From an uncultured Candidatus Saccharibacteria bacterium (GTDB taxonomy: Bacteria; Patescibacteriota; WWE3; UBA101185; UBA10185), in contig CAZXUJ010000001.1 in assembly GCA_964643995.1 (NCBI GenBank), positions 337,492 to 401,491 of the forward strand: DNA of 64,000 nt, in the 5' to 3' direction. The translations under genes were made by a program, and so were the position numbers. Shown piece after piece: positions 1 through 64,000 of the stretch. Positions within the stretch are counted from its first letter, which is position 1; each line of letters begins with the position of its first letter. Under the pieces are notes generated by a model. The model saw nothing but the letters and a program-made list of their open reading frames with translations, did no database searches and had not been told where the DNA came from.

Positions 1-1
1 C

Positions 2-544
2 TCGAGAGCAAAAATAATAGGGAAAGAAACTTTCCCAGACTTTTTCTTATACGTAGACGAGTTTCAAAATTTTGCTACACCAGACTTTGCTACCATATTA
101 AGCGAAGCGAGAAAATACAAACTTAATCTCACCGTGGCACACCAGTTTATTGCGCAATTACCACAAGAAATAAAAGATGCGGTTTTTGGTAATGTTGGCA
201 GCATGGGAGTATTTAGGATAAGTCCAGAAGACGCTGAATTTGTATTGCCACAGTTTGAGCCGACTTTTTCAGTAAACGATATTATAAGGAACCCTGTGGG
301 CAACTGTTATTTAAAACTTTTGATCGACGGCTATCCAAGCCCACCATTCTCGTTGAAAGTAGATTGGGAGAAAATCACAAGTATGCCAAAGAGCAAAGAG
401 AGGGCGGCACAAATAGTGGGATTATCCAGAAATAAATATGGTGTGGCAAGAAGTGAGGTAGAAGCCTTCATAAATGAACGCTCCGGGCTGAACACACCAC
501 CCCCACCGCCAAAACCAGACCCCAAAAAACTAGTGCCCTTTTAA
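2..544 (+). CDS. VirD4/TraD-like type IV secretion coupling protein (T4SS DNA-binding domain), C-terminal fragment truncated by the window start
   Basis: Frame 2 is open from the window edge and reads ...FFLYVDEFQNFATPDFATILSEARKYKLNLTVAHQFIAQLPQ..., which resembles the conserved C-terminal region of TraD/TraG/VirD4 coupling ATPases. Ends with a proline-rich tail (PPPPPKPDPKK). No start codon lies inside the window. Confidence 0.5.
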   Translation, partial: SRAKIIGKETFPDFFLYVDEFQNFATPDFATILSEARKYKLNLTVAHQFIAQLPQEIKDAVFGNVGSMGVFRISPEDAEFVLPQFEPTFSVNDIIRNPVGNCYLKLLIDGYPSPPFSLKVDWEKITSMPKSKERAAQIVGLSRNKYGVARSEVEAFINERSGLNTPPPPPKPDPKKLVPF

Positions 545-612
545 ACTAGCTATATCTGCTTTGCAATTTATATTAAAATTAGACATAATCAAACTAAGTC
601 CGAAGGTATACG

Positions 613-1839
613 ATGTTAGGATTACCATTTAAAAAAGAGAAAAAACAAAAGAGAGCTTTCCTGACTGTAGATATAGGGTCACAAACCGTTAAGTGTCTGG
701 CATTCAAAAATACAATTGATGAAACCGACATACAACATCCAGTAAAGGTAGTGGGAATTGGAAAAGAGTGGCTAGAGCCATGGAGTGTAAGGAGTGGAAC
801 GATAATTGAAATGGATAATGTGGTCAAAGCCCTGGATGCAGCAATTTTTAAAGCTACAGAGGAAATAGAAGAGGCTATTGATGACGTGATATTCGGGGTT
901 AGTGGAGATGTGAGTACATGTATGGTCACAACAGCGAGAGTTCATAGAAAAAGGCCAGATAAAGAAATTACTACCAAAGAACTCGGGGAAATTGAGGCAA
1001 AGTTATTAAATACAGCGATAACAAACGCACAAAGTAGAATTTCAAAAAAAACTGGGGATATGGAAACAACCTTGGAACTCATCACCACAGCGATAGTATC
1101 CTCGAAACTCGATGGCACCGAACATACCTCCCTGGAAGGCGTAGTTGGAAGAACAATTGAAATAGCATTGTTTAATGTTTTTACACCAAAATATTATCTG
1201 AAAACACTGGAAGATCTAGCCTCAATGCTGAATCTTAATATCTTAGCTATAACATCAAACCTCTATGCTATAAGTGAAAGCCTTAAAAAAGGTAAAAAGA
1301 ATAATAAGCTAGATTGTGTAATTGTAGATCTTGGAAGCGACACAACTGACATCGCAGTGTCGTTTGGAGGCGGTATAGTAACATCAAACACCTTAAATAT
1401 GGGTGGGCGGCAATTCACAAGACATATTAGCAACAGAACAGGTTTAAACTTCGCCGAAGCAGAAAAGAGAAAATATGATTATACGTTCGGAAAACTTGAC
1501 GAGAAAAGTAGCGAAGAGCTAGAAGTTTATTTAGAAGAAGTGACAAGTATATGGTTAAGCGGCATGGAGTTGTTATTTAACAACTTCGAAGGTGTAAAGA
1601 CATTCTCATCGGATATATATCTGACAGGGGGTGGCAGTAAACTCCCACTTGTAGCAGATTTTTTGAGAGAGAAACCCTGGACTAAGTCCATACCATTCAA
1701 AGAGCCACCTACGTTTACTAAGTTAACTGCTAAAGATATAGCCCATGTTTTGGATGCGACTGGTGAAGCAGATAAGGAAGAATACATTATACCCTTGGCA
1801 TTATCTTCGATATACTTAGAACTGATGCCAACGAAATAA
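613..1839 (+). CDS. Actin-like ATPase, PilM (type IV pilus assembly) or FtsA-like
   Basis: N-terminal LTVDIGSQTVKCLAF and C-terminal YLTGGGSKLPLVADFL are typical of the PilM/FtsA actin fold. No ftsZ neighbour; the next gene encodes a membrane-anchored protein, which favours PilM. Confidence 0.55.
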   Translation: MLGLPFKKEKKQKRAFLTVDIGSQTVKCLAFKNTIDETDIQHPVKVVGIGKEWLEPWSVRSGTIIEMDNVVKALDAAIFKATEEIEEAIDDVIFGVSGDVSTCMVTTARVHRKRPDKEITTKELGEIEAKLLNTAITNAQSRISKKTGDMETTLELITTAIVSSKLDGTEHTSLEGVVGRTIEIALFNVFTPKYYLKTLEDLASMLNLNILAITSNLYAISESLKKGKKNNKLDCVIVDLGSDTTDIAVSFGGGIVTSNTLNMGGRQFTRHISNRTGLNFAEAEKRKYDYTFGKLDEKSSEELEVYLEEVTSIWLSGMELLFNNFEGVKTFSSDIYLTGGGSKLPLVADFLREKPWTKSIPFKEPPTFTKLTAKDIAHVLDATGEADKEEYIIPLALSSIYLELMPTK

Positions 1840-1841
1840 AT

Positions 1842-3383
1842 ATGACAAAGATCGAACTAGAAATACATGATGATATTCTTTCCGCATTAGAGAAAATCAA
1901 GAATGTTGACGACCATGGTATTGAACTTATAATCCCAGAGGGATCAGTACTATTCGATAATATCATCAATCTAAAACTACTTGAAAAAGAAGCGGAAAAA
2001 GTAGAAAAAACTCTCCACTTTTCAACAACAGACAAATATGGTCTTAACATCATCGCGGAACTTACTAGTGAGGATTCTCCTGAAGACCTCACGGCAAAGG
2101 AATTCGCCATGGATGAATCTCACCATGAAGAGTCACGATCAAGAAGAGAACCCAAATTTCACGGCCAAAATGCCTTTGCCTCAATAACAAACAGACTTAA
2201 AACACGCAAATCAAAACTCTTCAAACTCCTGCTCATAATGGCAATAATTTTAGGTTTAGGAACTTATGGCGCAGTATACGCACTACAAACTGTACCAAAG
2301 GCTAACGTTAAAGTAATAGTGAATTCACAACCCTTAACAAAAAGTGTGCAAATAAAAGTGATTAAAGATGGTAGTTCGAATGCAGACTCGAAAATTCTCA
2401 AAGGCCACCAGGTAGATACTGTAGTATCAATAACTGAAGTAACCCCTGCCACAGGTGAAAGACTTATTGGAGAAAACGCTGAAGGAAAAATTCGTATTTT
2501 CAACAAAACTATCACTGAAAAAGAGTTCAAAAAAGGACATCTTGTCAGAATAGAGGAAGATGATGAGGAGTTGGAGTATAAACTAAAGGAAACTGTTACT
2601 GTACCAGCAGGAACAGAAGATCCAGACACACACGTCTTCACACCGGGAATTGCCAATGCCAACGTAACAGCAACAGATATTGGCGAGGTATACAACATAG
2701 AGGATGGAAAAGATTTAGAAGTCGACGACGAGGACACTTCAGATTTTATTGCTGAGAGTGATAAAGATTTTTCGGGTGGTAAGAGTGAAAAAATTCTTGT
2801 AGTAACCGAAGCTGACAAAACTTTACTCATAAACAATGCATTGAAAAAAAGTCAGGAAAATATAGAAAGTAACCTGGAAGCTAAAAATTCTACAAGCAGA
2901 AAATATATCAAGGGATCATTTAGCTCAAAAGTAGTTAAAGAAGAGTTCAGTCATGAAATAGACGAAGAAGCAACTGAACTAGAATTAAAGCAAGAGTTAC
3001 TTATAACTGGTCTGGCATACTCGGAAAATGAACTAGATCAGTTACTTTCCAAATTGGTAGAGGGACTGATACCAGACGGGTATACCCTATCATCGCAAGA
3101 TAAGGAAATAAAAGTTGAAGTTTTGGGTAATACTGAAACGACAGTTGCTTCAACAGATGAAGCAGATATTCAGGTGACAATAAAAGCCTTTGTGATAACT
3201 ATTATTGAGCAAGATGATTTAACAGCACAAATGGTGGGAAAACCAATTGAAGAAGCACAAAAAATACTTGGCGGTATAAAGAATATCCAAACGTATGAGC
3301 TTAACGTGTCACCAAGCATACCGTTTTTACAGAAAATGCCGACAAATCCAGAAAACATTAATTTGACTATTGAAAAACAATGA
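1842..3383 (+). CDS. Hypothetical membrane-anchored acidic protein
   Basis: 513-aa ORF with a single hydrophobic segment (LFKLLLIMAIILGLGTYGAVYAL) around residue 130 and a long Asp/Glu/Thr-rich region after it. Start follows the previous stop by 2 nt. Confidence 0.45.
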   Translation: MTKIELEIHDDILSALEKIKNVDDHGIELIIPEGSVLFDNIINLKLLEKEAEKVEKTLHFSTTDKYGLNIIAELTSEDSPEDLTAKEFAMDESHHEESRSRREPKFHGQNAFASITNRLKTRKSKLFKLLLIMAIILGLGTYGAVYALQTVPKANVKVIVNSQPLTKSVQIKVIKDGSSNADSKILKGHQVDTVVSITEVTPATGERLIGENAEGKIRIFNKTITEKEFKKGHLVRIEEDDEELEYKLKETVTVPAGTEDPDTHVFTPGIANANVTATDIGEVYNIEDGKDLEVDDEDTSDFIAESDKDFSGGKSEKILVVTEADKTLLINNALKKSQENIESNLEAKNSTSRKYIKGSFSSKVVKEEFSHEIDEEATELELKQELLITGLAYSENELDQLLSKLVEGLIPDGYTLSSQDKEIKVEVLGNTETTVASTDEADIQVTIKAFVITIIEQDDLTAQMVGKPIEEAQKILGGIKNIQTYELNVSPSIPFLQKMPTNPENINLTIEKQ

Positions 3384-3799
3384 AGACTAAATCCATAGAA
3401 AATACTGTACTTGGGGTGGATTATGGTGGTAGTAATATCGGGTTGGCTTTAGGTAGAAATGGTTTTTCGATGCCATTACATGTGATCTCTGCAAAAAACG
3501 AATCATTAGCACTACAAGAAATAGGCAAAATAACTTACGAAAATAAAGTGGACAAAATAGTCATGGGGTTACCCCTAACTGCGGAAAATAAGGAAACAGA
3601 ACAATCACTGCTGGTAAGACAGTTCGCGAAAAAACTTAAGATTCAGCTTAAAAAACCTGTTGAATTTGTGAGTGAGTATCTGACATCCCAAACAGCTCTA
3701 GAAGGTTCAATAAGTATGGGCACCTCTCAAAAGGGACGAGGTAGTATAGATCACATTGCCGCCGCAATAATACTGAAAAACTATTACGACAAAAACTAA
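3380..3799 (+). CDS. ruvX: Holliday junction resolvase-like / pre-16S rRNA nuclease RuvX (YqgF)
   Basis: GVDYGGSNIGLALG at the N-terminus; size of about 139 aa; typical YqgF architecture. Confidence 0.8.
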   Translation: MKTKSIENTVLGVDYGGSNIGLALGRNGFSMPLHVISAKNESLALQEIGKITYENKVDKIVMGLPLTAENKETEQSLLVRQFAKKLKIQLKKPVEFVSEYLTSQTALEGSISMGTSQKGRGSIDHIAAAIILKNYYDKN

Positions 3800-3804
3800 A
3801 AAAA

Positions 3805-4101
3805 CTAGTTCTTTACTTCAGGAAGATCTATCTTGACTTCTTTAGATCCACATAGCAAGCACTCAAAGTTTTCACCTGGCAACAGGCAAGAAGGGCAGAT
3901 ATACATACCATCCTTGTGTATGAGCTCATTACTTTCGCAGGTATTGCAAAGAAACATGACATCATCTCTAGATATTTGACCACACTTTGGGCAAAGAAAA
4001 TTAGTATGCGTCTCCTCAGGAGTTTCCTCCAAATCAGTATCCTCGAAGCTTTGATCCTCGTTTAAATTATAATCCATATGAAGAATCGTAACACACTTCA
4101 A
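3805..4101 (-). CDS. Small zinc-ribbon protein
   Basis: 98 aa with acidic N-terminus and repeated CxxC pairs (CPKCG, CNTCE, CPSC, CLLCG). Confidence 0.45.
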   Translation of the reverse strand: MKCVTILHMDYNLNEDQSFEDTDLEETPEETHTNFLCPKCGQISRDDVMFLCNTCESNELIHKDGMYICPSCLLPGENFECLLCGSKEVKIDLPEVKN

Positions 4102-4131
4102 AGATCTTGTTCAACATGTTAATCTTATGCT

Positions 4132-4314
4132 ATGGAGATAATCCAATTTGTCATGTATGGGTACTTGGGAATAGGCTTTTTGTATGCACTATATATTCTG
4201 CTTTTTCAAGGGGACCGTTGGTATGCATTTCCAATAAACCTTGCTCTTGGACCGATTTTTCTGGTTTATAACTTCATGGTTTTATATAAAGAAAGAAAGC
4301 ATAGGGAAATTTAA
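4132..4314 (+). CDS. Small hydrophobic hypothetical protein
   Basis: 60-aa ORF with two hydrophobic stretches, immediately upstream of the HAD gene. Only the ORF and its hydrophobicity support it. Confidence 0.25.
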   Translation: MEIIQFVMYGYLGIGFLYALYILLFQGDRWYAFPINLALGPIFLVYNFMVLYKERKHREI

Positions 4315-4316
4315 AA

Positions 4317-5042
4317 ATGTATAAAAGAATCTTTGAAGGAAAAAATACAGCAATCTTTGACCTCGATGGTACAGTAATAGATTCTGAGTACGCTTGGTAC
4401 AAAGCTTTTGAGACTGTTTTGAAAACAGCAGCTCCTGACGCACTTATAGATGCAAAAAATATCATGTTAACTTCTGGAGTACCTATCATGGATAAATGGT
4501 TTTCTTTGATGTCATCCGGAATTGTAAGCGGTAGCAATAATGCAAAGACATTGACCGAAACAACTATAACAGAGTATCTGAAACTTCTCCAGCTAGGTGC
4601 AATACAAATTAGAGAAGGTTTCTGGGAACTCGCCGCGGAATTAAAACTACTAAAAGACTTCAGACTAGCACTCGTAACAAACACCTCAAGAAATGTAGTA
4701 GATCTAGTTTCTAAAAACCTATCCTTTGGAGCAACATTTGACTTAATCATATGTGGAGACGAAATCTCAAAACCAAAACCCAATCCTGAAATATATCTCA
4801 AAGCCCTAAAAGTACTCAATATCAGAGCGAAAGATGCTTTAGCCTTTGAGGATTCTGTAACCGGCGTTACCGCTGCTACAAAAGCTGGTATTGATACAGT
4901 GGTTATATGGGATGGACGTATTCACGAACAGGACTACCCTATGGAAGTGTTGGGATACGTAGCAGACTTCACCCCATTCCCCGGTAATCTTGATAAAACT
5001 ATAAAAGATATAATAAAGGACTACGCACAGAGCAAAAGTTAA
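4317..5042 (+). CDS. HAD-superfamily hydrolase (beta-phosphoglucomutase-like subfamily)
   Basis: FDLDGTVIDSE motif I, then a conserved T/S and K...D at appropriate spacing. Confidence 0.75.
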   Translation: MYKRIFEGKNTAIFDLDGTVIDSEYAWYKAFETVLKTAAPDALIDAKNIMLTSGVPIMDKWFSLMSSGIVSGSNNAKTLTETTITEYLKLLQLGAIQIREGFWELAAELKLLKDFRLALVTNTSRNVVDLVSKNLSFGATFDLIICGDEISKPKPNPEIYLKALKVLNIRAKDALAFEDSVTGVTAATKAGIDTVVIWDGRIHEQDYPMEVLGYVADFTPFPGNLDKTIKDIIKDYAQSKS

Positions 5043-5066
5043 ATCCTAAAATCACATAAGTGAAAT

Positions 5067-5312
5067 TTAGATGAACTGTATTTGTAATTCTTCAACTGTA
5101 CAAAATACAGGTCCTCTCCTGTTTTTGTTTACGAGCGCCCATAGAGCCTTTTTCTCCCCCTCTAGATCCATTTCAATGTGACCATTGTTGTGGTACATGA
5201 TAGAGTGAGTTTTAACTCCATGCTTTCTAGCGTGATATTTATGAAACACATTGTATATGGCACTCTTTAAATTGCCTTTAATGTGCATTTTCAAGCGTGT
5301 ATTGTTCTCCAT
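5067..5312 (-). CDS. Hypothetical small basic protein
   Basis: 81-aa ORF rich in His/Lys (HKYHARKHGVKTH). No family recognised. Confidence 0.3.
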   Translation of the reverse strand: MENNTRLKMHIKGNLKSAIYNVFHKYHARKHGVKTHSIMYHNNGHIEMDLEGEKKALWALVNKNRRGPVFCTVEELQIQFI

Positions 5313-5393
5313 CGCTCCTTTTAATTAAGTACTATTCAAATGATCCTTTTGTGGATCTGACAATTATACCAAGTCCAGGGTAAAATGCAAGTT

Positions 5394-5948
5394 TTAGTTT
5401 AATTTGAGGAAATTAGCCCTATAATACTTTAGTTGCTCAATAGATTCTTGAATATCCTCCAAAGCCCTATGTGTTTCTTTTTTCTTAAAATCAGGTATAT
5501 CAGGCCGCCAACGGCTACATAACTGCTTTAGGGTGGTCACATCTAAGTTTCGATAATGTAGAAAACTGTTTAACTTAGGCATATGTTTATAGATAAATGA
5601 TCGGTCTGTATGAACTGAATTACCACATAATGGTGAAACACCTTTGCTTACATGAGATTTAATAAACTGCAAAATAGTTTCTTCAGCTTCTTCTGTACTT
5701 ATCGTTGAATTTCTTACACTATCAATGAAACCTGATTCAAAAAAACTGTTAAGTACAGCATCTGTACAATCAATTTGTACTATAACATCATCGGGTTGAT
5801 GAATAATTATTTCTGGGGCTGTAGCTACTAGTTCTAGATCTTGAGTAGTGATTATGCAGGCTATCTGAATTATCTTCTGGATTGCAGGATCAAAGCCGGT
5901 CATTTCAAGATCAATCCAGACTAAATTTGTTGCGGGATTTGAATTCAT
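5394..5948 (-). CDS. orn: Oligoribonuclease (3'-5' exoribonuclease, DEDDh family)
   Basis: NLVWIDLEMTGFDP...SPLCGNSVHTDRSFIYKHMPKLNSFLHYRNLDVTTLKQL...THRALEDIQESIEQLKYYR aligns closely with bacterial Orn along its length. The second in-frame ATG is chosen as start. Confidence 0.85.
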   Translation of the reverse strand: MNSNPATNLVWIDLEMTGFDPAIQKIIQIACIITTQDLELVATAPEIIIHQPDDVIVQIDCTDAVLNSFFESGFIDSVRNSTISTEEAEETILQFIKSHVSKGVSPLCGNSVHTDRSFIYKHMPKLNSFLHYRNLDVTTLKQLCSRWRPDIPDFKKKETHRALEDIQESIEQLKYYRANFLKLN

Positions 5949-6009
5949 AAATCCTAAACATAATAACATAAACGAAATAGGGATTACTTGGTATAATCAG
6001 AAAAAATTT

Positions 6010-6357
6010 ATGGAAACAATAAAGCCTACAATTACATACGACGATTTTGCAAAGCTGGATATCAGGGTTGGTTTAGTCACAAATTGCGAAAATGTTCCAA
6101 AATCAGATAAATTACTGAGACTTGAAATAGATTTTGGAAAACTTGGTACAAGACAAATTCTTACGGGAATGTCCATGTGGTATAAACCAAAAGATTTCAT
6201 AAATAAGCAATTTTTGTTCATTGTCAATCTTGAACCTAGAAAAATGATGGGGCTTGAGTCACAGGGCATGCTACTATCCATCGGCACTGATCATGAACAA
6301 AAACCAATATTTATCCAACCTGCTGCTGAAACTACCAACGGTGAAGGGATCTCTTAA
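6010..6357 (+). CDS. tRNA-binding domain protein (CsaA/Trbp111/EMAP-like)
   Basis: DDFAKLDIRVGLV...LLRLEIDFGKLGTRQILTGMS...NLEPRKMMGLESQGMLLS matches the MetRS C-terminal-like tRNA-binding domain. Confidence 0.75.
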   Translation: METIKPTITYDDFAKLDIRVGLVTNCENVPKSDKLLRLEIDFGKLGTRQILTGMSMWYKPKDFINKQFLFIVNLEPRKMMGLESQGMLLSIGTDHEQKPIFIQPAAETTNGEGIS

Positions 6358-6364
6358 ATTTTAA

Positions 6365-7543
6365 ATGCGTGCAGAATACTCTCCAAAAAAATATTATATA
6401 AAAACTTTGGGTTGCCAAGCTAACGTTGCGGATTCAAACACCATTTGTGGAGTACTAGAGGCCCTTGGTTTTGAGGCAACAACACAAATTCAAGATAGTG
6501 ACCTTGCAATCGTAAATACTTGTTCAATAAGGCAAAAAAGCGAAGATAAAGTTTACGGGATGGGGAAAATATTCTTGGGCGAACATGCCCAAATCGAACC
6601 AGAAAATAAACCGTTCGTAGTCATGGCAGGGTGCATGGTGGGATCAGTGACAGGGGAACGTCAAAGATATCAATTCGAGGAACTAAAGAAAAAAACTCCA
6701 TGGGTTGATGAATATATTAACCCTTCACAAATAATGGAACTGCCAACGATACTACAAAAACACCATATATTAGACAATTGGGCAGTTAAAAAATTTGATC
6801 CGGAAAATATAGTTACGGTTCAAAATGATAAAAAAAACGCTTTTGTAAATATTTCCTATGGATGTGACAACTTCTGCACATTTTGCGTTGTACCTTATGC
6901 ACGAGGTAAAGAGATCTCAAGGAGTGAAGAGGCTATTTTGAAGGAGATAAATCATCTGGTTTCACGAGGTTTTACCAAGATCACACTCTGTGGACAAAAC
7001 GTAAACTCCTGGGGACTGAATATGAGGGACAAGTTCGAGATCAGAACTGGTAGCGACCAAAACTTACCATTCGCACAACTACTTAGAAAAGTTCATGACG
7101 TTGCGCAAATCGAAAAAATAAGCTTCTTGTCGTCTAATCCTTTTGATTTCACAAATGACCTAATTCAAACACTAAAACTACCAAAAATATCAAACTACCT
7201 TCATATGGCTATTCAGTCAGGGAGCAATGAAATATTAAAAAAAATGAACCGAAGACATACCATTAAGGAATTTAAGGATTTGGTAAAAAAGCTAAAAAAA
7301 GCTCGCCCCGATATTGAGTTCGGAACGGATGTCATTGTCGGATTTCCGACTGAAACCGAAGAACAATTTCTGGAAACGGTGAAACTTTTTCAAGATGTTA
7401 AATTTAATGTGGCGTTTATATCTATCTACTCACCAAGAAAAGGGACGCCAGCACAAAAGTTTTTTAAGGATGACGTCCCGTTCAAAGAGAAAAAAAGACG
7501 GCACGCAGTACTAACTAAAGTTTGGCAGGAATCCTTAAAATAG
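6365..7543 (+). CDS. miaB: tRNA methylthiotransferase, MiaB-like (radical SAM MTTase)
   Basis: N-terminal YIKTLGCQANVADS, radical-SAM CDNFCTFC cluster, and a TRAM-like C-terminus. Immediately upstream of miaA. Confidence 0.8.
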   Translation: MRAEYSPKKYYIKTLGCQANVADSNTICGVLEALGFEATTQIQDSDLAIVNTCSIRQKSEDKVYGMGKIFLGEHAQIEPENKPFVVMAGCMVGSVTGERQRYQFEELKKKTPWVDEYINPSQIMELPTILQKHHILDNWAVKKFDPENIVTVQNDKKNAFVNISYGCDNFCTFCVVPYARGKEISRSEEAILKEINHLVSRGFTKITLCGQNVNSWGLNMRDKFEIRTGSDQNLPFAQLLRKVHDVAQIEKISFLSSNPFDFTNDLIQTLKLPKISNYLHMAIQSGSNEILKKMNRRHTIKEFKDLVKKLKKARPDIEFGTDVIVGFPTETEEQFLETVKLFQDVKFNVAFISIYSPRKGTPAQKFFKDDVPFKEKKRRHAVLTKVWQESLK

Positions 7544-7551
7544 ACAAAACT

Positions 7552-8487
7552 ATGATCAACAAACTTGTTACAATAGTTGGACCCACCTCAAGTGGTAAAA
7601 CCTCGTTAGCACTAAAGCTATGTGAAATATATGGCGGATCTATAGTATCTGCTGACTCTCGCCAAGTTGTGAAAACAATGGATATTGGAACAGGAAAGAC
7701 ACCTTTGACAAGTGGTAAAAGGTACTCAAACATAGAAATTGTAAAAGATCATTGGAAGATAAACGGCAATAATATATACGGATATGATCTTGTTTCGCCA
7801 GATGAAAGTTTTTCAGCATGGCATTTCGCCAAATTTGCTAGAAACAAAATCAATGAGCTTCTGGAAAAAGACGTTACTCCCATTCTAGTAGGTGGTACAG
7901 GTTTTTACATTGACGCTACATTAGGTAAGGTAAAACTAAGCTCAAAATCTACATCACCTGAGTTACGGAAAAAATTGAACGATATGACGTCTACAGAATT
8001 GCTAGAGTACTTTACGCAATTAAAAATAGACAAAGAAATTGATATGCGTAATAGGGTACGTATACAAAGGGCAATAGAGAATCATTTAAACCTAGAAACC
8101 ACAGAAACATTTCCAGAACTGGAACCTGTTCAGTTACTAGAATTAGGACTTACTTCTGGTAGAGAGTACTTGTTCGAGAGGGTGGACAAATGGGTGGACA
8201 CAATGTGGGAAAACGGGCTCGTAGAAGAAACAAAAAAACTTTTGAAGATTTATGGGAAACAAAACTCAAAATTAACCGGAGTAGTTTATAAAACCGTGCT
8301 GGCATATCTAAATGGAGATTTGTCGGAAGAAGATGCTAAACAACGGACTAAATTTGACCTACATGCATATATACGAAGACAGCAAACATGGTTTAAAAAG
8401 AACGAAAATATAGTTTGGTACGATATTGCCGATACTACCTATCCAAACAAAGTAATTGACCATGTAAGTAATTTTCTAAAATGCTAA
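7552..8487 (+). CDS. miaA: tRNA dimethylallyltransferase
   Basis: P-loop VTIVGPTSSGKTSLAL and ...ADSRQVVKTMDIGTGK. Start placed at the ATG following the miaB stop. Confidence 0.8.
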   Translation: MINKLVTIVGPTSSGKTSLALKLCEIYGGSIVSADSRQVVKTMDIGTGKTPLTSGKRYSNIEIVKDHWKINGNNIYGYDLVSPDESFSAWHFAKFARNKINELLEKDVTPILVGGTGFYIDATLGKVKLSSKSTSPELRKKLNDMTSTELLEYFTQLKIDKEIDMRNRVRIQRAIENHLNLETTETFPELEPVQLLELGLTSGREYLFERVDKWVDTMWENGLVEETKKLLKIYGKQNSKLTGVVYKTVLAYLNGDLSEEDAKQRTKFDLHAYIRRQQTWFKKNENIVWYDIADTTYPNKVIDHVSNFLKC

Positions 8488-8497
8488 AATAGGAACA

Positions 8498-9499
8498 ATG
8501 GACAAAGAAATTGTTATAAGCATAAAAACTATACTCTTCACATTAATTTTGGGCATTAGTGTTTATCTCTTTATAGTTATGAAACCAGTTATACTGACCG
8601 TACTTATAGCAATGATAATTGTTATTGCAATGGAGCATCCGATAGGCATCATAATGACTCAAAAGTTTATGAATAAGCCCGTTTCCAGAGGCGTCGCCGT
8701 AATAATATCCTACTTCACATTAGCAATGTTAGTAATTCTGGCGTTAGTCATAGTGTTGCCACCAGTAGTTACACAAGCACAAAAACTAATGATAAGCTTA
8801 TCCGACTTTGTAAAAAGCATTCCTGGGTTTGAGCAAGCTAATATAGGCGTGAAGGATCTTTTTGGAGACCTATCAAAGGTGTCCGAAAATTTTTTCACAA
8901 CGACGTTTTCATTCTTTTCGGGCATAACAACTGTATTGAGTTTGTTAATAATTTCCATCTACATGTCGGTAGATTGGCCAAACATCAAAAAGAAAATATT
9001 TTCTTTTTTCAGAGGTAATCTCAAACAACAGGTTCAAGATACATTTGACGAGATAGAACTAAGTATTGGGCACTGGGTTAAAGGACAACTTTACCTAATG
9101 GTCATAGTAGGATTCATGAGCTTTGGAGGTCTAGTACTGTTTAGAGTCGAGTACGCACTGGCCTTAGGACTGATTTCAGGATTGTTGGAAATAGTACCCG
9201 TACTTGGACCATTAATAGCTGTTGTAATAGGCAGTATTGTAGGCTTTTCGGACTCTTTCACAAAGGGAGTACTTGTTGTGGGGCTTTTCACACTTATACA
9301 ACAAATTGAAAACAATTTCTTGGTTCCTAAGGTTATGCAAAGGGTATCGGGATTCAGCCCATTAGCGATACTTATAGCATTACTAATTGGAACGAGATTA
9401 CTAGGAACAATCGGGGCAATAATATCAGTACCTACGATGATGGTGGGCGTTGTGATTTTAAAACAAGTTCTCAAATATCAACCAAACAAAAGTGAATAA
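8498..9499 (+). CDS. AI-2E family transporter (UPF0118/PerM-like) membrane protein
   Basis: Polytopic membrane protein with about 8 hydrophobic helices. C-terminal region NNFLVPKVMQRVSGFSPLAILIALLIG is typical of AI-2E transporters. Confidence 0.6.
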   Translation: MDKEIVISIKTILFTLILGISVYLFIVMKPVILTVLIAMIIVIAMEHPIGIIMTQKFMNKPVSRGVAVIISYFTLAMLVILALVIVLPPVVTQAQKLMISLSDFVKSIPGFEQANIGVKDLFGDLSKVSENFFTTTFSFFSGITTVLSLLIISIYMSVDWPNIKKKIFSFFRGNLKQQVQDTFDEIELSIGHWVKGQLYLMVIVGFMSFGGLVLFRVEYALALGLISGLLEIVPVLGPLIAVVIGSIVGFSDSFTKGVLVVGLFTLIQQIENNFLVPKVMQRVSGFSPLAILIALLIGTRLLGTIGAIISVPTMMVGVVILKQVLKYQPNKSE

Positions 9500-9503
9500 A
9501 TCA

Positions 9504-9860
9504 TAAGCAGGAAGCGAATAAGCCAGATTCTGTTTCAAGGCCTTGCGACCTCTAACGACCATCTATCTATGCTCCATCTTCGTACCTCGCCGAGCAAGCT
9601 GTTAACGGTACTGTCGTGGATTGCTGCGGGTGGGATTGCCCGTTTCAACTTTCTCCATACATGAGTTTTGCATCAAACTTAGGAAAAAGCTCGTCTCTGT
9701 TGCTCTCAAAACATGTCCATTCATGCTTTGTTCCTTAAGCTTTCACCTTTGGACACCAGCAGTTTCCTGTCGGAGCTTACACTCCGTTCCCTGCTCTATG
9801 CAGTCTGGACTTTCCTCCTCTTTATATAAAAAAAAGGCGGCCGTACTGCTTCCTGCAGAG
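9504..9860 (-). ncRNA. rnpB: RNase P RNA (bacterial type A M1 RNA)
   Basis: The minus strand reads GGAGGAAAGUCCAGACUGCAUAGAGCAGGGAAC..., the P4 5' strand, and ...ACAGAAUCUGGCUUAUUCG, the P4 3' strand; both are universally conserved RNase P motifs. P1 pairing GCAGGAAG/CUUCCUGC closes the molecule. Length of about 357 nt and no long ORF is consistent. Ends are approximate. Confidence 0.75.
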
Positions 9861-9973
9861 GTATTCTACCACGCGGGCAACTATACGTGCTATAGGTTGA
9901 ATTTTTACGGTTTTGGAGGTAAAATACGCGCACTCTATCTTATTTACACAAGTCACAGTTTAAGGAGATCGAC

Positions 9974-10747
9974 ATGAAAGAAAAAGAACAGAATCGACAG
10001 AGTAACTGGATCCCTTGGGTTTTGGTAGGAGCTTTAGGGATGTTCATCATTATGAGGGCATTAGGAGGGGGGTTCAACCTACCAGCCACTACTGCTGGGG
10101 CGCAAACTGTGCCAGTAGTATATGTGGCACCAACCGCCACCTCCATTCCACAGGTAGTTGTGCAAGCCGCAGCAGATCCAATCGCACAACAAGAACTAGC
10201 ACCAGATGCCTCGGCTGGAAGCAACTCAACTAATGGACAAACAGGTGGGGAATCAGACTCAGGTGCCCTGACAAACGTAGATGGCAATAATGTCGGGGAC
10301 ACGATTGGAGGTGATCAAAACACAACTATCATCGTGAACGCACCAGTGGCAGAAGCCGCCGCATTGTTGGCACAAACAACAGACGTTGACGCCAATGCGA
10401 CCAACGGACAGCCGTTATTGCCATGCGCCAGGATGAACACAGTCGGATCGGGTCAGGTGCTATACACAGTCAAGGAATTTGAATCCATGACACAGCCCAT
10501 TGATCCCCGGACTTCGGCTGGAGAATTCCAGCGCATCGCTGAGGAACAAGGATCGGAAGCCACCGCGGCGAGGCCTGCCATGCAGTCTTGTCTTTTGACA
10601 GCAGAGGCTGTGGCGGAAACAGCGTGTGCCTTCGGTTACACATACGTACTGTTTCGCCCTGAGACGGGATTATCGGGATGGTTTTGGGTTGGCCCACAGC
10701 CACACGGCATCGCAATTGCGAATGCAGTAGTGGCTTGCGAAGGCTAA
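9974..10747 (+). CDS. GC-rich hypothetical exported or membrane-anchored protein (Ala/Thr/Gly-rich)
   Basis: AGGAG RBS lies 8 nt upstream of ATG. N-terminal hydrophobic helix (WIPWVLVGALGMFIIMRAL). Base composition is strikingly GC-rich compared with its neighbours. Confidence 0.5.
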   Translation: MKEKEQNRQSNWIPWVLVGALGMFIIMRALGGGFNLPATTAGAQTVPVVYVAPTATSIPQVVVQAAADPIAQQELAPDASAGSNSTNGQTGGESDSGALTNVDGNNVGDTIGGDQNTTIIVNAPVAEAAALLAQTTDVDANATNGQPLLPCARMNTVGSGQVLYTVKEFESMTQPIDPRTSAGEFQRIAEEQGSEATAARPAMQSCLLTAEAVAETACAFGYTYVLFRPETGLSGWFWVGPQPHGIAIANAVVACEG

Positions 10748-10890
10748 CAGAAGTTGTTTTACAAGTTGAGATAGAGTAAAAAAAAGAGAATTCTACGCCT
10801 AACACTTAGATCATAAATTTGCGAAAGCATAAATCTGAACTAGTGTTAGGCACTCTCCCTTAACCTTAGGCACTATGTTAAAATCATTCC

Positions 10891-11964
10891 ATGACTCCTG
10901 AGCCTTTGGATCCAAACAGATTCCATGTTTTAAATAGAAATCAGAAGGTATTGATTGGATCTGTTACTGCTTTTATATTTCTTGTTATTTTGCCGATGTT
11001 AAGCTTTGGCTACTATAAATTTGCCGTGTTAAGACCTAATCAAAAAACTGATGATACGACTTTTGAGATCGCTAGTGGCGAAAGTGTAGCGGAGATTGCA
11101 GGTAATTTGTATGCACAAGATGCCATTAATTCGGAGTTTTTGTTTAAAGTGTATGTTGTTTGGAACAAGCTAAATCTGCAAGCTGGCATTTACAACATTC
11201 CTGGAGGTGCATCTACGGATGAGGTTGCTAAACTACTTCAACATGGCACAAATGACAAAAGCATTACATTTATTGAGGGTTGGAGGGTTGAGGAATATGC
11301 CGATGCTGTAAGTGGTTATTTCAACAAAGTAGATTACGTAGAATTTGTGAAATTGGCACGTGAACATGAGGGCTATCTGTTTCCAGATACCTACTCATTT
11401 AGTGCAGAGGTAACTGTAAATGAAATGATTGAGGTTTTGAAACAAAACTTCGAGGCCAAAACTGCTAACATTTTTACTCCTGAGAAACTCGCAAAAGTGG
11501 GGTTAACCAAAGAACAAGTAATAATATTTGCATCTATCGTCGAGCGAGAGGTTAACACAGATGCAGATATGCCAATTGTTGCTGGAATACTTGTGAAACG
11601 TTGGAAAAACGGTGAACTTGTTGGAGCCGATGCAACAACACAGTATATAGTTGCAGCACACAGATATGGATGCGCCATTGGAACTCAGGAAGTATGCCCT
11701 AACGCAGAGGATATACCAAACATTAACTGGTGGCCACATGATTTAACACAAGAGGAGCTAGATACGGTAAACGAATACAACACACGGGAGGTGGTGGGAA
11801 TACCACCAAGACCGATTTCAAACCCTGGTCTTGAGAGTATAAATGCGGTGCTAAACCTGGAAGATACTACTTACAACTATTACCTTAACGACGAAGATGG
11901 AACTACACGTTATGCCCAAACTTTGGAAGAGCACAGCCTTAATATAGAGAAATACCTTAGGTAA
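10891..11964 (+). CDS. mltG: Endolytic murein transglycosylase MltG (YceG family)
   Basis: N-terminal TM helix; FEIASGESVAEIAGNL, GIYNIPGG, ITFIEGWRVEEYA and YLFPDTY are YceG/MltG motifs. Confidence 0.8.
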   Translation: MTPEPLDPNRFHVLNRNQKVLIGSVTAFIFLVILPMLSFGYYKFAVLRPNQKTDDTTFEIASGESVAEIAGNLYAQDAINSEFLFKVYVVWNKLNLQAGIYNIPGGASTDEVAKLLQHGTNDKSITFIEGWRVEEYADAVSGYFNKVDYVEFVKLAREHEGYLFPDTYSFSAEVTVNEMIEVLKQNFEAKTANIFTPEKLAKVGLTKEQVIIFASIVEREVNTDADMPIVAGILVKRWKNGELVGADATTQYIVAAHRYGCAIGTQEVCPNAEDIPNINWWPHDLTQEELDTVNEYNTREVVGIPPRPISNPGLESINAVLNLEDTTYNYYLNDEDGTTRYAQTLEEHSLNIEKYLR

Positions 11965-12086
11965 AGCAAAATATCCTAGTCCAAAAAACCTTAGGAAACA
12001 ACAAAAAAATATTCGATTGAACTTCTGCAACGTCCCATAGTGGTATAACGGAAGTCTTATTGTCAAATGTTTTTGGAGGTATTCAG

Positions 12087-12386
12087 ATGAACTGGACACG
12101 AAAAGAATGGTTAGCTGTCGTAGTAATGATGGCTGGTTTGATGGCCATCTGGAATTTTTTTGGGACCACGGCAATGTTTCGGATTGGTGCCGCTGGTGTG
12201 GCCTTCATGGGGCTGGCGATCTTTTTAAAGGGCTACAAAGCCTTTAAACACCCCGAGGCAAGAAATGAGAATTGGAAAGTAAAAGACGATATGGAGTGGG
12301 GCAAAACAGCTATGATCGTAGGACTTGTCCTATGGGTGATCGCTGTAGTGCTTGCCCTATACGTCCCAATACTGTTCAATCTCTAG
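12087..12386 (+). CDS. Small integral membrane protein (hypothetical)
   Basis: GGAGG RBS before the ATG at 12087; three hydrophobic helices; followed by a strong hairpin terminator. Confidence 0.4.
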   Translation: MNWTRKEWLAVVVMMAGLMAIWNFFGTTAMFRIGAAGVAFMGLAIFLKGYKAFKHPEARNENWKVKDDMEWGKTAMIVGLVLWVIAVVLALYVPILFNL

Positions 12387-12393
12387 TGGCAGT

Positions 12394-12443
12394 GACGCTG
12401 TTTTGTTCAAATTTACAATATCGAACAACAACAAAACAGCGTC
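12394..12443. terminator. Bidirectional hairpin terminator between convergent genes
   Basis: Perfect 14-bp inverted repeat GACGCTGTTTTGTT ... AACAAAACAGCGTC with a 22-nt loop, placed between the + gene ending 12386 and the - gene ending 12463. Confidence 0.5.
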
Positions 12444-12462
12444 CTGCCTAATCTCTTACACT

Positions 12463-12909
12463 TTAAAGATCGATTTCCAAACTTCTATCTATCAATTCTT
12501 TTGTAACAATAATCCCTGCATATTTATAAGCATCAACAGCAATCATAATTGGAATATCTGCCAATAGTGCTAAACATATAGCATCCGTGAGTTTAATGTC
12601 GATTTCAGACTCAGTTTCGCCAATTATTACCTTTAGATAAGTATAAAATACATCATCAAGATATTTATAAACGGTTATTCCGGTTATTTTAGCCCCAAGT
12701 GCTTTAATAGTTCTCAAATATGAATCATGTACATGAGGGCGAGAAAGGCGTATTTTTTGTTTGGCGAGCAGGATTGAATCGCACGACCACCGATTAACCT
12801 TATAAGGTACAAGTACCTTGAGACCATAATTAAACAAATAAACTGTAAACAATTCTTGTTTTTTATCTGCAGGCACGATAGCTAAAATATTAAACTCTAA
12901 TGAATTCAT
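12463..12909 (-). CDS. DUF151-like bifunctional nuclease (BFN) domain protein
   Basis: ...DIKLTDAICLALLADIPIMIAVDAY... resembles the core of the DUF151/BFN domain. Size of about 148 aa fits. Confidence 0.45.
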   Translation of the reverse strand: MNSLEFNILAIVPADKKQELFTVYLFNYGLKVLVPYKVNRWSCDSILLAKQKIRLSRPHVHDSYLRTIKALGAKITGITVYKYLDDVFYTYLKVIIGETESEIDIKLTDAICLALLADIPIMIAVDAYKYAGIIVTKELIDRSLEIDL

Positions 12910-12967
12910 AATACTTTCAATTACATATTTAAATGCTCTCGTGGTTGGGATTTTATATTAAGTTTTC

Positions 12968-13423
12968 ATGTATAATTATTGTGTTATGCTCAACCTGCTC
13001 AAAAATGCTCACGACAAAGCTGAAGGATTAGAAGGCACCCGACTAGCTATCGTCCTAGCTGTTACGTTTATCGTTTTCCTAGGGATAGGTGTCACTATTA
13101 ATTACTTTACTAACAGTTCATTAAATAATGATGAAATTTTTAACAATCGTGACAGAGATAAAGATGTAACAAAATATGTTGAGGAAACTTTTGAGGAAGG
13201 CATAATAACTTATGTGGACCCTAATTTTTATCCTAATGAAGGTATTTCATTTTACCTTGCAGATCACACTGGTAAGCAAATAATATTATTAAAAGCACTA
13301 GACCAAAAACTCGAGGTTTCAGAGGGCTTATCAGTAAAAGTATACGGGAAGAAAACCACGACCGCGGATAAGAAAAAAGATGTACTATTAGTTGAAAGAA
13401 TTGTTGTTAAAAACTCCAAATAA
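12968..13423 (+). CDS. Hypothetical membrane-anchored protein
   Basis: ORF with one TM helix (LAIVLAVTFIVFLGIGV); no recognisable family. Confidence 0.35.
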   Translation: MYNYCVMLNLLKNAHDKAEGLEGTRLAIVLAVTFIVFLGIGVTINYFTNSSLNNDEIFNNRDRDKDVTKYVEETFEEGIITYVDPNFYPNEGISFYLADHTGKQIILLKALDQKLEVSEGLSVKVYGKKTTTADKKKDVLLVERIVVKNSK

Positions 13424-13426
13424 TAT

Positions 13427-14110
13427 ATGGCACAGATTGAATATCAAAATATTACGAAAAGCTTCGAAAATGATTTTACTGCGGTAAATGACGTATCTTT
13501 CAACGTAGATCGTGGGGAGTTCATTTTTATAATTGGGCCATCTGGAGCAGGAAAATCTACCTTGGTTAAGATGCTGATTCGTGAGATAAAACCTGATGCA
13601 GGGCAAATACTGGTGGACGGGCAGAATATATTTGATGATGCTTCAATTGATCTTCCAAGCTTAAGAAGAGCAATTGGTGTAGTTTTTCAAGATTTTAAGG
13701 TTTTACCATCAAAAACTGTGTTTGAAAATGTTGCTGTAGCACTGGAGGTAGCAGACACTCCAAAGCACATTATCAAAGAGGTCGTACCTAATGTTTTAAA
13801 CTTGGTTGGCCTTCAGAATAAGAGCGATGTGCTTTCTTATAAATTGTCTGGTGGAGAAAAGCAAAGATTAACAATTGCGCGAGCCTTAGCACACGAACCA
13901 AATGTTTTGGTTGCTGATGAACCTACAGGGATGATAGATCCACGCGCTGCTGAAGAAGTTATGAATATTTTGTTAAAAGTTAATTCTCTGGGCACTACAG
14001 TAATGATGGCTACACATAACGAACAAATTGTTAACGAGCTCAAAAAAAGAGTCATACGCGTCGAACAAGGAAAAATAGTATCAGACATAAAAAAAGGAAA
14101 ATATGTTTAA
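13427..14110 (+). CDS. ftsE: Cell division ATP-binding protein FtsE (ABC ATPase)
   Basis: Walker A GPSGAGKST, ABC signature LSGGEKQR, Walker B VLVADEPTG. Immediately followed by ftsX. Confidence 0.85.
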   Translation: MAQIEYQNITKSFENDFTAVNDVSFNVDRGEFIFIIGPSGAGKSTLVKMLIREIKPDAGQILVDGQNIFDDASIDLPSLRRAIGVVFQDFKVLPSKTVFENVAVALEVADTPKHIIKEVVPNVLNLVGLQNKSDVLSYKLSGGEKQRLTIARALAHEPNVLVADEPTGMIDPRAAEEVMNILLKVNSLGTTVMMATHNEQIVNELKKRVIRVEQGKIVSDIKKGKYV

Positions 14111-14969
14111 TAATCTGAAAAAAGAAAAGTTGTTGGCAATTTCAAACATTTCAGTGATGACACTAACCTTTTTAATTCTTGGGCTCTTCGTAAGCATAGT
14201 CGCACTATCGCAAACCGCCTTACGTAATCTTGAAAAGCAGGCTCAAGTTACCTTATTTTTTAAGGACGACTTTCCAGAACCTAACATTTTAGAACTAAAA
14301 ACGAGGTTGGAATCGGATGAAAGGGTTTCTTCGATTAAATATGTCTCAAAAGAGGATGCTTTTGTACTTTTTACTGAGCTAAACAAGGACGATCCAATTC
14401 TTCTAGAGTCAATTTCTGCAAGTATACTACCCGCTAGTTTAGAGATAAGAACACGCAAATTGGATGAGCTCCCAGTGTTAGCTGAAGAGCTAAGCACAAT
14501 CGATGGAGTTGAGGAAGTAAAATATTTTAAGGACGTTATAGAAGCATTCAGGTTTTGGAGTGGGTTTGCCTACACAGTGGGCTTCACAATGGTAGCTGCA
14601 TTTATTTTAATCTCCTTCGCAGTAATCATGATCACATTAAGGCTTACGATCAATTCAAAAGGTACGGAGTTAGAAATCCTCAAGCTTGTAGGCGCCTCTA
14701 ACGAGTATGTTAAGAAGCCTCTTATAAAACAGAGTGTAACTTTTGGAATAGTTTCAGCATTAATAGCGTCATCAATATTATTTTTGCTTGCGGTAATATT
14801 GCAATTAACCGGAGCCTTCACGGGAAAGATCGCTTTGGGATTTTTACCAGACGTTTTGATAAGTACAACTATTTTTACGTTACTTTTGAGCTTTGTACTT
14901 ATTGCGTCCGGTTTTACCCTAGGGTATTTTGGTAGTATCACAGCAATCAGAAAATATCTTAATTACTAA
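14103..14969 (+). CDS. ftsX: Cell division permease FtsX
   Basis: Four TM segments with a large periplasmic loop after TM1; overlaps the ftsE stop; conserved synteny. Confidence 0.75.
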   Translation: MFNNLKKEKLLAISNISVMTLTFLILGLFVSIVALSQTALRNLEKQAQVTLFFKDDFPEPNILELKTRLESDERVSSIKYVSKEDAFVLFTELNKDDPILLESISASILPASLEIRTRKLDELPVLAEELSTIDGVEEVKYFKDVIEAFRFWSGFAYTVGFTMVAAFILISFAVIMITLRLTINSKGTELEILKLVGASNEYVKKPLIKQSVTFGIVSALIASSILFLLAVILQLTGAFTGKIALGFLPDVLISTTIFTLLLSFVLIASGFTLGYFGSITAIRKYLNY

Positions 14970-14971
14970 TT

Positions 14972-16231
14972 ATGAAGATTAAAAGACTGCTTATAGTGTT
15001 AATACTGATGGTACCTTTTTTGGTTTATTTAAACCCAAACGTTGCAGCCCATATTGGGGGAACTGAAGAAGAAGGGGATGACTCCGAAGTAGTAGAGAAT
15101 CTAGAAGAAAAAATTGAGGAATTAGAAAAAAAGCTAGCAGAAACAAAAAGCAAAGGAGCCTCCTTACAAAGAGAAATCGATTCATTTAACTCACAGATTC
15201 AGCTAACAGAGCTCAGAATTCAACAATCGCTAAACGAAATACAAAAAAAAGAAAAAGAGATAGTCAAACTTGGTGGTGACATTGATGATCTTAAGGGCAG
15301 AATAGTTAAGCTTAGTGACTCAATTGGGCAACAAGAGGAAATCCTAAACGAGAGATTGAGGGCACGGTATAAAACCAAGGAAAATTCTCCAGTAGTAGTT
15401 TTATTCGGTTCCGACACCATAAATCAAATCATTCAAAAATCTGAATATCTACGTGTGATGGAAAAGCAAGATAAAAGACTGCTAGACCAGATGAATAAGA
15501 CAAAAAGCGCATATGGGTTACAAAAGGACCTGTTTGAAGACAAAAAGGAAAAGGAGGAAACTCTAAAAACCCAGTTGGTAGCTGAGAAGGCCAGCTTGGA
15601 GCAATACGAAAGTGATTTAGAAAGACAAAAAAGTGAAAAGGACTCGCTATTACAAAGAACACAAAATGATGAGGCAAAATTTCAGGAACAGCTCGCAGAT
15701 GCCCAAAGAGAGCTAAATCAGATACTTACAGCAGTTAGCGTCCTAAAAAATCAGGAACCTAGAGATGTTGAACGGGGGGAACTTATCGGAATACAGGGAA
15801 ATACAGGCTTTTCATCAGGAGAACATCTTCATTTTGGTGTTTATAGGTATTCCTCGTTCGAAGATATAACGGGATGGAACTGGTATTACTCTAATCATGT
15901 CAACCCTTCAAAGAAACTGGAAAGTCGTGATGTATATTGGAATACTGGTTGTGAATCATCAGGTACCCGCGAGGTTGGTGAAGGTGATTGGGATTGGCCA
16001 ATAAAAAATCCAACAATTTCACAAGGTTATGGGTATACGTGCTATTCAAATAGCTTCTATAACGGCAATCCGCATCCCGCATACGACATGTATGGGGCCT
16101 ATGGATCACCTGTATATGCAGTTGACGATGGAAAAGCTTATTTTTGCGAAAATTGTCTAGGGGATGGTGCGAACGGTGTGTTTATCTTTCATGACGATGA
16201 CTATATGACGGTATATTGGCATCTGCGTTAG
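14972..16231 (+). CDS. M23 family metallopeptidase with N-terminal coiled coil (EnvC-like FtsEX partner)
   Basis: Signal/TM at N-terminus, long coiled-coil region (LEEKIEELEKKLAE...), GNTGFSSGEHLHFGVY (M23 HxH region) and a downstream HPAYD. The C-terminal Cys-containing extension is atypical. Confidence 0.6.
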   Translation: MKIKRLLIVLILMVPFLVYLNPNVAAHIGGTEEEGDDSEVVENLEEKIEELEKKLAETKSKGASLQREIDSFNSQIQLTELRIQQSLNEIQKKEKEIVKLGGDIDDLKGRIVKLSDSIGQQEEILNERLRARYKTKENSPVVVLFGSDTINQIIQKSEYLRVMEKQDKRLLDQMNKTKSAYGLQKDLFEDKKEKEETLKTQLVAEKASLEQYESDLERQKSEKDSLLQRTQNDEAKFQEQLADAQRELNQILTAVSVLKNQEPRDVERGELIGIQGNTGFSSGEHLHFGVYRYSSFEDITGWNWYYSNHVNPSKKLESRDVYWNTGCESSGTREVGEGDWDWPIKNPTISQGYGYTCYSNSFYNGNPHPAYDMYGAYGSPVYAVDDGKAYFCENCLGDGANGVFIFHDDDYMTVYWHLR

Positions 16232-16291
16232 GTCTATTTTTACTAGAAAAAACGTTTTGATATTTTTTCTCCTCCAGAGTTTAATGGTTAT

Positions 16292-16729
16292 ATGAAAATG
16301 ATCATTCTCTTTCTTTTAGCAGCAATGTTAACAACACCTCAAACATATGCTAGTGAGATAAAAATTGGCATAAAAAAAAATGTCATGAATTTTGATAACG
16401 AGATTTTCACTAGCGTCGCAGGCGAATTTGAAACAAACAGATATGTTATCAGGCCAATAGAGGAACGCGGCGTATATATAGAAGTGTATGACGGAAACAA
16501 AAACATATGGGAGTCTAACTCAAGCTTATGGAATGAACAGGTACTTATAGAAAACATGAAAAAGATAAAATTTCGTGATAAACCTGACGAGATGTTTAGA
16601 GTTTATTTTGAATTACTTGATCTTAAGACTAGCAACAAATACGTTTCAACAAAGATACCAATTTTTTCCAACAAAGAGGAGATTAACTTCTTGAACGCAC
16701 TTAACCAAAACCTCAAAAACTCTGATTGA
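16292..16729 (+). CDS. Hypothetical secreted protein
   Basis: Signal-peptide-like N-terminus MKMIILFLLAAMLTTPQTYASE; no family assigned. Confidence 0.4.
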   Translation: MKMIILFLLAAMLTTPQTYASEIKIGIKKNVMNFDNEIFTSVAGEFETNRYVIRPIEERGVYIEVYDGNKNIWESNSSLWNEQVLIENMKKIKFRDKPDEMFRVYFELLDLKTSNKYVSTKIPIFSNKEEINFLNALNQNLKNSD

Positions 16730-16748
16730 AAAATGTTAAAATCAAAAC

Positions 16749-17108
16749 ATGAAGTGGGCTCCAGCAATAGTAATGTGCGTCATAATATTTGCAATTTCCT
16801 CGATACATGGAAACACAGTTAATAGTATAGGTTTGGGGAGAGAGAGCTATCATATTAATGGACACTTTGTTTTGTACATGTTGTTATGTATAGGGTTTTT
16901 CAAGGCCACGAAAATTTATATAGGGGCAACGGTTCTCTCTGGGTTATATGCGCTGAGTGACGAGTTTCATCAAACTTTCGTGCCTGGAAGATCTTGGGAG
17001 AACTTTGACCTTATGGTAGATGGTTTAGGAATAGCATTAGCTATAGTAATAGTATGGAAAATAATACATACACAATCGAACAAGTTAAAAAATTGGCTAC
17101 TGAGTTAG
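16749..17108 (+). CDS. VanZ-like family membrane protein
   Basis: SDEFHQTFVPGRS motif, characteristic of VanZ, between hydrophobic helices. Confidence 0.55.
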   Translation: MKWAPAIVMCVIIFAISSIHGNTVNSIGLGRESYHINGHFVLYMLLCIGFFKATKIYIGATVLSGLYALSDEFHQTFVPGRSWENFDLMVDGLGIALAIVIVWKIIHTQSNKLKNWLLS

Positions 17109-17497
17109 CTAGAGACATAAGACCTCAGGATGTGTTAGCGCTGTATGGTGATTTAGGAAGTGGAAAAACAACTTTTACGAATTATTTGGTGCAAGCACTT
17201 GGTTTCAAAGATCGGGTGCAAAGCCCAACATTTGTACTTTTACGTAGATATACAGAGACACCCGAAAGTAACGAGAACAATATACACGTAATTAACCACC
17301 TAGATCTGTATCGACTGAATGACAGTGGTGACCTTCATGAGCTCGGACTTAACGAGATAGTTGAGGAGCCTGCTACAATAACAATAATTGAGTGGCCAGG
17401 TATAGCAGAAAATTTGCTATCAAAAAACACAAAAAAAATATTTTTTGAGTACATAGATGAAAAAACAAGAAAAATCAAAATACATAATAAAAATTAA
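17054..17497 (+). CDS. tsaE: tRNA threonylcarbamoyladenosine biosynthesis ATPase TsaE (YjeE)
   Basis: LALYGDLGSGKTTFTNYL P-loop and SPTFVL motif; about 147 aa. Confidence 0.75.
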   Translation: MENNTYTIEQVKKLATELARDIRPQDVLALYGDLGSGKTTFTNYLVQALGFKDRVQSPTFVLLRRYTETPESNENNIHVINHLDLYRLNDSGDLHELGLNEIVEEPATITIIEWPGIAENLLSKNTKKIFFEYIDEKTRKIKIHNKN

Positions 17498-17798
17498 CAC
17501 TATAGAGAGGCATATAAAAGTGATAGAACTTGTTGAGATAAGTGAAGGAAAAGAACAGCTGATTGATAAGATAGAGGGTAATTTTGATGTGGTCAACGAA
17601 ATTAAAAAACTGCTAGTAAAAAATAAGCTTCGCCCTGAAAAAATATATGAGTATATTCCCAATGTTGGACCCGGAACCTCTTTCACGGGCACAAAAGTAG
17701 GAGTTACAGTCGCTAACGTAATCAACTGGGCATTGGGGAAAAAGAAGCTGGATGAACTTTACAACCCAATTTATATCTCAGAACCTAATATTGGTTAG
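17457..17798 (+). CDS. Hypothetical protein
   Basis: 113-aa ORF overlapping the tsaE 3' end; start uncertain; no family recognised. Confidence 0.3.
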   Translation: MKKQEKSKYIIKINTIERHIKVIELVEISEGKEQLIDKIEGNFDVVNEIKKLLVKNKLRPEKIYEYIPNVGPGTSFTGTKVGVTVANVINWALGKKKLDELYNPIYISEPNIG

Positions 17799-17822
17799 GA
17801 GATGTGGTAAAATGTCGTTGCT

Positions 17823-18791
17823 ATGAAAGTTTTAGTTACTGGAGCTGCAGGCTTTATAGGCTCAAACCTTTGTGAATATCTACTATCTAATAATCACGAG
17901 GTTATAGGTCTGGATAATTTTAACAACTATTACAGTCCAAAAATAAAAGAATATAACATAAAGAGCTTCTCAACAGATAAACACTTTAAGCTGTATAGAA
18001 ATGATTTACTGGATAATGACACCTTAACTACGTTATTTGAAGATGAAAAACCCGAGGCTATAGTACATTTAGCCGCATGGGCAGGTGTTACCAGGTCATT
18101 AAAGGAACCGGTTACCTACGTAAGAAACAATCTCGAAGCCACAGTTAATTTAGCTGAGTTAGCGGTAAAATATGGAATTAAAAGCTTCGTGCTAGCATCT
18201 ACCTCATCGATATATGGCGATAATCCAACACCTTTCACTGAAGACATGACCACAGATCATCCTCTAGCACCCTACCCTGCTACAAAAAAAGCATGTGAAG
18301 TTATGCTGAGTACCTACCATAGAAATTTTGGATTAAATGTCACAATATTTAGAATTTTTAATCCTTTAGGACCAAGACAAAGACCCGATTTAGCACTATC
18401 TATACTAATAAGGTCTTGCTTATATGAGGACGTGGCTTTTCATAAATACCAAACAGGTACTGGGCGAGACTATACATATGTAAAACACATGCTAGAGGCC
18501 ATGGAACATGTAATAAAAAAGCCTTTAGGGTATGAAATTCTAAACTTGGGTAATTCGAAACCAGTAATCCTCGAGGACATGATTGCTACTATAGCCAAAG
18601 TTACTGGGAAAGAACCTCGCATAATCGAAGCTGAAAAACGTCAGGGCGAGATGGAACTTACCTATGCCAACGTCGAAAAAGCTAAAAATATGATAAACTA
18701 CAACCCGTCTACGACCATTGAAGAAAGTATTAGAATTTATTATGAATGGTTTCTTGCCCAAGAAGAGTGGTATAAGAAAGGACAATATTAA
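17823..18791 (+). CDS. NAD-dependent nucleotide-sugar epimerase/dehydratase (SDR family)
   Basis: VLVTGAAGFIGSNLCEYLL Rossmann motif; Y..K active-site pair (YPATKKACE). Confidence 0.8.
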   Translation: MKVLVTGAAGFIGSNLCEYLLSNNHEVIGLDNFNNYYSPKIKEYNIKSFSTDKHFKLYRNDLLDNDTLTTLFEDEKPEAIVHLAAWAGVTRSLKEPVTYVRNNLEATVNLAELAVKYGIKSFVLASTSSIYGDNPTPFTEDMTTDHPLAPYPATKKACEVMLSTYHRNFGLNVTIFRIFNPLGPRQRPDLALSILIRSCLYEDVAFHKYQTGTGRDYTYVKHMLEAMEHVIKKPLGYEILNLGNSKPVILEDMIATIAKVTGKEPRIIEAEKRQGEMELTYANVEKAKNMINYNPSTTIEESIRIYYEWFLAQEEWYKKGQY

Positions 18792-19768
18792 TGTCAGAAA
18801 ATAAACACAGAAAACTAGTCTCTATTGTACTTCCTTGTTATAACGAGGAAAAAAACATAAACAGGATGTTTGATCAGATAGCGGATGTTATGAAAAATCA
18901 TGCCTACGATTACGAAATCATTGCAGTAAACGACGGTAGTAAGGACAACACATGGAATGTTATCAGTGAGTATTCAGCAAAAGATTCAAAAATAGTAGGT
19001 ATAAATCTGATGGGAAATTTTGGACAGAGCAGTGCATACATGGCTGGATTTGATAATGCCTCGGGTGACTATGTTATAACCTTTAATGCTGATTTAGAGC
19101 TTCCAACAGAAAGTTTGATCCAGGTAATAAATTACCTGGATCAAGGGTATGATTTTGTAAACGCACATAGGACAGATCGATGGAGTGCGGAAAAAGCTGC
19201 AAGACAAGTGAAAAGCGGTTATGCCAATAAAATAATTACTGCTATATCGGGAATCGATATGAAAGATCGAGGGTCAGGGCTCAAAGGTTACAAAAAATAC
19301 CTTTTACAAAATCTTAGATTGTACGGAGAAATGCACCGATTTATACCCGATTATCTCTCGGTGTATAGACCAAAAATGATCGAGTTCGAAGTTAAGTTCA
19401 AAGATCGTGACTACGGAGAATCTGCATATAAAGGCAACAAGAGAACCATTAAAGTTTTACTAGACTTGATAACATTGGCATTTATGCTTTCATTTGCACA
19501 TAAGCCATTCAAAATGATGCCAGGGAGGCTTTTTAGTTTTACGGGGGCTTTAATCTCTGGAGCCGGATTTTTAGGACTAGGGTACCTTACTATATTGAAG
19601 TTGATGGGAGAAAGTATCGGGGGGAGACCTTTGTTGATACTCTCGGCGCTGTTGGTAATAGTCGGTATTCAGTCAGTAATGATGGGCTTAATTGGCGAAC
19701 TTATGATGAGAACTTACTTTGAAGCATCCGGTAGAAAAACTTACGCAATAAGAGAAAAAACCAACTAA
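18791..19768 (+). CDS. GT2 polyprenyl-phosphate glycosyltransferase (GtrB/DPM1-like) with C-terminal TM helices
   Basis: LVSIVLPCYNEEKNI, a DGS.D motif (NDGSKDNT), and two C-terminal hydrophobic helices. Start overlaps the epimerase stop (ATGT...). Confidence 0.7.
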   Translation: MSENKHRKLVSIVLPCYNEEKNINRMFDQIADVMKNHAYDYEIIAVNDGSKDNTWNVISEYSAKDSKIVGINLMGNFGQSSAYMAGFDNASGDYVITFNADLELPTESLIQVINYLDQGYDFVNAHRTDRWSAEKAARQVKSGYANKIITAISGIDMKDRGSGLKGYKKYLLQNLRLYGEMHRFIPDYLSVYRPKMIEFEVKFKDRDYGESAYKGNKRTIKVLLDLITLAFMLSFAHKPFKMMPGRLFSFTGALISGAGFLGLGYLTILKLMGESIGGRPLLILSALLVIVGIQSVMMGLIGELMMRTYFEASGRKTYAIREKTN

Positions 19769-19776
19769 AGTCCTTG

Positions 19777-19989
19777 TTACAAAAGCTTATTTTTAAAGAA
19801 TATATAGAGAAATACTACTGAAGCTACTACTGTAACAAACAAAAGCCACAAGTAAGTAAAAGCTGGAGAATTACATTTCCAAGCCTCCTGAATATCAGGT
19901 GCGGCTTCGTGTATAGGACTGCGTAATTCTATACAGATATCTTGTTGCCACTGTGGCAATTTGTTTATGTAATTGTCTATTTTGTTCAT
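19777..19989 (-). CDS. Small membrane protein (hypothetical)
   Basis: 70 aa with a C-terminal hydrophobic helix; weak support. Confidence 0.25.
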   Translation of the reverse strand: MNKIDNYINKLPQWQQDICIELRSPIHEAAPDIQEAWKCNSPAFTYLWLLFVTVVASVVFLYIFFKNKLL

Positions 19990-20123
19990 ATCTTTTTCCT
20001 AACATCCTAAAAATCTTTACGTAAAGAAAAGGTGGTTGCCCGCAGATGTCCCTATTGAAACATTTTTTTCACTGCAATCTCCTTTTTGTTGAGTAAGCTC
20101 TTGCGAGGATATACTAAGAATAG

Positions 20124-21359
20124 CTATAGGTCACGTACAAGTTCGCGTATTGTGTGGCGATAGTCATAAAACTTGTTTCTTAGAGTTGTTTCAATAGGCA
20201 GCTCGTGATTCATGGATTCGGCAGAATCAATCCACACACGGTTTGTACCATCGATGGGAGGTTTGAGCCCCTTGTACCAATAAAAGGTGTAAAAAGATAA
20301 TACAATGTAAAATGATACTAGCATTGGGTATATATAATACTTTTTGTTTACATGTAAGTATTCATAAGTACCCAACATAAAAAATGGTAGTCCCCAGATT
20401 ATATGAGTCCTGTTGAATACAGGTGTAAAAAGGAAATAGAGTGCAAAACAAACTGCAGTGAGAATGTACTTGTCTCTGATATCTCTTTTCAGCAACAAAT
20501 ACAACGTAACCAAAGGCCCCGCAAATAAAGCCAGAGACGAGTAGAAACTAGCGAAGCGCACCTGATAAAAATTTACTCCATAATCCTGAAGATAATAAGT
20601 GATAAAAGAGAGGATTGGCCTACCTTGTATGGTACGTTCTGCGTGAACCAATAACGTCCCTTTAACATAAAAGTAGATATCCGCTATATTTGTTACAAAG
20701 GGTAAACTTATAAAAAGGAAAACACCAAATATTGCTAGTAACACTTTTCTCCAGTCCTTTGAGTGATAAATGAATATTGGAAGTAATATTATCGGGACCA
20801 GTTTTATAGATAGCGCTAGGCCGTAAAAAACTCCTGAGGCATAGTCTTTCTTGCCCAATAAATAAGTTGCCATGAAAAGAAAGAACACCTGAATTGGATC
20901 AAAGAGTGTGTACTCGTACCGTAGCAGAAAGTAGGGATTAAAAAGCCAAAATGTGGCGCAAAACAAACCCAACCATGTATTTCTATTATAAAAATAGCGC
21001 ATTAGAAACACAGCAACACCAAGATCAGCAAGAAGCGTGGGAATTTTCCAAAAAGCTGCCAACGTCAGCTCATTGGGCACAAATTCATTAAACTGCCAAA
21101 GAAAAGTTAAAATGTATAGCAGGGTTGGGAAATATGCGTAACCATGGTCTAGAGATGCGACTCTGAACGAAGATACAGTGTAAATGTATGGATTAACCCC
21201 CACAAGGAATTCTTCAACTGCACGGGTATAAATGTAGTGATCACCACCCTCATGATCAAAGATGTAGAGTCTTAAAATTGTGCTTACAAAAAGCAATGCA
21301 AAGAAAGCAACAAGTGGCAGAGATTTAAGAGACAAATTTTTTCTGAACCAATTTAACAT
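20124..21359 (-). CDS. Polytopic membrane protein, possibly a GT-C-like glycosyltransferase (DUF2029/GT87-like)
   Basis: About 11 predicted TM helices rich in aromatics, adjacent to sugar-modifying genes. The family call is an inference. Confidence 0.45.
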   Translation of the reverse strand: MLNWFRKNLSLKSLPLVAFFALLFVSTILRLYIFDHEGGDHYIYTRAVEEFLVGVNPYIYTVSSFRVASLDHGYAYFPTLLYILTFLWQFNEFVPNELTLAAFWKIPTLLADLGVAVFLMRYFYNRNTWLGLFCATFWLFNPYFLLRYEYTLFDPIQVFFLFMATYLLGKKDYASGVFYGLALSIKLVPIILLPIFIYHSKDWRKVLLAIFGVFLFISLPFVTNIADIYFYVKGTLLVHAERTIQGRPILSFITYYLQDYGVNFYQVRFASFYSSLALFAGPLVTLYLLLKRDIRDKYILTAVCFALYFLFTPVFNRTHIIWGLPFFMLGTYEYLHVNKKYYIYPMLVSFYIVLSFYTFYWYKGLKPPIDGTNRVWIDSAESMNHELPIETTLRNKFYDYRHTIRELVRDL

Positions 21360-21508
21360 GGCAATTTAATTGTATCTTATTGATATAATTTACCAATGGC
21401 AGCTCCAATCACACACATAGTTTTAACGAAGATAGACTCTATTGAGAATAGATAAAAATAGAGTGCCCCGCATTGACTATTGTGCTAGGATGCAGTTAGT
21501 ATTTAATT

Positions 21509-21796
21509 GTGCCCGCTAGAATGTATATGGAAAGTAAAATTATAACCTTTGACCCTGAACTTAAGCATCGTATATTAAAAGCCTTGGGGAAAACTGTAGA
21601 CTCTGAGGGCTTCATTGTGCAAGCGTCAGATGAAACCAACAGGGTATTAGACATATATGGAGAAGAAGTAAAGGTCGCTGAATTTGGTGGATACAAAGAG
21701 GGTTCCGAGCTGTTTGTGAAATCAGACATAAGTGCCCTAATTAAGTTCTATGAGGGGCATTTAAGAGGTCCAAATGTCTCTGGCAGACTTTCTTAA
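21509..21796 (+). CDS. Hypothetical protein
   Basis: 95-aa ORF with no motif recognised. Confidence 0.3.
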   Translation: MPARMYMESKIITFDPELKHRILKALGKTVDSEGFIVQASDETNRVLDIYGEEVKVAEFGGYKEGSELFVKSDISALIKFYEGHLRGPNVSGRLS

Positions 21797-22574
21797 ATCG
21801 TTTGAAGCAATCATTAAGTTTGATAACAGCAACGCACGAAATTTCCGGGATATAAAGTTTTTTAATTTCACCAAAAACGAAACAAACATCACAAATAATG
21901 TCCTGAATTTTAATCCAAAGGATATGTCTGATCAGGAACTAAGTCAGTTCTTGTTGAAAGCCAAAGAGAATGGTTTTACAATAGCCCCTGCAGATACAAA
22001 GTTGTTAAGTCTATCTGAGACATATGAAAGCGATTCTTTTAAAGAAGACGTTTTATGGTTTCAGGGAAAAATACCACAAGCAGATTTAGAGACTCTTAAA
22101 TCAGCCTTTTTTCTAAAGCAAAAACTCGTAAATGATGAGCCCACTGCGGAAATGAAGGAAGGTATTAGAAATAGATTTGGGGCAAGAGGCTCAACAATTT
22201 GCAACCTTTTTAGTGCCCAGTACTTCAAGGAGCTTATCAAACCCTTGTACGAGGCATGTGAAATAGATACAACTTTGGGTAGAAAAACGTTTGATTTGTA
22301 CTACGAGACATTAATAGAGGATTTCCCTGAGGCATTATTCATTTCTACATGGGAGCCCGAAGGAGCTGTGAAGGGTAAGGTTCTTTCCAAAATGGCGTAT
22401 AACAAAAACTATGGAATCTATAAGTTACATCTTCACACAGTAGGTAAAACTAATATTAAGAAAGTACTTTCGGTCGCAAAGTCAATCTGTGAAGAAACTC
22501 CTGAGTTTGAATTTAAAATTACGGATGATAAAGGCCACTACATTAGGCTTACGATGTTTTATAAGCAGAGTTAA
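21774..22574 (+). CDS. Hypothetical protein
   Basis: 266-aa ORF at the left edge of the accessory island; no family recognised. Confidence 0.4.
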   Translation: MSLADFLKSFEAIIKFDNSNARNFRDIKFFNFTKNETNITNNVLNFNPKDMSDQELSQFLLKAKENGFTIAPADTKLLSLSETYESDSFKEDVLWFQGKIPQADLETLKSAFFLKQKLVNDEPTAEMKEGIRNRFGARGSTICNLFSAQYFKELIKPLYEACEIDTTLGRKTFDLYYETLIEDFPEALFISTWEPEGAVKGKVLSKMAYNKNYGIYKLHLHTVGKTNIKKVLSVAKSICEETPEFEFKITDDKGHYIRLTMFYKQS

Positions 22575-22895
22575 CTTACTCTTAGCAGACCCACCTACTT
22601 GGCGTGTAAAATCCAATAATGGTTATACAAGACAAAAAACCCGAAAGGTAATAAACCTACGCCAAAAAGCAAAAGCAGGTAGGGCAGTAGTGAAAGACAC
22701 AATTTGCAGATATATATTCTTGAACATAAAACTCGGAGTTGATGAAGTGCTGTCGTACCAGTTAAAAGAGCCATTTGATACATTACTGAAAAGTAAAGAT
22801 ATACATTCTGGTCGAGCAGTACGGTCATGGAATTTTATATTCTCTAGGCTAGAAATGAGACAAAGGAGACAGTATAAAAAAGGGAGTGTTTTTTT

Positions 22896-23480
22896 TTATC
22901 TTGTAGCATTATTGTGCTCCTGTATTACTTCAAGGAATTTTGTTCCCTCTATTATTAGTACGTTTTTAAAGTTTCCTTCTAGCTTTCCGACCTGCTTAAG
23001 ATAATTAAAGTACCTCTTTAACCTATAGAATAGTTGGTATTTGTCCCCTCCGATTGGTAGCACTATTCCTATCTTTCCCATTACAGATGCATTTAATATA
23101 TCGCCAAAAGCACGTTTTGAATCTTTAGTGTTTTCTATTTCTATTGCAATAAAACACCTCGGATTTTTATTTAGGACACTCATAAAATCTTGAAAGCTCA
23201 TGTACTCATGTCCCTCAGCAACATGCGAAACACTATATAATTTTTCTAACAGATCTTTATGAATTTCGACCATTCTCTCAAATTTGTTGTTATTTACTGC
23301 AAGATTTTTGTCTATATTGAAAGGACCTAATGCAATATCCACCCTTGGTGCATAATAATCCCTACTATTAAAGTCATCTAAGCTGTTTTTTGCAGCATTC
23401 CATTCTTTCACAACACTATCCGGTGCATGTATTTTTTTGAGCTCTCCAAGTATTTTATCTGTGTATTCCTTTGTTTTCAT
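22896..23480 (-). CDS. Hypothetical protein with PD-(D/E)xK-like motif, last gene of the defence operon
   Basis: Start is 7 nt downstream of the helicase stop and in the same orientation. RVDIALGPF ... CFIAIEIENTK resembles the D...ExK nuclease core; this is an inference. Confidence 0.45.
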   Translation of the reverse strand: MKTKEYTDKILGELKKIHAPDSVVKEWNAAKNSLDDFNSRDYYAPRVDIALGPFNIDKNLAVNNNKFERMVEIHKDLLEKLYSVSHVAEGHEYMSFQDFMSVLNKNPRCFIAIEIENTKDSKRAFGDILNASVMGKIGIVLPIGGDKYQLFYRLKRYFNYLKQVGKLEGNFKNVLIIEGTKFLEVIQEHNNATR

Positions 23481-23487
23481 AAAACGT

Positions 23488-26034
23488 TTATCTTATTAGA
23501 AGCTTCGAAATTTCCATATATGCAATACTGTCTGGATCGATACTTTCTACTATAGATTTTATATTGATACTTATCTGTTGGTTTTCATCTAAGGATATTA
23601 GGTCGAAAAAATTTTTAAAAATATATTGCGCAGTATATCTAGATAATCCTAAATCCTGCAAAGCAATAATAAACATATTTGTGGTTCCATACTCTATATA
23701 TTTTGCCCAATTAGGACCTGCTTTGTCTTCACCAACAATGTAAGACAATGTTTGATGATAATGGTTGAAGTATTTTTCTAGCGTAAATCTAAGAATGTCT
23801 TCTATGTCGTTAAGAACACCAATTATTATACTGTTTATGTGTTGTTCGTTATTTTTGTCGAATACCCCTACTGGTTGGCCATATTCGTACATGGTTTTTT
23901 CGTTTTCAGAATACCATTTTATTGTGTTTAGAATAATTCTGTTTATGTTTGCTCCTCCTATCCATTGGTTCATTAGTGCCCCGTAGTAGGTTAATTTGTT
24001 ACTATTATCAAAGTTTTTTTCGATATGTTCCAATTGGTATAAGTCATTAAGGTACTTAAGTACATTCATACAAATTGGGTAGTTGATACTTGTTTCTGGA
24101 AGCGTTACAGGGTTACTCTTTATTGTAGTATAAACTTTGTTTTGTATATCAACATCTATCCACTCGTTTGCGCCCAAAATAGTGTATGGTACAACAATAT
24201 CTTTAACCTTTTCTTCTGCGATAGTCAGTATTTTAGATGAGTTATATGTTTTGATTTTATTGAGGGTGTAACTACTTGTTTCTCTCTTAGTTCCTATGGT
24301 GTCTACGCATATTATGTTGCTTATATACTTAATCTGTTCTTTTTCAGATTGCGTGCCGGATATTGGATTACCCTCAAGAACTTTAGTTAGCTTTATTCTA
24401 TTCCTTTCGAGTTTATCAGTTATAGTAGGTTCAACGTTTATATCTTTGGAGGGTGGTTTTTCTAATGATGTATCTTTTTCATTTTGTATGTAGAAAACAT
24501 TACCAATTAATTCTATATTGGTTCTACCAGCTCTTCCAGACAGATTCCAGAAATCTAGTTCATCCAGTTTAGCCAGGCCTTTTTTATTAGATAGAATGAA
24601 AAGATTAGTTGTTGGCAAATTTATACCTTCAAGTAATGTTGACGTAGTGAACATGTACCTAATTTCATTTTGTTTGTATAAATCTTCTATTATTAATCTA
24701 ATCTCTTGAGGTAGTTTTCCATAATGGAAGGCTATACCTAAAGACAAGAATTTTGCTAAGTAATAATCTTTATGAATATATCCTTTTATCTTATCTATTG
24801 CAGATTTTAGTTTTGGACTTGGTTCTACTTTTTCTACACGGCTAACGTACTCCGCCAGTTTCTTTGCATTTTCAACAACAGAGGCTACGGAATGACAGTA
24901 AACTAAACTATTTGAATATTGTCCTATTTTATGTACTAGTTCAATATAGTTGGTTGCAAAGTCATTCAGATTGTCACTAATGCACCTAAACTCCCCCTGC
25001 ATATTTTGATATATTATGTTTTCTTTGAAGTTGATTTTAAAGACATACTGCGAAACCGTGTTTTCATCAATACTAAAAGACTTGCCTTTGTTTTTTGAAA
25101 ATAATTCTAAATAGACATCTGGGTTTTTTACAAAAGGTGATGCAAAGTATAGATTTATTGCTGGAAATCTGTTTATAGCTTTTTCAATTGCTCTAAATGT
25201 AACTATACTCCGCACATCGTTCTTTGTTGTGATCTTATGTGCTTCGTCAACAAAAAGAAAACCCAATGGGGGGTTATTTTCTTTGTTAGCTAAATACCTA
25301 ATTAATCTCTCAGGAGTTAGTACGAGTAACAGATTTGAGTCTTCCTGAGTATTTATGATGGAACTTACACTTACCTTATAATTGAAGCGTTTTAATTCTT
25401 CTCCTAGTGAGGCATTTATATCTTCAACGTACTGATTTATTAGAGCTTTTGTAGGTACCAATGCCACTATGTTTTCTTTAGGTGCATTATGTAACACATG
25501 CCGTATAAAGTTCTTGATTAAAAAAGATTTACCAATTGATGTTGGACCAGAAAAACTAAACATCTTATTGGTAGTTAGCATGTTGTAAATTTTTAACTGA
25601 GTATCTGTAAAATATAAAGATTCTGTGTTAGGTACTGTATTACGAAGTTTCTTATAAGTTTCGTAAATCTCTCTTTCAAGTGGTACTTTTGTGTAATTAT
25701 CTTTTTCTCTTCCTAGTACATTTTTTGCAGGGAAGTTACCTAAGTTCGTAAATGTATTATATATACTTGTATTATGAAATGGATCATTTGAGAGCCTATT
25801 AACAGTAGCGACAATATTTAGCGCAATGTTCCTAAATTGGGATTCTTGAGTTAGAGATAATATATAGGCGCATCTCAACAGAAAGTCAAAATCTAGTTCC
25901 AAGTCACTCACTGATAGTTTTTCCAACTCAAACAGCTTCGAACTATATAGTAATTGCATTTGTTCATAGGCGTTTGTAAATTGCTCACTATTAACAAGCT
26001 CATTGGCCAATTTTTCTGCAACAGTCTTACTCAT
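23488..26034 (-). CDS. SF2 DEAH-box helicase, HamB-like (Hachiman helicase component)
   Basis: Motif I FSGPTSIGKS, motif II LGFLFVDEAHKI, motif VI NLSGRAGRTN, and a C-terminal extension of about 330 aa. Start codon overlaps the stop of the upstream 306-aa gene. Confidence 0.65.
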   Translation of the reverse strand: MSKTVAEKLANELVNSEQFTNAYEQMQLLYSSKLFELEKLSVSDLELDFDFLLRCAYILSLTQESQFRNIALNIVATVNRLSNDPFHNTSIYNTFTNLGNFPAKNVLGREKDNYTKVPLEREIYETYKKLRNTVPNTESLYFTDTQLKIYNMLTTNKMFSFSGPTSIGKSFLIKNFIRHVLHNAPKENIVALVPTKALINQYVEDINASLGEELKRFNYKVSVSSIINTQEDSNLLLVLTPERLIRYLANKENNPPLGFLFVDEAHKITTKNDVRSIVTFRAIEKAINRFPAINLYFASPFVKNPDVYLELFSKNKGKSFSIDENTVSQYVFKINFKENIIYQNMQGEFRCISDNLNDFATNYIELVHKIGQYSNSLVYCHSVASVVENAKKLAEYVSRVEKVEPSPKLKSAIDKIKGYIHKDYYLAKFLSLGIAFHYGKLPQEIRLIIEDLYKQNEIRYMFTTSTLLEGINLPTTNLFILSNKKGLAKLDELDFWNLSGRAGRTNIELIGNVFYIQNEKDTSLEKPPSKDINVEPTITDKLERNRIKLTKVLEGNPISGTQSEKEQIKYISNIICVDTIGTKRETSSYTLNKIKTYNSSKILTIAEEKVKDIVVPYTILGANEWIDVDIQNKVYTTIKSNPVTLPETSINYPICMNVLKYLNDLYQLEHIEKNFDNSNKLTYYGALMNQWIGGANINRIILNTIKWYSENEKTMYEYGQPVGVFDKNNEQHINSIIIGVLNDIEDILRFTLEKYFNHYHQTLSYIVGEDKAGPNWAKYIEYGTTNMFIIALQDLGLSRYTAQYIFKNFFDLISLDENQQISINIKSIVESIDPDSIAYMEISKLLIR

Positions 26035-26954
26035 TACTTAATTTTCCTTATTAATTCTTTTCTTGTATTAGAAATATCCGATAAAGGAATTATGTACAAA
26101 TAAACATTATGAAAGTTTAGCTCTTTATCCTCTAATGCCTTTGCTATAGTTTCTTTTTTTGACAATACTTCATTTTTAATCTGTTCTCTAAGTGCTACAG
26201 TAAATTCCATAGTTCCTTTGGCTTGCATCTCCTCGTCAAAATCTACATTAAACCCTAGTAAAATGCCGAATGCATCATCTGTTGGTATGTTATCTTTTGA
26301 TAATGCGGGAAAGAGTATTCGTTTAACTATTTTGTATTCATTTTCGCTAAGGCACTCTTTTATAAGGTTGGCATTTATTAGCCCTCGTTCATATGAAATT
26401 TTTCCCTCGGACTTTAACAGTTTTATAGACTTTACAGCCTCACTAATTCCACTTACTAGAGACTTGTGCACTTTTGATTCTCCGTAGATAAGCTGGTATT
26501 CCTCCTCCGATATTTTTAATAGATGAATACCATCAGAGCCTTTTACATAATCATTACCGGCTGTTTTTAATTCTAATTTAGAGATAATTTTAGGCGCCTC
26601 TAAATGACTTTCTAAAAAGCAATATAGGAGTAATTCTCCTAGTTCCCCATCATTAGATGCAGCTTTTCGCAGCTTTTCCTTTGCTCTATCATTTAGTTCC
26701 CCAAACCTTCCCTCTTTTACAAAGTTTTCAATTTCTTTTCTAGAAAGTGCATAATTGATCAGATTATTTGATAGCTCTGGTATCAAGGTGTCGTAGTCGA
26801 ATCTACTATTTCTTGTTTTCAAGATAAATAGGTCCAGTTTCTTATTGTCAGTAAGTTGGATCCCTTGTAATTCATGATAAAACAAGTTTAAGAACTCTTT
26901 ACTTGACCGGATCGACTTATTTATAGGATTTGTACCCATAGTTGCATTATACAT
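26034..26954 (-). CDS. HamA-like protein (putative DUF1837-type effector with D...ExK motif)
   Basis: 306 aa, immediately upstream of and translationally coupled to the helicase, in the classic Hachiman two-gene architecture. GSDGIHLL ... IYGESKVHK gives a D141 / E159-x-K161 PD-(D/E)xK-like arrangement. The domain call is an inference. Confidence 0.45.
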   Translation of the reverse strand: MYNATMGTNPINKSIRSSKEFLNLFYHELQGIQLTDNKKLDLFILKTRNSRFDYDTLIPELSNNLINYALSRKEIENFVKEGRFGELNDRAKEKLRKAASNDGELGELLLYCFLESHLEAPKIISKLELKTAGNDYVKGSDGIHLLKISEEEYQLIYGESKVHKSLVSGISEAVKSIKLLKSEGKISYERGLINANLIKECLSENEYKIVKRILFPALSKDNIPTDDAFGILLGFNVDFDEEMQAKGTMEFTVALREQIKNEVLSKKETIAKALEDKELNFHNVYLYIIPLSDISNTRKELIRKIK

Positions 26955-26988
26955 CCAATTAGTGGCTGTATTGAGGTATATTTTAGTG

Positions 26989-28107
26989 CTACTGTGCTTT
27001 TATAAGCATAGTTAGTTTCTCTTCTGTTTCATAACATCTTAATCTGCCACTCAAATATCCAACCCTATAACTAATACCATCGCTCATTAATCTCCAATTT
27101 GTATCCTCAAGGGTTTTGTTCAGAAGTTTTTTAAGCTGTTGTTTGCTGTCATATTCTTCTCTGTCTGATTTTTCATCTTGGGTAATAAAAGGTACAACAG
27201 CGTATTTACCTAATTCTGGCTTCTCAAATTGAAGTTCAATATAGCCTTCTTTTTCCAATGCCTCTTTAACAAGCTTGTTAAGCTCCACGACTTTTAGTTT
27301 TTTAAGGCTCATGGCTTTTTTATAAGCTGGATCTTCCTTCTTTTCTTTGTCTTTTTTTATATCGCTCATAAGATTAGAGAGATTTTCTGACCATAGTACA
27401 GCTTCATTACCTTCCTTTTCATTAAAACAAAATTCTTTTCTAAACTTTTTAAGTAATTCTTTATCTTTTGCTTCCTCTTTTTCCCGTTCTTCTCTCCATT
27501 TTTTATGATCATCAACTTTAACCTCTTTGTAATCGCAACCTGTGCATTTATGTGTCCAAGTAGTTTTATCTTTGTTATCGTCAATCTTTATTGAAACATC
27601 TATCTCAGAGCCACATTTTTCACATAATGTTGGGTTGCTTTCCCAAACTTCTCCATCATCATAATAGGCTTCTCTTTTGTGACATCTTGGGCATTCATAC
27701 ATAAACAAGACTCTAAAATTACTATCTAAACCTCTTTCCCAAGAGTCTTTGCTTATAACATCAAGCAAAACGTCACAGTCTTTGCAGTAGTATTCTCCTG
27801 AATCTGCATTATCATAAGTTTCTTGTTTTGTTCTATCTTTCTCCATCCATTCATTTATTGTTTTTTTCTTGCTTTTAAATCTTGTAACTTTAATTGAATA
27901 CAAGGTCATGTTTATTAAGCGTAACCAGTCATTTTTACGTTTTTCTTCAGAAATATTTTCTTTGTTTGGTAATTTCATTGCTTCGGGTAGCTTTTTGTAA
28001 AGGGCTTGGTAGTAGTCGAGGCATTCTTTGATTGTTACAAGGTCATGGAGATCGATATAGTATTGTTCTGGTTTGATAAATGTTTCAGATTCTAGTTTTT
28101 TTGCCAT
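26989..28107 (-). CDS. Double zinc-ribbon (4x CxxC) protein with Lys/Glu-rich coiled coil, unknown function
   Basis: CKDC, CPRC, CEKCG and CTGC pairs at residues about 108-190 form two C4 ribbons, followed by a KE-rich helix and a C-terminal domain. Start lies 2 nt after the hsdR stop. Confidence 0.5.
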   Translation of the reverse strand: MAKKLESETFIKPEQYYIDLHDLVTIKECLDYYQALYKKLPEAMKLPNKENISEEKRKNDWLRLINMTLYSIKVTRFKSKKKTINEWMEKDRTKQETYDNADSGEYYCKDCDVLLDVISKDSWERGLDSNFRVLFMYECPRCHKREAYYDDGEVWESNPTLCEKCGSEIDVSIKIDDNKDKTTWTHKCTGCDYKEVKVDDHKKWREEREKEEAKDKELLKKFRKEFCFNEKEGNEAVLWSENLSNLMSDIKKDKEKKEDPAYKKAMSLKKLKVVELNKLVKEALEKEGYIELQFEKPELGKYAVVPFITQDEKSDREEYDSKQQLKKLLNKTLEDTNWRLMSDGISYRVGYLSGRLRCYETEEKLTMLIKAQ

Positions 28108-28109
28108 AC

Positions 28110-31100
28110 TTAAGCATTTGCAAAACTAAATTGTGCATTTGCTCTAATCCCTGAAAGTACCCCAAAGATTAAATCTCTTTCTGCGGGCCCAAATACTCCG
28201 TCTATTCCTCGGTCGTCAATAAAGGTGAATGGCTGATCGTATAGGTCACCTGGCTTAACAATTCCAGTAGCAACGATATGATCTATGACTTTATCTAAAA
28301 ACTGCATTTGAGCCGCATTTAGATTATGTTTTTGCATAAACTCACTAAAGGCTGCTTTTGCTATGTCTCTATCCAGTCCAACAAGACTTCGTATAAATTC
28401 TCCAACTGTTTGTCCTTTGAGTGCATTCTCGAACTCAGTTTTATCGATATCATAGTTACTGCTGATTAATAGTGCTTCAATTTCCTGTATATCCATCTGA
28501 TCTAGTTTTTCATTATTCTTAATTTTCTGTATTGCAGATACAAACTCATTTTCTCTAATGATGGATTGCACCCTTTTCAAATAGTTGTCCCTGTTAGGTG
28601 CGTCTTTAACTACCCCACTTGAAGTGACGGTTGAACCATAAATAGTATCCGTAAAGTTTGTGTAGACTGCCTTTCTGTCTGGTGGATCAAGAAGTTTGAT
28701 TAAATCTCGTAAATCCCTACGTATCTCTTCTAGATCTTCGGTAGTTGGATTAGACCAAAAAGCCTCTTCTTTGATTTTGTTTATAGTAGCAATCTTTTCA
28801 GCAACTGCAGGAATATTGGCTTTCTCAAATAGTAGATCTGCTAATGTCATTACTCTTTTCTTGCTATTAGTAAGATTCTTAGATTCTTTAAGTGATTCAA
28901 CTTGCAGATTTAACATGAGGGAATCAAATCTTCTAGCAAATTCATCGTCATCTACGACAAGATTTGAAAATGGAGCAATGTGTTCATTAACATCCAACAC
29001 ATCTTGTTTACTTAGATTTTCCCAACGATCACGACTACTAAATTCATCAATATATCGTTTGTGTTTGCGTAGACTAAAACTCATCGGAGCCATCTGAGTT
29101 ACATCTTCATGTAGGATATTTAACAAGCTAAGTCTAAAGTCTTGCAAAGGTTGATTTTCGCTATACTTTCCTCCTTGTAGTTCATGCGCCAACTCAACTC
29201 GTCTTTCAAAAATCAATTGTGACAGTGGTTTCTGAGTTGAGCCTTTAATCCCCTCAGGATTGACTTTAAAGAATTCAAAATTTCCACAGAAATCAAAAAT
29301 CAAAAATTCTTTCTTATCGCCTTCTGGGCTATCCGGGCCAAACAGTTTTGGACATAAGCGAGTACCACGTCCTATCATTTGCCAGAATTTTGCTTTGGAA
29401 CGAGTAATTTTGAAAAAGACCAAGTTAACAATTTCAGGAATATCTATACCGGTATCAAGCATGTCTACCGAAACAGCAATAAAAGGGCTATCTGGTTTAT
29501 TTTGCTTAAATTCGTCAATTAAGGTATGAGAATAGTCGGCATAGTTATCGATCACTCTTAGTGCTCTGCCACTATAATGTGGGTAATTTTTGTTAAATCT
29601 CTCCTGAATAAACATGGCATGTTCGTGTCTTTTTGCAAAGATGATGGTTTTACCCAACCTATCACCACCTTCAACTTTTATTCCATTTTCCATTAAGTGC
29701 GCTAAAACCTGATCAACAGTATTTGTGTTGAATACCCAATCATTAAATTGAGATGGCGCAATCATCAATGGTAGTTGTCCGTCATCATCCTCAAAGGTCA
29801 TTTCATACATTTCTTTCTCTTCCTCGCTCAATTCGTCATATGTTAGACCTTCTGTTAAAAATTTGAGGGGTACATCAATCTGTTTTGGAGGTACTAAAAA
29901 CTTATCTTCAACTGCCTGATCTAGTTCATATGAATAAGTTGGGTTGTGGTCTTCTAGTCCAAATAATTCATAAGTGTTGTGATCAACCTCAGCTTTTGGA
30001 GTAGCAGTCAAGCCAATAAGTAGTGAATCAAAGTAATCAAAGATAGCACCATATTTCTGATATACACTCCTGTGTGCCTCATCAATGATAATCAAGTCAA
30101 ATCTACCAATACCAAATCTCTTTACTCCATCCTTCTTTGATTCATCAATCATATTCATCATAGTCGGATATGTGGAGAAAACGATGCGAGAAGTTGTATC
30201 TTCCTTTTCTTTGGTGATATCGATTGTAGTGGCTTCAGGATACAAATCATTAAAAGCCTCCTTAGCTTGAGTTAATAGAGCGTTTCTGTCTGCTAAGAAT
30301 AATACGTTTTTAATCCAGCCTTGCTTCATCAGTAACTCCACTAGAGCAATTGAAACTCTAGTTTTACCCGTTCCCGTTGCCATGACTATCAATGATCTTC
30401 TTTCTTTATGTTCTAGTTGTTCCAATACACTTTGGATTGCTAGTTTTTGGTAATACCTTCCAGCAACTTCATCATTGACCTGTGCTTCCAACAAACTCTT
30501 GCGAGTTTTGCGACGATTGATCATTGTTTGAAGCTGATCCTTAGTGTAAAAACCTTGAATAGGTCGCGGCGGATACATATCATCTTCCCAAATCCAATGA
30601 TCATATCCATTGGTATAGAAGATTACTGGCCTTTGCCCGTGTTTCTTTTCCAAGGCGTTTGCATACAGTTCTGCTTGCCTTTGTCCTTTTTGAGCATCAT
30701 GAGTTGTCCGTTTAGCTTCTACCAAACCTACTGGTAAACCATCATCTCCCCATAAAACATAGTCTACGTACCCAATACCTTTGTTGTTGGGCATACCCTC
30801 CACTTCGTATTCAGCTACATTTTCACCTTGTGGATCCCAGCCAGCCTCTTTTAGTAACAAGTCTATAAATAATTCTCTAGTTTCAGCCTCAGAATAGTCT
30901 TTTTGACTAACTTGTTTCTTATTCTTTTCCTTAGTGACTTGTATTTGTGTACGAAGTTCTTTAAGTTCCTCTTCATATTCAACTAACAGTAACTTCTGTT
31001 GTTCAAATTCTTTACCTTGTGAATCGAGCTTATCTTGCAATTGTTGTAGTTCTTCAGCATTTTTATCAGCCTCTCCTTCACGAGGAATAAAGGATTCTGA

Positions 31101-31502
31101 ATATTGCGGCAATTCTGGTTGCTCTTCACTGTATTGCATAGCCATCCATTCGCAGAAGTTGTAGAGATTTCTCAGAGAAGCTAGCGATTCTTTTTCACTA
31201 ATTGGTTTTCGGCTATGAACAGCTTGATTGCCAATTTTGCGGATGTAGTTGATCAAGTGAAAAAGGTTATATGGCAATAATCTTTTGAAACTTGGTTCAT
31301 GCATTAGGGCAGCCAAGTGTGTTTCGTAAGGTTGCTGCAAATCAGAGTCGTGTAAATACAACCAGTTGATGATCAGCTCTACAGTGCGTCGCGCGTAAAA
31401 CACCGAAGTGCGTGGTGCAGTAAACGTATGCTGTTCTGTTTGTAAAGCCTCTTCATAAATCTGCGGCCAGTTATTTTCTAAAAATGTAAAGTTTGATTTC
31501 AT
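28110..31502 (-). CDS. hsdR: Type I restriction enzyme R subunit
   Basis: N-terminal FLENNWPQIYEEALQTE-type domain, PD-(D/E)xK nuclease motif GYVDYVLWGDDGLPVGLVEAKRT, helicase motif I MATGTGKT, DEAH box IIIDEAHRS, and HsdR C-terminal domain; 1130 aa. Confidence 0.85.
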   Translation of the reverse strand: MKSNFTFLENNWPQIYEEALQTEQHTFTAPRTSVFYARRTVELIINWLYLHDSDLQQPYETHLAALMHEPSFKRLLPYNLFHLINYIRKIGNQAVHSRKPISEKESLASLRNLYNFCEWMAMQYSEEQPELPQYSESFIPREGEADKNAEELQQLQDKLDSQGKEFEQQKLLLVEYEEELKELRTQIQVTKEKNKKQVSQKDYSEAETRELFIDLLLKEAGWDPQGENVAEYEVEGMPNNKGIGYVDYVLWGDDGLPVGLVEAKRTTHDAQKGQRQAELYANALEKKHGQRPVIFYTNGYDHWIWEDDMYPPRPIQGFYTKDQLQTMINRRKTRKSLLEAQVNDEVAGRYYQKLAIQSVLEQLEHKERRSLIVMATGTGKTRVSIALVELLMKQGWIKNVLFLADRNALLTQAKEAFNDLYPEATTIDITKEKEDTTSRIVFSTYPTMMNMIDESKKDGVKRFGIGRFDLIIIDEAHRSVYQKYGAIFDYFDSLLIGLTATPKAEVDHNTYELFGLEDHNPTYSYELDQAVEDKFLVPPKQIDVPLKFLTEGLTYDELSEEEKEMYEMTFEDDDGQLPLMIAPSQFNDWVFNTNTVDQVLAHLMENGIKVEGGDRLGKTIIFAKRHEHAMFIQERFNKNYPHYSGRALRVIDNYADYSHTLIDEFKQNKPDSPFIAVSVDMLDTGIDIPEIVNLVFFKITRSKAKFWQMIGRGTRLCPKLFGPDSPEGDKKEFLIFDFCGNFEFFKVNPEGIKGSTQKPLSQLIFERRVELAHELQGGKYSENQPLQDFRLSLLNILHEDVTQMAPMSFSLRKHKRYIDEFSSRDRWENLSKQDVLDVNEHIAPFSNLVVDDDEFARRFDSLMLNLQVESLKESKNLTNSKKRVMTLADLLFEKANIPAVAEKIATINKIKEEAFWSNPTTEDLEEIRRDLRDLIKLLDPPDRKAVYTNFTDTIYGSTVTSSGVVKDAPNRDNYLKRVQSIIRENEFVSAIQKIKNNEKLDQMDIQEIEALLISSNYDIDKTEFENALKGQTVGEFIRSLVGLDRDIAKAAFSEFMQKHNLNAAQMQFLDKVIDHIVATGIVKPGDLYDQPFTFIDDRGIDGVFGPAERDLIFGVLSGIRANAQFSFANA

Positions 31503-32152
31503 AAACTAAATGATTCCACTAATGCAAATAAATTTTTAATAGCAGGATTTTCCGAAAAATAAAAACGATTATCCTCAAGATTCTTTCTGAGAAAGAATTG
31601 ATAATCTACCTCATTCTCTGTAGATATTGTCATCACAAAATCTAGATAGGGATATTTTAACTTAATTTCTTCATCAATCTCATAAGAATCAAGATTTTCA
31701 TCATATCGAAAACCAAATCTTTCTAATAAATTATTCCTATCAACATCTAAGTGATAGGCAAATACTCCAAATAACGGGATATTATCTTTATCCAAGTTTT
31801 TGATAATTTCAGCATCTTCATTTGCCTTTTTAAGATGTTGATTGGTAAGCCTACTTTTTATTTCCAACACTAGTTTGCAATAACGCACATGCATAACAAC
31901 ATTTCTGCTATTCGGTGGATCCAAGGGAGCACTAATTGAACAAAAAATGCTGTCGCATTGGGGACTGTGGGAGTCGTTGTCATTAAATAGTTCACCACTC
32001 TTAACAACTATATTTTTGTGTCGATTTAAAATTAAATCTTTCAAAAAGTCTTCCCTAACTGTTCCTAGGGTTGGTTTATGGATAAACTCACTAGAAACTT
32101 CATATTGAGCTAGAAGAAGTTTTTGATAATACTCAAAAACTGCATTAGACAT
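31499..32152 (-). CDS. Hypothetical protein inserted between hsdS and hsdR (possible D...ExK nuclease-like)
   Basis: 217-aa ORF overlapping hsdS by 8 nt at its start and overlapping hsdR's start (ATGA). QCDSIF ... CKLVLEIKSR gives a D...ExK-like pattern; this is an inference. Confidence 0.45.
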   Translation of the reverse strand: MSNAVFEYYQKLLLAQYEVSSEFIHKPTLGTVREDFLKDLILNRHKNIVVKSGELFNDNDSHSPQCDSIFCSISAPLDPPNSRNVVMHVRYCKLVLEIKSRLTNQHLKKANEDAEIIKNLDKDNIPLFGVFAYHLDVDRNNLLERFGFRYDENLDSYEIDEEIKLKYPYLDFVMTISTENEVDYQFFLRKNLEDNRFYFSENPAIKNLFALVESFSL

Positions 32153-33323
32153 TTAGACCTCCTATAAATGCTTTTTGCAGTAGAGATCTAAATAATATAT
32201 TGGTTACCTCTTTCGAGTTAATCATTGATTTTTTATTATCATCAATTGATTCAATTAACAACCTATACCTAGTCTGTAACTCAATAGGTGGTGTCAATAC
32301 GCTTATTTTTAATAAATTAGTTTGATTAATACCAGAGATTGTTGACTGAGTAATGTAGGGCTTAACATATTTATTTTTTGACCTTGTGTTGTTAAAAAAC
32401 TGCAGTAAATATTCACTATCAATTTTTGTTTGATTGGGTCTCACTCTAATTAGTGAGGATTCAAACACTAAATCATTGTTATCAATATTCCTAACAATGC
32501 TAGCCTTTGCTGCACCTTCAAGAACCAAAGATCTTCGTGCTATTAACAAATCATTATTATTTAATTGGTATTTTTCCAAATCATCCTTTGTTAACTCAAC
32601 AGACTGTTCAACCTCAGGTGTTACAACATCAGAAAATGCATCTGACATATGCACCATGGGAGTTCCCTCAACATTGTATTTTTCTTTTGGTAGGTATAAG
32701 CCATTTTTTGTATCTTCGACCAATTTATCCAAGGTAATCTCATCCCAGTTTTTAGGATTAGAGGCGGGATCTCCAAAAATTTCATAAAAAATAGCCTCTT
32801 TTAGTTCAGCCAATTTTTCAATTGTTTTTTCTCTTTTCTTTTGCATAGCATCGGCCTCGTCCAAAATCTCCACAATTTGCTGTTGTACTTTAAGTTGAGG
32901 AAGGGGGACTTTAATTTTTTTTAAGTATTTAAAATGACGGCTATACCCGTCATTAGGAAGATTTAATGTATGAAAAAAATAGTAGGCATACTTTGGCTCA
33001 ATCTTTTTATTGCAAGAAATAATTTTGGTACCATCTGCCCCAGCCGCAAAATCAAAATCGATATATTTAAACTTTCTAGTGTGATCCCCAAAAATAATTA
33101 GAGGTTGTGATGCTTCAATAATACCAATATTATTGTTCGTATAACCACCTATAAGCTCATCTCCCTGATCAACGATTGGATAAACCCCCTCATCTATATA
33201 AGATGATTTCTTGAACTTTTTTGGAGGTGTGATGGTATCAAACAAGGCATCAAAGGTAGCAATATCCCAAGTATTTGGCAGACTAGAAAATAATGCTGGA
33301 TTTTGAATTACACTATTTATCAT
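32145..33323 (-). CDS. hsdS: Type I restriction-modification specificity subunit
   Basis: Two target-recognition domains separated by the conserved central helix (LPLPQLKVQQQIVEILDEADAMQKKRE), with a conserved C-terminal repeat (LLQKAFIGGL). Confidence 0.8.
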   Translation of the reverse strand: MINSVIQNPALFSSLPNTWDIATFDALFDTITPPKKFKKSSYIDEGVYPIVDQGDELIGGYTNNNIGIIEASQPLIIFGDHTRKFKYIDFDFAAGADGTKIISCNKKIEPKYAYYFFHTLNLPNDGYSRHFKYLKKIKVPLPQLKVQQQIVEILDEADAMQKKREKTIEKLAELKEAIFYEIFGDPASNPKNWDEITLDKLVEDTKNGLYLPKEKYNVEGTPMVHMSDAFSDVVTPEVEQSVELTKDDLEKYQLNNNDLLIARRSLVLEGAAKASIVRNIDNNDLVFESSLIRVRPNQTKIDSEYLLQFFNNTRSKNKYVKPYITQSTISGINQTNLLKISVLTPPIELQTRYRLLIESIDDNKKSMINSKEVTNILFRSLLQKAFIGGLNV

Positions 33324-34840
33324 AGGTTAGTTTTTAATCTCTTTAGACTTTCCTGAATTTCATATTCAATTTTTTCTAAATCCTCAATAATCCTCTTTGG
33401 TTCTTCATATTCCACGTCTTCATACTCAATCTCTTTATACCGATTTATTGAGAGGTCATAGTCATTTTCGCGGATTTCTTTGACTGGCACTACGAAAGAT
33501 TGATCGGTTCTTACCCTGGCTTCTTCATCTTTAAGATTATGATAGCGTTTGATGATATCGGGAGTGTTATTTTCCTCATGTTTTTCAAGATCAAGCTCTT
33601 GGCGTTTATCATCAAGCGAATACCCATCAGCCTTCATGTCATAAAACCAAACGTTATCAGTACCGCCTGAGTTGGTCTTTGTAAACAGAAGCACTGCAGT
33701 AGAAACACCCGCGTAAGGTTTGAATACACCAGATGGCATGGATATTACTCCTTGAAGCTGATGATCATCTATAAGAAGTTTTCTAATTGCCTTATGCGCA
33801 TTGGAGCTACCAAACAACACACCATCGGGAACAATTACTGCGGCACGGCCACCAGTTCTAAGTTGTTGGATAAATAATGCAATAAACAACAACTCAGTTT
33901 TCTTAGTTCGGACAATCTGCAATAAATCATTTGCTACCACTTCATAATCCAACGATCCTTTAAATGGAGGATTGGCTAGAATCACATCATATTTGTTTCT
34001 TGTTTCTGCTTGGCTTTGAGATAGTGCATCCTTGTCAGTCACGTTGGGGTTTTCGATACCGTGAAGCACTAAGTTCATCACAGCAATACGGATCATAGTA
34101 CGATCAAAGTCGTTGCCATAAAACATAGTGTTGTTGAAATGATCTCGCAATTTATCATCAGTAAATATTTCGGGATAGGTATCACGGACATATTCACTAG
34201 CTGCTACTAAAAATCCTCCAGTTCCACAAGCAGGATCCGCAATCTTGTCAGTTCGCTTTGGTTCCACCAACTCAACCATCATTTTAATAATGTGTCGTGG
34301 AGTTCTAAATTGACCGTTTCTACCTGCCGTCGCTATTTTTGAAAGTAAGTATTCGTACACATCTCCCTTGGTATCTCTGTCATGCATCTTGATTTCATTG
34401 AGCATGTTGACGACCTTGTCCAACAGGTTTGGGGTAGGAATCATGAAGGTTGCATCTTTCATGTATTGGGTATAGGTGTCCTCTGTTTTGCCATTTAGGT
34501 TTTTTATAAAGGGAAAAACATCCTCAGAAACAATCTCATACATCTTTTTGGGCTCAAGATCTTTAAACCTAGACCAACGCAGTTGTTGTTGATTATCAGA
34601 AAAGATTGGCTTAGTTATTTCAGTTTTTTGTGCGTTAGCCTTATTTTCACGCAGTGTGTGGATTTCATCTAAACGTTTAATAAAAAGGAGATATGTGATT
34701 TGTTCTATGACTGTTAGTGGATTAGAAATACCACCTGTCCAAAAAGCATCCCATACTCTGTCAATTTCTGTTTTTAATTTTCCTGTTAACATAAGGACAT
34801 TATAACTCGTGATTTTGTTGTAGTCCTGCAATTTATACAA
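33320..34840 (-). CDS. hsdM: Type I restriction-modification DNA methyltransferase subunit (N6-adenine)
   Basis: HsdM N-terminal domain, motif I DPACGTGGFL, motif IV ILANPPFKGS. The stop overlaps the hsdS start. Confidence 0.85.
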   Translation of the reverse strand: MYKLQDYNKITSYNVLMLTGKLKTEIDRVWDAFWTGGISNPLTVIEQITYLLFIKRLDEIHTLRENKANAQKTEITKPIFSDNQQQLRWSRFKDLEPKKMYEIVSEDVFPFIKNLNGKTEDTYTQYMKDATFMIPTPNLLDKVVNMLNEIKMHDRDTKGDVYEYLLSKIATAGRNGQFRTPRHIIKMMVELVEPKRTDKIADPACGTGGFLVAASEYVRDTYPEIFTDDKLRDHFNNTMFYGNDFDRTMIRIAVMNLVLHGIENPNVTDKDALSQSQAETRNKYDVILANPPFKGSLDYEVVANDLLQIVRTKKTELLFIALFIQQLRTGGRAAVIVPDGVLFGSSNAHKAIRKLLIDDHQLQGVISMPSGVFKPYAGVSTAVLLFTKTNSGGTDNVWFYDMKADGYSLDDKRQELDLEKHEENNTPDIIKRYHNLKDEEARVRTDQSFVVPVKEIRENDYDLSINRYKEIEYEDVEYEEPKRIIEDLEKIEYEIQESLKRLKTNL

Positions 34841-35054
34841 TATTAGTTAGCGGTTGCACCCCCTCTTGTCAAGTAGGGGTTGGTTTGACAACTAAAAACA
34901 AGTGTTGTACTTTATAATTATTGAGAGTTGAATAGTAAAAAAATACCTACCTCTTACTTCATAGTAAGCAGGTTATGCTCGATATGTATGGGGCCGAGCG
35001 TTAGGAAGTAATCACTTCGATTATTTTCTGGCGTTCGGCCCTTTTTTTGTTTGT

Positions 35055-36374
35055 ATGAAAGAAGAATTAAAAATAATAAAAGTTAATATTAAGGACTTAA
35101 AAGTTGCAGATTATAACCCTCGAAAGTGGGATAAAACAAAAACTCAAAATTTAAAAGAAAGTATTGGAAAATTTGGGCTAGTTGATCCCTTGATTGTTAA
35201 TTCTGCACCAAGTAGAAATAATGTTGTAATTGGTGGCCATTTTCGCTTACAAGTTGTCAAAGAACTTGGCTATGCAGATGTACCAATTGTCTATTTAAAT
35301 ATTCCAGATATTGAAAAAGAAAAGGAATTGAATGTAAGGCTTAATAAGAATACAGGTGATTGGGATTACAAGTTGTTAGCCGAGTTTGACTCCTCCTTAC
35401 TAGATATTGTTGGTTTTAACAGTGAGGAGCTAGACGATATCTTTGGTTTAGACGAAACCCCAGAAGAGTTTAATCTGCAAAAAGAGTTAGAAAAATTAAA
35501 CATTCAAGAAATTTCTACAGTAGATGGTGATATCTATCAATTGGGTGAACATCGCCTAATGTGTGGTAATTCAACAATAGAAGATGATGTCCTAAAACTC
35601 ATGGACGGCGAAAAAGCGGATATGTGTTTTACAGACCCTCCATATATTCTCGACTATTTGAAAGGTAAAAAGAAAAGCGATAAGGGTTTTGGACTAAAGA
35701 AAAATAGAAGGTATTTAGGTACAGATTCATTGCCTGATGATTTCACTGAATTATGGATGTCAAACATCTCAAAAGTACAAAAGGATGACTTCTCAATCAT
35801 TGTTTTTGAGAATTGGAAAAACATAAGAACTATCTGGGATGCAATGGAAGATTACTGGAAAGTTAAAAACATGATTGTTTGGCATGTTCCAAATAGGACA
35901 CAGGGGTTTTCTGGAAAATACAGATTTTTCTCAAAGCATGATATTGCAATGGTTGGTGCGTCTCCAAATTCTGATATTCCTTTTAATCTAGAAGAAGAAA
36001 TTGAGGGTCTACAAAATGAGTATGAAACGGCACTATATGCAATTTCTGGTAAACCTCATTGGGAAAGTTATAAAAAGGGTAAAAAATACCAACCAACAGA
36101 TTATATTGATCATCCTGTAGATGATGCCAAACATTCAGGACAAGGTATCGTATTTGGTACGAAACCAATAGAAATATTAATTCCCTATATAAAAGTTTTA
36201 ACTAAAAGAAATGATTTAATAATTGAGCCTTTTGGTGGTAGTGGCTCTACTCTTATTGCCTCTACAAAGATGAAAAGAAGATGCTATGTGATGGAAAAAT
36301 CCCCCGTTTATGTAGAAATAATAAAACATAGATGGGAAAAATTGACTGGGCAGAAAGGGGTAAAAATACAATGA
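35055..36374 (+). CDS. ParB-like nuclease domain fused to DNA methyltransferase (phage-type orphan N6A/N4C MTase)
   Basis: N-terminal ParB/Srx fold (KVADYNPRKW..., GGHFRLQVVKELG). C-terminal MTase motifs DPPY (MCFTDPPY) and FGGSGST (IIEPFGGSGSTLIAS). Confidence 0.8.
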   Translation: MKEELKIIKVNIKDLKVADYNPRKWDKTKTQNLKESIGKFGLVDPLIVNSAPSRNNVVIGGHFRLQVVKELGYADVPIVYLNIPDIEKEKELNVRLNKNTGDWDYKLLAEFDSSLLDIVGFNSEELDDIFGLDETPEEFNLQKELEKLNIQEISTVDGDIYQLGEHRLMCGNSTIEDDVLKLMDGEKADMCFTDPPYILDYLKGKKKSDKGFGLKKNRRYLGTDSLPDDFTELWMSNISKVQKDDFSIIVFENWKNIRTIWDAMEDYWKVKNMIVWHVPNRTQGFSGKYRFFSKHDIAMVGASPNSDIPFNLEEEIEGLQNEYETALYAISGKPHWESYKKGKKYQPTDYIDHPVDDAKHSGQGIVFGTKPIEILIPYIKVLTKRNDLIIEPFGGSGSTLIASTKMKRRCYVMEKSPVYVEIIKHRWEKLTGQKGVKIQ

Positions 36375-36778
36375 GCAAATTAATTCAAAAAAGGCAAAAG
36401 CAAGAAAAAGAAGCATTAATAGAACAATTGAAGAAAACCCCAATAATACAAATGGCGTGCAAAAATGCAGGTGTTGGGAGAGCAACATACTATCGCTGGA
36501 GAAACCAAGATTACAAATTCGCACAAAAAGCAGATGAAGCATTAGAAATGAGTGTAAGTCTTATGAATGATTTAGCTGAGTCCCAGCTTATATCAGCAAT
36601 TAGAGACAAAAACATGACTGCAATAATCTTTTGGTTAAAACATAGGCATCAAGGTTATTCCACAAAAGTACTACTTTCTGGCTCCCTTGAGACCTCTATA
36701 AAGCTTTCTCCTGAACAACAGAAAGTATTTAAAAAAGCCGTACATTTAGTTTTTGGTGAGAATTCAGATGTCGAATAA
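36371..36778 (+). CDS. terS: Phage terminase small subunit (HTH-containing)
   Basis: HTH GVGRATYYRWRN and the IIFWLKHRH motif typical of small terminases. ATGA overlap with the upstream MTase; followed directly by terL. Confidence 0.6.
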   Translation: MSKLIQKRQKQEKEALIEQLKKTPIIQMACKNAGVGRATYYRWRNQDYKFAQKADEALEMSVSLMNDLAESQLISAIRDKNMTAIIFWLKHRHQGYSTKVLLSGSLETSIKLSPEQQKVFKKAVHLVFGENSDVE

Positions 36779-38324
36779 TACACGAAAAAAAGACTTAGAT
36801 ATTGTTTACGAAAGAATCCTAAGCGATAAAGCTTTTAGAATTAAGACTACTTCTGAGATGCACAAGTGGTTTTTTGTTACCTATTTTAGTGAATATGCAA
36901 AGTACAAGATTGCCCCTTTCCAAGAAGAAATGTTCAGATTAAGTGAATTGGATGATACTCCTCTAGTTGTTATCGAAGCGTTCAGGGGTTGTGGAAAGAC
37001 AACTATATTAGTTCTTTCGTACATCTTGTGGGCTGTTTTAGGTAGTCAGGGGAAAAAACACATCTTGATTGCTAGTCAAAGCTTAGATAAAGCAATGAGT
37101 ACCTTAAGAGATATAAAGACCATTCTTGAGACTAATAAATTGCTTATAGATGATTATGGGCCCTTTAGAATTCCTCCTGAACCTTGGAAAGAAAAATCGC
37201 TACACCTACCAAAGTATGATGCAAAAATAGTTCCTATTTCAGTGGAAGTAAGTCCAAGAGGCTATATACACAAAAGCAAAAGACCTGACTTAATAATTAT
37301 TGATGACCTCGAAAGTATAAATACCATAAATTCAGTTGAAATGAGAGATAAAGCGTTTAAATGGTACATGGAAGAAGTTGTTCCTAGTGGTGATGTGGAT
37401 ACAAAGATTGTAATAACAGGTAACTTTTTACATTCTGATTCTTTAATAAAACGCCTGCAAGTAATGATTGATAATGATGAGCTTGACGGCATTTATAGGC
37501 GGTATCCTTTTTATGATTCAGATAATAAACCTTTGTGGTTTAGTAAATTTCCTACATCTAAAGAAATCACCGCTTTAAAGAAAAAGGTTGGAAAAGATTC
37601 TTGGCTAAGAGAGTATCTGTTGGAGGATATTCCAGTCGGAACTAGCCCAATAACTAAAAACCTAATCAAGTATTACTCTGATTTACCTACTCAAAACATT
37701 GCCAAACAAATAAAACTACAGTATGTGGGTACGGGAGTTGACCTCGCTATATCCAAACAATCTACTGCACACTACACAGCTATGGTGTCCGTAAAGGTAT
37801 TTTATGTAGGTAACAAAGTTAATGTCTATATCCTTCCAAATCCTATAAACGCTAGATTAACTTTCCCAGAAGCATTCGATACTGTAAAAAGAGTTTCCAA
37901 AGCATTAGATCCAAATGGGGATGCAACCCCAATAATAGTTGAGACCATAGCTTATCAGGAGGCAATGGAACAGGCTCTAGTGCAGGAAACATTTCCTGTT
38001 AAAGGAATAAAACACAATTCGCTAGATAAAATGGCAAGATTAAGTTTAGTTGCAAATTTTATGGCAGACCATAATATCAATTTTCCAACGTCTGGTTCTG
38101 AATTGCTTATTTCTCAACTTTTAGGTTTTGGTAGTGAAAGATACGACGATCTTGCTGATGCTTTCACAATGATCATGACTGAAGTAATGGAAAGATGTAG
38201 TTTTAGACCATACAACTGGGATTACAAACCAAAGCCAGCACCCCCTTCTAAAAGTTTATTTAGTGACTTACATAGAGATATGTCTGATCCTGTAACAAAA
38301 GGACTAATAGACATGAAATTCTAA
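36753..38324 (+). CDS. terL: Phage terminase large subunit (ATPase + nuclease)
   Basis: Walker A-like FRGCGKTTIL, Walker B LIIIDDLE, and a C-terminal RNaseH-like nuclease region (GVDLAIS...DLADAF). Sits downstream of terS. Confidence 0.75.
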   Translation: MVRIQMSNNTRKKDLDIVYERILSDKAFRIKTTSEMHKWFFVTYFSEYAKYKIAPFQEEMFRLSELDDTPLVVIEAFRGCGKTTILVLSYILWAVLGSQGKKHILIASQSLDKAMSTLRDIKTILETNKLLIDDYGPFRIPPEPWKEKSLHLPKYDAKIVPISVEVSPRGYIHKSKRPDLIIIDDLESINTINSVEMRDKAFKWYMEEVVPSGDVDTKIVITGNFLHSDSLIKRLQVMIDNDELDGIYRRYPFYDSDNKPLWFSKFPTSKEITALKKKVGKDSWLREYLLEDIPVGTSPITKNLIKYYSDLPTQNIAKQIKLQYVGTGVDLAISKQSTAHYTAMVSVKVFYVGNKVNVYILPNPINARLTFPEAFDTVKRVSKALDPNGDATPIIVETIAYQEAMEQALVQETFPVKGIKHNSLDKMARLSLVANFMADHNINFPTSGSELLISQLLGFGSERYDDLADAFTMIMTEVMERCSFRPYNWDYKPKPAPPSKSLFSDLHRDMSDPVTKGLIDMKF

Positions 38325-38446
38325 CCTTTTGAGGTATAATTGCCTTAGAAAATTAAACAGCCGCGAAGAAAATCCACTATTTTGTGGTGCATGAAACCTT
38401 AAAAGGGGCTACTCTTCAGGGTTTCATGCTTCGCGGCTGTTACTAC

Positions 38447-38464
38447 AAGGGTAGTCCCTTTTTT
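38447..38464 (+). terminator. Intrinsic terminator downstream of terL and of a large hairpin
   Basis: AAGGG-tagt-CCCTT stem-loop followed by TTTTTT. Confidence 0.45.
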
Positions 38465-38555
38465 ATGTACAGTTGCAAAAATAACTACAATTTAAAAACT
38501 TGCCTATATTTAAGTGGTCTGTCATCAATCATCTTGAAAAATAAATTTATATTGT

Positions 38556-39302
38556 ATGGAGGTGATTAATACGGAAAATAATGAAAACAAACCAAAAAAG
38601 AAAAGTAAGTTAACAATGTTGGGTTATATAATCGGTGGATTATTCATATTTGGAGGTGTCAGTTTCATCTTTTCAAAAGAGACTGGACCGCTGGTTGGTT
38701 TAGGGTACTTAGCTTCGGGTTTAGTTGTATTTCCTCCGTTTTGGGAGTTTATGAAAAAGAAATACGATTTTGTATTATCTAGACCACTAAAAATTATGGC
38801 ATTTTTAGTTCTTATGGGAATTACAGGAGGTTTACTGGTGCAGAGAGCTGATAAATATCAAGAACCTAAACCTACTGTAGAAAAGATTACCAACGTTACG
38901 TCGCCTACAGTAAAAAAGGAAGTTAAAACTACGCCCAAAATTGTTGAAGAAAAACCCAAAGTAGAGCCTTTGGATATAGCTATTACAAGCCAGATCGTTA
39001 AAAAAGTAGATGGAAAATGCAGATACTTTTTTGATGTAAGGAACACTGATGTAAATGAATTTGAAGGTTCTGTAGAAATTGCACTTATGAACTCATCCGG
39101 AAGTACTTTAGGCAGAGAAACTTTCAACACCAATAAACCTATCCAACCATCTTTAGGTTCAACTGTTTATTTTGATATAAACACTTGTCCAGGGGGAGAA
39201 TTAGGAATATCAGATTATTCATACAAGGTTATGGTTGGGAAAGATATAGTAGCTGAGGGTAAGAAAAGTATTACTTCTAAGTATGAGAACTTGAGTTATT
39301 GA
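38556..39302 (+). CDS. Hypothetical membrane-anchored protein
   Basis: Two N-terminal hydrophobic helices, then a Lys/Pro/Val-rich linker (KKEVKTTPKIVEEKPKVEP) and a beta-rich C-terminal domain. Confidence 0.4.
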   Translation: MEVINTENNENKPKKKSKLTMLGYIIGGLFIFGGVSFIFSKETGPLVGLGYLASGLVVFPPFWEFMKKKYDFVLSRPLKIMAFLVLMGITGGLLVQRADKYQEPKPTVEKITNVTSPTVKKEVKTTPKIVEEKPKVEPLDIAITSQIVKKVDGKCRYFFDVRNTDVNEFEGSVEIALMNSSGSTLGRETFNTNKPIQPSLGSTVYFDINTCPGGELGISDYSYKVMVGKDIVAEGKKSITSKYENLSY

Positions 39303-40114
39303 CCATCTTGGAAGAACCTCTCTGGAGGTTCTTCCACTTGGTTGTTGTCAATTTTTGATAATGCATTTGAGAAGTCGGTTTCAACTTGTTTAAGTATTTG
39401 TTTCAAATCCTCTTTCACATTTCGTCTGAATTCATTTTGACCTTTTAGCCAAAAATGCTGTGTTGTATTGAAATCATAAAAAATTAACTCACTTGTTTCC
39501 CACATCATCAATAACATAAAGTTTGCTAATGATAGGTTTGCTAACGTTCTATATGAAAGTTTCTCTGTATACCCGCCACCTACAATTAGGGTGCCTTCAT
39601 GCATATTGTAATGTGTTCCGATAACTTGCCTTGATGGGTGCGTAACTTTACTCAAAATTCCATACATAGTGCCTGCATCTTTAATTACTGTTTTTAGATA
39701 ACGTATACAATCGTTGCCGCTAACTTTATTTTTTTTATATTTTTCAAATATTGTTTCATCAGCATGAAATGCGAATGCCAAAGCAAGACTTTCAAACGCA
39801 GACCGCATTAGATATTGAGGTTCTAGCACATATCCCTGCTTACTTAATTGAATGGCGCCAATCATGGTGTTACAGGCTTGCCAAATTATCGCTTGTGATT
39901 CAAACAACTCATCAGATACCTTTTCCTGTTCTGTGTTTACAATGATATCTAAGATTTTGTATATATGCGTGAGGATGAAGACATTGTGTGCTAATTGAAC
40001 TTTAAACTTTTTGTTGACTTCCTTTTGAGCATTTTCCGAGTACTCATACATAACTTTAGTTATTAATTCTGCATAATGTCTTAGCTTAGGATCGTTGTGT
40101 ATTTTATCGGTCAT
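39296..40114 (-). CDS. Hypothetical protein
   Basis: 272-aa ORF in the phage-like module; no family recognised. Confidence 0.4.
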   Translation of the reverse strand: MTDKIHNDPKLRHYAELITKVMYEYSENAQKEVNKKFKVQLAHNVFILTHIYKILDIIVNTEQEKVSDELFESQAIIWQACNTMIGAIQLSKQGYVLEPQYLMRSAFESLALAFAFHADETIFEKYKKNKVSGNDCIRYLKTVIKDAGTMYGILSKVTHPSRQVIGTHYNMHEGTLIVGGGYTEKLSYRTLANLSLANFMLLMMWETSELIFYDFNTTQHFWLKGQNEFRRNVKEDLKQILKQVETDFSNALSKIDNNQVEEPPERFFQDGQ

Positions 40115-40196
40115 AGTGCAATTATACTTGGGAAAAGGAAATGCAGGTGAAGTTGTTTTTTCTCAAGAGTTCGTATTTCCAATAGACATTTAGTTT

Positions 40197-40703
40197 TTAT
40201 TGCAATATTTTTGTCATATCTTCTAATAGTGTTTGGCAAAGTTTTTTATTCTCATCTTGTTGCTCTTTTGTAAGAATGTATTGTTCTTTTGTTTGAAAAT
40301 CCATGAGAGCAATAGTTTCGTTATTTGCCTTAAAATACACAGGGTTTAAAACAAACAGTGAATGTTTTACTAAATTTAAAATTTTATTGAACTTCTCTAA
40401 ATCACTAATGATTCTTAGATGCTCTTCTGTGGTAATACCTACCAATTGTAAGTCTATAGATTTAAACTTAGTAAGGTGTTTCCCTAACATGCCTGAGTTT
40501 ACGGGCTGTTCAAACATTTCCAACACTTGCGATAAACTTAGTATAAGGCTATTTCCTAAGGACAATATTGCTCCCATATACATCCATACTCTTTGTATAT
40601 ATTGATCCGCAATTGTTGGTCCATCAGTTGTTTTTTGTATATATATCATCTTCAACGATTTTAGCATTTTAAGTTGCCGTGTTATTAAAAGTATGTCATC
40701 CAT
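40197..40703 (-). CDS. Hypothetical protein
   Basis: 168-aa ORF diverging from the recombinase gene; no family recognised. Confidence 0.35.
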   Translation of the reverse strand: MDDILLITRQLKMLKSLKMIYIQKTTDGPTIADQYIQRVWMYMGAILSLGNSLILSLSQVLEMFEQPVNSGMLGKHLTKFKSIDLQLVGITTEEHLRIISDLEKFNKILNLVKHSLFVLNPVYFKANNETIALMDFQTKEQYILTKEQQDENKKLCQTLLEDMTKILQ

Positions 40704-40710
40704 TGTGTAG

Positions 40711-42006
40711 ATGACTAAAGCAAAAGAAGAATTAAAATACTGTCTTTATGCTCGCAAAAGTTCGGAATCAGATGAACGGCAAGCACGTTCAATAGAATCT
40801 CAAATTAATGAAATGCAGGAACAAGCAAAGAAAGAAGGATTGAATATCGTAGAAGTTAAAAAAGAGTCGCACAGTGCAAAGATATCGGGGACACGACCTG
40901 TATTCTTGGAGATACTTAAAGAAATTAATTTAGAAAAATACAATGGGATTTTAGCTTGGTCACCAGACCGATTGAGTAGAAATGCAGGAGACTTAGGAAG
41001 TTTAGTAGATTTGATGGATAGAAAGAAACTTGTTCATATTAAAACTTATTCTCAATCTTTTACCAACAACCCAAACGAAAAGTTTTTACTTATGATTTTA
41101 TGTTCCCAAGCAAAGCTAGAGAATGACAACAGATCGCTACATGTTCAAAGAGGTATTAGAAACAAATGTGAAATGGGTTGGAGACCTTGCCCTGCACCTA
41201 TTGGCTATATTAATTACTCCCATGAAGGCACTAAAAAAGTGATGCTTGATAAAGAAGCAGCTCCCTATGTAAAGGAACTGTTTGAACTTGTAGCCCATGC
41301 AAACTATAGCGGAAGAGATTTAAGAGAACATCTAAAACAAGATAAAAATCTCCGACGACTAACTAACAAGAAAATATCTTTAAGTATGATTTATACAATA
41401 TTGAAAACGCCTTTTTATTACGGTGAATTCGAATATCCACAAGGAAGTGGGAAATGGTACAAAGGTGCTCACGAACCCATAATTGAAAAGTGGCTATTTG
41501 ATAAAGTGCAAAGGAAATTAGTCACTTCAAAAAAATCGAAATGGGGTTCAACTTTCTTTTTATTTAAGCATGTATTCAAGTGTGCTTATTGTGGAGCAAA
41601 CTTTGTTGGTGAAGAAAAACATAAAATGCTCAAAGGTGGAAAGAAAAGGACATATACATATTATCGCTGTTCCAGGCAAGTGGATCCGAACTGTGAGGAA
41701 CCGTATGTAAATGAAAATGAATTAATTGGTGAGTTAATCAATTATGTGGGATTGATAGAAAATAAGAGAGACTCAAACCTACATCTAAACAGTAAAATCA
41801 GAGGCAGAATGGATAAATTTACCAAGTTAAGAATGTCTTTACTTGAAGGAAAGAATATAAAAGTCCACGAAAAAGTAACATTTACGGAGTATTTCAAATA
41901 CATTATTTATAATGGAACTAAAGAAGAAAAACAGGAAGCAATTGAAACACTGAAACTACCGTTATTCATTCACAATAAGACTGTTTACACACATCCGTTA
42001 GGATAA
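40711..42006 (+). CDS. Large serine recombinase (resolvase/invertase catalytic domain + recombinase domain + zinc ribbon)
   Basis: N-terminal YARKSSESDERQARSIESQ with a catalytic Ser context and ...SPDRLSRN. A C-terminal Cys cluster (CAYCG ... CSRQVDPNC) forms a zinc-ribbon-like element. 431 aa. Confidence 0.8.
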   Translation: MTKAKEELKYCLYARKSSESDERQARSIESQINEMQEQAKKEGLNIVEVKKESHSAKISGTRPVFLEILKEINLEKYNGILAWSPDRLSRNAGDLGSLVDLMDRKKLVHIKTYSQSFTNNPNEKFLLMILCSQAKLENDNRSLHVQRGIRNKCEMGWRPCPAPIGYINYSHEGTKKVMLDKEAAPYVKELFELVAHANYSGRDLREHLKQDKNLRRLTNKKISLSMIYTILKTPFYYGEFEYPQGSGKWYKGAHEPIIEKWLFDKVQRKLVTSKKSKWGSTFFLFKHVFKCAYCGANFVGEEKHKMLKGGKKRTYTYYRCSRQVDPNCEEPYVNENELIGELINYVGLIENKRDSNLHLNSKIRGRMDKFTKLRMSLLEGKNIKVHEKVTFTEYFKYIIYNGTKEEKQEAIETLKLPLFIHNKTVYTHPLG

Positions 42007-42010
42007 AACA

Positions 42011-42730
42011 TCAAATATTTTCACTAAGTTCAAAAACTTCCCTTTTCGAAGGGAGAGGTAAGGGACTTTTCCCAAAAACAACTTTTTTATTTGTCCCAAG
42101 AGAAAATTTACATGAATCAGGTTTTGAATAGTTATTACCATCATTAACAACATCAATTTCTATTGATTTATCTAGTTCCGGCCAAATTCTAGTAAGCACA
42201 AAAGTTTTATTTGGTTTTGGAATAGGACCTATAAGGTATACTGCTGGTTTTGGCTTTATTTCCCTAATTTCATCATGAACCTTTTTGTGATTAATATGTA
42301 CGTTGTTCTTTGTGATATTGCAAAGGATTATAGTCTTGTCGTCATATGCCTTTTTCGCAAGCTTAGGTGATAGTTTAGTATTTATAAGGAAAGTACCTAA
42401 ATCGAGCGACTCTCTTTCTGAGTATTCAACTACTTCCACATCCTGGAGATTCATGTGTACTGGTTTGTCGTCAGACTCTACTAGATTCATTGTTACTATA
42501 TCTGGAGAGTCATTTATAGCTTTGGGTACCTGCATCATGAAGTGCAATCTTGTAAACTTGTTAATTCCTAGTAGCGCTATTGCTACAACTTTTGCTTCTA
42601 TAACTTTTTTAAATTCTCTGGAAGTTAATACTTTGTCCCCATACGTTTTTAGTAGTTCATCGTAATAAACCAGAACTAATCTAGGGGAAACCCAGCATTT
42701 CTCTTGTGCATTATAATAATCTAGTGACAT
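42011..42730 (-). CDS. Hypothetical protein
   Basis: 239-aa ORF between the recombinase and tRNA-Pro; no family recognised. Confidence 0.4.
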   Translation of the reverse strand: MSLDYYNAQEKCWVSPRLVLVYYDELLKTYGDKVLTSREFKKVIEAKVVAIALLGINKFTRLHFMMQVPKAINDSPDIVTMNLVESDDKPVHMNLQDVEVVEYSERESLDLGTFLINTKLSPKLAKKAYDDKTIILCNITKNNVHINHKKVHDEIREIKPKPAVYLIGPIPKPNKTFVLTRIWPELDKSIEIDVVNDGNNYSKPDSCKFSLGTNKKVVFGKSPLPLPSKREVFELSENI

Positions 42731-42779
42731 ATCTGGATGTTAGCATAATTGCCGTCAACTGATGAGTTATACTTAGTTT

Positions 42780-43004
42780 ATGGATAAGAAAGTTCTTATT
42801 GAAAAACTTAAAAATGCTAGATCGACTATGGTTTTGGAAAGAACCCTCATTCAAGTCTTTGAAGATATGAACTATAAAAACAATCATATAGATTTTGAGG
42901 CTTTCAAGAGGGAGCTTGGCTCTGACATCGCAGTATACATCTCAAAAACTTTGGGTGATGGTAGGGGTATAGTAGAGATTCTTGAAGATCACTATAAAAA
43001 ATAG
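42780..43004 (+). CDS. Hypothetical small protein
   Basis: 74-aa ORF; weak support. Confidence 0.3.
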   Translation: MDKKVLIEKLKNARSTMVLERTLIQVFEDMNYKNNHIDFEAFKRELGSDIAVYISKTLGDGRGIVEILEDHYKK

Positions 43005-43125
43005 ATGTTGTTGTAAACTAAACCAAATCAAGCAAAACAGCGGTTCGTGAGTTAAAAAATCAATAGGGGTTTTATCAAACCATTAACGGGTAATTTAAGC
43101 ATCATGGTCACAATGATGCCCATTC

Positions 43126-43202
43126 TGGTCGGGGTGACAGGACTCGAACCTGCGACCTCACGCACCCCATGCGTGCGCGCTAGCCAACTGCGCCACACCC
43201 CG
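43126..43202 (-). tRNA. tRNA-Pro (anticodon GGG)
   Basis: Minus-strand cloverleaf: acceptor CGGGGUG/CACCCCG, D-stem GCGC/GCGC, anticodon stem CACGC/GCGUG with loop AUGGGGU, T-loop UUCGAGU, discriminator A, and encoded CCA. Confidence 0.85.
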
Positions 43203-43258
43203 ACGTATTCGGCGGGATGGTAGTGATGTACTTATCACGTCACACCCCGACGTATTCG
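43194..43258. repeat. Direct repeat (18 bp x2) comprising the tRNA-Pro 5' end plus flank, bracketing a tRNA-5'-half-like hairpin mini-element
   Basis: CACACCCCGACGTATTCG occurs at 43194-43211 and again at 43241-43258. Between the copies the minus strand reads GUCGGGGUGUGACGUGAUAAGUACAUCACUACCAUCCC. Confidence 0.6.
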
Positions 43259-43332
43259 AACAGGTGAATAATACCATTTACATGACATCGCCAACCATAT
43301 ATGAAAAAATTAATGTATAGGAGGTGATAATA

Positions 43333-43779
43333 ATGGACGAAAATATACAGCAAACAACAACACCAGCTGCGCCTAAAGTTGAAATAATGTATGCAACTTT
43401 CATGCAAAGATTTCTAGCAGTATTGATTGATGCAGTACTTGTAGGATTAGTTGTTGGTGTCAGTGGAATTATTCTAAACCCAATATTTGGGGGCGAGGAT
43501 GGTATGTTTTACAACCCTCTTGGAATAGTGCTTGGACTTGGGTATGCGATATTCATGCTAACACAGTATGGGGCGACACTTGGAAAAAAGGCACTTGGCA
43601 TAAAGGTTGTTAAACAAGAAGTTGGCGAAAATCTTAATCCCGTAGACGCATTCTTGAGAGAGGTGGTCGGTAAGTGTTTATCGAGCTTTTTCTTGATAGG
43701 ATATCTTTGGATGCTTTGGGACCCAAACAAGCAGACATGGCATGACAAGATAGCAAAGAGTTTAGTTGTGAAAGCTTAA
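43333..43779 (+). CDS. RDD family membrane protein
   Basis: AGGAGGTGA RBS then ATG. RFLAVLIDAVLVGLVVG followed by hydrophobic helices is typical of the RDD domain. Confidence 0.6.
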   Translation: MDENIQQTTTPAAPKVEIMYATFMQRFLAVLIDAVLVGLVVGVSGIILNPIFGGEDGMFYNPLGIVLGLGYAIFMLTQYGATLGKKALGIKVVKQEVGENLNPVDAFLREVVGKCLSSFFLIGYLWMLWDPNKQTWHDKIAKSLVVKA

Positions 43780-44474
43780 GGTGTTTGTAAAACTACTGGA
43801 GGACGTTTAGTAAGCTTTAGATGGAATAAAGGTCTTTCCTGCCCAAAGCTAAGTTTTTTACTCCAAGTTGAATCGAAATTTTTTAAAGTCTCTTTTTGTA
43901 GAGGGCTTATGGTTACCTCCTGAAAACCTACATTCAGAAAATTTGGGACGACGTTAGCCTTAACATACTCTAGACTCAAATTTTCCAAACCCAATCTGTC
44001 AACTTCGGTTGGTTCTGTTTCCTGCGCATAACCAAACAATATTTCTAGCTCGCCATTCTCTTTCAGTAAGTCATACAACTTTTTTGGTGCCTCAGAATCA
44101 GGCAACACTATAGAACTAAGCAGAGAACCCCAAGGCAATATAACCGTTACTTTGGTGGCGAGACCATAGAGCTCCTCAGGCAATAGCTCGATAGAACCTA
44201 AAACAAATAAACAATTATTAACTTTTGTTTTAACAGCTTTTTTGGAATATTTTTCTAGTTGTGCCTGGCTCGGATCTACACCAATAAAAAGGCCATCTTG
44301 GGTTTTGATAGCATTCTTAAAAACAAAACGACCATCACCGGTACCAATATCAATATGGACAGTATTAAATTTTTGGGTTAACTCGGCGAGATCGAGCCTT
44401 GTGATATCGCGAGTTGAACTACCTAGAATCAGTCGCATTGTTGTTATTATAGCCTTTTCAGCTAAAATAATCAT
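43776..44474 (-). CDS. Class I SAM-dependent methyltransferase, NpmA/KamB (16S rRNA m1A1408) family-like
   Basis: VHIDIGTGDGRFVFKNAI...FIGVDP, ILPWGSLL and WSKKLSFGQERPLFHL parallel the HIDLGTGDG / FPWGTLL / WAKRL.FGR blocks recalled for Kmr-family aminoglycoside-resistance methyltransferases. Comparison is from memory only. Confidence 0.5.
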   Translation of the reverse strand: MIILAEKAIITTMRLILGSSTRDITRLDLAELTQKFNTVHIDIGTGDGRFVFKNAIKTQDGLFIGVDPSQAQLEKYSKKAVKTKVNNCLFVLGSIELLPEELYGLATKVTVILPWGSLLSSIVLPDSEAPKKLYDLLKENGELEILFGYAQETEPTEVDRLGLENLSLEYVKANVVPNFLNVGFQEVTISPLQKETLKNFDSTWSKKLSFGQERPLFHLKLTKRPPVVLQTP

Positions 44475-45914
44475 ATGATCCTCGGAAAACGTGTGAATAA
44501 AACATATTTTTGTGAACCCGTTCTAAAAGAGCTGGAGTTCAAAATTGGCAATAATAAGAAGATTGGGATTGTTGGAAAAAACGGTTGTGGGAAAACCACA
44601 CTCTTAAAACTTATTGCAGGAGAAGAATCTACTACTGAAGGAACAATTGAAATTCAGAGTGAAATTGTAGGTTATATTCCACAAGAGCTGGAATTTTCAA
44701 AGGGTTTGGTAGGCGAATTACTTGAAGAAAGTCTAGAGGGGCATTGGGAATTTTACAAAGCTGAGATCCTGGTTAGCCAACTGAACTATGAAAACTTTGA
44801 TGCTTACCAGGAAATAAAAACGTTGAGTGAGGGTCAGAAAATGAAATTAAAATTAATTGAGACACTTCTTAAGGAGCCCACAGTGCTACTTATTGATGAG
44901 CCAACCAATCATTTAGATATTGAGGGCATTCATTGGTTTGAAGATTACATTAAAAATCTACACAAGACGGTAGTTATGATTTCACACGATAGAACATTTT
45001 TGAACAATACCGTAGATGAAATCTGGGAGATAGAAAATGGTTCAATAATAAGATTTGTAGGTGACTATGATAACTACAAAGGCGAAAAACTTAAATTGAT
45101 AGATAAGTGGGACCAGGAGTATGTACTATTTTTAAAGCATAAAGCAAAGCTTGAAAGACTACTCGACAATGCCAGAAAAATAAAGGGGGATAAACGAGGA
45201 AGAGCTGTGAAAGCTGCTAAGAAGAGAATTGACAGAGAAGTCACACAAAACAGCAAAGAAAAGTATTCCACCAAAATAATCAAGAATGTCGAATTTGATA
45301 CCGATACTAGAAAAAGCAAGCTCATGGTACGGTTTGACCACATCACTAAAGATTATGGCGAAAAAAATGTTTTTACAGACTTATCTTTTGAAGTGCGAGG
45401 CAAAGAAAAAGTTTGGTTATTTGGTCCAAATGGTGGTGGAAAAAGCACCATGGTAAAAATGATTATGGGCGAAGAACAGCCTACTGCAGGAAACATAACC
45501 ATTGGTGACAACATACGAGTAGGGTACTTTGCACAAAAACAAACTCACCTAGATTATGATAAAAGCCTGCTAGATCATTTTATTGAAAAAACGGGATGCA
45601 AGTACGATAAAGCATTTGGAATGCTGGACAAATTCTTGTTTGATAAGGATGCGGTAAAAAAACGTGTGCGTAATTTAAGTCCGGGGGAACGTGCTAGATT
45701 TGCATTTGCAATATTTGCATATGAGGATTACGACATGTTGATTTTGGATGAACCGACAAATCATCTGGATATTGATACCAAAGAAGTCATCGAGAAAAGT
45801 TTATCAAAGTACGAAGGAACGCTTCTTTTGGTCTCACATGATAGATATTTTGTTGAAAGTGTTGGTGTAGGAAAGCTGTTAAATCTACGGGAAGGAACTT
45901 TGGAAATACTTTAG
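44475..45914 (+). CDS. ABC-F family ATPase (tandem ABC domains, no TMD)
   Basis: Two Walker A sites (GKNGCGKTT, GPNGGGKST), two ABC signatures (LSEGQKMK, LSPGERAR), and an inter-domain linker with a basic helix. Confidence 0.8.
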   Translation: MILGKRVNKTYFCEPVLKELEFKIGNNKKIGIVGKNGCGKTTLLKLIAGEESTTEGTIEIQSEIVGYIPQELEFSKGLVGELLEESLEGHWEFYKAEILVSQLNYENFDAYQEIKTLSEGQKMKLKLIETLLKEPTVLLIDEPTNHLDIEGIHWFEDYIKNLHKTVVMISHDRTFLNNTVDEIWEIENGSIIRFVGDYDNYKGEKLKLIDKWDQEYVLFLKHKAKLERLLDNARKIKGDKRGRAVKAAKKRIDREVTQNSKEKYSTKIIKNVEFDTDTRKSKLMVRFDHITKDYGEKNVFTDLSFEVRGKEKVWLFGPNGGGKSTMVKMIMGEEQPTAGNITIGDNIRVGYFAQKQTHLDYDKSLLDHFIEKTGCKYDKAFGMLDKFLFDKDAVKKRVRNLSPGERARFAFAIFAYEDYDMLILDEPTNHLDIDTKEVIEKSLSKYEGTLLLVSHDRYFVESVGVGKLLNLREGTLEIL

Positions 45915-45916
45915 AA

Positions 45917-46717
45917 ATGCTTGAAAACGAAATTCCCAGAATCATTCCCATTTGGAAACCTGTTGGTGAATCAACTCACAGGATTGCTAAAAGTGTTTCT
46001 GAGGTTTACAACATCCTCTCGTCTCATACAGGAACATTAGACCCAATGGCAGAAGGTGTAATTGTTGTGCTAATCGACGAAACAAGGTTAAGAAAATATG
46101 AATATGCCAAGTGGAAAAAAACTTATGAATTTGACATTGTTTTGGGATTAAAATCCGACTCTTTAGACGGTCTTGGTATAGTAGAGATTGTAGAAAATAA
46201 GCAAACATTCAATTTCAAAAAACTTGAAAAAGTTTTGGATAGCATGCAAGGCGCATACACACAAAAAATACCTAACTACTCAGCTATTAAAGTAAAAGGT
46301 AAAGAACTTCATTGGTGGGCAAGAAATAACAGGCTAAGTGAAATAGAAATTCCAACAAGATCTGGTGAAATAGATGACCTGAAACTTATGGAGATAACAC
46401 AGACGAGGTTTGGAGAAATTGCTTTGCAGACAATAAAGGACATTAGGTTAGTAGATGGGGACTTGCGGCAAGATTTAGCAATAGCCTGTTGGAAAAATAT
46501 AGAAAATAAATACGGAGGTGAAAAAACAACAAAATTCAAGCTTAGGGTTCAAATGTCCAAAGGGTTATACGTAAGACAGCTAACTCAAGATATATTGGGT
46601 ATGATTGGATTGATAGGGATCACTTTAAACATAAAACGTACACAAAACGGAAAGTACGCTCAAAACAACTGCTACACGTTGAGTCAAATAATTCCAATAA
46701 CCAGGCCTCACAAATAA
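45917..46717 (+). CDS. truB: tRNA pseudouridine(55) synthase TruB-like
   Basis: HTGTLDPMAEGVIVVLI, the catalytic Asp motif of TruB-family pseudouridine synthases. Confidence 0.65.
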   Translation: MLENEIPRIIPIWKPVGESTHRIAKSVSEVYNILSSHTGTLDPMAEGVIVVLIDETRLRKYEYAKWKKTYEFDIVLGLKSDSLDGLGIVEIVENKQTFNFKKLEKVLDSMQGAYTQKIPNYSAIKVKGKELHWWARNNRLSEIEIPTRSGEIDDLKLMEITQTRFGEIALQTIKDIRLVDGDLRQDLAIACWKNIENKYGGEKTTKFKLRVQMSKGLYVRQLTQDILGMIGLIGITLNIKRTQNGKYAQNNCYTLSQIIPITRPHK

Positions 46718-46743
46718 TCGCCGGAGGCGAGAGATAAAATTTT

Positions 46744-49062
46744 CTAATCTCTCGCTCCTGGCCATTCGCTAATTATCAAAGGTTTTTCGTTAGGCAATAA
46801 ATTCAACCATATTTCTTCAGTCACAAAAGGCATAAATGGATGAAGCAACTTCAAAGATGTCAAATATAAGTGACGTAAAACCGGTAAGGCTACCTGTTTA
46901 TCCTCACGATTCTTTACATTTTCAATATAACTAGACGCCATGTCATCCCACATGAAATGATATATATCCTCCCCCGCTTGTGCGAATCTGTATTTTTCAA
47001 GGTTTTCGTTTGTTGAAATGATTAGAGAATTCATTTTGCTAAGCATTTCCCGATCAATGTCTTTGAGGGAATCAGTATCCAATCCGTTGAAGCTACAAAG
47101 AGTATTTCCAGTATCTTTTTGGTATGACTCCTCCATTAAACCCATGAATCTAGCCATATTCCAGATCTTATTTGCAAAATTCCTATAGCCTAAAACCTTA
47201 TCATGCGGAAACGCAAAGTCTTTACCACCAGCAGTACCAGATATTAAGCCCATACGTAAGGCATCCGCACCAAATTCACTTACATAGTCCAAAGGGTCAA
47301 CTTGATTACCCAAGCTTTTGCTCATTTTTCGACCATCCGATGCACGAACCAAACCATGTAAATAAACATCACTAAACGGTGGTTTACCTGTTAAGTAAAT
47401 GCCAAACATAATCATTCTTGAAACCCAAAAGCGGAGTATTTCCCAGCCGGTTTCCAATACTGCCGTAGGATAAAAGTAGTTAAAATCGGCACTGTCGGGA
47501 TAACCCAAAGTAACGAGCGGCCAATGCCCAGAAGAAAACCAAGTATCGAAGGTGTCTGTTTCTGGAAGCCACCTACCTGGCGTTTCAGGCTCTTTGTCAC
47601 TTATTTCGTACAAAATTTCGTCTTCAGATTTCTCCCATAAAGGAACCCGCAATTGTTGTAAACCTGATTTAATCTCGTCAAAAGGGAATTCCTTTAATAA
47701 ATCTTCAAGAGAGCCATTAAGTTGCCTACCATCTTTAGCAACAAAACTAAGAGTTACTAAAGACTCATGACCTTGTACGTTATACCAAACCGGAATACGT
47801 ATACCCCATACAATCTGACGACTAATCGGCCAATCATGCATTTCCTCCATCCAACGATGATATTTTGTTTCTTGCCACTCGGGATAGATCTTAACCTCAC
47901 CATTTTTTACAACATTAAGCGCCGGTTGTTTCAGGGATTTTTCTGGATGGTCCACACGAACAAACCAGTTAGGTAAGATAAGATTTTCAATTTGATTTTT
48001 GCATTTATAGCAAGTCGCAACAGAATGCTGGTACTTTTCATTAATATTTTCTTTTTTTAACAAACCCTTTGCAATTAGTATTTCTACAGCCTTAGCACGG
48101 GCTTGTTTAGCATATAAACCATCAAATCCAAGTTCGGTAGGAGAATTTATCATTTTTCCGTCAACGCCCACTGCAGTCATCAAGGGGAGTTTATGACGTT
48201 TAGCAGCTTCATAATCGTTCTTATCATGGGCTGGTGTTAACTTAACCACGCCGGTCCCAAACTCTGGGTCCACGAATGAATCAGCAATAATGGTCATCGA
48301 TGCCCCCGTAAGAGGGTTTTCAAGTTGGCGACCAATAAGCCACTTTTTACTTTCATCATCTGGGTTAACTGCTAAATGTGTGTCAACATAAATTGGCTCA
48401 GGTCGGGTGGTCGCAACTTGCACAAATTCTGGTTCATTAGAATGGCTATCCAGTAAGACGTAATCAATATAGTAAAGCGGGGTGTTTTTATCTGTATACT
48501 CTATTTCAAGATCTGAAAGGGTTGTTCCGCAGTGTGTACAGTAGTTAACCATATACTCACCTCGGTAAACTAACTCATCAGCATGCATCTTTTTGAAGGT
48601 TTTATGCACAGTCTGGATGACATCATCGTCTAAAGTGAATTTTTTACGCGACCAGTCGAGACTTGGGCCTAGGCTTCTAACCTGAGCATATATCACGTCA
48701 CCCTGCTCACGCACAAAATCATAGACCATGTTGTACAATGTTTTGCGGTCATAGTCCATCCTAGACTTACCTTCTTTTTTTAAATTTTTTTCAAAAACTG
48801 ACTGAGTCTCAAAACCCGCATGATCAGTTCCTGGTACCCACAAAGCAGAATAACCCTGCATTCTTTTCCAACGAATCAACAAGTCCTCGATTGCAATCAT
48901 CAAAGCATGCCCAACATGTAATTTACCGTTTGAGTTAGGTGGTGGCAAAACTATGGTATAGGACTTTTTAGCTGGGTCAGTTTTCGGAGTAAAATAACCA
49001 CCCTCTTCCCATAGATCGTAGATTTTTGGTTCTATTTCTTTGTGATTGTATGTTTTATTCAT
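46744..49062 (-). CDS. valS: Valyl-tRNA synthetase (C-terminally short form)
   Basis: PPPNSNGKLHVGHAL (HIGH region) and KMSKSLGN; class I editing synthetase layout. 772 aa, so it lacks the long C-terminal coiled coil. Confidence 0.8.
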   Translation of the reverse strand: MNKTYNHKEIEPKIYDLWEEGGYFTPKTDPAKKSYTIVLPPPNSNGKLHVGHALMIAIEDLLIRWKRMQGYSALWVPGTDHAGFETQSVFEKNLKKEGKSRMDYDRKTLYNMVYDFVREQGDVIYAQVRSLGPSLDWSRKKFTLDDDVIQTVHKTFKKMHADELVYRGEYMVNYCTHCGTTLSDLEIEYTDKNTPLYYIDYVLLDSHSNEPEFVQVATTRPEPIYVDTHLAVNPDDESKKWLIGRQLENPLTGASMTIIADSFVDPEFGTGVVKLTPAHDKNDYEAAKRHKLPLMTAVGVDGKMINSPTELGFDGLYAKQARAKAVEILIAKGLLKKENINEKYQHSVATCYKCKNQIENLILPNWFVRVDHPEKSLKQPALNVVKNGEVKIYPEWQETKYHRWMEEMHDWPISRQIVWGIRIPVWYNVQGHESLVTLSFVAKDGRQLNGSLEDLLKEFPFDEIKSGLQQLRVPLWEKSEDEILYEISDKEPETPGRWLPETDTFDTWFSSGHWPLVTLGYPDSADFNYFYPTAVLETGWEILRFWVSRMIMFGIYLTGKPPFSDVYLHGLVRASDGRKMSKSLGNQVDPLDYVSEFGADALRMGLISGTAGGKDFAFPHDKVLGYRNFANKIWNMARFMGLMEESYQKDTGNTLCSFNGLDTDSLKDIDREMLSKMNSLIISTNENLEKYRFAQAGEDIYHFMWDDMASSYIENVKNREDKQVALPVLRHLYLTSLKLLHPFMPFVTEEIWLNLLPNEKPLIISEWPGARD

Positions 49063-49070
49063 AATTTTCC

Positions 49071-49307
49071 TTATTCCTCAACTTCTCCATCTACTGGCTT
49101 GGCTTCATTATCAAACGTAAACTTTCCTTCAGTTTTTTTCCTTTTGTAGTAATCAAGAATCATTGTTACAACCAAAAGCAAGTCCTCAGTGTAGCCCAAA
49201 GGCATTAACACATCAGGAATTAAATCAATAGGTGAAATAACGTAAACAACTACTAGAATTAACTTCCAATGCCTTTTTATAAAACTTTTTAGTTTCACTA
49301 AATTCAT
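49071..49307 (-). CDS. DUF1232 (YkvA-like) small membrane protein
   Basis: ISPIDLIPDVLMPLGYTEDLL motif. AAGGGAG RBS lies 8 nt before the chosen ATG. Confidence 0.5.
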   Translation of the reverse strand: MNLVKLKSFIKRHWKLILVVVYVISPIDLIPDVLMPLGYTEDLLLVVTMILDYYKRKKTEGKFTFDNEAKPVDGEVEE

Positions 49308-49322
49308 AAAAAATGCTCCCTT

Positions 49323-49355
49323 AAAAACAAAAAAACCTCTCACAACAGAGAGGTT
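49323..49355 (-). terminator. Intrinsic terminator/attenuator hairpin immediately upstream of the DUF1232 gene
   Basis: The minus strand reads GGAACCUCUC-uguugu-GAGAGGUU followed by UUUUUUUGUUUUU. It lies 12 nt before the RBS of the downstream gene. Confidence 0.55.
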
Positions 49356-49567
49356 CCATAATTAAATGGAAGGTACCAACCTTCAAACATACTTATTTAC
49401 AGCTGTAACGGGCATTCCCGACGGAGTCTAGCAATAAGGCGCACCTTATGTTCTTTCCGCAGCTCGCTTGGTGACATTACTTCCAAGCTCAACGCTTTTT
49501 TGACTTATTTGCAATTTTATACATAATAGCGATTGTTTGCAAATATCACGTATGAGGAGGCTTGGTC

Positions 49568-49813
49568 ATGTTAAGAAATAGTACGGTATGCCCACATTGT
49601 GGGCGAATTCTGAGGTATTGGTTTTTTGCACCAATGTGGTGCAAAGGTTGCGGATGGGATTTTGTTACCAATGTTTTCCGAAAAATTCGTGACAATGGAA
49701 AATGTGTTTGCGGGCATTCAGCCGCAATGCACAGTCTAAGTAACGGGGGATGTCGGAAACGTGATTGTTACTGCGACGGGTTCATATCAAAAGGCACAAA
49801 TCTGTTCGAGTAA
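49568..49813 (+). CDS. Small Cys-rich protein (putative zinc-binding)
   Basis: GAGGAGG SD lies 8 nt upstream of ATG. CPHCG, CKGCG, CVCGH and CRKRDCYCDG motifs. Confidence 0.4.
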   Translation: MLRNSTVCPHCGRILRYWFFAPMWCKGCGWDFVTNVFRKIRDNGKCVCGHSAAMHSLSNGGCRKRDCYCDGFISKGTNLFE

Positions 49814-49869
49814 CAAAACTCAGTGCTTGTGGGAAGAACCCAATTAGTATACCTACACGCACTGGTTAT

Positions 49870-50643
49870 TTATTCAAAATTTTTTAGGAAATACATCAAA
49901 GCAATACCAACTAAAAACAATAATGTTGATATTATCGAACGCTGAAGGTCGTCATCCTTGCGCAGTTCTGGCAAGAGGTCAGACGTTGATACATAAATAA
50001 AACCCCCAGCAGCGAAAGGAAGCAAAAATCCTAAAAGTATTTCAGTGTAAGATGATAGAAAATACCCTGTTATTCCACCCAAGACAGCGGTTAAAGCAAC
50101 AAGAAGGTTCATTAAGAGAGCCTTTCGTTTTTCGACCCCAGAATAAACTAGGACTCCATAATCGCTTATTTCCTGAGGCACTTCATGAAAAGTTAATGCC
50201 ACAGTGGAAGCAATACCTAGGGGAACACTTACTAAAAATGTTCCTGCAATAATCATGCCATCAATAAAATTGTGAATTGCATCACCAATAAGATTCATGT
50301 GACCAAAAGTATGCTCTTCGCAAGACGCATCGTGACAATGACGCCAGTGCAAAAGTTTTTCTATGAGAAAAAACGTAATAAATGACAGTACTGTAATAAG
50401 AAAAACATTATCAAGTGCCATGCTTTCGGCTGCCTCAGGGAGTAAATGAAAGAAGGCACCACCTAGCAAAGTACCAGTAGATAGACCAACCAAATAGATT
50501 AAAACTCTACCCATCAACTTTGGACTTAGTGACAGGACCAGAATCCCAACCAATGAAAGAAGACTTATAAAGGTCGTTGTTAAAATAATGTAGGTCAATA
50601 TGCTCATATAGATATATTTTATTGATAAAATGAATATATGCAA
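49870..50643 (-). CDS. ZIP family metal transporter (ZupT-like)
   Basis: HNFIDGMIIAG and HEVPQEISDYGVL motifs; 8 TM helices. Confidence 0.75.
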   Translation of the reverse strand: MHIFILSIKYIYMSILTYIILTTTFISLLSLVGILVLSLSPKLMGRVLIYLVGLSTGTLLGGAFFHLLPEAAESMALDNVFLITVLSFITFFLIEKLLHWRHCHDASCEEHTFGHMNLIGDAIHNFIDGMIIAGTFLVSVPLGIASTVALTFHEVPQEISDYGVLVYSGVEKRKALLMNLLVALTAVLGGITGYFLSSYTEILLGFLLPFAAGGFIYVSTSDLLPELRKDDDLQRSIISTLLFLVGIALMYFLKNFE

Positions 50644-51177
50644 AATAATCTAGAAGTGGCTACGTTTGCTGGAGGATGTTTCTGGTGTACCGAGGCGATA
50701 TTTAAGCGCATAAATGGTGTATCAAAGGTTTCATCCGGATATTCAGGCGGTGATATCGAAAACCCCACATATGAGCAAGTATGCAGAAAGGATACTGGGC
50801 ACGCCGAAGCAGTTCAATTAGAATTCGATCCAAAAGTAATCGCCTACAAGGATTTAGTTGAGATATTCTTTAACACTCATGATCCTACAACGTTGAATAG
50901 ACAGGGTAATGATGTAGGACCCCAGTATAGATCTGTTATCTTTTATCATAATGAACAACAACAAAGAGAGGCTAACGATGTCAAAAATGCGCTGGAAATA
51001 AGCAACAAATCTGCGAAACCAATTGTTACAAAGGTAGAAAAGTTCAAAAACTTTTACATAGCCGAAAAATATCATCAGAACTTTTTCGCCGAGAATCAGA
51101 CATACCCATACTGCCAATTGATAATAGAGCCAAAGGTGAAAAAGTTTCTAAACGACTACAAAGATGTTACAAGTTAA
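50638..51177 (+). CDS. msrA: Peptide methionine sulfoxide reductase
   Basis: FAGGCFWCTEAIF active-site motif and a GHAEAVQLEFDP block. Confidence 0.85.
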   Translation: MQNNLEVATFAGGCFWCTEAIFKRINGVSKVSSGYSGGDIENPTYEQVCRKDTGHAEAVQLEFDPKVIAYKDLVEIFFNTHDPTTLNRQGNDVGPQYRSVIFYHNEQQQREANDVKNALEISNKSAKPIVTKVEKFKNFYIAEKYHQNFFAENQTYPYCQLIIEPKVKKFLNDYKDVTS

Positions 51178-51694
51178 CGAAATTCATTAGGGCTTCTTTT
51201 GAAGTTGCGGCAAGCTCGCCTCGAGCAGCCATCTCCTTGATCTCATCCCTTGTACACCACAATGACGTCGTATGTTCAGGTGAATGACTGACTTCGTAAC
51301 CGTCAGTTAGAGCTATTTGAAGATAAGTGTTGGCGGGTACGCCATCATACTTCCCACCCTTCATAACACGGGTACTTTGCATATCTAGCTGATCTGGGAG
51401 AGTTATTTGTAACCCTGTTTCCTCAGCTACTTCACGAACTATACTTTCTGCGACAGTCTCACCGGGGTCAATTTTTCCTCCTGGGAGTTCAAACTTACCG
51501 GCATCAAATGAACCTTCTGAACGCTGTAATAATAGGGCACATGTTTGGCCATTTACTTCACTTAAGATGATAGCGCGCGCCATGTTAAGTTCTTTTGGGG
51601 TTTCAACTGATGGTATTGTGTTTGGAGACACAAAAGCGACTTCTGGTAAGGGAGACACAATTTCATGTGTTGCTGATTCTGTTCTTGGTGCCAT
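51167..51694 (-). CDS. NUDIX hydrolase
   Basis: Nudix box GGKIDPGETVAESIVREVAEETGL. Confidence 0.7.
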   Translation of the reverse strand: MAPRTESATHEIVSPLPEVAFVSPNTIPSVETPKELNMARAIILSEVNGQTCALLLQRSEGSFDAGKFELPGGKIDPGETVAESIVREVAEETGLQITLPDQLDMQSTRVMKGGKYDGVPANTYLQIALTDGYEVSHSPEHTTSLWCTRDEIKEMAARGELAATSKEALMNFVNL

Positions 51695-51772
51695 TAATAA
51701 ATAATGCTATATATAATAAAAAATGTCTACAAAATTGACACTATTTGGGAGCAGGAATATAACTAAGTGAAT

Positions 51773-51846
51773 GTCGGGGTGTGACGTGATGAGTACATCA
51801 CTACCACCCCTCCTTCGTCGGGGTGTGACGCTGACGCTACCACCCC
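51773..51846 (+). repeat. Two tandem tRNA-5'-half-like mini-elements upstream of tRNA-Pro(CGG)
   Basis: GTCGGGGTGTGACGTGATGAGTACATCACTACCACCCC at 51773-51810 and GTCGGGGTGTGACGCTGACGCTACCACCCC at 51817-51846. Each begins like the tRNA-Pro acceptor/D region and ends CACCCC. The first copy is near-identical to the element upstream of tRNA-Pro(GGG) at about 43212-43255 (minus strand). Confidence 0.6.
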
Positions 51847-51855
51847 TCATTTCTT

Positions 51856-51931
51856 CGGGGTGTAGCTCAGTTGGTAGAGTGCACGATTCGGGTTCGTGAG
51901 GCCGAGCGTTCGAGTCGCTCCACCCCGACCA
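51856..51931 (+). tRNA. tRNA-Pro (anticodon CGG)
   Basis: Acceptor CGGGGUG/CACCCCG, D-arm GCUC-AGUUGGUA-GAGU, anticodon stem CACGA/UCGUG with loop UUCGGGU, T-arm GAGCG-UUCGAGU-CGCUC, discriminator A, CCA encoded. Confidence 0.85.
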
Positions 51932-51992
51932 GTAAACTAATTTCATAGTGTTACATATTGCAATATATATTGGTGTTTAGTAATGTTTAGAA

Positions 51993-52247
51993 GTGGATAA
52001 ACTTTCAAGTAAACAATTACTGATAAATCTCTCAAAATTCGTTGCCGAACTAAGCATAAGACTAACATCGTTAGAGAACAAAGTAGAAGTGATGACTAAA
52101 AGAACTGAATCCTATCCAAAACTATACGAAAACGTGGATAAGATCTTGAAAGAAGTGGTGGAACATAGGCAGGAAAGGGCTTTTATTTCAAACAGACTGG
52201 CCTTACACGACAAACAACTTGCGAAACTAAGCTCCTCACATCAATGA
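51993..52247 (+). CDS. Hypothetical small coiled-coil protein
   Basis: 84-aa ORF with no family; its 3' end overlaps the following minus-strand gene. Confidence 0.3.
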   Translation: MDKLSSKQLLINLSKFVAELSIRLTSLENKVEVMTKRTESYPKLYENVDKILKEVVEHRQERAFISNRLALHDKQLAKLSSSHQ

Positions 52248-53442
52248 TATTGGCTAATATCAAAAAGAGACATACTACAGCTATAAATTGGTCTCGATAA
52301 GTAAACCAGAAGTGTATGTAGGCGTGGTTAGCTGCAAACATATACCACAGATAAGGCAACAACCCTAAAAACAATAAAGTAATAATTTTTGGTAATTGTT
52401 CACGTCGAAAATTGTGGAACTTAACAATCAGAAAAACGACCATAAGGATAATTGTAAGCAAGACAGGTGGGTTATTGCCTAAAAGATAGAATAGATTGTA
52501 TTTGATGACTTCTTGATGGGCTAATCCAGCACTATCCATACTACCTGTTCGTAATAAGACATTAACTACCGCGGTAGAGATAGAACCTGGAATAACTAAC
52601 TCAGCTAAAAACCACTTTGTAAGCCAAAACCCCGACCAACCAGAAAACCAAGACAAACAGTTAAGTAAAAGCTTTCGGTTAGAATAGTTCTGAAGCTCCG
52701 CAGATACTAGTAACAACAAGCCAAGCGCGAAGATAGGGGCACTCAGCAAATCAATAAAAACGGTCAATATTCCTGACACAAAGAAAATGATATATAAGTC
52801 TTTTTCTGGTCTAAAAGTATGCAACATATAGGTTACGATGATGAAGTTCAAAATAAAAATACCCGAAAGGTGAATCGACCAACCAACAAACAACACATCC
52901 ACTGCAAGTAAACCTAAAACAATCGAGAAAAAAAATGTTTTTGTGGTCTTGTTCCATAAATTGTAAAGAAATACCCCTAAACTAAAAAGTAGCGAAGCAG
53001 TTAGTAAAATACGGATTTCGGCATAAGAAAAAAATACCAAAAGTGGTCGCAGATAAACAAGATACCCATGCCAATATCTAGAATATTCTACCGGACTAGT
53101 TAAACCACTATTATGTAATTGCTCTAGATTTTCAATTTGGTGTAGGTAATTACCATCAGCTTCTTGCCTAACATTGGCGAGAGATGAAAGAATCGGAGAA
53201 GTACTGTCAACCGAATACGCAGTATTTAACATTAATAGATCACCAAAATTATCATTCTGAACTTGTCGCCAAGTCGGTCCAATCTTCGGATACAAGCCTT
53301 CACTCTTCAATACTGGAATACTCTTACCAATATTATCACGCAAATAGCTCGAGGGAATCATACACGACAACACTAACAAACCAAACAATACCAACAATAA
53401 AACAACATAAACATAAAAAAACTTTAGTAGCTGGTTAAACAT
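52183..53442 (-). CDS. Polytopic integral membrane protein (hypothetical)
   Basis: 419 aa with about 10 hydrophobic helices. Confidence 0.45.
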   Translation of the reverse strand: MFNQLLKFFYVYVVLLLVLFGLLVLSCMIPSSYLRDNIGKSIPVLKSEGLYPKIGPTWRQVQNDNFGDLLMLNTAYSVDSTSPILSSLANVRQEADGNYLHQIENLEQLHNSGLTSPVEYSRYWHGYLVYLRPLLVFFSYAEIRILLTASLLFSLGVFLYNLWNKTTKTFFFSIVLGLLAVDVLFVGWSIHLSGIFILNFIIVTYMLHTFRPEKDLYIIFFVSGILTVFIDLLSAPIFALGLLLLVSAELQNYSNRKLLLNCLSWFSGWSGFWLTKWFLAELVIPGSISTAVVNVLLRTGSMDSAGLAHQEVIKYNLFYLLGNNPPVLLTIILMVVFLIVKFHNFRREQLPKIITLLFLGLLPYLWYMFAANHAYIHFWFTYRDQFIAVVCLFLILANIIDVRSLVSQVVCRVRPVCLK

Positions 53443-53453
53443 TTATAAAGTCA

Positions 53454-54428
53454 TTATAAACGAGATTTTGTAGACGCAGTCATATCAGCAAGAACTACTA
53501 GGCCAAGGAAAATAGTAAACCCAATAAGTCCTGTAGTTAGTCCAATATGGAATTTTTCATGCATCAAAAGTATCGCTTCGGAAAAAGATTTGTAAGCAAG
53601 ATATATAAAAGCGTAAGCAGCCAAGATGGATAACAAGGGACTAACAACAATTTTTTTTGTTAGAGCGGGTGAAGTGAAGATAAGAATATCGATTAAAATG
53701 TCTGCAAAGTAAATGCCTATCAATAAGCTAAAAACATTATAGATAGTCATTGCACCCATATAGCCTACAAGGTCGTCTAGACCAATTATAAAAGGCAGAA
53801 AAAATGACCAGCTGGCTAGACTCTTAAGTGACATTTTCTTGACATTAGGACTACCAAGTTCTGGCATCCAAAAGGTGAAAAGTCTAGTGGGATAATATAA
53901 AACTTCAAGGAGTGTAGTAGTAAATCTGCTAAAGTATTTGTTGATGTTTGAGTGTTCATCAAAGTATTCTTTACCCTCATAAGCTAGTTTTAGCATTACG
54001 CTTCCTGCAAATATTAACAAGGGCAATATTAGCCAAGAGATTTCTTTAGCGTAACCCCACAAAAACAAAACAACACTCACACCAACAAAACAACCCACAC
54101 ATGTGAATACATTCATGATAAAACGTGCTCTTAGTCCGGGGTTTACATTTTGCATGCGTCCTACTATCAAAGCGTAATCCACAGCAGTAACAAAATATAG
54201 AAAAAAACCAACAATGAAATCAAGCGGGCGCAAAATTAGCTGAATAGGCTCAGTTATAGAAGGATTAATAAAAAAAACAATAAAAAAGCGTGACAACTCT
54301 ACAAAAGCGAAAAACAACACAATGCAAACAATGATAGGAAGCAATTGGTTAACGATACGCGTCTTAGTACTATTAGGCGTGGAGTCAATTTTCTCTATAA
54401 AATTATTTAGCTTTCGGAGAAGTTGCAT
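53454..54428 (-). CDS. Polytopic integral membrane protein (hypothetical)
   Basis: 324 aa with about 8 hydrophobic helices; tandem with the preceding membrane protein gene. Confidence 0.45.
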   Translation of the reverse strand: MQLLRKLNNFIEKIDSTPNSTKTRIVNQLLPIIVCIVLFFAFVELSRFFIVFFINPSITEPIQLILRPLDFIVGFFLYFVTAVDYALIVGRMQNVNPGLRARFIMNVFTCVGCFVGVSVVLFLWGYAKEISWLILPLLIFAGSVMLKLAYEGKEYFDEHSNINKYFSRFTTTLLEVLYYPTRLFTFWMPELGSPNVKKMSLKSLASWSFFLPFIIGLDDLVGYMGAMTIYNVFSLLIGIYFADILIDILIFTSPALTKKIVVSPLLSILAAYAFIYLAYKSFSEAILLMHEKFHIGLTTGLIGFTIFLGLVVLADMTASTKSRL

Positions 54429-54540
54429 AGTCTCTTCGTATTTATTGTGTCAAATATTACCAAGAAAAGTGTACAGTACAAAGAAACTAAGAGTTGACAC
54501 CCCCTATAGACTTTGTACAATGACTTAAAGATAGGCAAAA

Positions 54541-56220
54541 ATGAGATACTCCAAACTTTTCGGCAAAACAGTCAAACAAGCAAAAAAAGACATGTCTGCA
54601 ACTTCACACAAGTTGTTGTATCAAGGTGGATTTATAAGAGAAAGTGTTGCCGGCAGATATTACATGCTGCCTCTCGGAATGCGAGTGCGCAATAAAATTA
54701 TTGGGATTATACGTGAAGAAATGGATAAAACTGGCGCACAAGAAATGTTATCCCCAGTACTCCACCCTCTTGAATTATGGAAAGAAACCAATCGAACTAA
54801 TACAGCAGGCTTTGAGCTCATGGTTGTAGCTGACAGGCGCGGTGGTGAATTTGCCTTAGGCGGAACAGGAGAGGAAATGTTCGTTGATGCAGTACGCGGA
54901 TTTACACTGTCTTATAAGGATCTTCCTATAAATATCTACCAGGTATCTTCAAAGTTTCGTGATGAGATTAGAGTCAAGGGCGGTTTGATGAGAACACGTG
55001 AATTTACCATGAAAGATGCTTATTCCTTTCACACTGACGAGGAAGAATTCAAAACAGAGTATGCCGTAATGGCTAGCACTTACACCCAAATTTTTAAAAG
55101 ATTAGGACTCGCTACAACTATGGTTCTTGCAGACAATGGCTACATCGGAGGCGAATACTGTCATGAGTTTGTAGTTGAGAATGATGCAGGGGAAAGCAGA
55201 TATTTTGTAAGTGAGGATGGTAAATATATTGCACATGAAGATGTCGCCGAATTTATACGTAATGAAGTAAATGTTGATGATGAGATTTTAGACTTAGAGA
55301 CTATTGAGCAACCTGAATGGGTTCAAACTATGGAGCATAACGAAAAGCATTACAAACTACCTGCGAGCAGATTTTTAAAGAATGTTGTTTATAAAAACCG
55401 AGTAACAAACGAGATAATTATTGCCGTGATAAGAGGCGACCTTGAGATCAACAAAACAAAACTTGAGCATGTTCTTGATGCAGTAGGACAGCTCGATGAC
55501 GCTACGGACGAAGACCTACAAAAACTAGATACAAAAACAGGTTATGTTCATTCATGGGGGCATACTGCTAGATATATCGGAGATGTTTCATTAAAGACAG
55601 TGAAAAACTTTATTGGGGGACAAAAAGAAGAAAAAACCGACACTCGAAACGTTAACTATGGAAGAGATTTTTCATGTGAGATTTTAGCAGATATTGCCTT
55701 GGCAAAAGACGGTTTTACTGCACCAAACGGCAGCAAACTGATCGAGAAAAAGGGTATTGAGGTCGGAAATATTTTCCAGCTTGGACTTCATTACTCAACA
55801 AAAATGGCAAATGCTGTCTTCACTTCTCAAGAAGGCACAGAAGTCCCTTACTATATGGGTTGTTACGGAATCGGTATCGAACGAACACTAGCAACAATAG
55901 TTGAAAATCATAGTGATGAGCGAGGGATAATTTGGCCTGAAAACGTAGCACCGTTTAAAGTGCACTTAATTGGACTTAATCTTGAAGATGAGCAAATCCG
56001 TAGCAAGGCCGAAGAAATATATAACCAACTTACCAAACAAGGCGTAGAAGTGTTGTTTGATGACCGCTTTGAAAGTTCAGCAGGTGAAAAGTTTGCGGAT
56101 GCTGATCTTATCGGATGTCCTTATAGAGTGGTGGTCTCAAAAAAAACAGGAGATCAAGTCGAAGTTAAAAAACGAAATGAAAAAGAAGCTAAATTAGTAG
56201 ACCTAGCCAATATCTTCTAG
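54541..56220 (+). CDS. proS: Prolyl-tRNA synthetase (bacterial type with insertion domain)
   Basis: N-terminal KLLYQGGFIRESVAGRYYMLPLGMRV..., class II motifs (FRDEIRVKGGLMRTREFTMKDAYSF), and a C-terminal anticodon-binding domain. Confidence 0.85.
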   Translation: MRYSKLFGKTVKQAKKDMSATSHKLLYQGGFIRESVAGRYYMLPLGMRVRNKIIGIIREEMDKTGAQEMLSPVLHPLELWKETNRTNTAGFELMVVADRRGGEFALGGTGEEMFVDAVRGFTLSYKDLPINIYQVSSKFRDEIRVKGGLMRTREFTMKDAYSFHTDEEEFKTEYAVMASTYTQIFKRLGLATTMVLADNGYIGGEYCHEFVVENDAGESRYFVSEDGKYIAHEDVAEFIRNEVNVDDEILDLETIEQPEWVQTMEHNEKHYKLPASRFLKNVVYKNRVTNEIIIAVIRGDLEINKTKLEHVLDAVGQLDDATDEDLQKLDTKTGYVHSWGHTARYIGDVSLKTVKNFIGGQKEEKTDTRNVNYGRDFSCEILADIALAKDGFTAPNGSKLIEKKGIEVGNIFQLGLHYSTKMANAVFTSQEGTEVPYYMGCYGIGIERTLATIVENHSDERGIIWPENVAPFKVHLIGLNLEDEQIRSKAEEIYNQLTKQGVEVLFDDRFESSAGEKFADADLIGCPYRVVVSKKTGDQVEVKKRNEKEAKLVDLANIF

Positions 56221-56661
56221 ATCCTCAATATATTGCAAAATATCCGGAATGTAACAGTCTCTTAAATAATCAAGTTCAATTCCGACAATTTTCTGAGGCG
56301 TGAGTTTTTTACCTTTCCAAATTTCTTCTTGCCACTTTTTTGCTGGGAAAAGGATGAGTGTCTCAAGCACTTTATCCCCTGTAAAAACCAAATCCTCATA
56401 AAGCTCGTCCCAACTGTTTTCAGCATAGTTTATGGCATCATCCTCTTCGTATGGATCTTCCCACGGAATTTCTTTACCCTCTTTGAAATCATCCAAAACC
56501 GCCACCATAAAAATCTCAGCCAATAAAATACGCTTCATTAATTGTGTGATCGTAAATCCATCAAATAGTTGCTCTTCGATTTTTTCAACCGGAAATAGCT
56601 CCAACAATTCTAGAAATTGTGCATATGTAGTTTTGTAGTCTTCAATTAATTCTTCGATCAT
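56203..56661 (-). CDS. Hypothetical acidic protein
   Basis: 152-aa ORF translationally coupled downstream of tsaD; no family recognised. Confidence 0.4.
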   Translation of the reverse strand: MIEELIEDYKTTYAQFLELLELFPVEKIEEQLFDGFTITQLMKRILLAEIFMVAVLDDFKEGKEIPWEDPYEEDDAINYAENSWDELYEDLVFTGDKVLETLILFPAKKWQEEIWKGKKLTPQKIVGIELDYLRDCYIPDILQYIEDLEDIG

Positions 56662-57692
56662 AATTCACTATCAATAGAAACATTCGAATCAGCTTGTATG
56701 TCCGCGAGCTCCCTTTGGATTGGGTTAAAATATCCAGCAGATGCGATATAAATAGCATTATCTCCACACAGCCTCAAAGGTGGAATATACACTTTAATAC
56801 TAATTTCGTCAGCAACAGCCTGCAAACGTGTACGAAGCTGAGTGTTTGCTGCAACACCACCACCAAGCAAAATGCTTTTTACTTGATATTTTTGCGCAGC
56901 TTTAATTGTTTTAGCCACCAACACGTCAACAACAGCATTTTCAAACTCACATGCTACAGCCTCGACAGGAGGGTTTTCAGTTTCAACTAATCTGCGAACG
57001 GCGGTTTTCAAACCAGAAAAAGAAAAATCGAAATCATCATCATTTATTTTTGGACGAGGTAGTCGATGTAACAAGGTATTTTCGGTACATCTTGCAGCAT
57101 ATTCAGAAATCTTTGGACCACCAAGCTTATATTTACTTATTCCCAAAAGTCTTGCAGTCTTATCAAAAGCTTCACCAGCAGCATCATCGACCGTACCACC
57201 AAGATATTCTAGATTTCCATGACCATGCATTAAAACCAAATCAGTATGACCACCACTAACTACCAGAACCAAAGCCGGAAATTCTATCTGATCTTCTTGT
57301 CCAACAAAATTCGCATAAATATGTCCTACCAAATGGTTTACAGGAATTAAAGTTTTGTCCCATGCGAAAGCCAACGCCTTAGCAGCATCAACCCCGATAA
57401 GCAATGATCCGATTAAACCTGGGCCTACAGTAACAGCTATAGCATCAATATCGTCCCTAGACATATTTGCCTTTTCGAGTGTTTGGGAGATTACAGGCAA
57501 GATATATTCTACTTGCTTGCGGGCGGCAACTTCGGGGACTATGCCACCAGTTTTTTCATGAAATTCACGAGAGGTAGCTAAAACGTCTGAAATTTCGTAG
57601 ACACCATCTCTAACAAGAGCGGCTGCCGTTTCATCACATGATGTTTCTATTCCTAGTATGACCATAGTTTGAATTGTACTACAATAAGGCAA
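56658..57692 (-). CDS. tsaD: tRNA N6-adenosine threonylcarbamoyltransferase TsaD (Kae1/Gcp)
   Basis: ILGIETSCDETAAAL N-terminus, HxxGH metal-binding motif (NHLVGHIYA) and SGGVAAN. Confidence 0.85.
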   Translation of the reverse strand: MPYCSTIQTMVILGIETSCDETAAALVRDGVYEISDVLATSREFHEKTGGIVPEVAARKQVEYILPVISQTLEKANMSRDDIDAIAVTVGPGLIGSLLIGVDAAKALAFAWDKTLIPVNHLVGHIYANFVGQEDQIEFPALVLVVSGGHTDLVLMHGHGNLEYLGGTVDDAAGEAFDKTARLLGISKYKLGGPKISEYAARCTENTLLHRLPRPKINDDDFDFSFSGLKTAVRRLVETENPPVEAVACEFENAVVDVLVAKTIKAAQKYQVKSILLGGGVAANTQLRTRLQAVADEISIKVYIPPLRLCGDNAIYIASAGYFNPIQRELADIQADSNVSIDSEL

Positions 57693-58489
57693 TGCTTATT
57701 GACTCTCATTGCCATCTTCCTGACGACTTTAAGTTAATAGATCAAATTCTTGAGAATGCCCTACAAAACGATGTTAATTATGTTGTGAACATTGGGACGG
57801 ATTTGGAGGAAAATGAAAAGGTAATGAAAACTTCGACCGCTTTTGAAAATGTTTTTGGTGTTATAGGAATTTATCCTCATAGCCACAGAGACAAACCAAT
57901 AGACAGTTTGATTGTTGAGCTAGAAAAACAACTACAATCCAAACCCGCTCGCATAGTTGCAATAGGCGAATGTGGGATAGATATTACAGCATGGGAACAA
58001 CAACGACCGGTACCGGATCAAATCCAACTTTTTGAGCAGCAACTAGAGCTTGCGAAAAAATACGCACTGCCTGTGGTAATACACAATCGCAACGGTAATG
58101 AGCAGGTTTTTAATGCACTCAAAAAGCATGAGGGAAGCGTAACCGGCGTCGCACATTGTTTTGACGATGATTGGGAAACTGCAAAAAGGTACTTAGATCT
58201 TAATTTTTTTATATCTTTTTCTGGTTTCATAACTTACAACAGTAAAAAACACCTGCTTGATGTCGTGCGCAATGTGCCTGACGATAAATTTGTGATAGAG
58301 ACTGACGCACCATATATTTTGCCTAAGGGCATAACTGAGAAGCCAAATGAACCCAAAAATGTTAAAATGGTGGCTAGGAAAATAGCTGAAGTAAAGCAAA
58401 AATCGTACGAAGAGATAAGCGATTTATCAGTTAAAAATACTTTGCGGCTATTTACAACAATGAAATTAAATTATGACACCGAAAAATGA
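57692..58489 (+). CDS. TatD family metal-dependent hydrolase
   Basis: MLIDSHCHL N-terminus, ...IGECGID..., and CFDDDWETAKRY (His/Asp metal ligands). Confidence 0.8.
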   Translation: MLIDSHCHLPDDFKLIDQILENALQNDVNYVVNIGTDLEENEKVMKTSTAFENVFGVIGIYPHSHRDKPIDSLIVELEKQLQSKPARIVAIGECGIDITAWEQQRPVPDQIQLFEQQLELAKKYALPVVIHNRNGNEQVFNALKKHEGSVTGVAHCFDDDWETAKRYLDLNFFISFSGFITYNSKKHLLDVVRNVPDDKFVIETDAPYILPKGITEKPNEPKNVKMVARKIAEVKQKSYEEISDLSVKNTLRLFTTMKLNYDTEK

Positions 58490-60035
58490 TCGCATTGTTA
58501 GTCGAATATTTGAGATACTTCCCGGCTTATTTAGCTGGGGGTTTATGTTGTCACCTGTTTGGTTGGGGCTTTTGTATCCTCCAGCTATTATTTATCTTTT
58601 ATCGTTTTTAACTATCTATTGGTGCTACATGGCAATTAAACAAACTTTAGGTTTGATGCTTGGCTATCCACAATATCAAAAGGAAATCGCTATGGATTGG
58701 TGGCAAGAATGTAAAAATCTTGATTACGATACTTTACCTGACAAAAGTACTTTACCTACTTCTTTAGAAGAAATTAAACATTTTATAGTTATCCCTTGTG
58801 TTAACGAACCGGAAGAAGTGTTAAGACCGGCGCTCGAAGCTATCATGAACCAATCAATGCCTCTTAATCATGTTTGTTTGGTTTATTCTATTGAAGAAAG
58901 GTTTGGGGATCAGGTTGAAAAAACCATTAGACATATTATTGGCGACAAAATTAACGAGTTTAATAAAGTTTTAATCTTTAGACATCCTGCAGGTATCGAA
59001 GGCGAGGCAATCGGCTCAGGTGGCGGAAACAGAACTTGGGGAGCAAGACATGCTGTAGAGATTTTGCGCCAAGAAAAAGCAATAATTAAAGATTATATTT
59101 TCACAAGTTTAGATGCCGACCACGTTTTACACAAAGAATATTTAGCTCGCTTAACTTACGCGTATCTACAAGAACCTGATAGAAACAATAAGTTTATAGC
59201 TACGGCTGTACATTTGTTTAACAATAATCACTGGACAGTACCTTCGATGGCGCGCATCGAGGCGAATTTTGTAACTATGGGAACGTTGGCAAATCGAAGT
59301 GTTTTTTGGGCAAAAAGTTCATTAACTGCAGACACCTTCGCAGCATTTTCAAACTCGTTACAAACTTTAATTGATGCAGATTTTTGGGATGTGGCCTCTG
59401 GGGCTGACGATACAACATATTTTTGGCGAGCATTTTTTGCACGTAATGGCTACTTTAGGGCAGTAAAACACTACATACCTTACTCAGCAGACGCTGTGGA
59501 AGGCGCAACATTTTACAAAGCCCACAAGAGCTTATATAAACAGTTACTTCGATGGGGCTGGGGGGTTGTTGAAATTCCAATATCATTAAAAGGCTTTATA
59601 AAAAACAAAAAAGTACCTTTAACACTAAAGTTGCTTTGGATTTACGATCATCTTAAAACCAGAGTGTTTATGATCAACATAGTATTTTTGATAACTTTTG
59701 GTTTTGGACTTCTTACACTTGTAAACCCAAATGTTAAGCAAAGTAGCTTTGCATATCTGCTACCTGACATTATGAGCATTATTTTGACTGTGACACTTAT
59801 TTTCTTAGTACCAGCCGCATATTACAGGTCAAAGCTTACACCAGACATTCCGAAAAACTGGCCATTTTGGAAAAAAACCTTGATATTCGCAGAAGGTTTC
59901 GTGGTTATCATTAATCTGTTAACGTTTTCATTTTTCCCATTAATCGAGGCACAAACTAGACTTATGTTTGGTAAAAAAATGAAAGACGTTTATTTCACGC
60001 CTAAAATGAGGACTAGTGGTAGCAGAACAAAATGA
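58473..60035 (+). CDS. Processive family-2 glycosyltransferase (cellulose/chitin-synthase-like) with flanking TM helices
   Basis: DAD-like SLDADHV and Q..RW motif (KQLLRWGWG); N- and C-terminal TM helices. Confidence 0.6.
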   Translation: MTPKNDRIVSRIFEILPGLFSWGFMLSPVWLGLLYPPAIIYLLSFLTIYWCYMAIKQTLGLMLGYPQYQKEIAMDWWQECKNLDYDTLPDKSTLPTSLEEIKHFIVIPCVNEPEEVLRPALEAIMNQSMPLNHVCLVYSIEERFGDQVEKTIRHIIGDKINEFNKVLIFRHPAGIEGEAIGSGGGNRTWGARHAVEILRQEKAIIKDYIFTSLDADHVLHKEYLARLTYAYLQEPDRNNKFIATAVHLFNNNHWTVPSMARIEANFVTMGTLANRSVFWAKSSLTADTFAAFSNSLQTLIDADFWDVASGADDTTYFWRAFFARNGYFRAVKHYIPYSADAVEGATFYKAHKSLYKQLLRWGWGVVEIPISLKGFIKNKKVPLTLKLLWIYDHLKTRVFMINIVFLITFGFGLLTLVNPNVKQSSFAYLLPDIMSIILTVTLIFLVPAAYYRSKLTPDIPKNWPFWKKTLIFAEGFVVIINLLTFSFFPLIEAQTRLMFGKKMKDVYFTPKMRTSGSRTK

Positions 60036-61564
60036 TTTTTCCTATAGAGAATACTAACGGAATAGGTAAAAAGATTCTTTACTGGTACGGTAAAAACTGG
60101 GTAAGATCATTGCTGGTAAGTTTGCTTTTGGCCTTATTGCAACTTACTTACCTTTTGTTACGCTACAAGTATATTAACGATCAAGTTCCTTTTTTTTATA
60201 CAAAACCTTGGGGGGACTATCAACTAGGTAACAAAGAATACTTATTTGCATTGCCTACCATTTCGGTGTTAATCACAGTAGGGTGCCTGTTGTTCTATAG
60301 GAAAGCAAAAGAATTTTATTGGCAGTTGATGGATAAGTTGTTGCTGCTGATCCCAATAGGCATAAACACTGTTATTGGGCTTTCTTTGATTAGAATTATT
60401 TTTAACGCCTCTAGTCCATTTAAGCCACTAGTTAATCCACAGTACCTTTCGCTAATACCCTCTTTCATTACTGCATTTGTACTAACCTTAGCTTTTACGC
60501 CAAGATTTATAGAATATTTTAACCGCAAAAATATTGTCACTAACCCCAAGGTGCATGCCCACCCTAGTATGATTCTCACAAGGCCTTCGGCAAGGGGCGG
60601 AGGTCTGGTTTTTGCAATATTTTTGATAATCACATCTGCTTTATTTGTCGGATTTTCCAGATACAGCATGGCCATTTATATCTCGATAGCCTTGGTAGCA
60701 CTACTTGGGATTATGGATGACTATCAAAACACCAACCCAAAATCGGTATTAAGATTTTTAGAAAACCCTATGATTAGACTTGCAGGGCTGTTTTGTATTG
60801 TGGCAATACCAATATATATGGGGATACGTATAAACTTTATAAACAACCCATTTAGTGGAATCTTTGATATTTTGCAGTATCAAGTCACAATTGCAGGAAC
60901 TACTATTCCTTGGCTTTCAATAATAGTGACAGCTTTATGGATGGTTTGGGTTATGAACGTATTATCATGGTCAAATGGCGTAGACGGACAATACGGTGGA
61001 ATTGTTGGCATAGCTTGTATCGTGATTGCAATACTCTCATTCAGATTTGATCTGCTCAAAGACATTCACATTGAAACAGCCAAAATTGTCGCCGCAGGAG
61101 CCGGGGCTGCAATTGGACTAACACACTTCAACTGGTACCCATCAAAAATTATGTGGGGTTTCGGAGCAATGGCAGCAGGACTTTTAATATCAATGACCTC
61201 TATCACAATTGGCGCCAAAATCGCCACCTCAACACTGATAATTCTTATTCCATTTTTAGACGCTGTTTTTATATTCATACGAAGACTAGCCCAGAAGAAA
61301 AACCCACTTAAAGGCGATCGTGGACACCTGCATCATTTACTACTAGATAGAGGCTGGGGTGTAAGAAGAATTGCAGCATTTTATTGGGTAACCACAGCTT
61401 TCTTTGGCATAATTGGAATCATTACAGCTGGTCAAAACGTTGCACAACTATCAATGATGGTGATTGGCGGAGTAGCCTTCATAATCTTGTTGTTAAGATT
61501 TACTGCCCACGAAACATTCAAACAAAAACTTAGAAAAATGATTAAAGTACCGAGTAGAAGATAA
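60032..61564 (+). CDS. Polytopic membrane protein, MraY/WecA-like (GT4 phospho-sugar transferase family) candidate
   Basis: 510 aa with 11 or more TM helices; a LGIMDDYQN aspartate-rich cytoplasmic loop and later glycine-rich loops. Family assignment is tentative. Confidence 0.4.
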   Translation: MIFPIENTNGIGKKILYWYGKNWVRSLLVSLLLALLQLTYLLLRYKYINDQVPFFYTKPWGDYQLGNKEYLFALPTISVLITVGCLLFYRKAKEFYWQLMDKLLLLIPIGINTVIGLSLIRIIFNASSPFKPLVNPQYLSLIPSFITAFVLTLAFTPRFIEYFNRKNIVTNPKVHAHPSMILTRPSARGGGLVFAIFLIITSALFVGFSRYSMAIYISIALVALLGIMDDYQNTNPKSVLRFLENPMIRLAGLFCIVAIPIYMGIRINFINNPFSGIFDILQYQVTIAGTTIPWLSIIVTALWMVWVMNVLSWSNGVDGQYGGIVGIACIVIAILSFRFDLLKDIHIETAKIVAAGAGAAIGLTHFNWYPSKIMWGFGAMAAGLLISMTSITIGAKIATSTLIILIPFLDAVFIFIRRLAQKKNPLKGDRGHLHHLLLDRGWGVRRIAAFYWVTTAFFGIIGIITAGQNVAQLSMMVIGGVAFIILLLRFTAHETFKQKLRKMIKVPSRR

Positions 61565-62015
61565 CCAAAGAAGAAACAGCAATTATAAAAATTTGAGTTA
61601 AAATTCCCCAAGGAAGAGGAGCTTGAAACTGCATCCTACTCTGCAAACGACTCAAAGGAACCAAAAACCAAGGCTCCTTCTTAGCAAAGATATGAGGAGC
61701 TTCTAACGCATCAGGCAAAACCGAAGCAATACCACACAAAAAAACATTAAGAGCCAAACTGGAATCGTTTAAATACCACAAAGAATAATAAGTAGCTGTC
61801 AAACCCAAAGCAACACCAGCAACAAGATCAGCCATCACTGCAACAGGACGCCAACCTTCGCGACGTTGCTCTTTAGTTGTGTTGGAATAAAAATCCCAAT
61901 GAGGAACCTTATCACCTAGAAAATGCATAACAAAAGATAAAGGAACCGCAAGAAAAGGGTTTGAAATAGAAGTACCTATTGCTAAACCTACAAAAACGTG
62001 TGGCGTGAGTAGCAT
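61542..62015 (-). CDS. Membrane-bound metal-dependent hydrolase-like protein (DUF457/YdjM-like) candidate
   Basis: 157 aa, hydrophobic helices, His-rich loop HFLGDKVPHWD. Confidence 0.35.
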   Translation of the reverse strand: MLLTPHVFVGLAIGTSISNPFLAVPLSFVMHFLGDKVPHWDFYSNTTKEQRREGWRPVAVMADLVAGVALGLTATYYSLWYLNDSSLALNVFLCGIASVLPDALEAPHIFAKKEPWFLVPLSRLQSRMQFQAPLPWGILTQIFIIAVSSLVIFYSVL

Positions 62016-62125
62016 AAGTACTTATGATTTTAGCATATTAGGAGAAGGGGTTGAAGGAGACTTAAAATATCGCACAAACCTAGTTTAATGAAAATTTCAT
62101 AAGTTGCTTATAAAATTATGGTGTT

Positions 62126-62806
62126 ATGAAAAATACCAAACCTCATGTTTTACTAATCGAAGATGACAACGCACTCTGCCAAACACTAGGCAAGCAACTA
62201 AGTAATGAATATGATATCGATAGAGTTGTAGAAATTAACACAGCCAAAACAATTATAGAGAAAACCACATTCGACCTATTTATAGTTGACCTGATTTTCC
62301 CAGGCCAAAGCACCACTGTGGGAATTGAACTTTGTCATCAGATACGAATGAGGGATAAATCTGCTCCAATAATTGTAATCACAGGTAAGTCGGCTATAAA
62401 TTACAAAATGAGCGCTTTTAAAGCTGGTATAAATGACTATGTGTGTAAACCATTTAATACTTTAGAACTAGGGGCGCGCATGAAGGTATGGCTTAACATG
62501 AATGGGAATATGGAAAAAGTACTAACACATAGGGATATAAGAATTGATCTGGCGATGCATACCGTCACACGTGCGCATAAACCAATTGATTTAAGAAAAA
62601 AAGAATTTGAACTACTAAAGATACTAGTACTCAATAAACAGGCACTACTTACAAGAGATACCATTATGAGGAAGTTAGCTTTGTCCGAAGATATTTTCAG
62701 TAACGTAGTCGATGTTCACATACGAAATCTGCGAAAAAAGATTGATGTGCCGTTTAAATACAAGGTCATAAAAACTGTGCACGGTGTTGGTTATGGGATT
62801 CAGTAA
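62126..62806 (+). CDS. OmpR-family response regulator
   Basis: Receiver domain (LLIEDD ... FDLFIVDL ... K) and C-terminal winged helix (VDVHIRNLRKKID ... TVHGVGYG). Confidence 0.8.
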   Translation: MKNTKPHVLLIEDDNALCQTLGKQLSNEYDIDRVVEINTAKTIIEKTTFDLFIVDLIFPGQSTTVGIELCHQIRMRDKSAPIIVITGKSAINYKMSAFKAGINDYVCKPFNTLELGARMKVWLNMNGNMEKVLTHRDIRIDLAMHTVTRAHKPIDLRKKEFELLKILVLNKQALLTRDTIMRKLALSEDIFSNVVDVHIRNLRKKIDVPFKYKVIKTVHGVGYGIQ

Positions 62807-63515
62807 CACAAAAAATCAAAAAAACGTACGACAAACAGAACTACTCCTGCGTAAAAAACTGGAGGAAGAGTTAAAACGAGTTAGATTCGCAATCTGGGAT
62901 ATCGATAAATTGTACAGACTAGAGCTTTTACAACATGAACTTAAGACACCATTAACTACTCTTACATTGCTTATGGAAAAGATGCAGTACAGCACCAAAA
63001 CAACCAAACAAGACATAAAGTTTGCACAAGATACCTTACATCATATGAAAACAGTGCTTGTAACACAACAAGTAGCAAATGAAACATTTGATCTGATAGA
63101 TACCATCAATGAGTGTATGAAAATATCAAGGATTGAGAGATACGCCATAGATATTATCAGACTCAGGACACTTCCAATGTATGGCAACAGCTGCAAGTTC
63201 CGTCAAATACTAATAAATATACTTAACAACGCAAAGGAAGCAGCTATTACTAATACAGATATAGTACACGTGAGCATAAGACGGAGAAAGGATTGGAGTG
63301 AACTGGAAATTAAAAACGAAGTAACTACTCAAACTTGTCTTCTAAATAAAAGCAATCATATCATAGCAACTAGCCTTAAAACAGAAGCTGAAAACAGAGG
63401 CCTAGGTTTTGCACTATGTAGAAAGATTGCAGAACAAGATTTTTCTGGTACAGTACGCTTGAGGGTACTACCAAATAATACGATTTCTGTAATCCTTAGG
63501 TTTCCAAGAAAGTAA
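62784..63515 (+). CDS. Cytoplasmic sensor histidine kinase (HisKA + HATPase_c)
   Basis: H-box HELKTPLT, N-box ILNNAKEA, G-box ENRGLGFALCRKI; no TM segment. Start may be at 62793. Confidence 0.65.
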   Translation: MLVMGFSNTKNQKNVRQTELLLRKKLEEELKRVRFAIWDIDKLYRLELLQHELKTPLTTLTLLMEKMQYSTKTTKQDIKFAQDTLHHMKTVLVTQQVANETFDLIDTINECMKISRIERYAIDIIRLRTLPMYGNSCKFRQILINILNNAKEAAITNTDIVHVSIRRRKDWSELEIKNEVTTQTCLLNKSNHIIATSLKTEAENRGLGFALCRKIAEQDFSGTVRLRVLPNNTISVILRFPRK

Positions 63516-63541
63516 ACCAATAATGTATAATCAACGAGCAT

Positions 63542-63630
63542 GGAGGGTTGGCAGAGTGGTAATGCAGCGGCTTGCTAAGCCGTCATCGGGTAAAACCGAT
63601 GCGTGGGTTCAAATCCCGCACCCTCCGCCA
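63542..63630 (+). tRNA. tRNA-Ser (anticodon GCU)
   Basis: Acceptor GGAGGGU/ACCCUCC, anticodon loop UUGCUAA, long variable arm (CAUCGG-GUAAAA-CCGAUG), T-loop UUCAAAU, discriminator G, CCA encoded. Confidence 0.85.
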
Positions 63631-64000
63631 TGTTTCAATAAAAACTTCTGGAATAAGTAGCTGATTCCCATAAAGATTGTTAATGCAATAAGTTCAATGC
63701 TTAACATAGTTTCCTATAATTCTCCAAAGCACTCGATTGCCTTTACAATAATCTAGCTTTCTAGTATAAACTATGCTTTCCGACCTTAAGAAATACGATA
63801 CCTGGGATAAGGATATAAGTTTCCTTTAGCGACATCTACCCTTTATACAAATCAGCTGCAATCTCCAAATATATAACCACAAACCTTCGGATATTGGTCT
63901 ACTCCTGTGCAAATTAGCTATTAAAATATATAAAATAAAATCTGTTATCCATGTTTTCAGCTCAGCTCATTTCTGTTTTCTTACGCGCTATGTAAGAGCT

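Follow-up and report, generated by a model that had tools for sequence, protein, structure and literature searches.

A Kam/NpmA-family methyltransferase gene back to back with a minimal ABC-F gene on a Patescibacteria chromosome

Organization of the locus

The features of the locus, which lies in a 64-kb window (the whole stretch of DNA analysed), are collected in Table 1. The ORF listing confirmed that ORFs of 232 and 479 aa are divergently adjacent, as the first-pass annotation had described with the same coordinates, and the two start codons touch (CAT followed immediately by ATG). Because residue M13 of the 232-aa ORF is the first to be aligned, both in the homologues and in the 7jlz and NpmA alignments, and because the 36 nt ahead of it are similar to the non-coding promoter region of a relative, L087, the true start of the methyltransferase is probably M13 at 44438, giving a protein of 220 aa and an intergenic gap of 36 bp. 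Of the -10-like boxes in this gap, TATAAT lies 7 nt before M13 on the minus strand, and TAAAAT ends 6 nt ahead of the ABC-F ATG on the plus strand. The promoters that we infer in 44439..44474 are putative; a promoter/terminator scan of the region returned 10 matches against 11.6 expected from shuffled sequence, and hence no excess.

Table 1. Features of the methyltransferase/ABC-F locus, by position in the window
Feature	Position	Strand	Remarks
Large serine recombinase	40711..42006		
tRNA-Pro(GGG)	43126..43202	-	ARAGORN and Rfam; border of the core block against the island inserted on the left
RDD-family membrane protein	43324..43779	+	Pfam RDD, 90 bits; convergent, 4-bp overlap with the 3' end of the methyltransferase gene
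Methyltransferase ORF	43776..44474	-	232 aa; Kam/NpmA-family 16S rRNA (adenine1408-N1) methyltransferase, CPR 'UncKam-like' clade
AT-rich stretch	44439..44474		Between the M13 start and the ABC-F start; -10-like boxes on both strands
ABC-F ATPase	44475..45914	+	479 aa; two ABC_tran domains; minimal, Patescibacteria-wide clade
TruB (tRNA pseudouridine-55 synthase)	45917..46717	+	Pfam TruB_N, 99 bits; TIGR00431
Valyl-tRNA synthetase (ValRS)	46744..49062	-	Pfam tRNA-synt_1, 410 bits; core syntenic block common to L002 and L104

The gene for TruB starts 2 nt past the ABC-F stop codon and is probably co-transcribed with ABC-F, and in other CPR lineages (L010, L012, L013 and L017) it is TruB that divergently adjoins the methyltransferase. 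The RDD neighbour is also present in L002, L089 and L090. The best named relatives belong to WWE3 and Woesebacteria and place the chromosome in the Patescibacteria/CPR near these two groups; the relatives of ValRS, for example, are annotated as 'valine--tRNA ligase' and share 57-60% identity. No 16S rRNA gene is present within the 64-kb window.

A block extending from 43120 to 49418 is collinear with L002 and contains the tRNA-Pro, RDD, methyltransferase, ABC-F, TruB and ValRS genes, and about 22 kb on its left are missing from that relative. The pair lies outside this neighbouring phage-derived defence island. On the far side of the island, a search for direct att-type repeats matching the end of tRNA-Pro turned up nothing but chance 10-12-mers.

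The methyltransferase

The methyltransferase aligns with positions 2-211 of the 214-position Pfam profile PF24675 (NpmA), scoring 176.1 bits (E = 7.7e-52; cutoff 60), and phmmer matched the ORF to ten PDB sequences of m1A1408 methyltransferases, including 7jlz (5.6e-62), NpmA (3mte, 2.5e-38), NpmB1 (7ehf, 7.7e-34) and KamB (3mq2, 4.9e-13), a resemblance that, as judged from the sequences, is far above chance level. In the AF2 model (pLDDT 91.9), a class I SAM-methyltransferase fold carries the family-specific N-terminal beta-hairpin extension, with strands 12-17 and 20-25 preceding the core, and the best 19 Foldseek matches of this model in the PDB were all m1A1408 methyltransferases, with TM scores of up to 0.84/0.88, the values for NpmA (3mte). 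By sequence and fold, the 232-aa protein is clearly a Kam/NpmA-family 16S rRNA m1A1408 methyltransferase. The first-pass annotation had suggested this kinship from shared hallmark blocks, and had proposed alignment to NpmA and KamB and structural modelling as a check; both the family residues and the fold were found, and the Pfam, PDB, residue-map and fold evidence agree. The scores fell far below the NCBIfam allele-level cutoffs for the named determinants NpmA (129 vs 470 bits), NpmB (123 vs 460), WarA (97 vs 305) and KamB (65 vs 350), and by these models the protein is not an allele of any of the four determinants.

We mapped the residues of NpmA whose roles have been described, including those of W197, R207 and E146 (PMC4705659), onto the methyltransferase. 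The SAM-binding residues D30, D55, E88 and S195 correspond to D42, D67, E96 and S202, and W107 (together with P106), W197, R207 and E146 are likewise kept, the latter three as W204, R214 and E154 and W107 as W115; these four are invariant in the homologue alignment, and all the equivalents are invariant or nearly so across 28 homologues, with the exception of the S195 position. The beta2/3 linker is basic (K78, K79, K82 and K84) and four residues shorter than that of NpmA, and K71 of NpmA aligns with T83. The arginine of the beta5/6 region, R153, which in NpmA serves 30S docking as the charged linker does, has no direct equivalent, lying opposite L161, which a conserved R160 adjoins. As read from the alignment, the mapped SAM-binding and A1408-handling residues are kept, R153 and K71 excepted.

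The gene is under strong purifying selection, with a dN/dS of 0.049 relative to L002 as compared with 0.119 for TruB and 0.151 for RDD, and on this ratio of about 0.05 we rejected the idea of a pseudogene or decaying gene. Its GC content (0.378, against 0.368 for the window) indicates native base composition. The family is small and patchy: of 1.84 billion representatives searched, 419 clusters matched at E<=1e-10. By sequence and position the methyltransferase belongs to a Patescibacteria clade whose genes occupy a conserved place on the chromosome.

The closest solved relative is UncKam (PDB 7JLZ), deposited as '30S ribosomal A1408 methyltransferase from an uncultured bacterium', which is collinear with the methyltransferase over 211 residues (E = 5.6e-62, about 47-50% identity) and shares the shortened beta2/3 linker and the key residues, although about half of the residues differ. 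Since UncKam is 86% identical to the methyltransferase of contigs L007/L008, where the synteny is CPR-type (UppS, PMT_2 and a ~122-aa ORF followed by the methyltransferase, with no ABC-F neighbour), it very probably derives from the same Patescibacteria clade. The literature searched contained no publication on the activity of UncKam. The acquired pan-aminoglycoside resistance enzymes NpmA and NpmB1 have the Pfam family and fold in common with our protein (TM 0.84-0.88) at about 33-36% identity, but are plasmid- or transposon-borne, whereas the CPR gene is inherited vertically on the chromosome. In this it resembles KamB, Kmr and CacKam, which are chromosomal, intrinsic and of the same family and fold; these are hosted by producers and other environmental bacteria of the Actinomycetota or Myxococcota, and KamB is more distant (E = 4.9e-13, 22% identity by structural alignment). 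We found no evidence of aminoglycoside production by the source organism.

The ABC-F protein

The neighbouring ORF proved to encode an ABC-F protein, as had been proposed, with two ABC_tran domains (Pfam, 173.5 bits) and a score above the cutoff for NCBIfam NF000355, 'ribosomal protection-like ABC-F' (436 vs 380 bits). In both NBDs the Walker A/B, signature and H-loop motifs are intact, with invariant motif residues, the linker is alpha-helical and there is no transmembrane domain. The layout is minimal: NBD1 without an arm insert, an 82-aa helical-hairpin linker (helices 198-234 and 239-257 in the AF2 model, pLDDT 84.5), NBD2 and no C-terminal domain. The NBD1 core measures 108 aa, compared with 146-149 aa in EttA/Uup, and the C-terminal tail 55 aa, compared with 87-171 aa.

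The protein scored far below the cutoffs of the named ARE models, namely Vga (297 vs 725), Msr (266 vs 680), Lsa (228 vs 750), Sal (282 vs 725), OptrA (240 vs 1450), CplR (267 vs 780) and the ARE producer-type model (247 vs 800 bits), and also of the housekeeping models EttA (285 vs 599) and Uup (299 vs 900 bits); by these scores it falls outside every named resistance subfamily and outside EttA and Uup as well. The first-pass annotation had called for a phylogeny against the EttA and ARE clades. In our NJ tree the Patescibacteria proteins form a separate, monophyletic clade (100/100) with 27-34% identity to every reference, and its sister group varies among replicates (PoxtA in 33/100 and Uup in 21/100). 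The best Foldseek matches of the model (PoxtA, VmlR2, Uup, YbiT and EttA) likewise do not separate ARE from housekeeping proteins.

With EttA, Uup, YbiT and YheS the protein shares two intact NBDs, a PtIM-like helical hairpin of similar length (75-79 aa in these proteins) and a highly conserved, chromosomal gene, and Uup is its best PDB sequence match (5.4e-72); it differs from them in its shorter NBD1 core (141-149 aa in the four), in lacking the arm insert and C-terminal domain, and in forming a clade of its own. PoxtA is the best ARE match both by sequence and by fold, and the linkers of PoxtA and OptrA (83 and 79 aa) are comparable in length. However, these two proteins are only 30-33% identical to the ABC-F protein, keep an NBD1 insert of about 40 aa and longer C-termini, and are carried on mobile elements, whereas the CPR gene is core and phylum-wide. 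The extended linker (ARD) reaching the drug site, of 107 aa in Vga(A) and 111 aa in Msr(D), is absent, but such a linker is characteristic of ARE1-3 and Msr and not universal among AREs. Short linkers do occur in AREs, as PoxtA and OptrA show, and ARE1/ARE2 have typically lost the arm (PMC6723617), so that the architecture would be compatible with a resistance role.

All of the at least 120 orthologue clusters listed show 61-90% identity and lengths of 457-537 aa; the clade, whose members measure about 480 aa, is 61-72% identical across the phylum, and among the homologues listed this clade is much more widespread than the methyltransferase. In the same genomes ABC-F is better conserved than ValRS: 93 vs 87% identity in L002, 69 vs 59% in the L104 contig, 64 vs 60% in a WWE3 contig and 61 vs 57% in a 1.1-Mb contig. 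Two longer ABC-F paralogues occur in at least one cultivated Saccharibacterium, so that the 480-aa type is not necessarily the sole or an essential ABC-F. The space 5' of the gene (0-36 bp here, 25-149 bp in relatives) is too short, or nearly so, to accommodate a leader peptide or attenuator. The attenuator leaders ahead of some ARE ABC-F genes are too large for gaps of 0-57 bp, which are found in six of the seven lineages with the pair, and a leader of that size would therefore not fit.

Taken with the phylum-wide conserved clade, the short linker and the absence of a named ARE subfamily, the lack of room for an attenuator lends better support, as regards ABC-F, to the housekeeping alternative that the first-pass annotation had raised. 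ABC-F is most likely a housekeeping translation factor, and probably not a dedicated, inducible antibiotic-resistance protein; the counterpoint is that its top structural match is PoxtA.

Conservation of the gene arrangement

The divergent pair is present in seven lineages: the window, L002 and five more diverged lineages represented by metagenome contigs (L087, L089, L090, L091 and L104). The junction gap is 0-57 bp, except for 149 bp in one lineage, and adjacency is thus conserved in seven lineages of one Patescibacteria sub-clade. The pair has been kept even though the methyltransferases have diverged to 43-53% identity and the outer neighbours differ, suggesting that the junction is more stable than random synteny would lead one to expect. 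ABC-F-adjacent methyltransferases were not monophyletic in the NJ tree (0/200 replicates), so that the tree does not support a single origin of the arrangement. Among 19 CPR loci, UppS lies upstream of the methyltransferase in 14, and in others TruB or a ~122-aa ORF is interposed.

This persistence could be explained if the two genes formed a co-regulated ribosome-hardening pair with a short shared control region, in which the 30S decoding centre and the 50S catalytic centre are both guarded against antibiotics of hosts or neighbours. The back-to-back layout in seven lineages despite methyltransferase divergence and outer-neighbour turnover favours such a pair, as do the ABC-F score against NF000355 and the fold match to PoxtA. 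In addition, the divergence of the methyltransferase and of ABC-F is correlated across lineage pairs (r = 0.82), as co-inheritance predicts, but shared vertical descent alone would yield the same correlation. Against co-regulation, no conserved intergenic motif is evident in the methyltransferase/ABC-F gaps compared across lineages. The association is also not general: at 12 other CPR methyltransferase loci the ABC-F neighbour is absent and UppS, TruB or a ~122-aa ORF is upstream instead; L005, L007 and L008 are laid out like L090, L091 and L104 except that the ABC-F gene is missing; and the ABC-F orthologues P0130, P0138 and P0240, members of a clade far more widespread than the enzyme, have no methyltransferase nearby. 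Moreover, no known mechanism joins m1A1408 to ABC-F action. The known ARE ABC-Fs counter antibiotics whose target is the peptidyl-transferase centre or the exit tunnel of the 50S subunit (PMC6723617), whereas m1A1408 is a 30S change directed against aminoglycosides. The dedicated 'ribosome-protection pair' of the first-pass annotation was therefore not borne out, given the 12 methyltransferase and three ABC-F loci without adjacency and the separate 30S and 50S targets; a functional 'protection pair' may exist, although a co-regulated pair of the kind described seems unlikely.

Interpretation

The data may be better explained by two independently functioning, inherited genes of the translation apparatus that lie back to back through lineage synteny, with ABC-F a housekeeping factor and the methyltransferase active, an explanation that we consider reasonably probable; an intrinsic decoding-centre methylase beside a housekeeping translation factor is the likeliest description of the locus. 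By analogy with the NpmA-30S mechanism, the methyltransferase would use its basic beta2/3 linker (K78, K79, K82 and K84) to dock on the assembled 30S subunit at helix 44, R214, backed by E154, would flip A1408 out, W204 would position the flipped base, with W115 also conserved, and the methyl group of SAM, held by D42, D67, E96 and S202, would be moved to N1 of A1408. The cell's own ribosomes would then be m1A1408-modified constitutively, and this would make them intrinsically insensitive to aminoglycosides of the kanamycin and apramycin types, irrespective of whether selection acts on that benefit. ABC-F would act as an E-site factor whose short helical hairpin extends towards the P-site tRNA and the peptidyl-transferase centre and relieves stalling, and the adjacency would reflect lineage-level synteny in a housekeeping neighbourhood (the ABC-F-TruB operon, ValRS and RDD).

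Alternatively, the methyltransferase may be no resistance determinant at all, with m1A1408 or another RNA methylation serving a native ribosome role and aminoglycoside insensitivity being irrelevant or absent. Vertical inheritance at a conserved site among TruB, ValRS and other genes of RNA modification and translation, together with the very strong purifying selection, would agree with this, as would a 2026 preprint in which a different CPR npmA-like gene caused no change of aminoglycoside MIC in E. coli, an outcome of the kind that the first-pass annotation had named as refuting its reading, and in which aminoglycoside uptake by fermentative CPR cells was argued to be poor (10.64898/2026.07.13.738296). 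However, the text of that preprint does not mention that protein expression or rRNA methylation was verified, and its MIC result is for that reason weak evidence; most of the residues by which NpmA recognizes and methylates A1408 are kept; the closest solved relative was deposited as an A1408 methyltransferase; and a small and patchy family is more in keeping with an accessory than with a universal function. We regard a purely native role as rather improbable. Of similarly low probability is a more elaborate possibility confined to one sub-lineage, in which m1A1408 would be a native, constitutive modification, and the methyltransferase and the phylum's minimal ABC-F would have stayed head to head over a long evolutionary period because they are co-expressed from a very short shared bidirectional, possibly leaderless, region; the two would then make up an intrinsic 'ribosome-hardening' unit in epibionts whose neighbours produce antibiotics. 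Recent acquisition of the pair as cargo of the adjacent mobile island is highly improbable, for although a large serine recombinase and the tRNA-Pro gene lie within 2-3 kb and the ~22 kb on the left have no counterpart in L002, the block collinear with that relative includes the pair, GC and GC3 are native, and the pair occurs in six other lineages with no recombinase gene called in the flanks examined. A mobile-cassette origin was rejected on the basis of this collinearity outside the inserted island, and the pair consists of inherited core-region genes rather than a mobile resistance cassette.

Two cited studies had already reported NpmA-like genes in CPR, and the structure of UncKam was also known; what is added here is their context (synteny, selection and architecture) rather than a system of a new kind. 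Should the enzyme be active, as in our preferred explanation of two independent translation-apparatus genes, some CPR bacteria would carry m1A1408 as an inherited and strongly selected feature of the ribosome and not as acquired resistance. This, if true, would bear on the origin of the clinically feared NpmA-type enzymes, on how the 'resistance genes' counted in CPR genomes are to be read and on the needs of the reduced CPR ribosome, and the naturally minimal ABC-F clade could serve as a model for core ABC-F function.

Locus and gene content

Both open reading frames described in the first-pass annotation, encoding a methyltransferase and a divergent ABC-F protein, were present where expected, their start codons directly abutting (CAT-ATG). 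The housekeeping genes in the window were ordinary bacterial ones (FtsE/X, YceG, ProRS, TsaD, ValRS and TruB), and for ValRS, the ABC-F protein and the methyltransferase alike, the best named relatives were from Patescibacteria (WWE3, Woesebacteria, Saccharimonadales or 'Patescibacteria group'), which makes the genome a CPR chromosome. No 16S rRNA gene was found within the window, where the RNA genes were three tRNAs only. GC content was low throughout (0.37), with a local peak of 0.444 at 10001-12000 that contained no rRNA and covered a 257-aa ORF (9974-10747, no Pfam match) and a YceG-like gene (10891-11964).

Coordinates of the two genes, of the adjoining island and of a conserved ORF in related loci (window positions unless a locus is named)
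Feature	Position	Strand	Remarks
Methyltransferase ORF	43776..44474	-	232 aa, ORF listing
ABC-F ORF	44475..45914	+	479 aa, ORF listing
HamB, type I Hachiman system	23488-26034		island
HamA, type I Hachiman system	26034-26954		island
HsdR, type I restriction-modification	28110-31502		island
DUF6602/PD-DExK, with type I restriction-modification	31499-32152		island
HsdS, type I restriction-modification	32145-33323		island
HsdM, type I restriction-modification	33320-34840		island
ParB-fused DNA methylase	35055-36374		island
Phage terminase small subunit	36332-36778		island
Phage terminase large subunit	36753-38324		island
Large serine integrase	40711-42006		island
~120-aa Lys/Glu-rich ORF	L090 2916-3278; L091 2280-2636; L005 5579-5938; L104 2523-2888; others		

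The methyltransferase

The methyltransferase matched the Pfam family NpmA (PF24675; 176 bits, cutoff 60) and every solved m1A1408 methyltransferase, with E-values of 5.6e-62 for 7JLZ (annotated as '30S ribosomal A1408 methyltransferase from an uncultured bacterium (UncKam)'), 2.5e-38 for NpmA, 7.7e-34 for NpmB1 and 4.9e-13 for KamB, and also Kmr and CacKam; the next PDB matches were TrmB enzymes with E-values >0.05. An AlphaFold model from 28 homologues was confident (pLDDT 91.9), and in a Foldseek comparison with the PDB its 19 best neighbours all belonged to this family (TM 0.84/0.88 to NpmA). Residues with roles established for NpmA (summarised in PMC4705659) mapped as follows: D30 to D42, D55 to D67, E88 to E96, P106/W107 to P114/W115, E146 to E154, S195 to S202, W197 to W204, R207 to R214, and the basic beta2/3 linker to K78, K79, K82 and K84. 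Except for S202 and the linker lysines, these were invariant or nearly so in the 28-sequence alignment. Compared with NpmA, the beta2/3 linker was four residues shorter, and R153 aligned with L161, adjoined by a conserved R160. The annotation as NpmA/KamB-like is correct and has good support. The scores fell far below all allele-specific NCBI cutoffs (NpmA, NpmB, WarA and KamB), and the protein is a family member but no allele of any named resistance gene. By homology, its expected activity is N1 methylation of A1408 on the assembled 30S subunit. Five other family members of 330-509 aa (P0264, P0285, P0271, P0281 and P0295), in which the NpmA-like domain occupies one end, are fusions to a second domain.

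Since all homologues and structural relatives begin at M13, and the preceding 36 nt resemble the non-coding upstream region of a relative, L087, the real protein probably has 220 residues and starts at 44438; the first 12 annotated codons (44439-44474) are probably untranslated. A TATAAT box precedes the ATG of M13 by 7 nt, as in L090, and by 10 nt in L087, a position suggesting that the mRNA is leaderless or near-leaderless. The upstream regions compared were 44439-44474 of the window, L087 3592-3740 and L090 4784-4840. On the opposite strand, 6 nt separate the end of a TAAAAT box from the ABC-F ATG.

The family is small and patchy: when HMMER was run exhaustively against 1.84 billion cluster representatives, no more than 419 clusters passed E<=1e-10, and 43 passed E<=1e-30. 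The closest relatives (39-54% identity) were from CPR-type contigs. UncKam was 86% identical to the enzymes of L007 (4947-5579) and L008 (5001-5633), which have the CPR-type gene order UppS, PMT_2, ~122-aa ORF and methyltransferase, so that the crystallised protein most likely came from a Patescibacterium. The outgroup, encoded on a human-gut metagenome contig (L026 2449-3084; ENA OUNI01002766), shares 99.5% identity with clinical NpmA.

Clustering of the ORFs that flank the gene in 19 CPR-clade loci revealed UppS upstream of the methyltransferase in 14, the leftward genes in between being none (5 loci), a ~122-aa coiled-coil ORF (3), TruB (4) or ABC-F (6); L104, examined separately, was a seventh lineage with ABC-F beside the methyltransferase. 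The gene sits in a conserved chromosomal slot, which, unlike the setting of a mobile resistance gene, is a signature of long vertical inheritance. Its GC and GC3 were those of the genome, and its dN/dS against a close relative, L002 (92% identical), was 0.049, a tighter constraint than on TruB (0.119) and RDD (0.151) of the same block. Eight of the 19 loci also carried a conserved Lys/Glu-rich ORF with no recorded Pfam family (cluster C3), which adjoins the methyltransferase, ABC-F or TruB and is absent from the window; a 121-aa ORF at the same position in L104 was left out of the clustering.

The ABC-F protein

The ABC-F protein, with two complete ABC domains, passed NCBIfam NF000355 'ribosomal protection-like ABC-F family protein' (436 bits vs 380) and scored far below each named model (Vga, Msr, Lsa, Sal, OptrA, CplR, producer type, EttA and Uup). 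It was aligned with references from annotated records (PoxtA, OptrA, Msr(D), Vga(A), EttA, Uup, YbiT, YheS and an Enterococcus 'ribosomal protection-like' protein). Its NBD1 core of 108 residues, compared with 141-155 in the references, indicates that it lacks the arm insert; its linker, at 82 residues, is close in length to that of PoxtA (83), slightly longer than those of the E. coli paralogues and OptrA (75-79) and much shorter than those of Vga(A) and Msr(D) (107-111), and there is no C-terminal extension. An AlphaFold model (pLDDT 84.5) contained a helical hairpin (198-234 and 239-257), and Foldseek ranked PoxtA, VmlR2, Uup, YbiT and EttA almost equally. Since subfamilies with and without a resistance role both include proteins that have lost the arm or have a short linker (Murina et al., PMC6723617), architecture alone does not decide the function. 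The CPR sequences formed one clade in 100/100 bootstrap replicates, with a sister group that differed among replicates, and were 27-34% identical to every reference.

All of the at least 120 database clusters listed were 61-90% identical and of ~480 aa, the named ones being from Patescibacteria. ABC-F was more conserved than ValRS of the same genome in L002 (93 vs 87%), and the values for three other contigs were 69 vs 59%, 64 vs 60% and 61 vs 57%. In several antibiotic-resistance ABC-F genes, expression is governed by a leader peptide or attenuator, for which the shorter of the gaps upstream of ABC-F (0-36 bp in the window; 25, 26, 26, 57 and 149 bp in relatives) would leave no room. A housekeeping role is favoured by this scant space, by the occurrence of the protein across the phylum, by its extreme degree of conservation and by the junction of only 2 nt with TruB; the proposal of a resistance factor found no support beyond the generic family label. 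A cultivated Saccharibacterium has two longer paralogues, so the 480-aa type is not necessarily the sole ABC-F in such genomes.

Pairing of the two genes

The ABC-F proteins closest to that of the window (68-72% identity) share contigs with methyltransferase homologues, and the same divergent arrangement was confirmed in L087, L089, L090, L091 and L104. The adjacency thus reaches beyond the near-identical relatives that alone showed it in a sample of 80 JGI metagenome loci and three look-ups. The pair is kept in seven lineages, at identities down to 43-53% (methyltransferase) and 63-76% (ABC-F), with varying outer neighbours. The arrangement is read most simply as synteny at the level of the lineage, within a neighbourhood of translation and RNA-modification genes. 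This synteny is real but lineage-restricted. Functional coupling of the two genes, as the word 'pair' had implied, seems unlikely. In 12 further CPR methyltransferase loci the upstream neighbour is another gene, and L005, L007 and L008 match L090, L091 and L104 in layout except that they lack the ABC-F gene. No methyltransferase was found within 5 kb of three ABC-F orthologues of lower similarity (61-68% identity), a distance tree did not recover monophyly of the ABC-F-adjacent methyltransferases, and no conserved intergenic motif was found among the lineages compared.

The idea of a mobile cassette was rejected, as the pair lies outside a ~22-kb insertion and within a block (43120..49418; tRNA-Pro, RDD, methyltransferase, ABC-F, TruB and ValRS) collinear with L002. 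Collinearity picks up again at 19865..16427, and the ~22 kb in between (~21400-43120), missing from L002, is an insertion ending at tRNA-Pro(GGG). Judged by its gene content, it resembles a defence island of phage origin, here in a CPR genome; no att repeat was found for it.

Possible role of A1408 methylation

NpmA-like genes of CPR bacteria, described in two cited studies, and a crystal structure of a member of the same clade were known before. A different CPR npmA-like gene, expressed in E. coli BL21, left the MIC unchanged (10.64898/2026.07.13.738296, a July 2026 preprint, which suggests that aminoglycoside uptake is intrinsically poor in CPR cells); we weighed this result lightly because neither SDS-PAGE or Western blot nor primer extension or mass spectrometry is mentioned in the text. 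In view of this result, a native, non-resistance role of m1A1408 in these lineages is a less likely alternative to a role in resistance.

Follow-up and report, generated by a model that had tools for sequence, protein, structure and literature searches.

Introduction

Pairing of a pre-tRNA leader with the trailer or with the acceptor strands modulates RNase P cleavage. At the E. coli tyrT locus, pieces of a tRNA gene lie beside the intact copy as 178-bp repeats, each with the last 19 nt of tRNA-Tyr. tRNA-targeting integrases are said to duplicate, classically, the 3' parts of the genes into which they insert (Williams 2002).

Here we describe short self-complementary units upstream of two tRNA-Pro genes in a 64,000-nt stretch of bacterial DNA, hereafter the window, and compare them with these systems. 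Like the tyrT repeats, the units are tandem and tRNA-adjacent, hold a terminal piece of the tRNA, would be co-transcribed with it and probably vary in copy number through unequal recombination or slippage. Unlike those repeats, which lie downstream and hold the 3' end alone, they stand upstream in what should be the leader, combine the 5' end with a complementary strand, and form conserved hairpins. As in leader–acceptor pairing, the leader can pair with the acceptor strands, and folding predictions make it a competitor of the native structure; here, in contrast, what competes is the tRNA's own 5' strand, copied exactly and accompanied by an antidote strand, an arrangement for which we know of no earlier description. 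Bacterial RNase P recognises stacked acceptor and T stems and contacts N-1 and the 3' RCC, and the units share with the minihelix model substrates of this enzyme, of the CCA-adding enzyme and of some aminoacyl-tRNA synthetases an acceptor-closed hairpin, a single-stranded 5' leader and a U at -1 (PMC11221534); unlike those substrates, they are natural, genomic and in cis to a real tRNA. The units are real, structured, clade-conserved, tRNA-derived and in cis to a tRNA, and are best filed among tRNA-gene-associated partial duplications, as a new variety.

Results and discussion

Hairpin units precede both tRNA-Pro genes of the window

ARAGORN finds three true tRNA genes in the window and nothing else: tRNA-Pro(GGG) (43126..43202, - strand; Rfam RF00005, 60.4 bits), tRNA-Pro(CGG) (51856..51931, + strand; RF00005, 64.2 bits; CCA encoded) and tRNA-Ser(GCU) (63542-63630, + strand); the units themselves, 30–38 nt with two helices, are not tRNA. 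Two tandem units lie upstream of tRNA-Pro(CGG), with the sequence that the first-pass annotation of this DNA had given for them. Unit A (type 1; 51773..51812, + strand) reads GTCGGGGTGTGACGTGATGAGTACATCACTACCACCCC over 51773-51810, and unit B (type 2; 51817..51848, + strand) reads GTCGGGGTGTGACGCTGACGCTACCACCCC over 51817-51846, with 9 nt between it and the tRNA. Unit C (type 1; 43212..43251, - strand; body 43214-43251) stands directly upstream of tRNA-Pro(GGG), and no unit precedes tRNA-Ser.

The order of parts is the same in every unit: GU, CGGGGUG, UGAC, a variable hairpin, UAC, and CACCCC or CAUCCCG. CGGGGUG is identical to tRNA positions 1-7, the 5' acceptor strand. In unit A it occupies 51775-51781 and faces CACCCC at 51805-51810, and the inner helix is formed by GUGAUG (51786-51791) and CAUCAC (51796-51801) around an AGUA loop. 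In unit C, CGGGGUG (43249-43243) faces CAUCCCG (43219-43213), with the inner helix at 43238-43233 and 43228-43223. Unit B keeps the outer helix (51819-51825 with 51841-51846) and the UGAC/UAC internal loop of unit A, and its inner helix is just GC/GC around UGAC. The units had been described earlier as tRNA halves, a term that does not fit them, as each holds both the 5' acceptor strand and a complementary 3' strand and is a closed hairpin.

Allowing up to 3 mismatches, the window has six matches to GTCGGGGTGTGACG against 0.98 expected, a count that none of 100 shuffles reaches; each lies in one of units A, B and C or at an end of a tRNA-Pro gene. Units A and C agree at 36 of 38 positions (95%), a real match for which the earlier figure of about 90% was slightly low. 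As had also been recognised, the two leaders form inverted copies at the inner ends of a block at 43.3-51.8 kb that runs from an RDD gene to a NUDIX gene; the loci are 8.6 kb apart, and both tRNA-Pro genes are transcribed outward from the block.

The units lie between a probable promoter and the tRNA

Upstream of tRNA-Pro(CGG), a probable promoter can be read from the sequence at 51735..51763 (+ strand), with TTGACA at 51735-51740, a 17-nt spacer and TATAAC at 51758-51763; the promoter scan demands a T at position 6 of the -10 hexamer and therefore does not list it. The predicted start is at ~51770, 3-5 nt ahead of unit A, and TTGACA-17-TATAAC is kept unchanged in a relative (L003). At tRNA-Pro(GGG), an extended -10 element, TGgTATTAT (43268..43276, - strand), likewise read from the sequence, is identical in three related loci (L048, L049, L050), with a predicted start at ~43261. 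Scans of the interval between units and tRNA list no promoter-like or terminator-like site at either locus. At the unit-free tRNA-Ser, ~10 nt separate the -10 element from the tRNA. Since the units stand between promoter and tRNA, they should form the 5' leader of each pre-tRNA and be co-transcribed with it, and RNase P, cutting at tRNA position +1, would strip them off.

Two other roles for the leader were considered and set aside. For an intrinsic terminator or attenuator, the terminator scan gives 0 sites in both regions, where the tails are UCCUUCGU, UCAUUUCUU and CCGAAUAC. A leader peptide would start at a leaderless AUG at 51771, whose 44-codon frame contains two Pro-Pro pairs; nothing comparable exists at the GGG locus, and we treat the frame as chance. 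A spurious 79-aa ORF across the unit region is annotated as a gene on a public contig.

Units occur at the same loci in related WWE3 lineages

The closest named homologues of the NUDIX and RDD proteins beside the two loci belong to candidate division WWE3, and related contigs were reached through these proteins. Together with the window, four related WWE3 lineages yield ten units: three in the window, one each in L048, L049 and L050, and two each in L184 and L003. The L048 unit (RDD 89% identical) is nearly identical to unit C. The L049 unit (RDD 67%) has the inner helix GCGAUG/CAUCGC and the 3' strand CACCUCU, and that of L050 (RDD 58%) is a type-2 unit, CGGGGUG UGCC GC UAAC GC UAC CAUCCCG. 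In L184 (RDD 55%), two tandem units carry the inner helices GCGACC/GGUCAC and GCGAUC/GAUCAC. On the contigs L003-L011 (NUDIX 66%), one 115-nt leader is composed of a like 5' part, an inner unit and a distal CAUCCCG, and the outer helix of the inner unit has been swapped wholesale to CGAAAG/CUUUCG. We treat L003-L011 and L049 as one species, S2, because L005 and L049 share one metagenome assembly.

The more distant WWE3 genome GW2011_GWC1_41_7 (RDD 53%) keeps the RDD–tRNA-Pro(GGG) synteny, with a 12-nt leader and no unit. Relatives carry one or two units per locus and this genome has none; judged from these sequences, the units are thus an innovation confined to one clade, with a copy number that varies and with inner hairpins of two types. 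Synteny is lost around the best available homologue (42% identical) of the 419-aa neighbour at the CGG locus, and likewise around two RDD homologues.

Related lineages have units, and the window has none beyond its two tRNA-Pro leaders. Among genome representatives of 185,579 species, the pattern GTCGGGGTGTGACG-N4-24-CTACC gives 34 chance matches, in GC-rich unrelated taxa, with no adjacent tRNA and none in WWE3. Among 2.9 million viral contigs, a relaxed unit pattern gives 12 chance matches in GC-rich phage contigs and the tRNA pattern gives 0. A dispersed repeat of the REP or MITE kind was rejected, as covariance-model and pattern searches of the 64-kb window place units at the two tRNA-Pro leaders alone.

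Self-pairing, not one shape, is conserved

Folded with RNAfold, all three window units give a two-helix hairpin, which is both the MFE and the centroid structure, at -19.1 kcal/mol (z -2.9) for unit A, -15.3 kcal/mol (z -2.3) for unit C and -12.9 kcal/mol (z -1.5) for unit B. For a comparative test we aligned nine units, shuffled the columns 500 times and slid the partners by 1-3 columns. Standard pairs fill 91.4% of cells, versus 39-60% with slid partners; both-sided changes occur in 8 of 13 pairs, in a set of few, related sequences, and none of the 500 column shuffles comes up to these figures. The single L003 inner unit contributes five of the eight double changes, and the covariation of the outer helix is largely that one event. 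In the inner helix, three pairs covary across independent lineages; its versions are GUGAUG/CAUCAC, GCGAUG/CAUCGC, GCGAUC/GAUCAC and GCGACC/GGUCAC.

The covariation also bears on the view that the elements act as DNA, either as sites at which the 8.6-kb block inverts or undergoes gene conversion, or as palindromes that bind protein. Each type-1 unit is indeed a 36-38-bp imperfect palindrome, and the two loci are inverted, with A and C alike at 36 of 38 positions. Yet the inner helix covaries and is absent in type-2 units, which fits an RNA stem better than a fixed protein site, and flipping the block would merely swap promoters between two tRNA genes. The inversion that the earlier reading had envisaged is geometrically possible, and the local gene order recovered shows no trace of it: at the block ends, order and orientation are as in the window both on S2 contigs, which are separate pieces and do not hold the whole block on one, and in an independent assembly of the window's species. 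The recombinase near the GGG locus, moreover, is of the large integrase type and is not seen in the flanks recovered for L050. A function at the DNA level therefore seems to us most improbable.

Unit C lies nearer to unit A (2 differences) than to its L049 orthologue (~8 differences), an observation that would also suit gene conversion. Because C is closer to the other locus of its own genome than to the orthologue, the comparison suggests sequence exchange between the two inverted tRNA-Pro loci.

The tRNA likeness noted in the first-pass annotation holds up and can be assigned to tRNA-Pro. A covariance model built from the units (R1) scores A at 60.7, C at 58.3 and B at 47.9 bits and gives every tRNA-Pro gene ~22 bits, through the acceptor stem. 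In the window and ~130 other loci, it returns solely the training units and the tRNA-Pro genes themselves. These cross-matches show tRNA mimicry directly. An Rfam search of 42.5-52.5 kb at E<=1 lists the two tRNA-Pro genes alone, with no unit matched, and a second search, at E<=0.1, of nine leaders from related loci gives no match to T-box or any other family.

The L003 leader is predicted to fold as a single rod of ~100 nt (-55.2 kcal/mol, z -7.5). Because its architecture differs from that of the small hairpins, what is conserved would be self-pairing and not one shape: in the predicted folds, relatives share a partner within the leader for each tRNA-like strand, and no fixed shape.

Units look like altered copies of the adjacent tRNA-Pro gene

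The 5' part of each unit equals a copy of the leader followed by tRNA positions 1-9 to 1-13, and in the second L184 unit and the L003 inner unit UGGCGC is the same as tRNA positions 8-13. For the 3' strand, the sequence allows either of two sources. The 3' half of unit B matches the 3' end of tRNA-Pro(CGG) at 11 of 12 positions (CGCU-CCACCCC) and the reverse complement of tRNA positions 1-16 at 14 of 16; the two alignments score about equally, both near the 99th percentile of shuffles. The strand may thus be the tRNA 3' end, brought close by an internal deletion, or the 5' end copied in inverted orientation. We infer that the units, which look like internally deleted or fold-back (palindromic) copies of tRNA-Pro in tandem to the gene, arose from it.

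The direct repeats that such copying would leave are clearest at the GGG locus, where two perfect copies of the 17-nt GAAUACGUCGGGGUGUG enclose a 30-nt insert. The upstream copy (43241..43257, - strand) consists of 8 nt of leader and tRNA positions 1-9, and the downstream copy (43194..43210, - strand) spans the true leader and runs to position 9 of tRNA-Pro(GGG). The CGG locus has shorter repeats.

A repeat around an insert at a tRNA gene is also what attL/attR remnants look like, and the units had been offered earlier as possible remnants of tRNA-targeting integrases; in that case they would be scars of elements directed at the 5' end of tRNA-Pro. Besides the 17-nt repeat, L050 has a 16-nt repeat of the tRNA 3' end around ~130 nt downstream of tRNA-Pro(GGG), from which we conclude that small repeat-flanked insertions do occur at this gene. 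At some other loci of candidate phyla radiation (CPR) bacteria the acceptor sequence of an upstream fragment differs from that of the intact tRNA, and the gene of a large serine recombinase with Resolvase, Recombinase and Zn-ribbon domains (40711-42006) is 1.1 kb away from the tRNA-Pro(GGG) 3' end. This gene, however, lies on the 3' side of the tRNA, opposite the units, large serine recombinases leave just a 2-bp core, and it probably marks an unrelated insertion. Unlike in attL/attR remnants, the duplicated part is the 5' end with its leader and not the 3' end, and the insert is 22-30 nt, noncoding and the complement of the repeat, a feature not expected from integration. Synteny is unbroken at both loci (RDD–tRNA and NUDIX–tRNA), and the RDD–tRNA order holds also in the outgroup without a unit. 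The ORFs adjoining both loci include no tyrosine integrase, the window has no second copy of the tRNA 3'-end repeat that could be an att partner, and the 2.9 million viral contigs gave nothing beyond chance matches and no attP counterpart. An integration origin is hence quite improbable, and the earlier suggestion finds no support in the comparison.

Returning to altered tRNA-Pro copies, we propose the following course. A unit would begin as a copy of the leader and of 9-13 nt from the start of the tRNA, joined to a complementary 3' strand. The leader would be transcribed with the pre-tRNA, and the RNase P cut at +1 would discard the units, which could multiply and shrink by slippage at the direct repeats that they themselves create. 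An unpaired copy of the acceptor strand would pair with real tRNA acceptor strands and block maturation, and a closed hairpin would largely neutralise it; selection would then keep the self-complementarity of the unit. The proposal is thus that units are kept self-paired because an unpaired copy would trap tRNA acceptor strands. From their sequence, position, conserved fold and covariation, we give an even chance to the reading that the units are self-paired, tRNA-derived leader modules that would be removed by RNase P and would have no separate function. If they are just such self-neutralised debris, they would exemplify a harmful partial gene copy tolerated through compensatory pairing, and a caution for annotators. 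In E. coli, the CGG and GGG proline isoacceptors are reportedly dispensable (Nasvall, Chen and Bjork 2004), which, by analogy, would fit a relaxed constraint on these leaders. The conserved UGAC/UAC internal loop finds no explanation in this model. Also counting against it, units are kept across lineages with RDD proteins just 55-58% identical, despite flanking repeats that should favour precise loss; such retention hints at a positive function that lies outside the model.

The leader is predicted to compete with the native tRNA fold

In silico, the native acceptor stem of the GGG precursor forms with a probability of 1.0 behind a 10-nt leader and 0.51 behind the natural leader. Scrambling the 3' strand of the unit lowers this value to 0.16, and scrambling the 5' strand to 0.01. 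Each strand alone is thus predicted to be strongly disruptive, with the two largely cancelling one another. For the CGG precursor, the nearest-neighbour model puts a swapped fold at -73.3 kcal/mol versus -63.0 for the native one; in the swapped fold, GU-CGGGGUG of unit B pairs with tRNA CACCCCGAC, and the 3' half of B pairs with tRNA positions 1-16. These folding energies leave aside tertiary structure, modifications and co-transcriptional order. On such predictions the leader would not be inert toward precursor folding. As the model prefers the misfolded CGG precursor, selection would be expected to remove the units, provided that the model is right and they have no use.

These predictions open the possibility of a cis-regulatory switch by strand exchange, in which the units compete for the acceptor strands of the tRNA and the precursor splits between two folds. 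With the units closed and the cloverleaf native, RNase P would release the tRNA, and the swapped fold would be unproductive. How much of the two minor proline tRNAs is made would depend on temperature, transcription speed, or a chaperone or helicase. The predicted competitiveness of the swapped fold at both loci speaks for such a switch, as does the GU ahead of the unit, which lengthens the swapped stem to 9 bp with A73-C74. So do the presence of units at both tRNA-Pro genes of the window, tRNA-Ser having none, and their persistence in several lineages despite deletion-prone direct repeats. The support is, however, thermodynamic prediction, and local hairpins form first in transcription. Architecture differs strongly among close relatives, with two small hairpins in the window and the 100-nt rod in L003, an unusual degree of variation for a tuned switch; neither a sensor nor a ligand is apparent, and the more distant WWE3 genome does without units. 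We regard a switch as doubtful, though it is the strongest of the alternatives considered: if leaders of this kind do control precursor folding, this would be the first bacterial tRNA to regulate its own maturation by a built-in copy of its acceptor strand. Of the earlier idea that the elements are tRNA-derived regulatory RNAs, what stands is solely a possible cis effect on the maturation of their own transcript, and nothing indicates a trans-acting small RNA.

The units could alternatively be released to act on their own. RNase P might cut also 5' of C+1 of a unit, and the acceptor mimics set free would bind or titrate a protein that handles tRNA-Pro, with RNase P, the CCA-adding enzyme or ProRS as candidate partners. 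Of the nine units with a tRNA-like outer helix, eight carry U at -1, GU stands at -2/-1 in most, and bacterial RNase P takes minihelix and hairpin substrates and contacts N-1 (PMC11221534). All window units have a helix closed as in the acceptor stem (CGGGGUG with CACCCC or CAUCCCG), and proS lies 2.6 kb away. The rest of the structure is less tRNA-like: in place of a 12-bp acceptor/T stack with T-loop and RCCA, the units have the UGAC/UAC loop, a 4x3 internal loop that breaks the helix, and hairpin loops AGUA or UGAC. The T-loop and the 3' RCCA are absent, and the tails are degenerate (UCC, UCA, GCC, UAC). Bacterial ProRS, for its part, depends on the anticodon, and the L003 version is a long rod. 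We hold the release of functional minihelices to be very improbable.

Self-copies recur in tRNA leaders of CPR bacteria

Scanning JGI metagenomes with a pattern made of the D arm and anticodon arm of tRNA-Pro(CGG/GGG) gave at least 120 loci. At least 16 of 102 distinct tRNA-Pro loci sampled have an exact sense self-copy of at least 12 nt within 250 nt upstream, and reversed and antisense controls on the same 102 loci give 0 copies. The self-copies usually begin at tRNA position 1, just past promoter-like sequence, and keep the order of the gene; GC-rich hairpins often break them at recurring positions, at ~12/13, in the D loop after CAGUU or in the anticodon loop. At some loci (L080, L136) a simple hairpin is closed by a copied strand of the tRNA's own acceptor stem, whose sequence there is a different one (CGGGGUA or CGGGCUA); these hairpins follow the logic of the window units. 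Among the matches listed, loci with self-copies are largely from CPR bacteria.

A literature search returned no description of such tRNA-copy leaders, Rfam has no family for them, and self-copies in CPR tRNA leaders are apparently a broader, undescribed habit. It is conceivable, if rather unlikely, that the window units are the smallest members of a widespread CPR leader class, with tRNA 5' copies and conserved hairpins in alternation, that gates tRNA maturation by vying with the true 5' strand for the 3' acceptor strand or acts as a decoy for a factor that binds or attacks tRNA; if true, this would be gene regulation at the tRNA level of a form not known in bacteria. The main value of the units lies in giving an entry point to this leader pattern, which is cheap to survey.

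The pattern extends to other tRNAs, as tRNA-Leu, Ala, Asn and Thr genes on the contigs with self-copies have similar leader copies. Within 250 nt of tRNAs, perfect GC-rich hairpins reach 6.5 times their density elsewhere, a comparison class that is mostly coding sequence. Neighbour proteins assign three loci to Candidatus Kerfeldbacteria, Candidatus Komeilibacteria and an unclassified Patescibacteria bacterium.

Copies of the tRNA in its own leader

Among the listed matches from our metagenome pattern scan for tRNA-Pro loci (L063-L182), many loci of CPR bacteria have a leader that repeats parts of their own tRNA, in sense orientation and in gene order. These self-copies, often 100% identical to the tRNA across 12-40 nt, were found at at least 16 of 102 distinct tRNA-Pro loci across all those sampled, versus none in controls, and they are often interrupted by GC-rich hairpins at recurring positions. 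Examples are the leaders at L170 4364-4460 (- strand) and L085 7045-7170 (+ strand), with further cases at L071, L109, L131, L155, L122 and L096. We found no matching Rfam family for them and no description in the literature.

A module of two successive hairpins, each with a 6-bp stem and a 3-nt loop, recurs in the leader copies of three different tRNAs: tRNA-Ala (L124 3850-3956), tRNA-Thr (L128 1-84) and tRNA-Pro (L085, L109 and L179). Its insertion point follows CAG(UU) in the D loop, and its stem sequences covary between loci (TCGGCC/GGCCGA, TCGCCC/GGGCGA and CCACCC/GGGTGG, among others).

In the related WWE3 species represented by L003, the entire tRNA-Pro(CGG) leader (2812-2927, - strand) is a near-perfect inverted repeat of ~100 nt, with a predicted fold of -55.2 kcal/mol (z -7.5). 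Because the inverted repeat is long enough, we regard this leader as a candidate RNase III substrate.

Surroundings of the two tRNA-Pro loci

At the CGG locus, a 79-aa ORF runs antisense to the hairpin units and the tRNA (51707-51946, - strand); the public contig L002 has it annotated as a gene, almost certainly in error. The + strand carries an AUG where the transcript is predicted to start, and the frame of 44 codons that begins there crosses the units (51771-51905) and includes two Pro-Pro pairs; nothing equivalent exists at the GGG locus. A second promoter-like site (GTGCCA-18-TATAAT, 10/12; 51688-51717, + strand) precedes the conserved TTGACA-17-TATAAC by ~45 nt; L003 does not preserve the -10 element of this second site.

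The prolyl-tRNA synthetase gene proS (54541-56220, + strand) follows tRNA-Pro(CGG) at a distance of 2.6 kb, an arrangement also conserved in L003; the three intervening genes, an 84-aa ORF and two longer ones of 419 and 324 aa, all lack Pfam hits. The 113 nt upstream of this proS leave too little room for a T-box. Elsewhere, L085 gives a weak T-box leader match directly 3' of a tRNA-Pro gene (7266-7425, + strand; 29.4 bits vs a gathering score of 93).

Directly past the 3' end of tRNA-Pro(GGG), positions 40197-43004 are probably an integrated element: three ORFs with no Pfam match accompany a gene for a large serine recombinase (40711-42006) with Resolvase, Recombinase and Zn-ribbon domains. 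A search across the 64-kb window found no repeat of the tRNA-Pro(GGG) 3' end. In the related WWE3 locus L050, a 16-nt direct repeat of that 3' end, CCTGTCACCCCGACCA, occurs at 2650-2665 and 2803-2818 (both - strand); the ~130-nt insert between the two copies contains inverted repeats, and the whole looks like a miniature att-flanked insertion.
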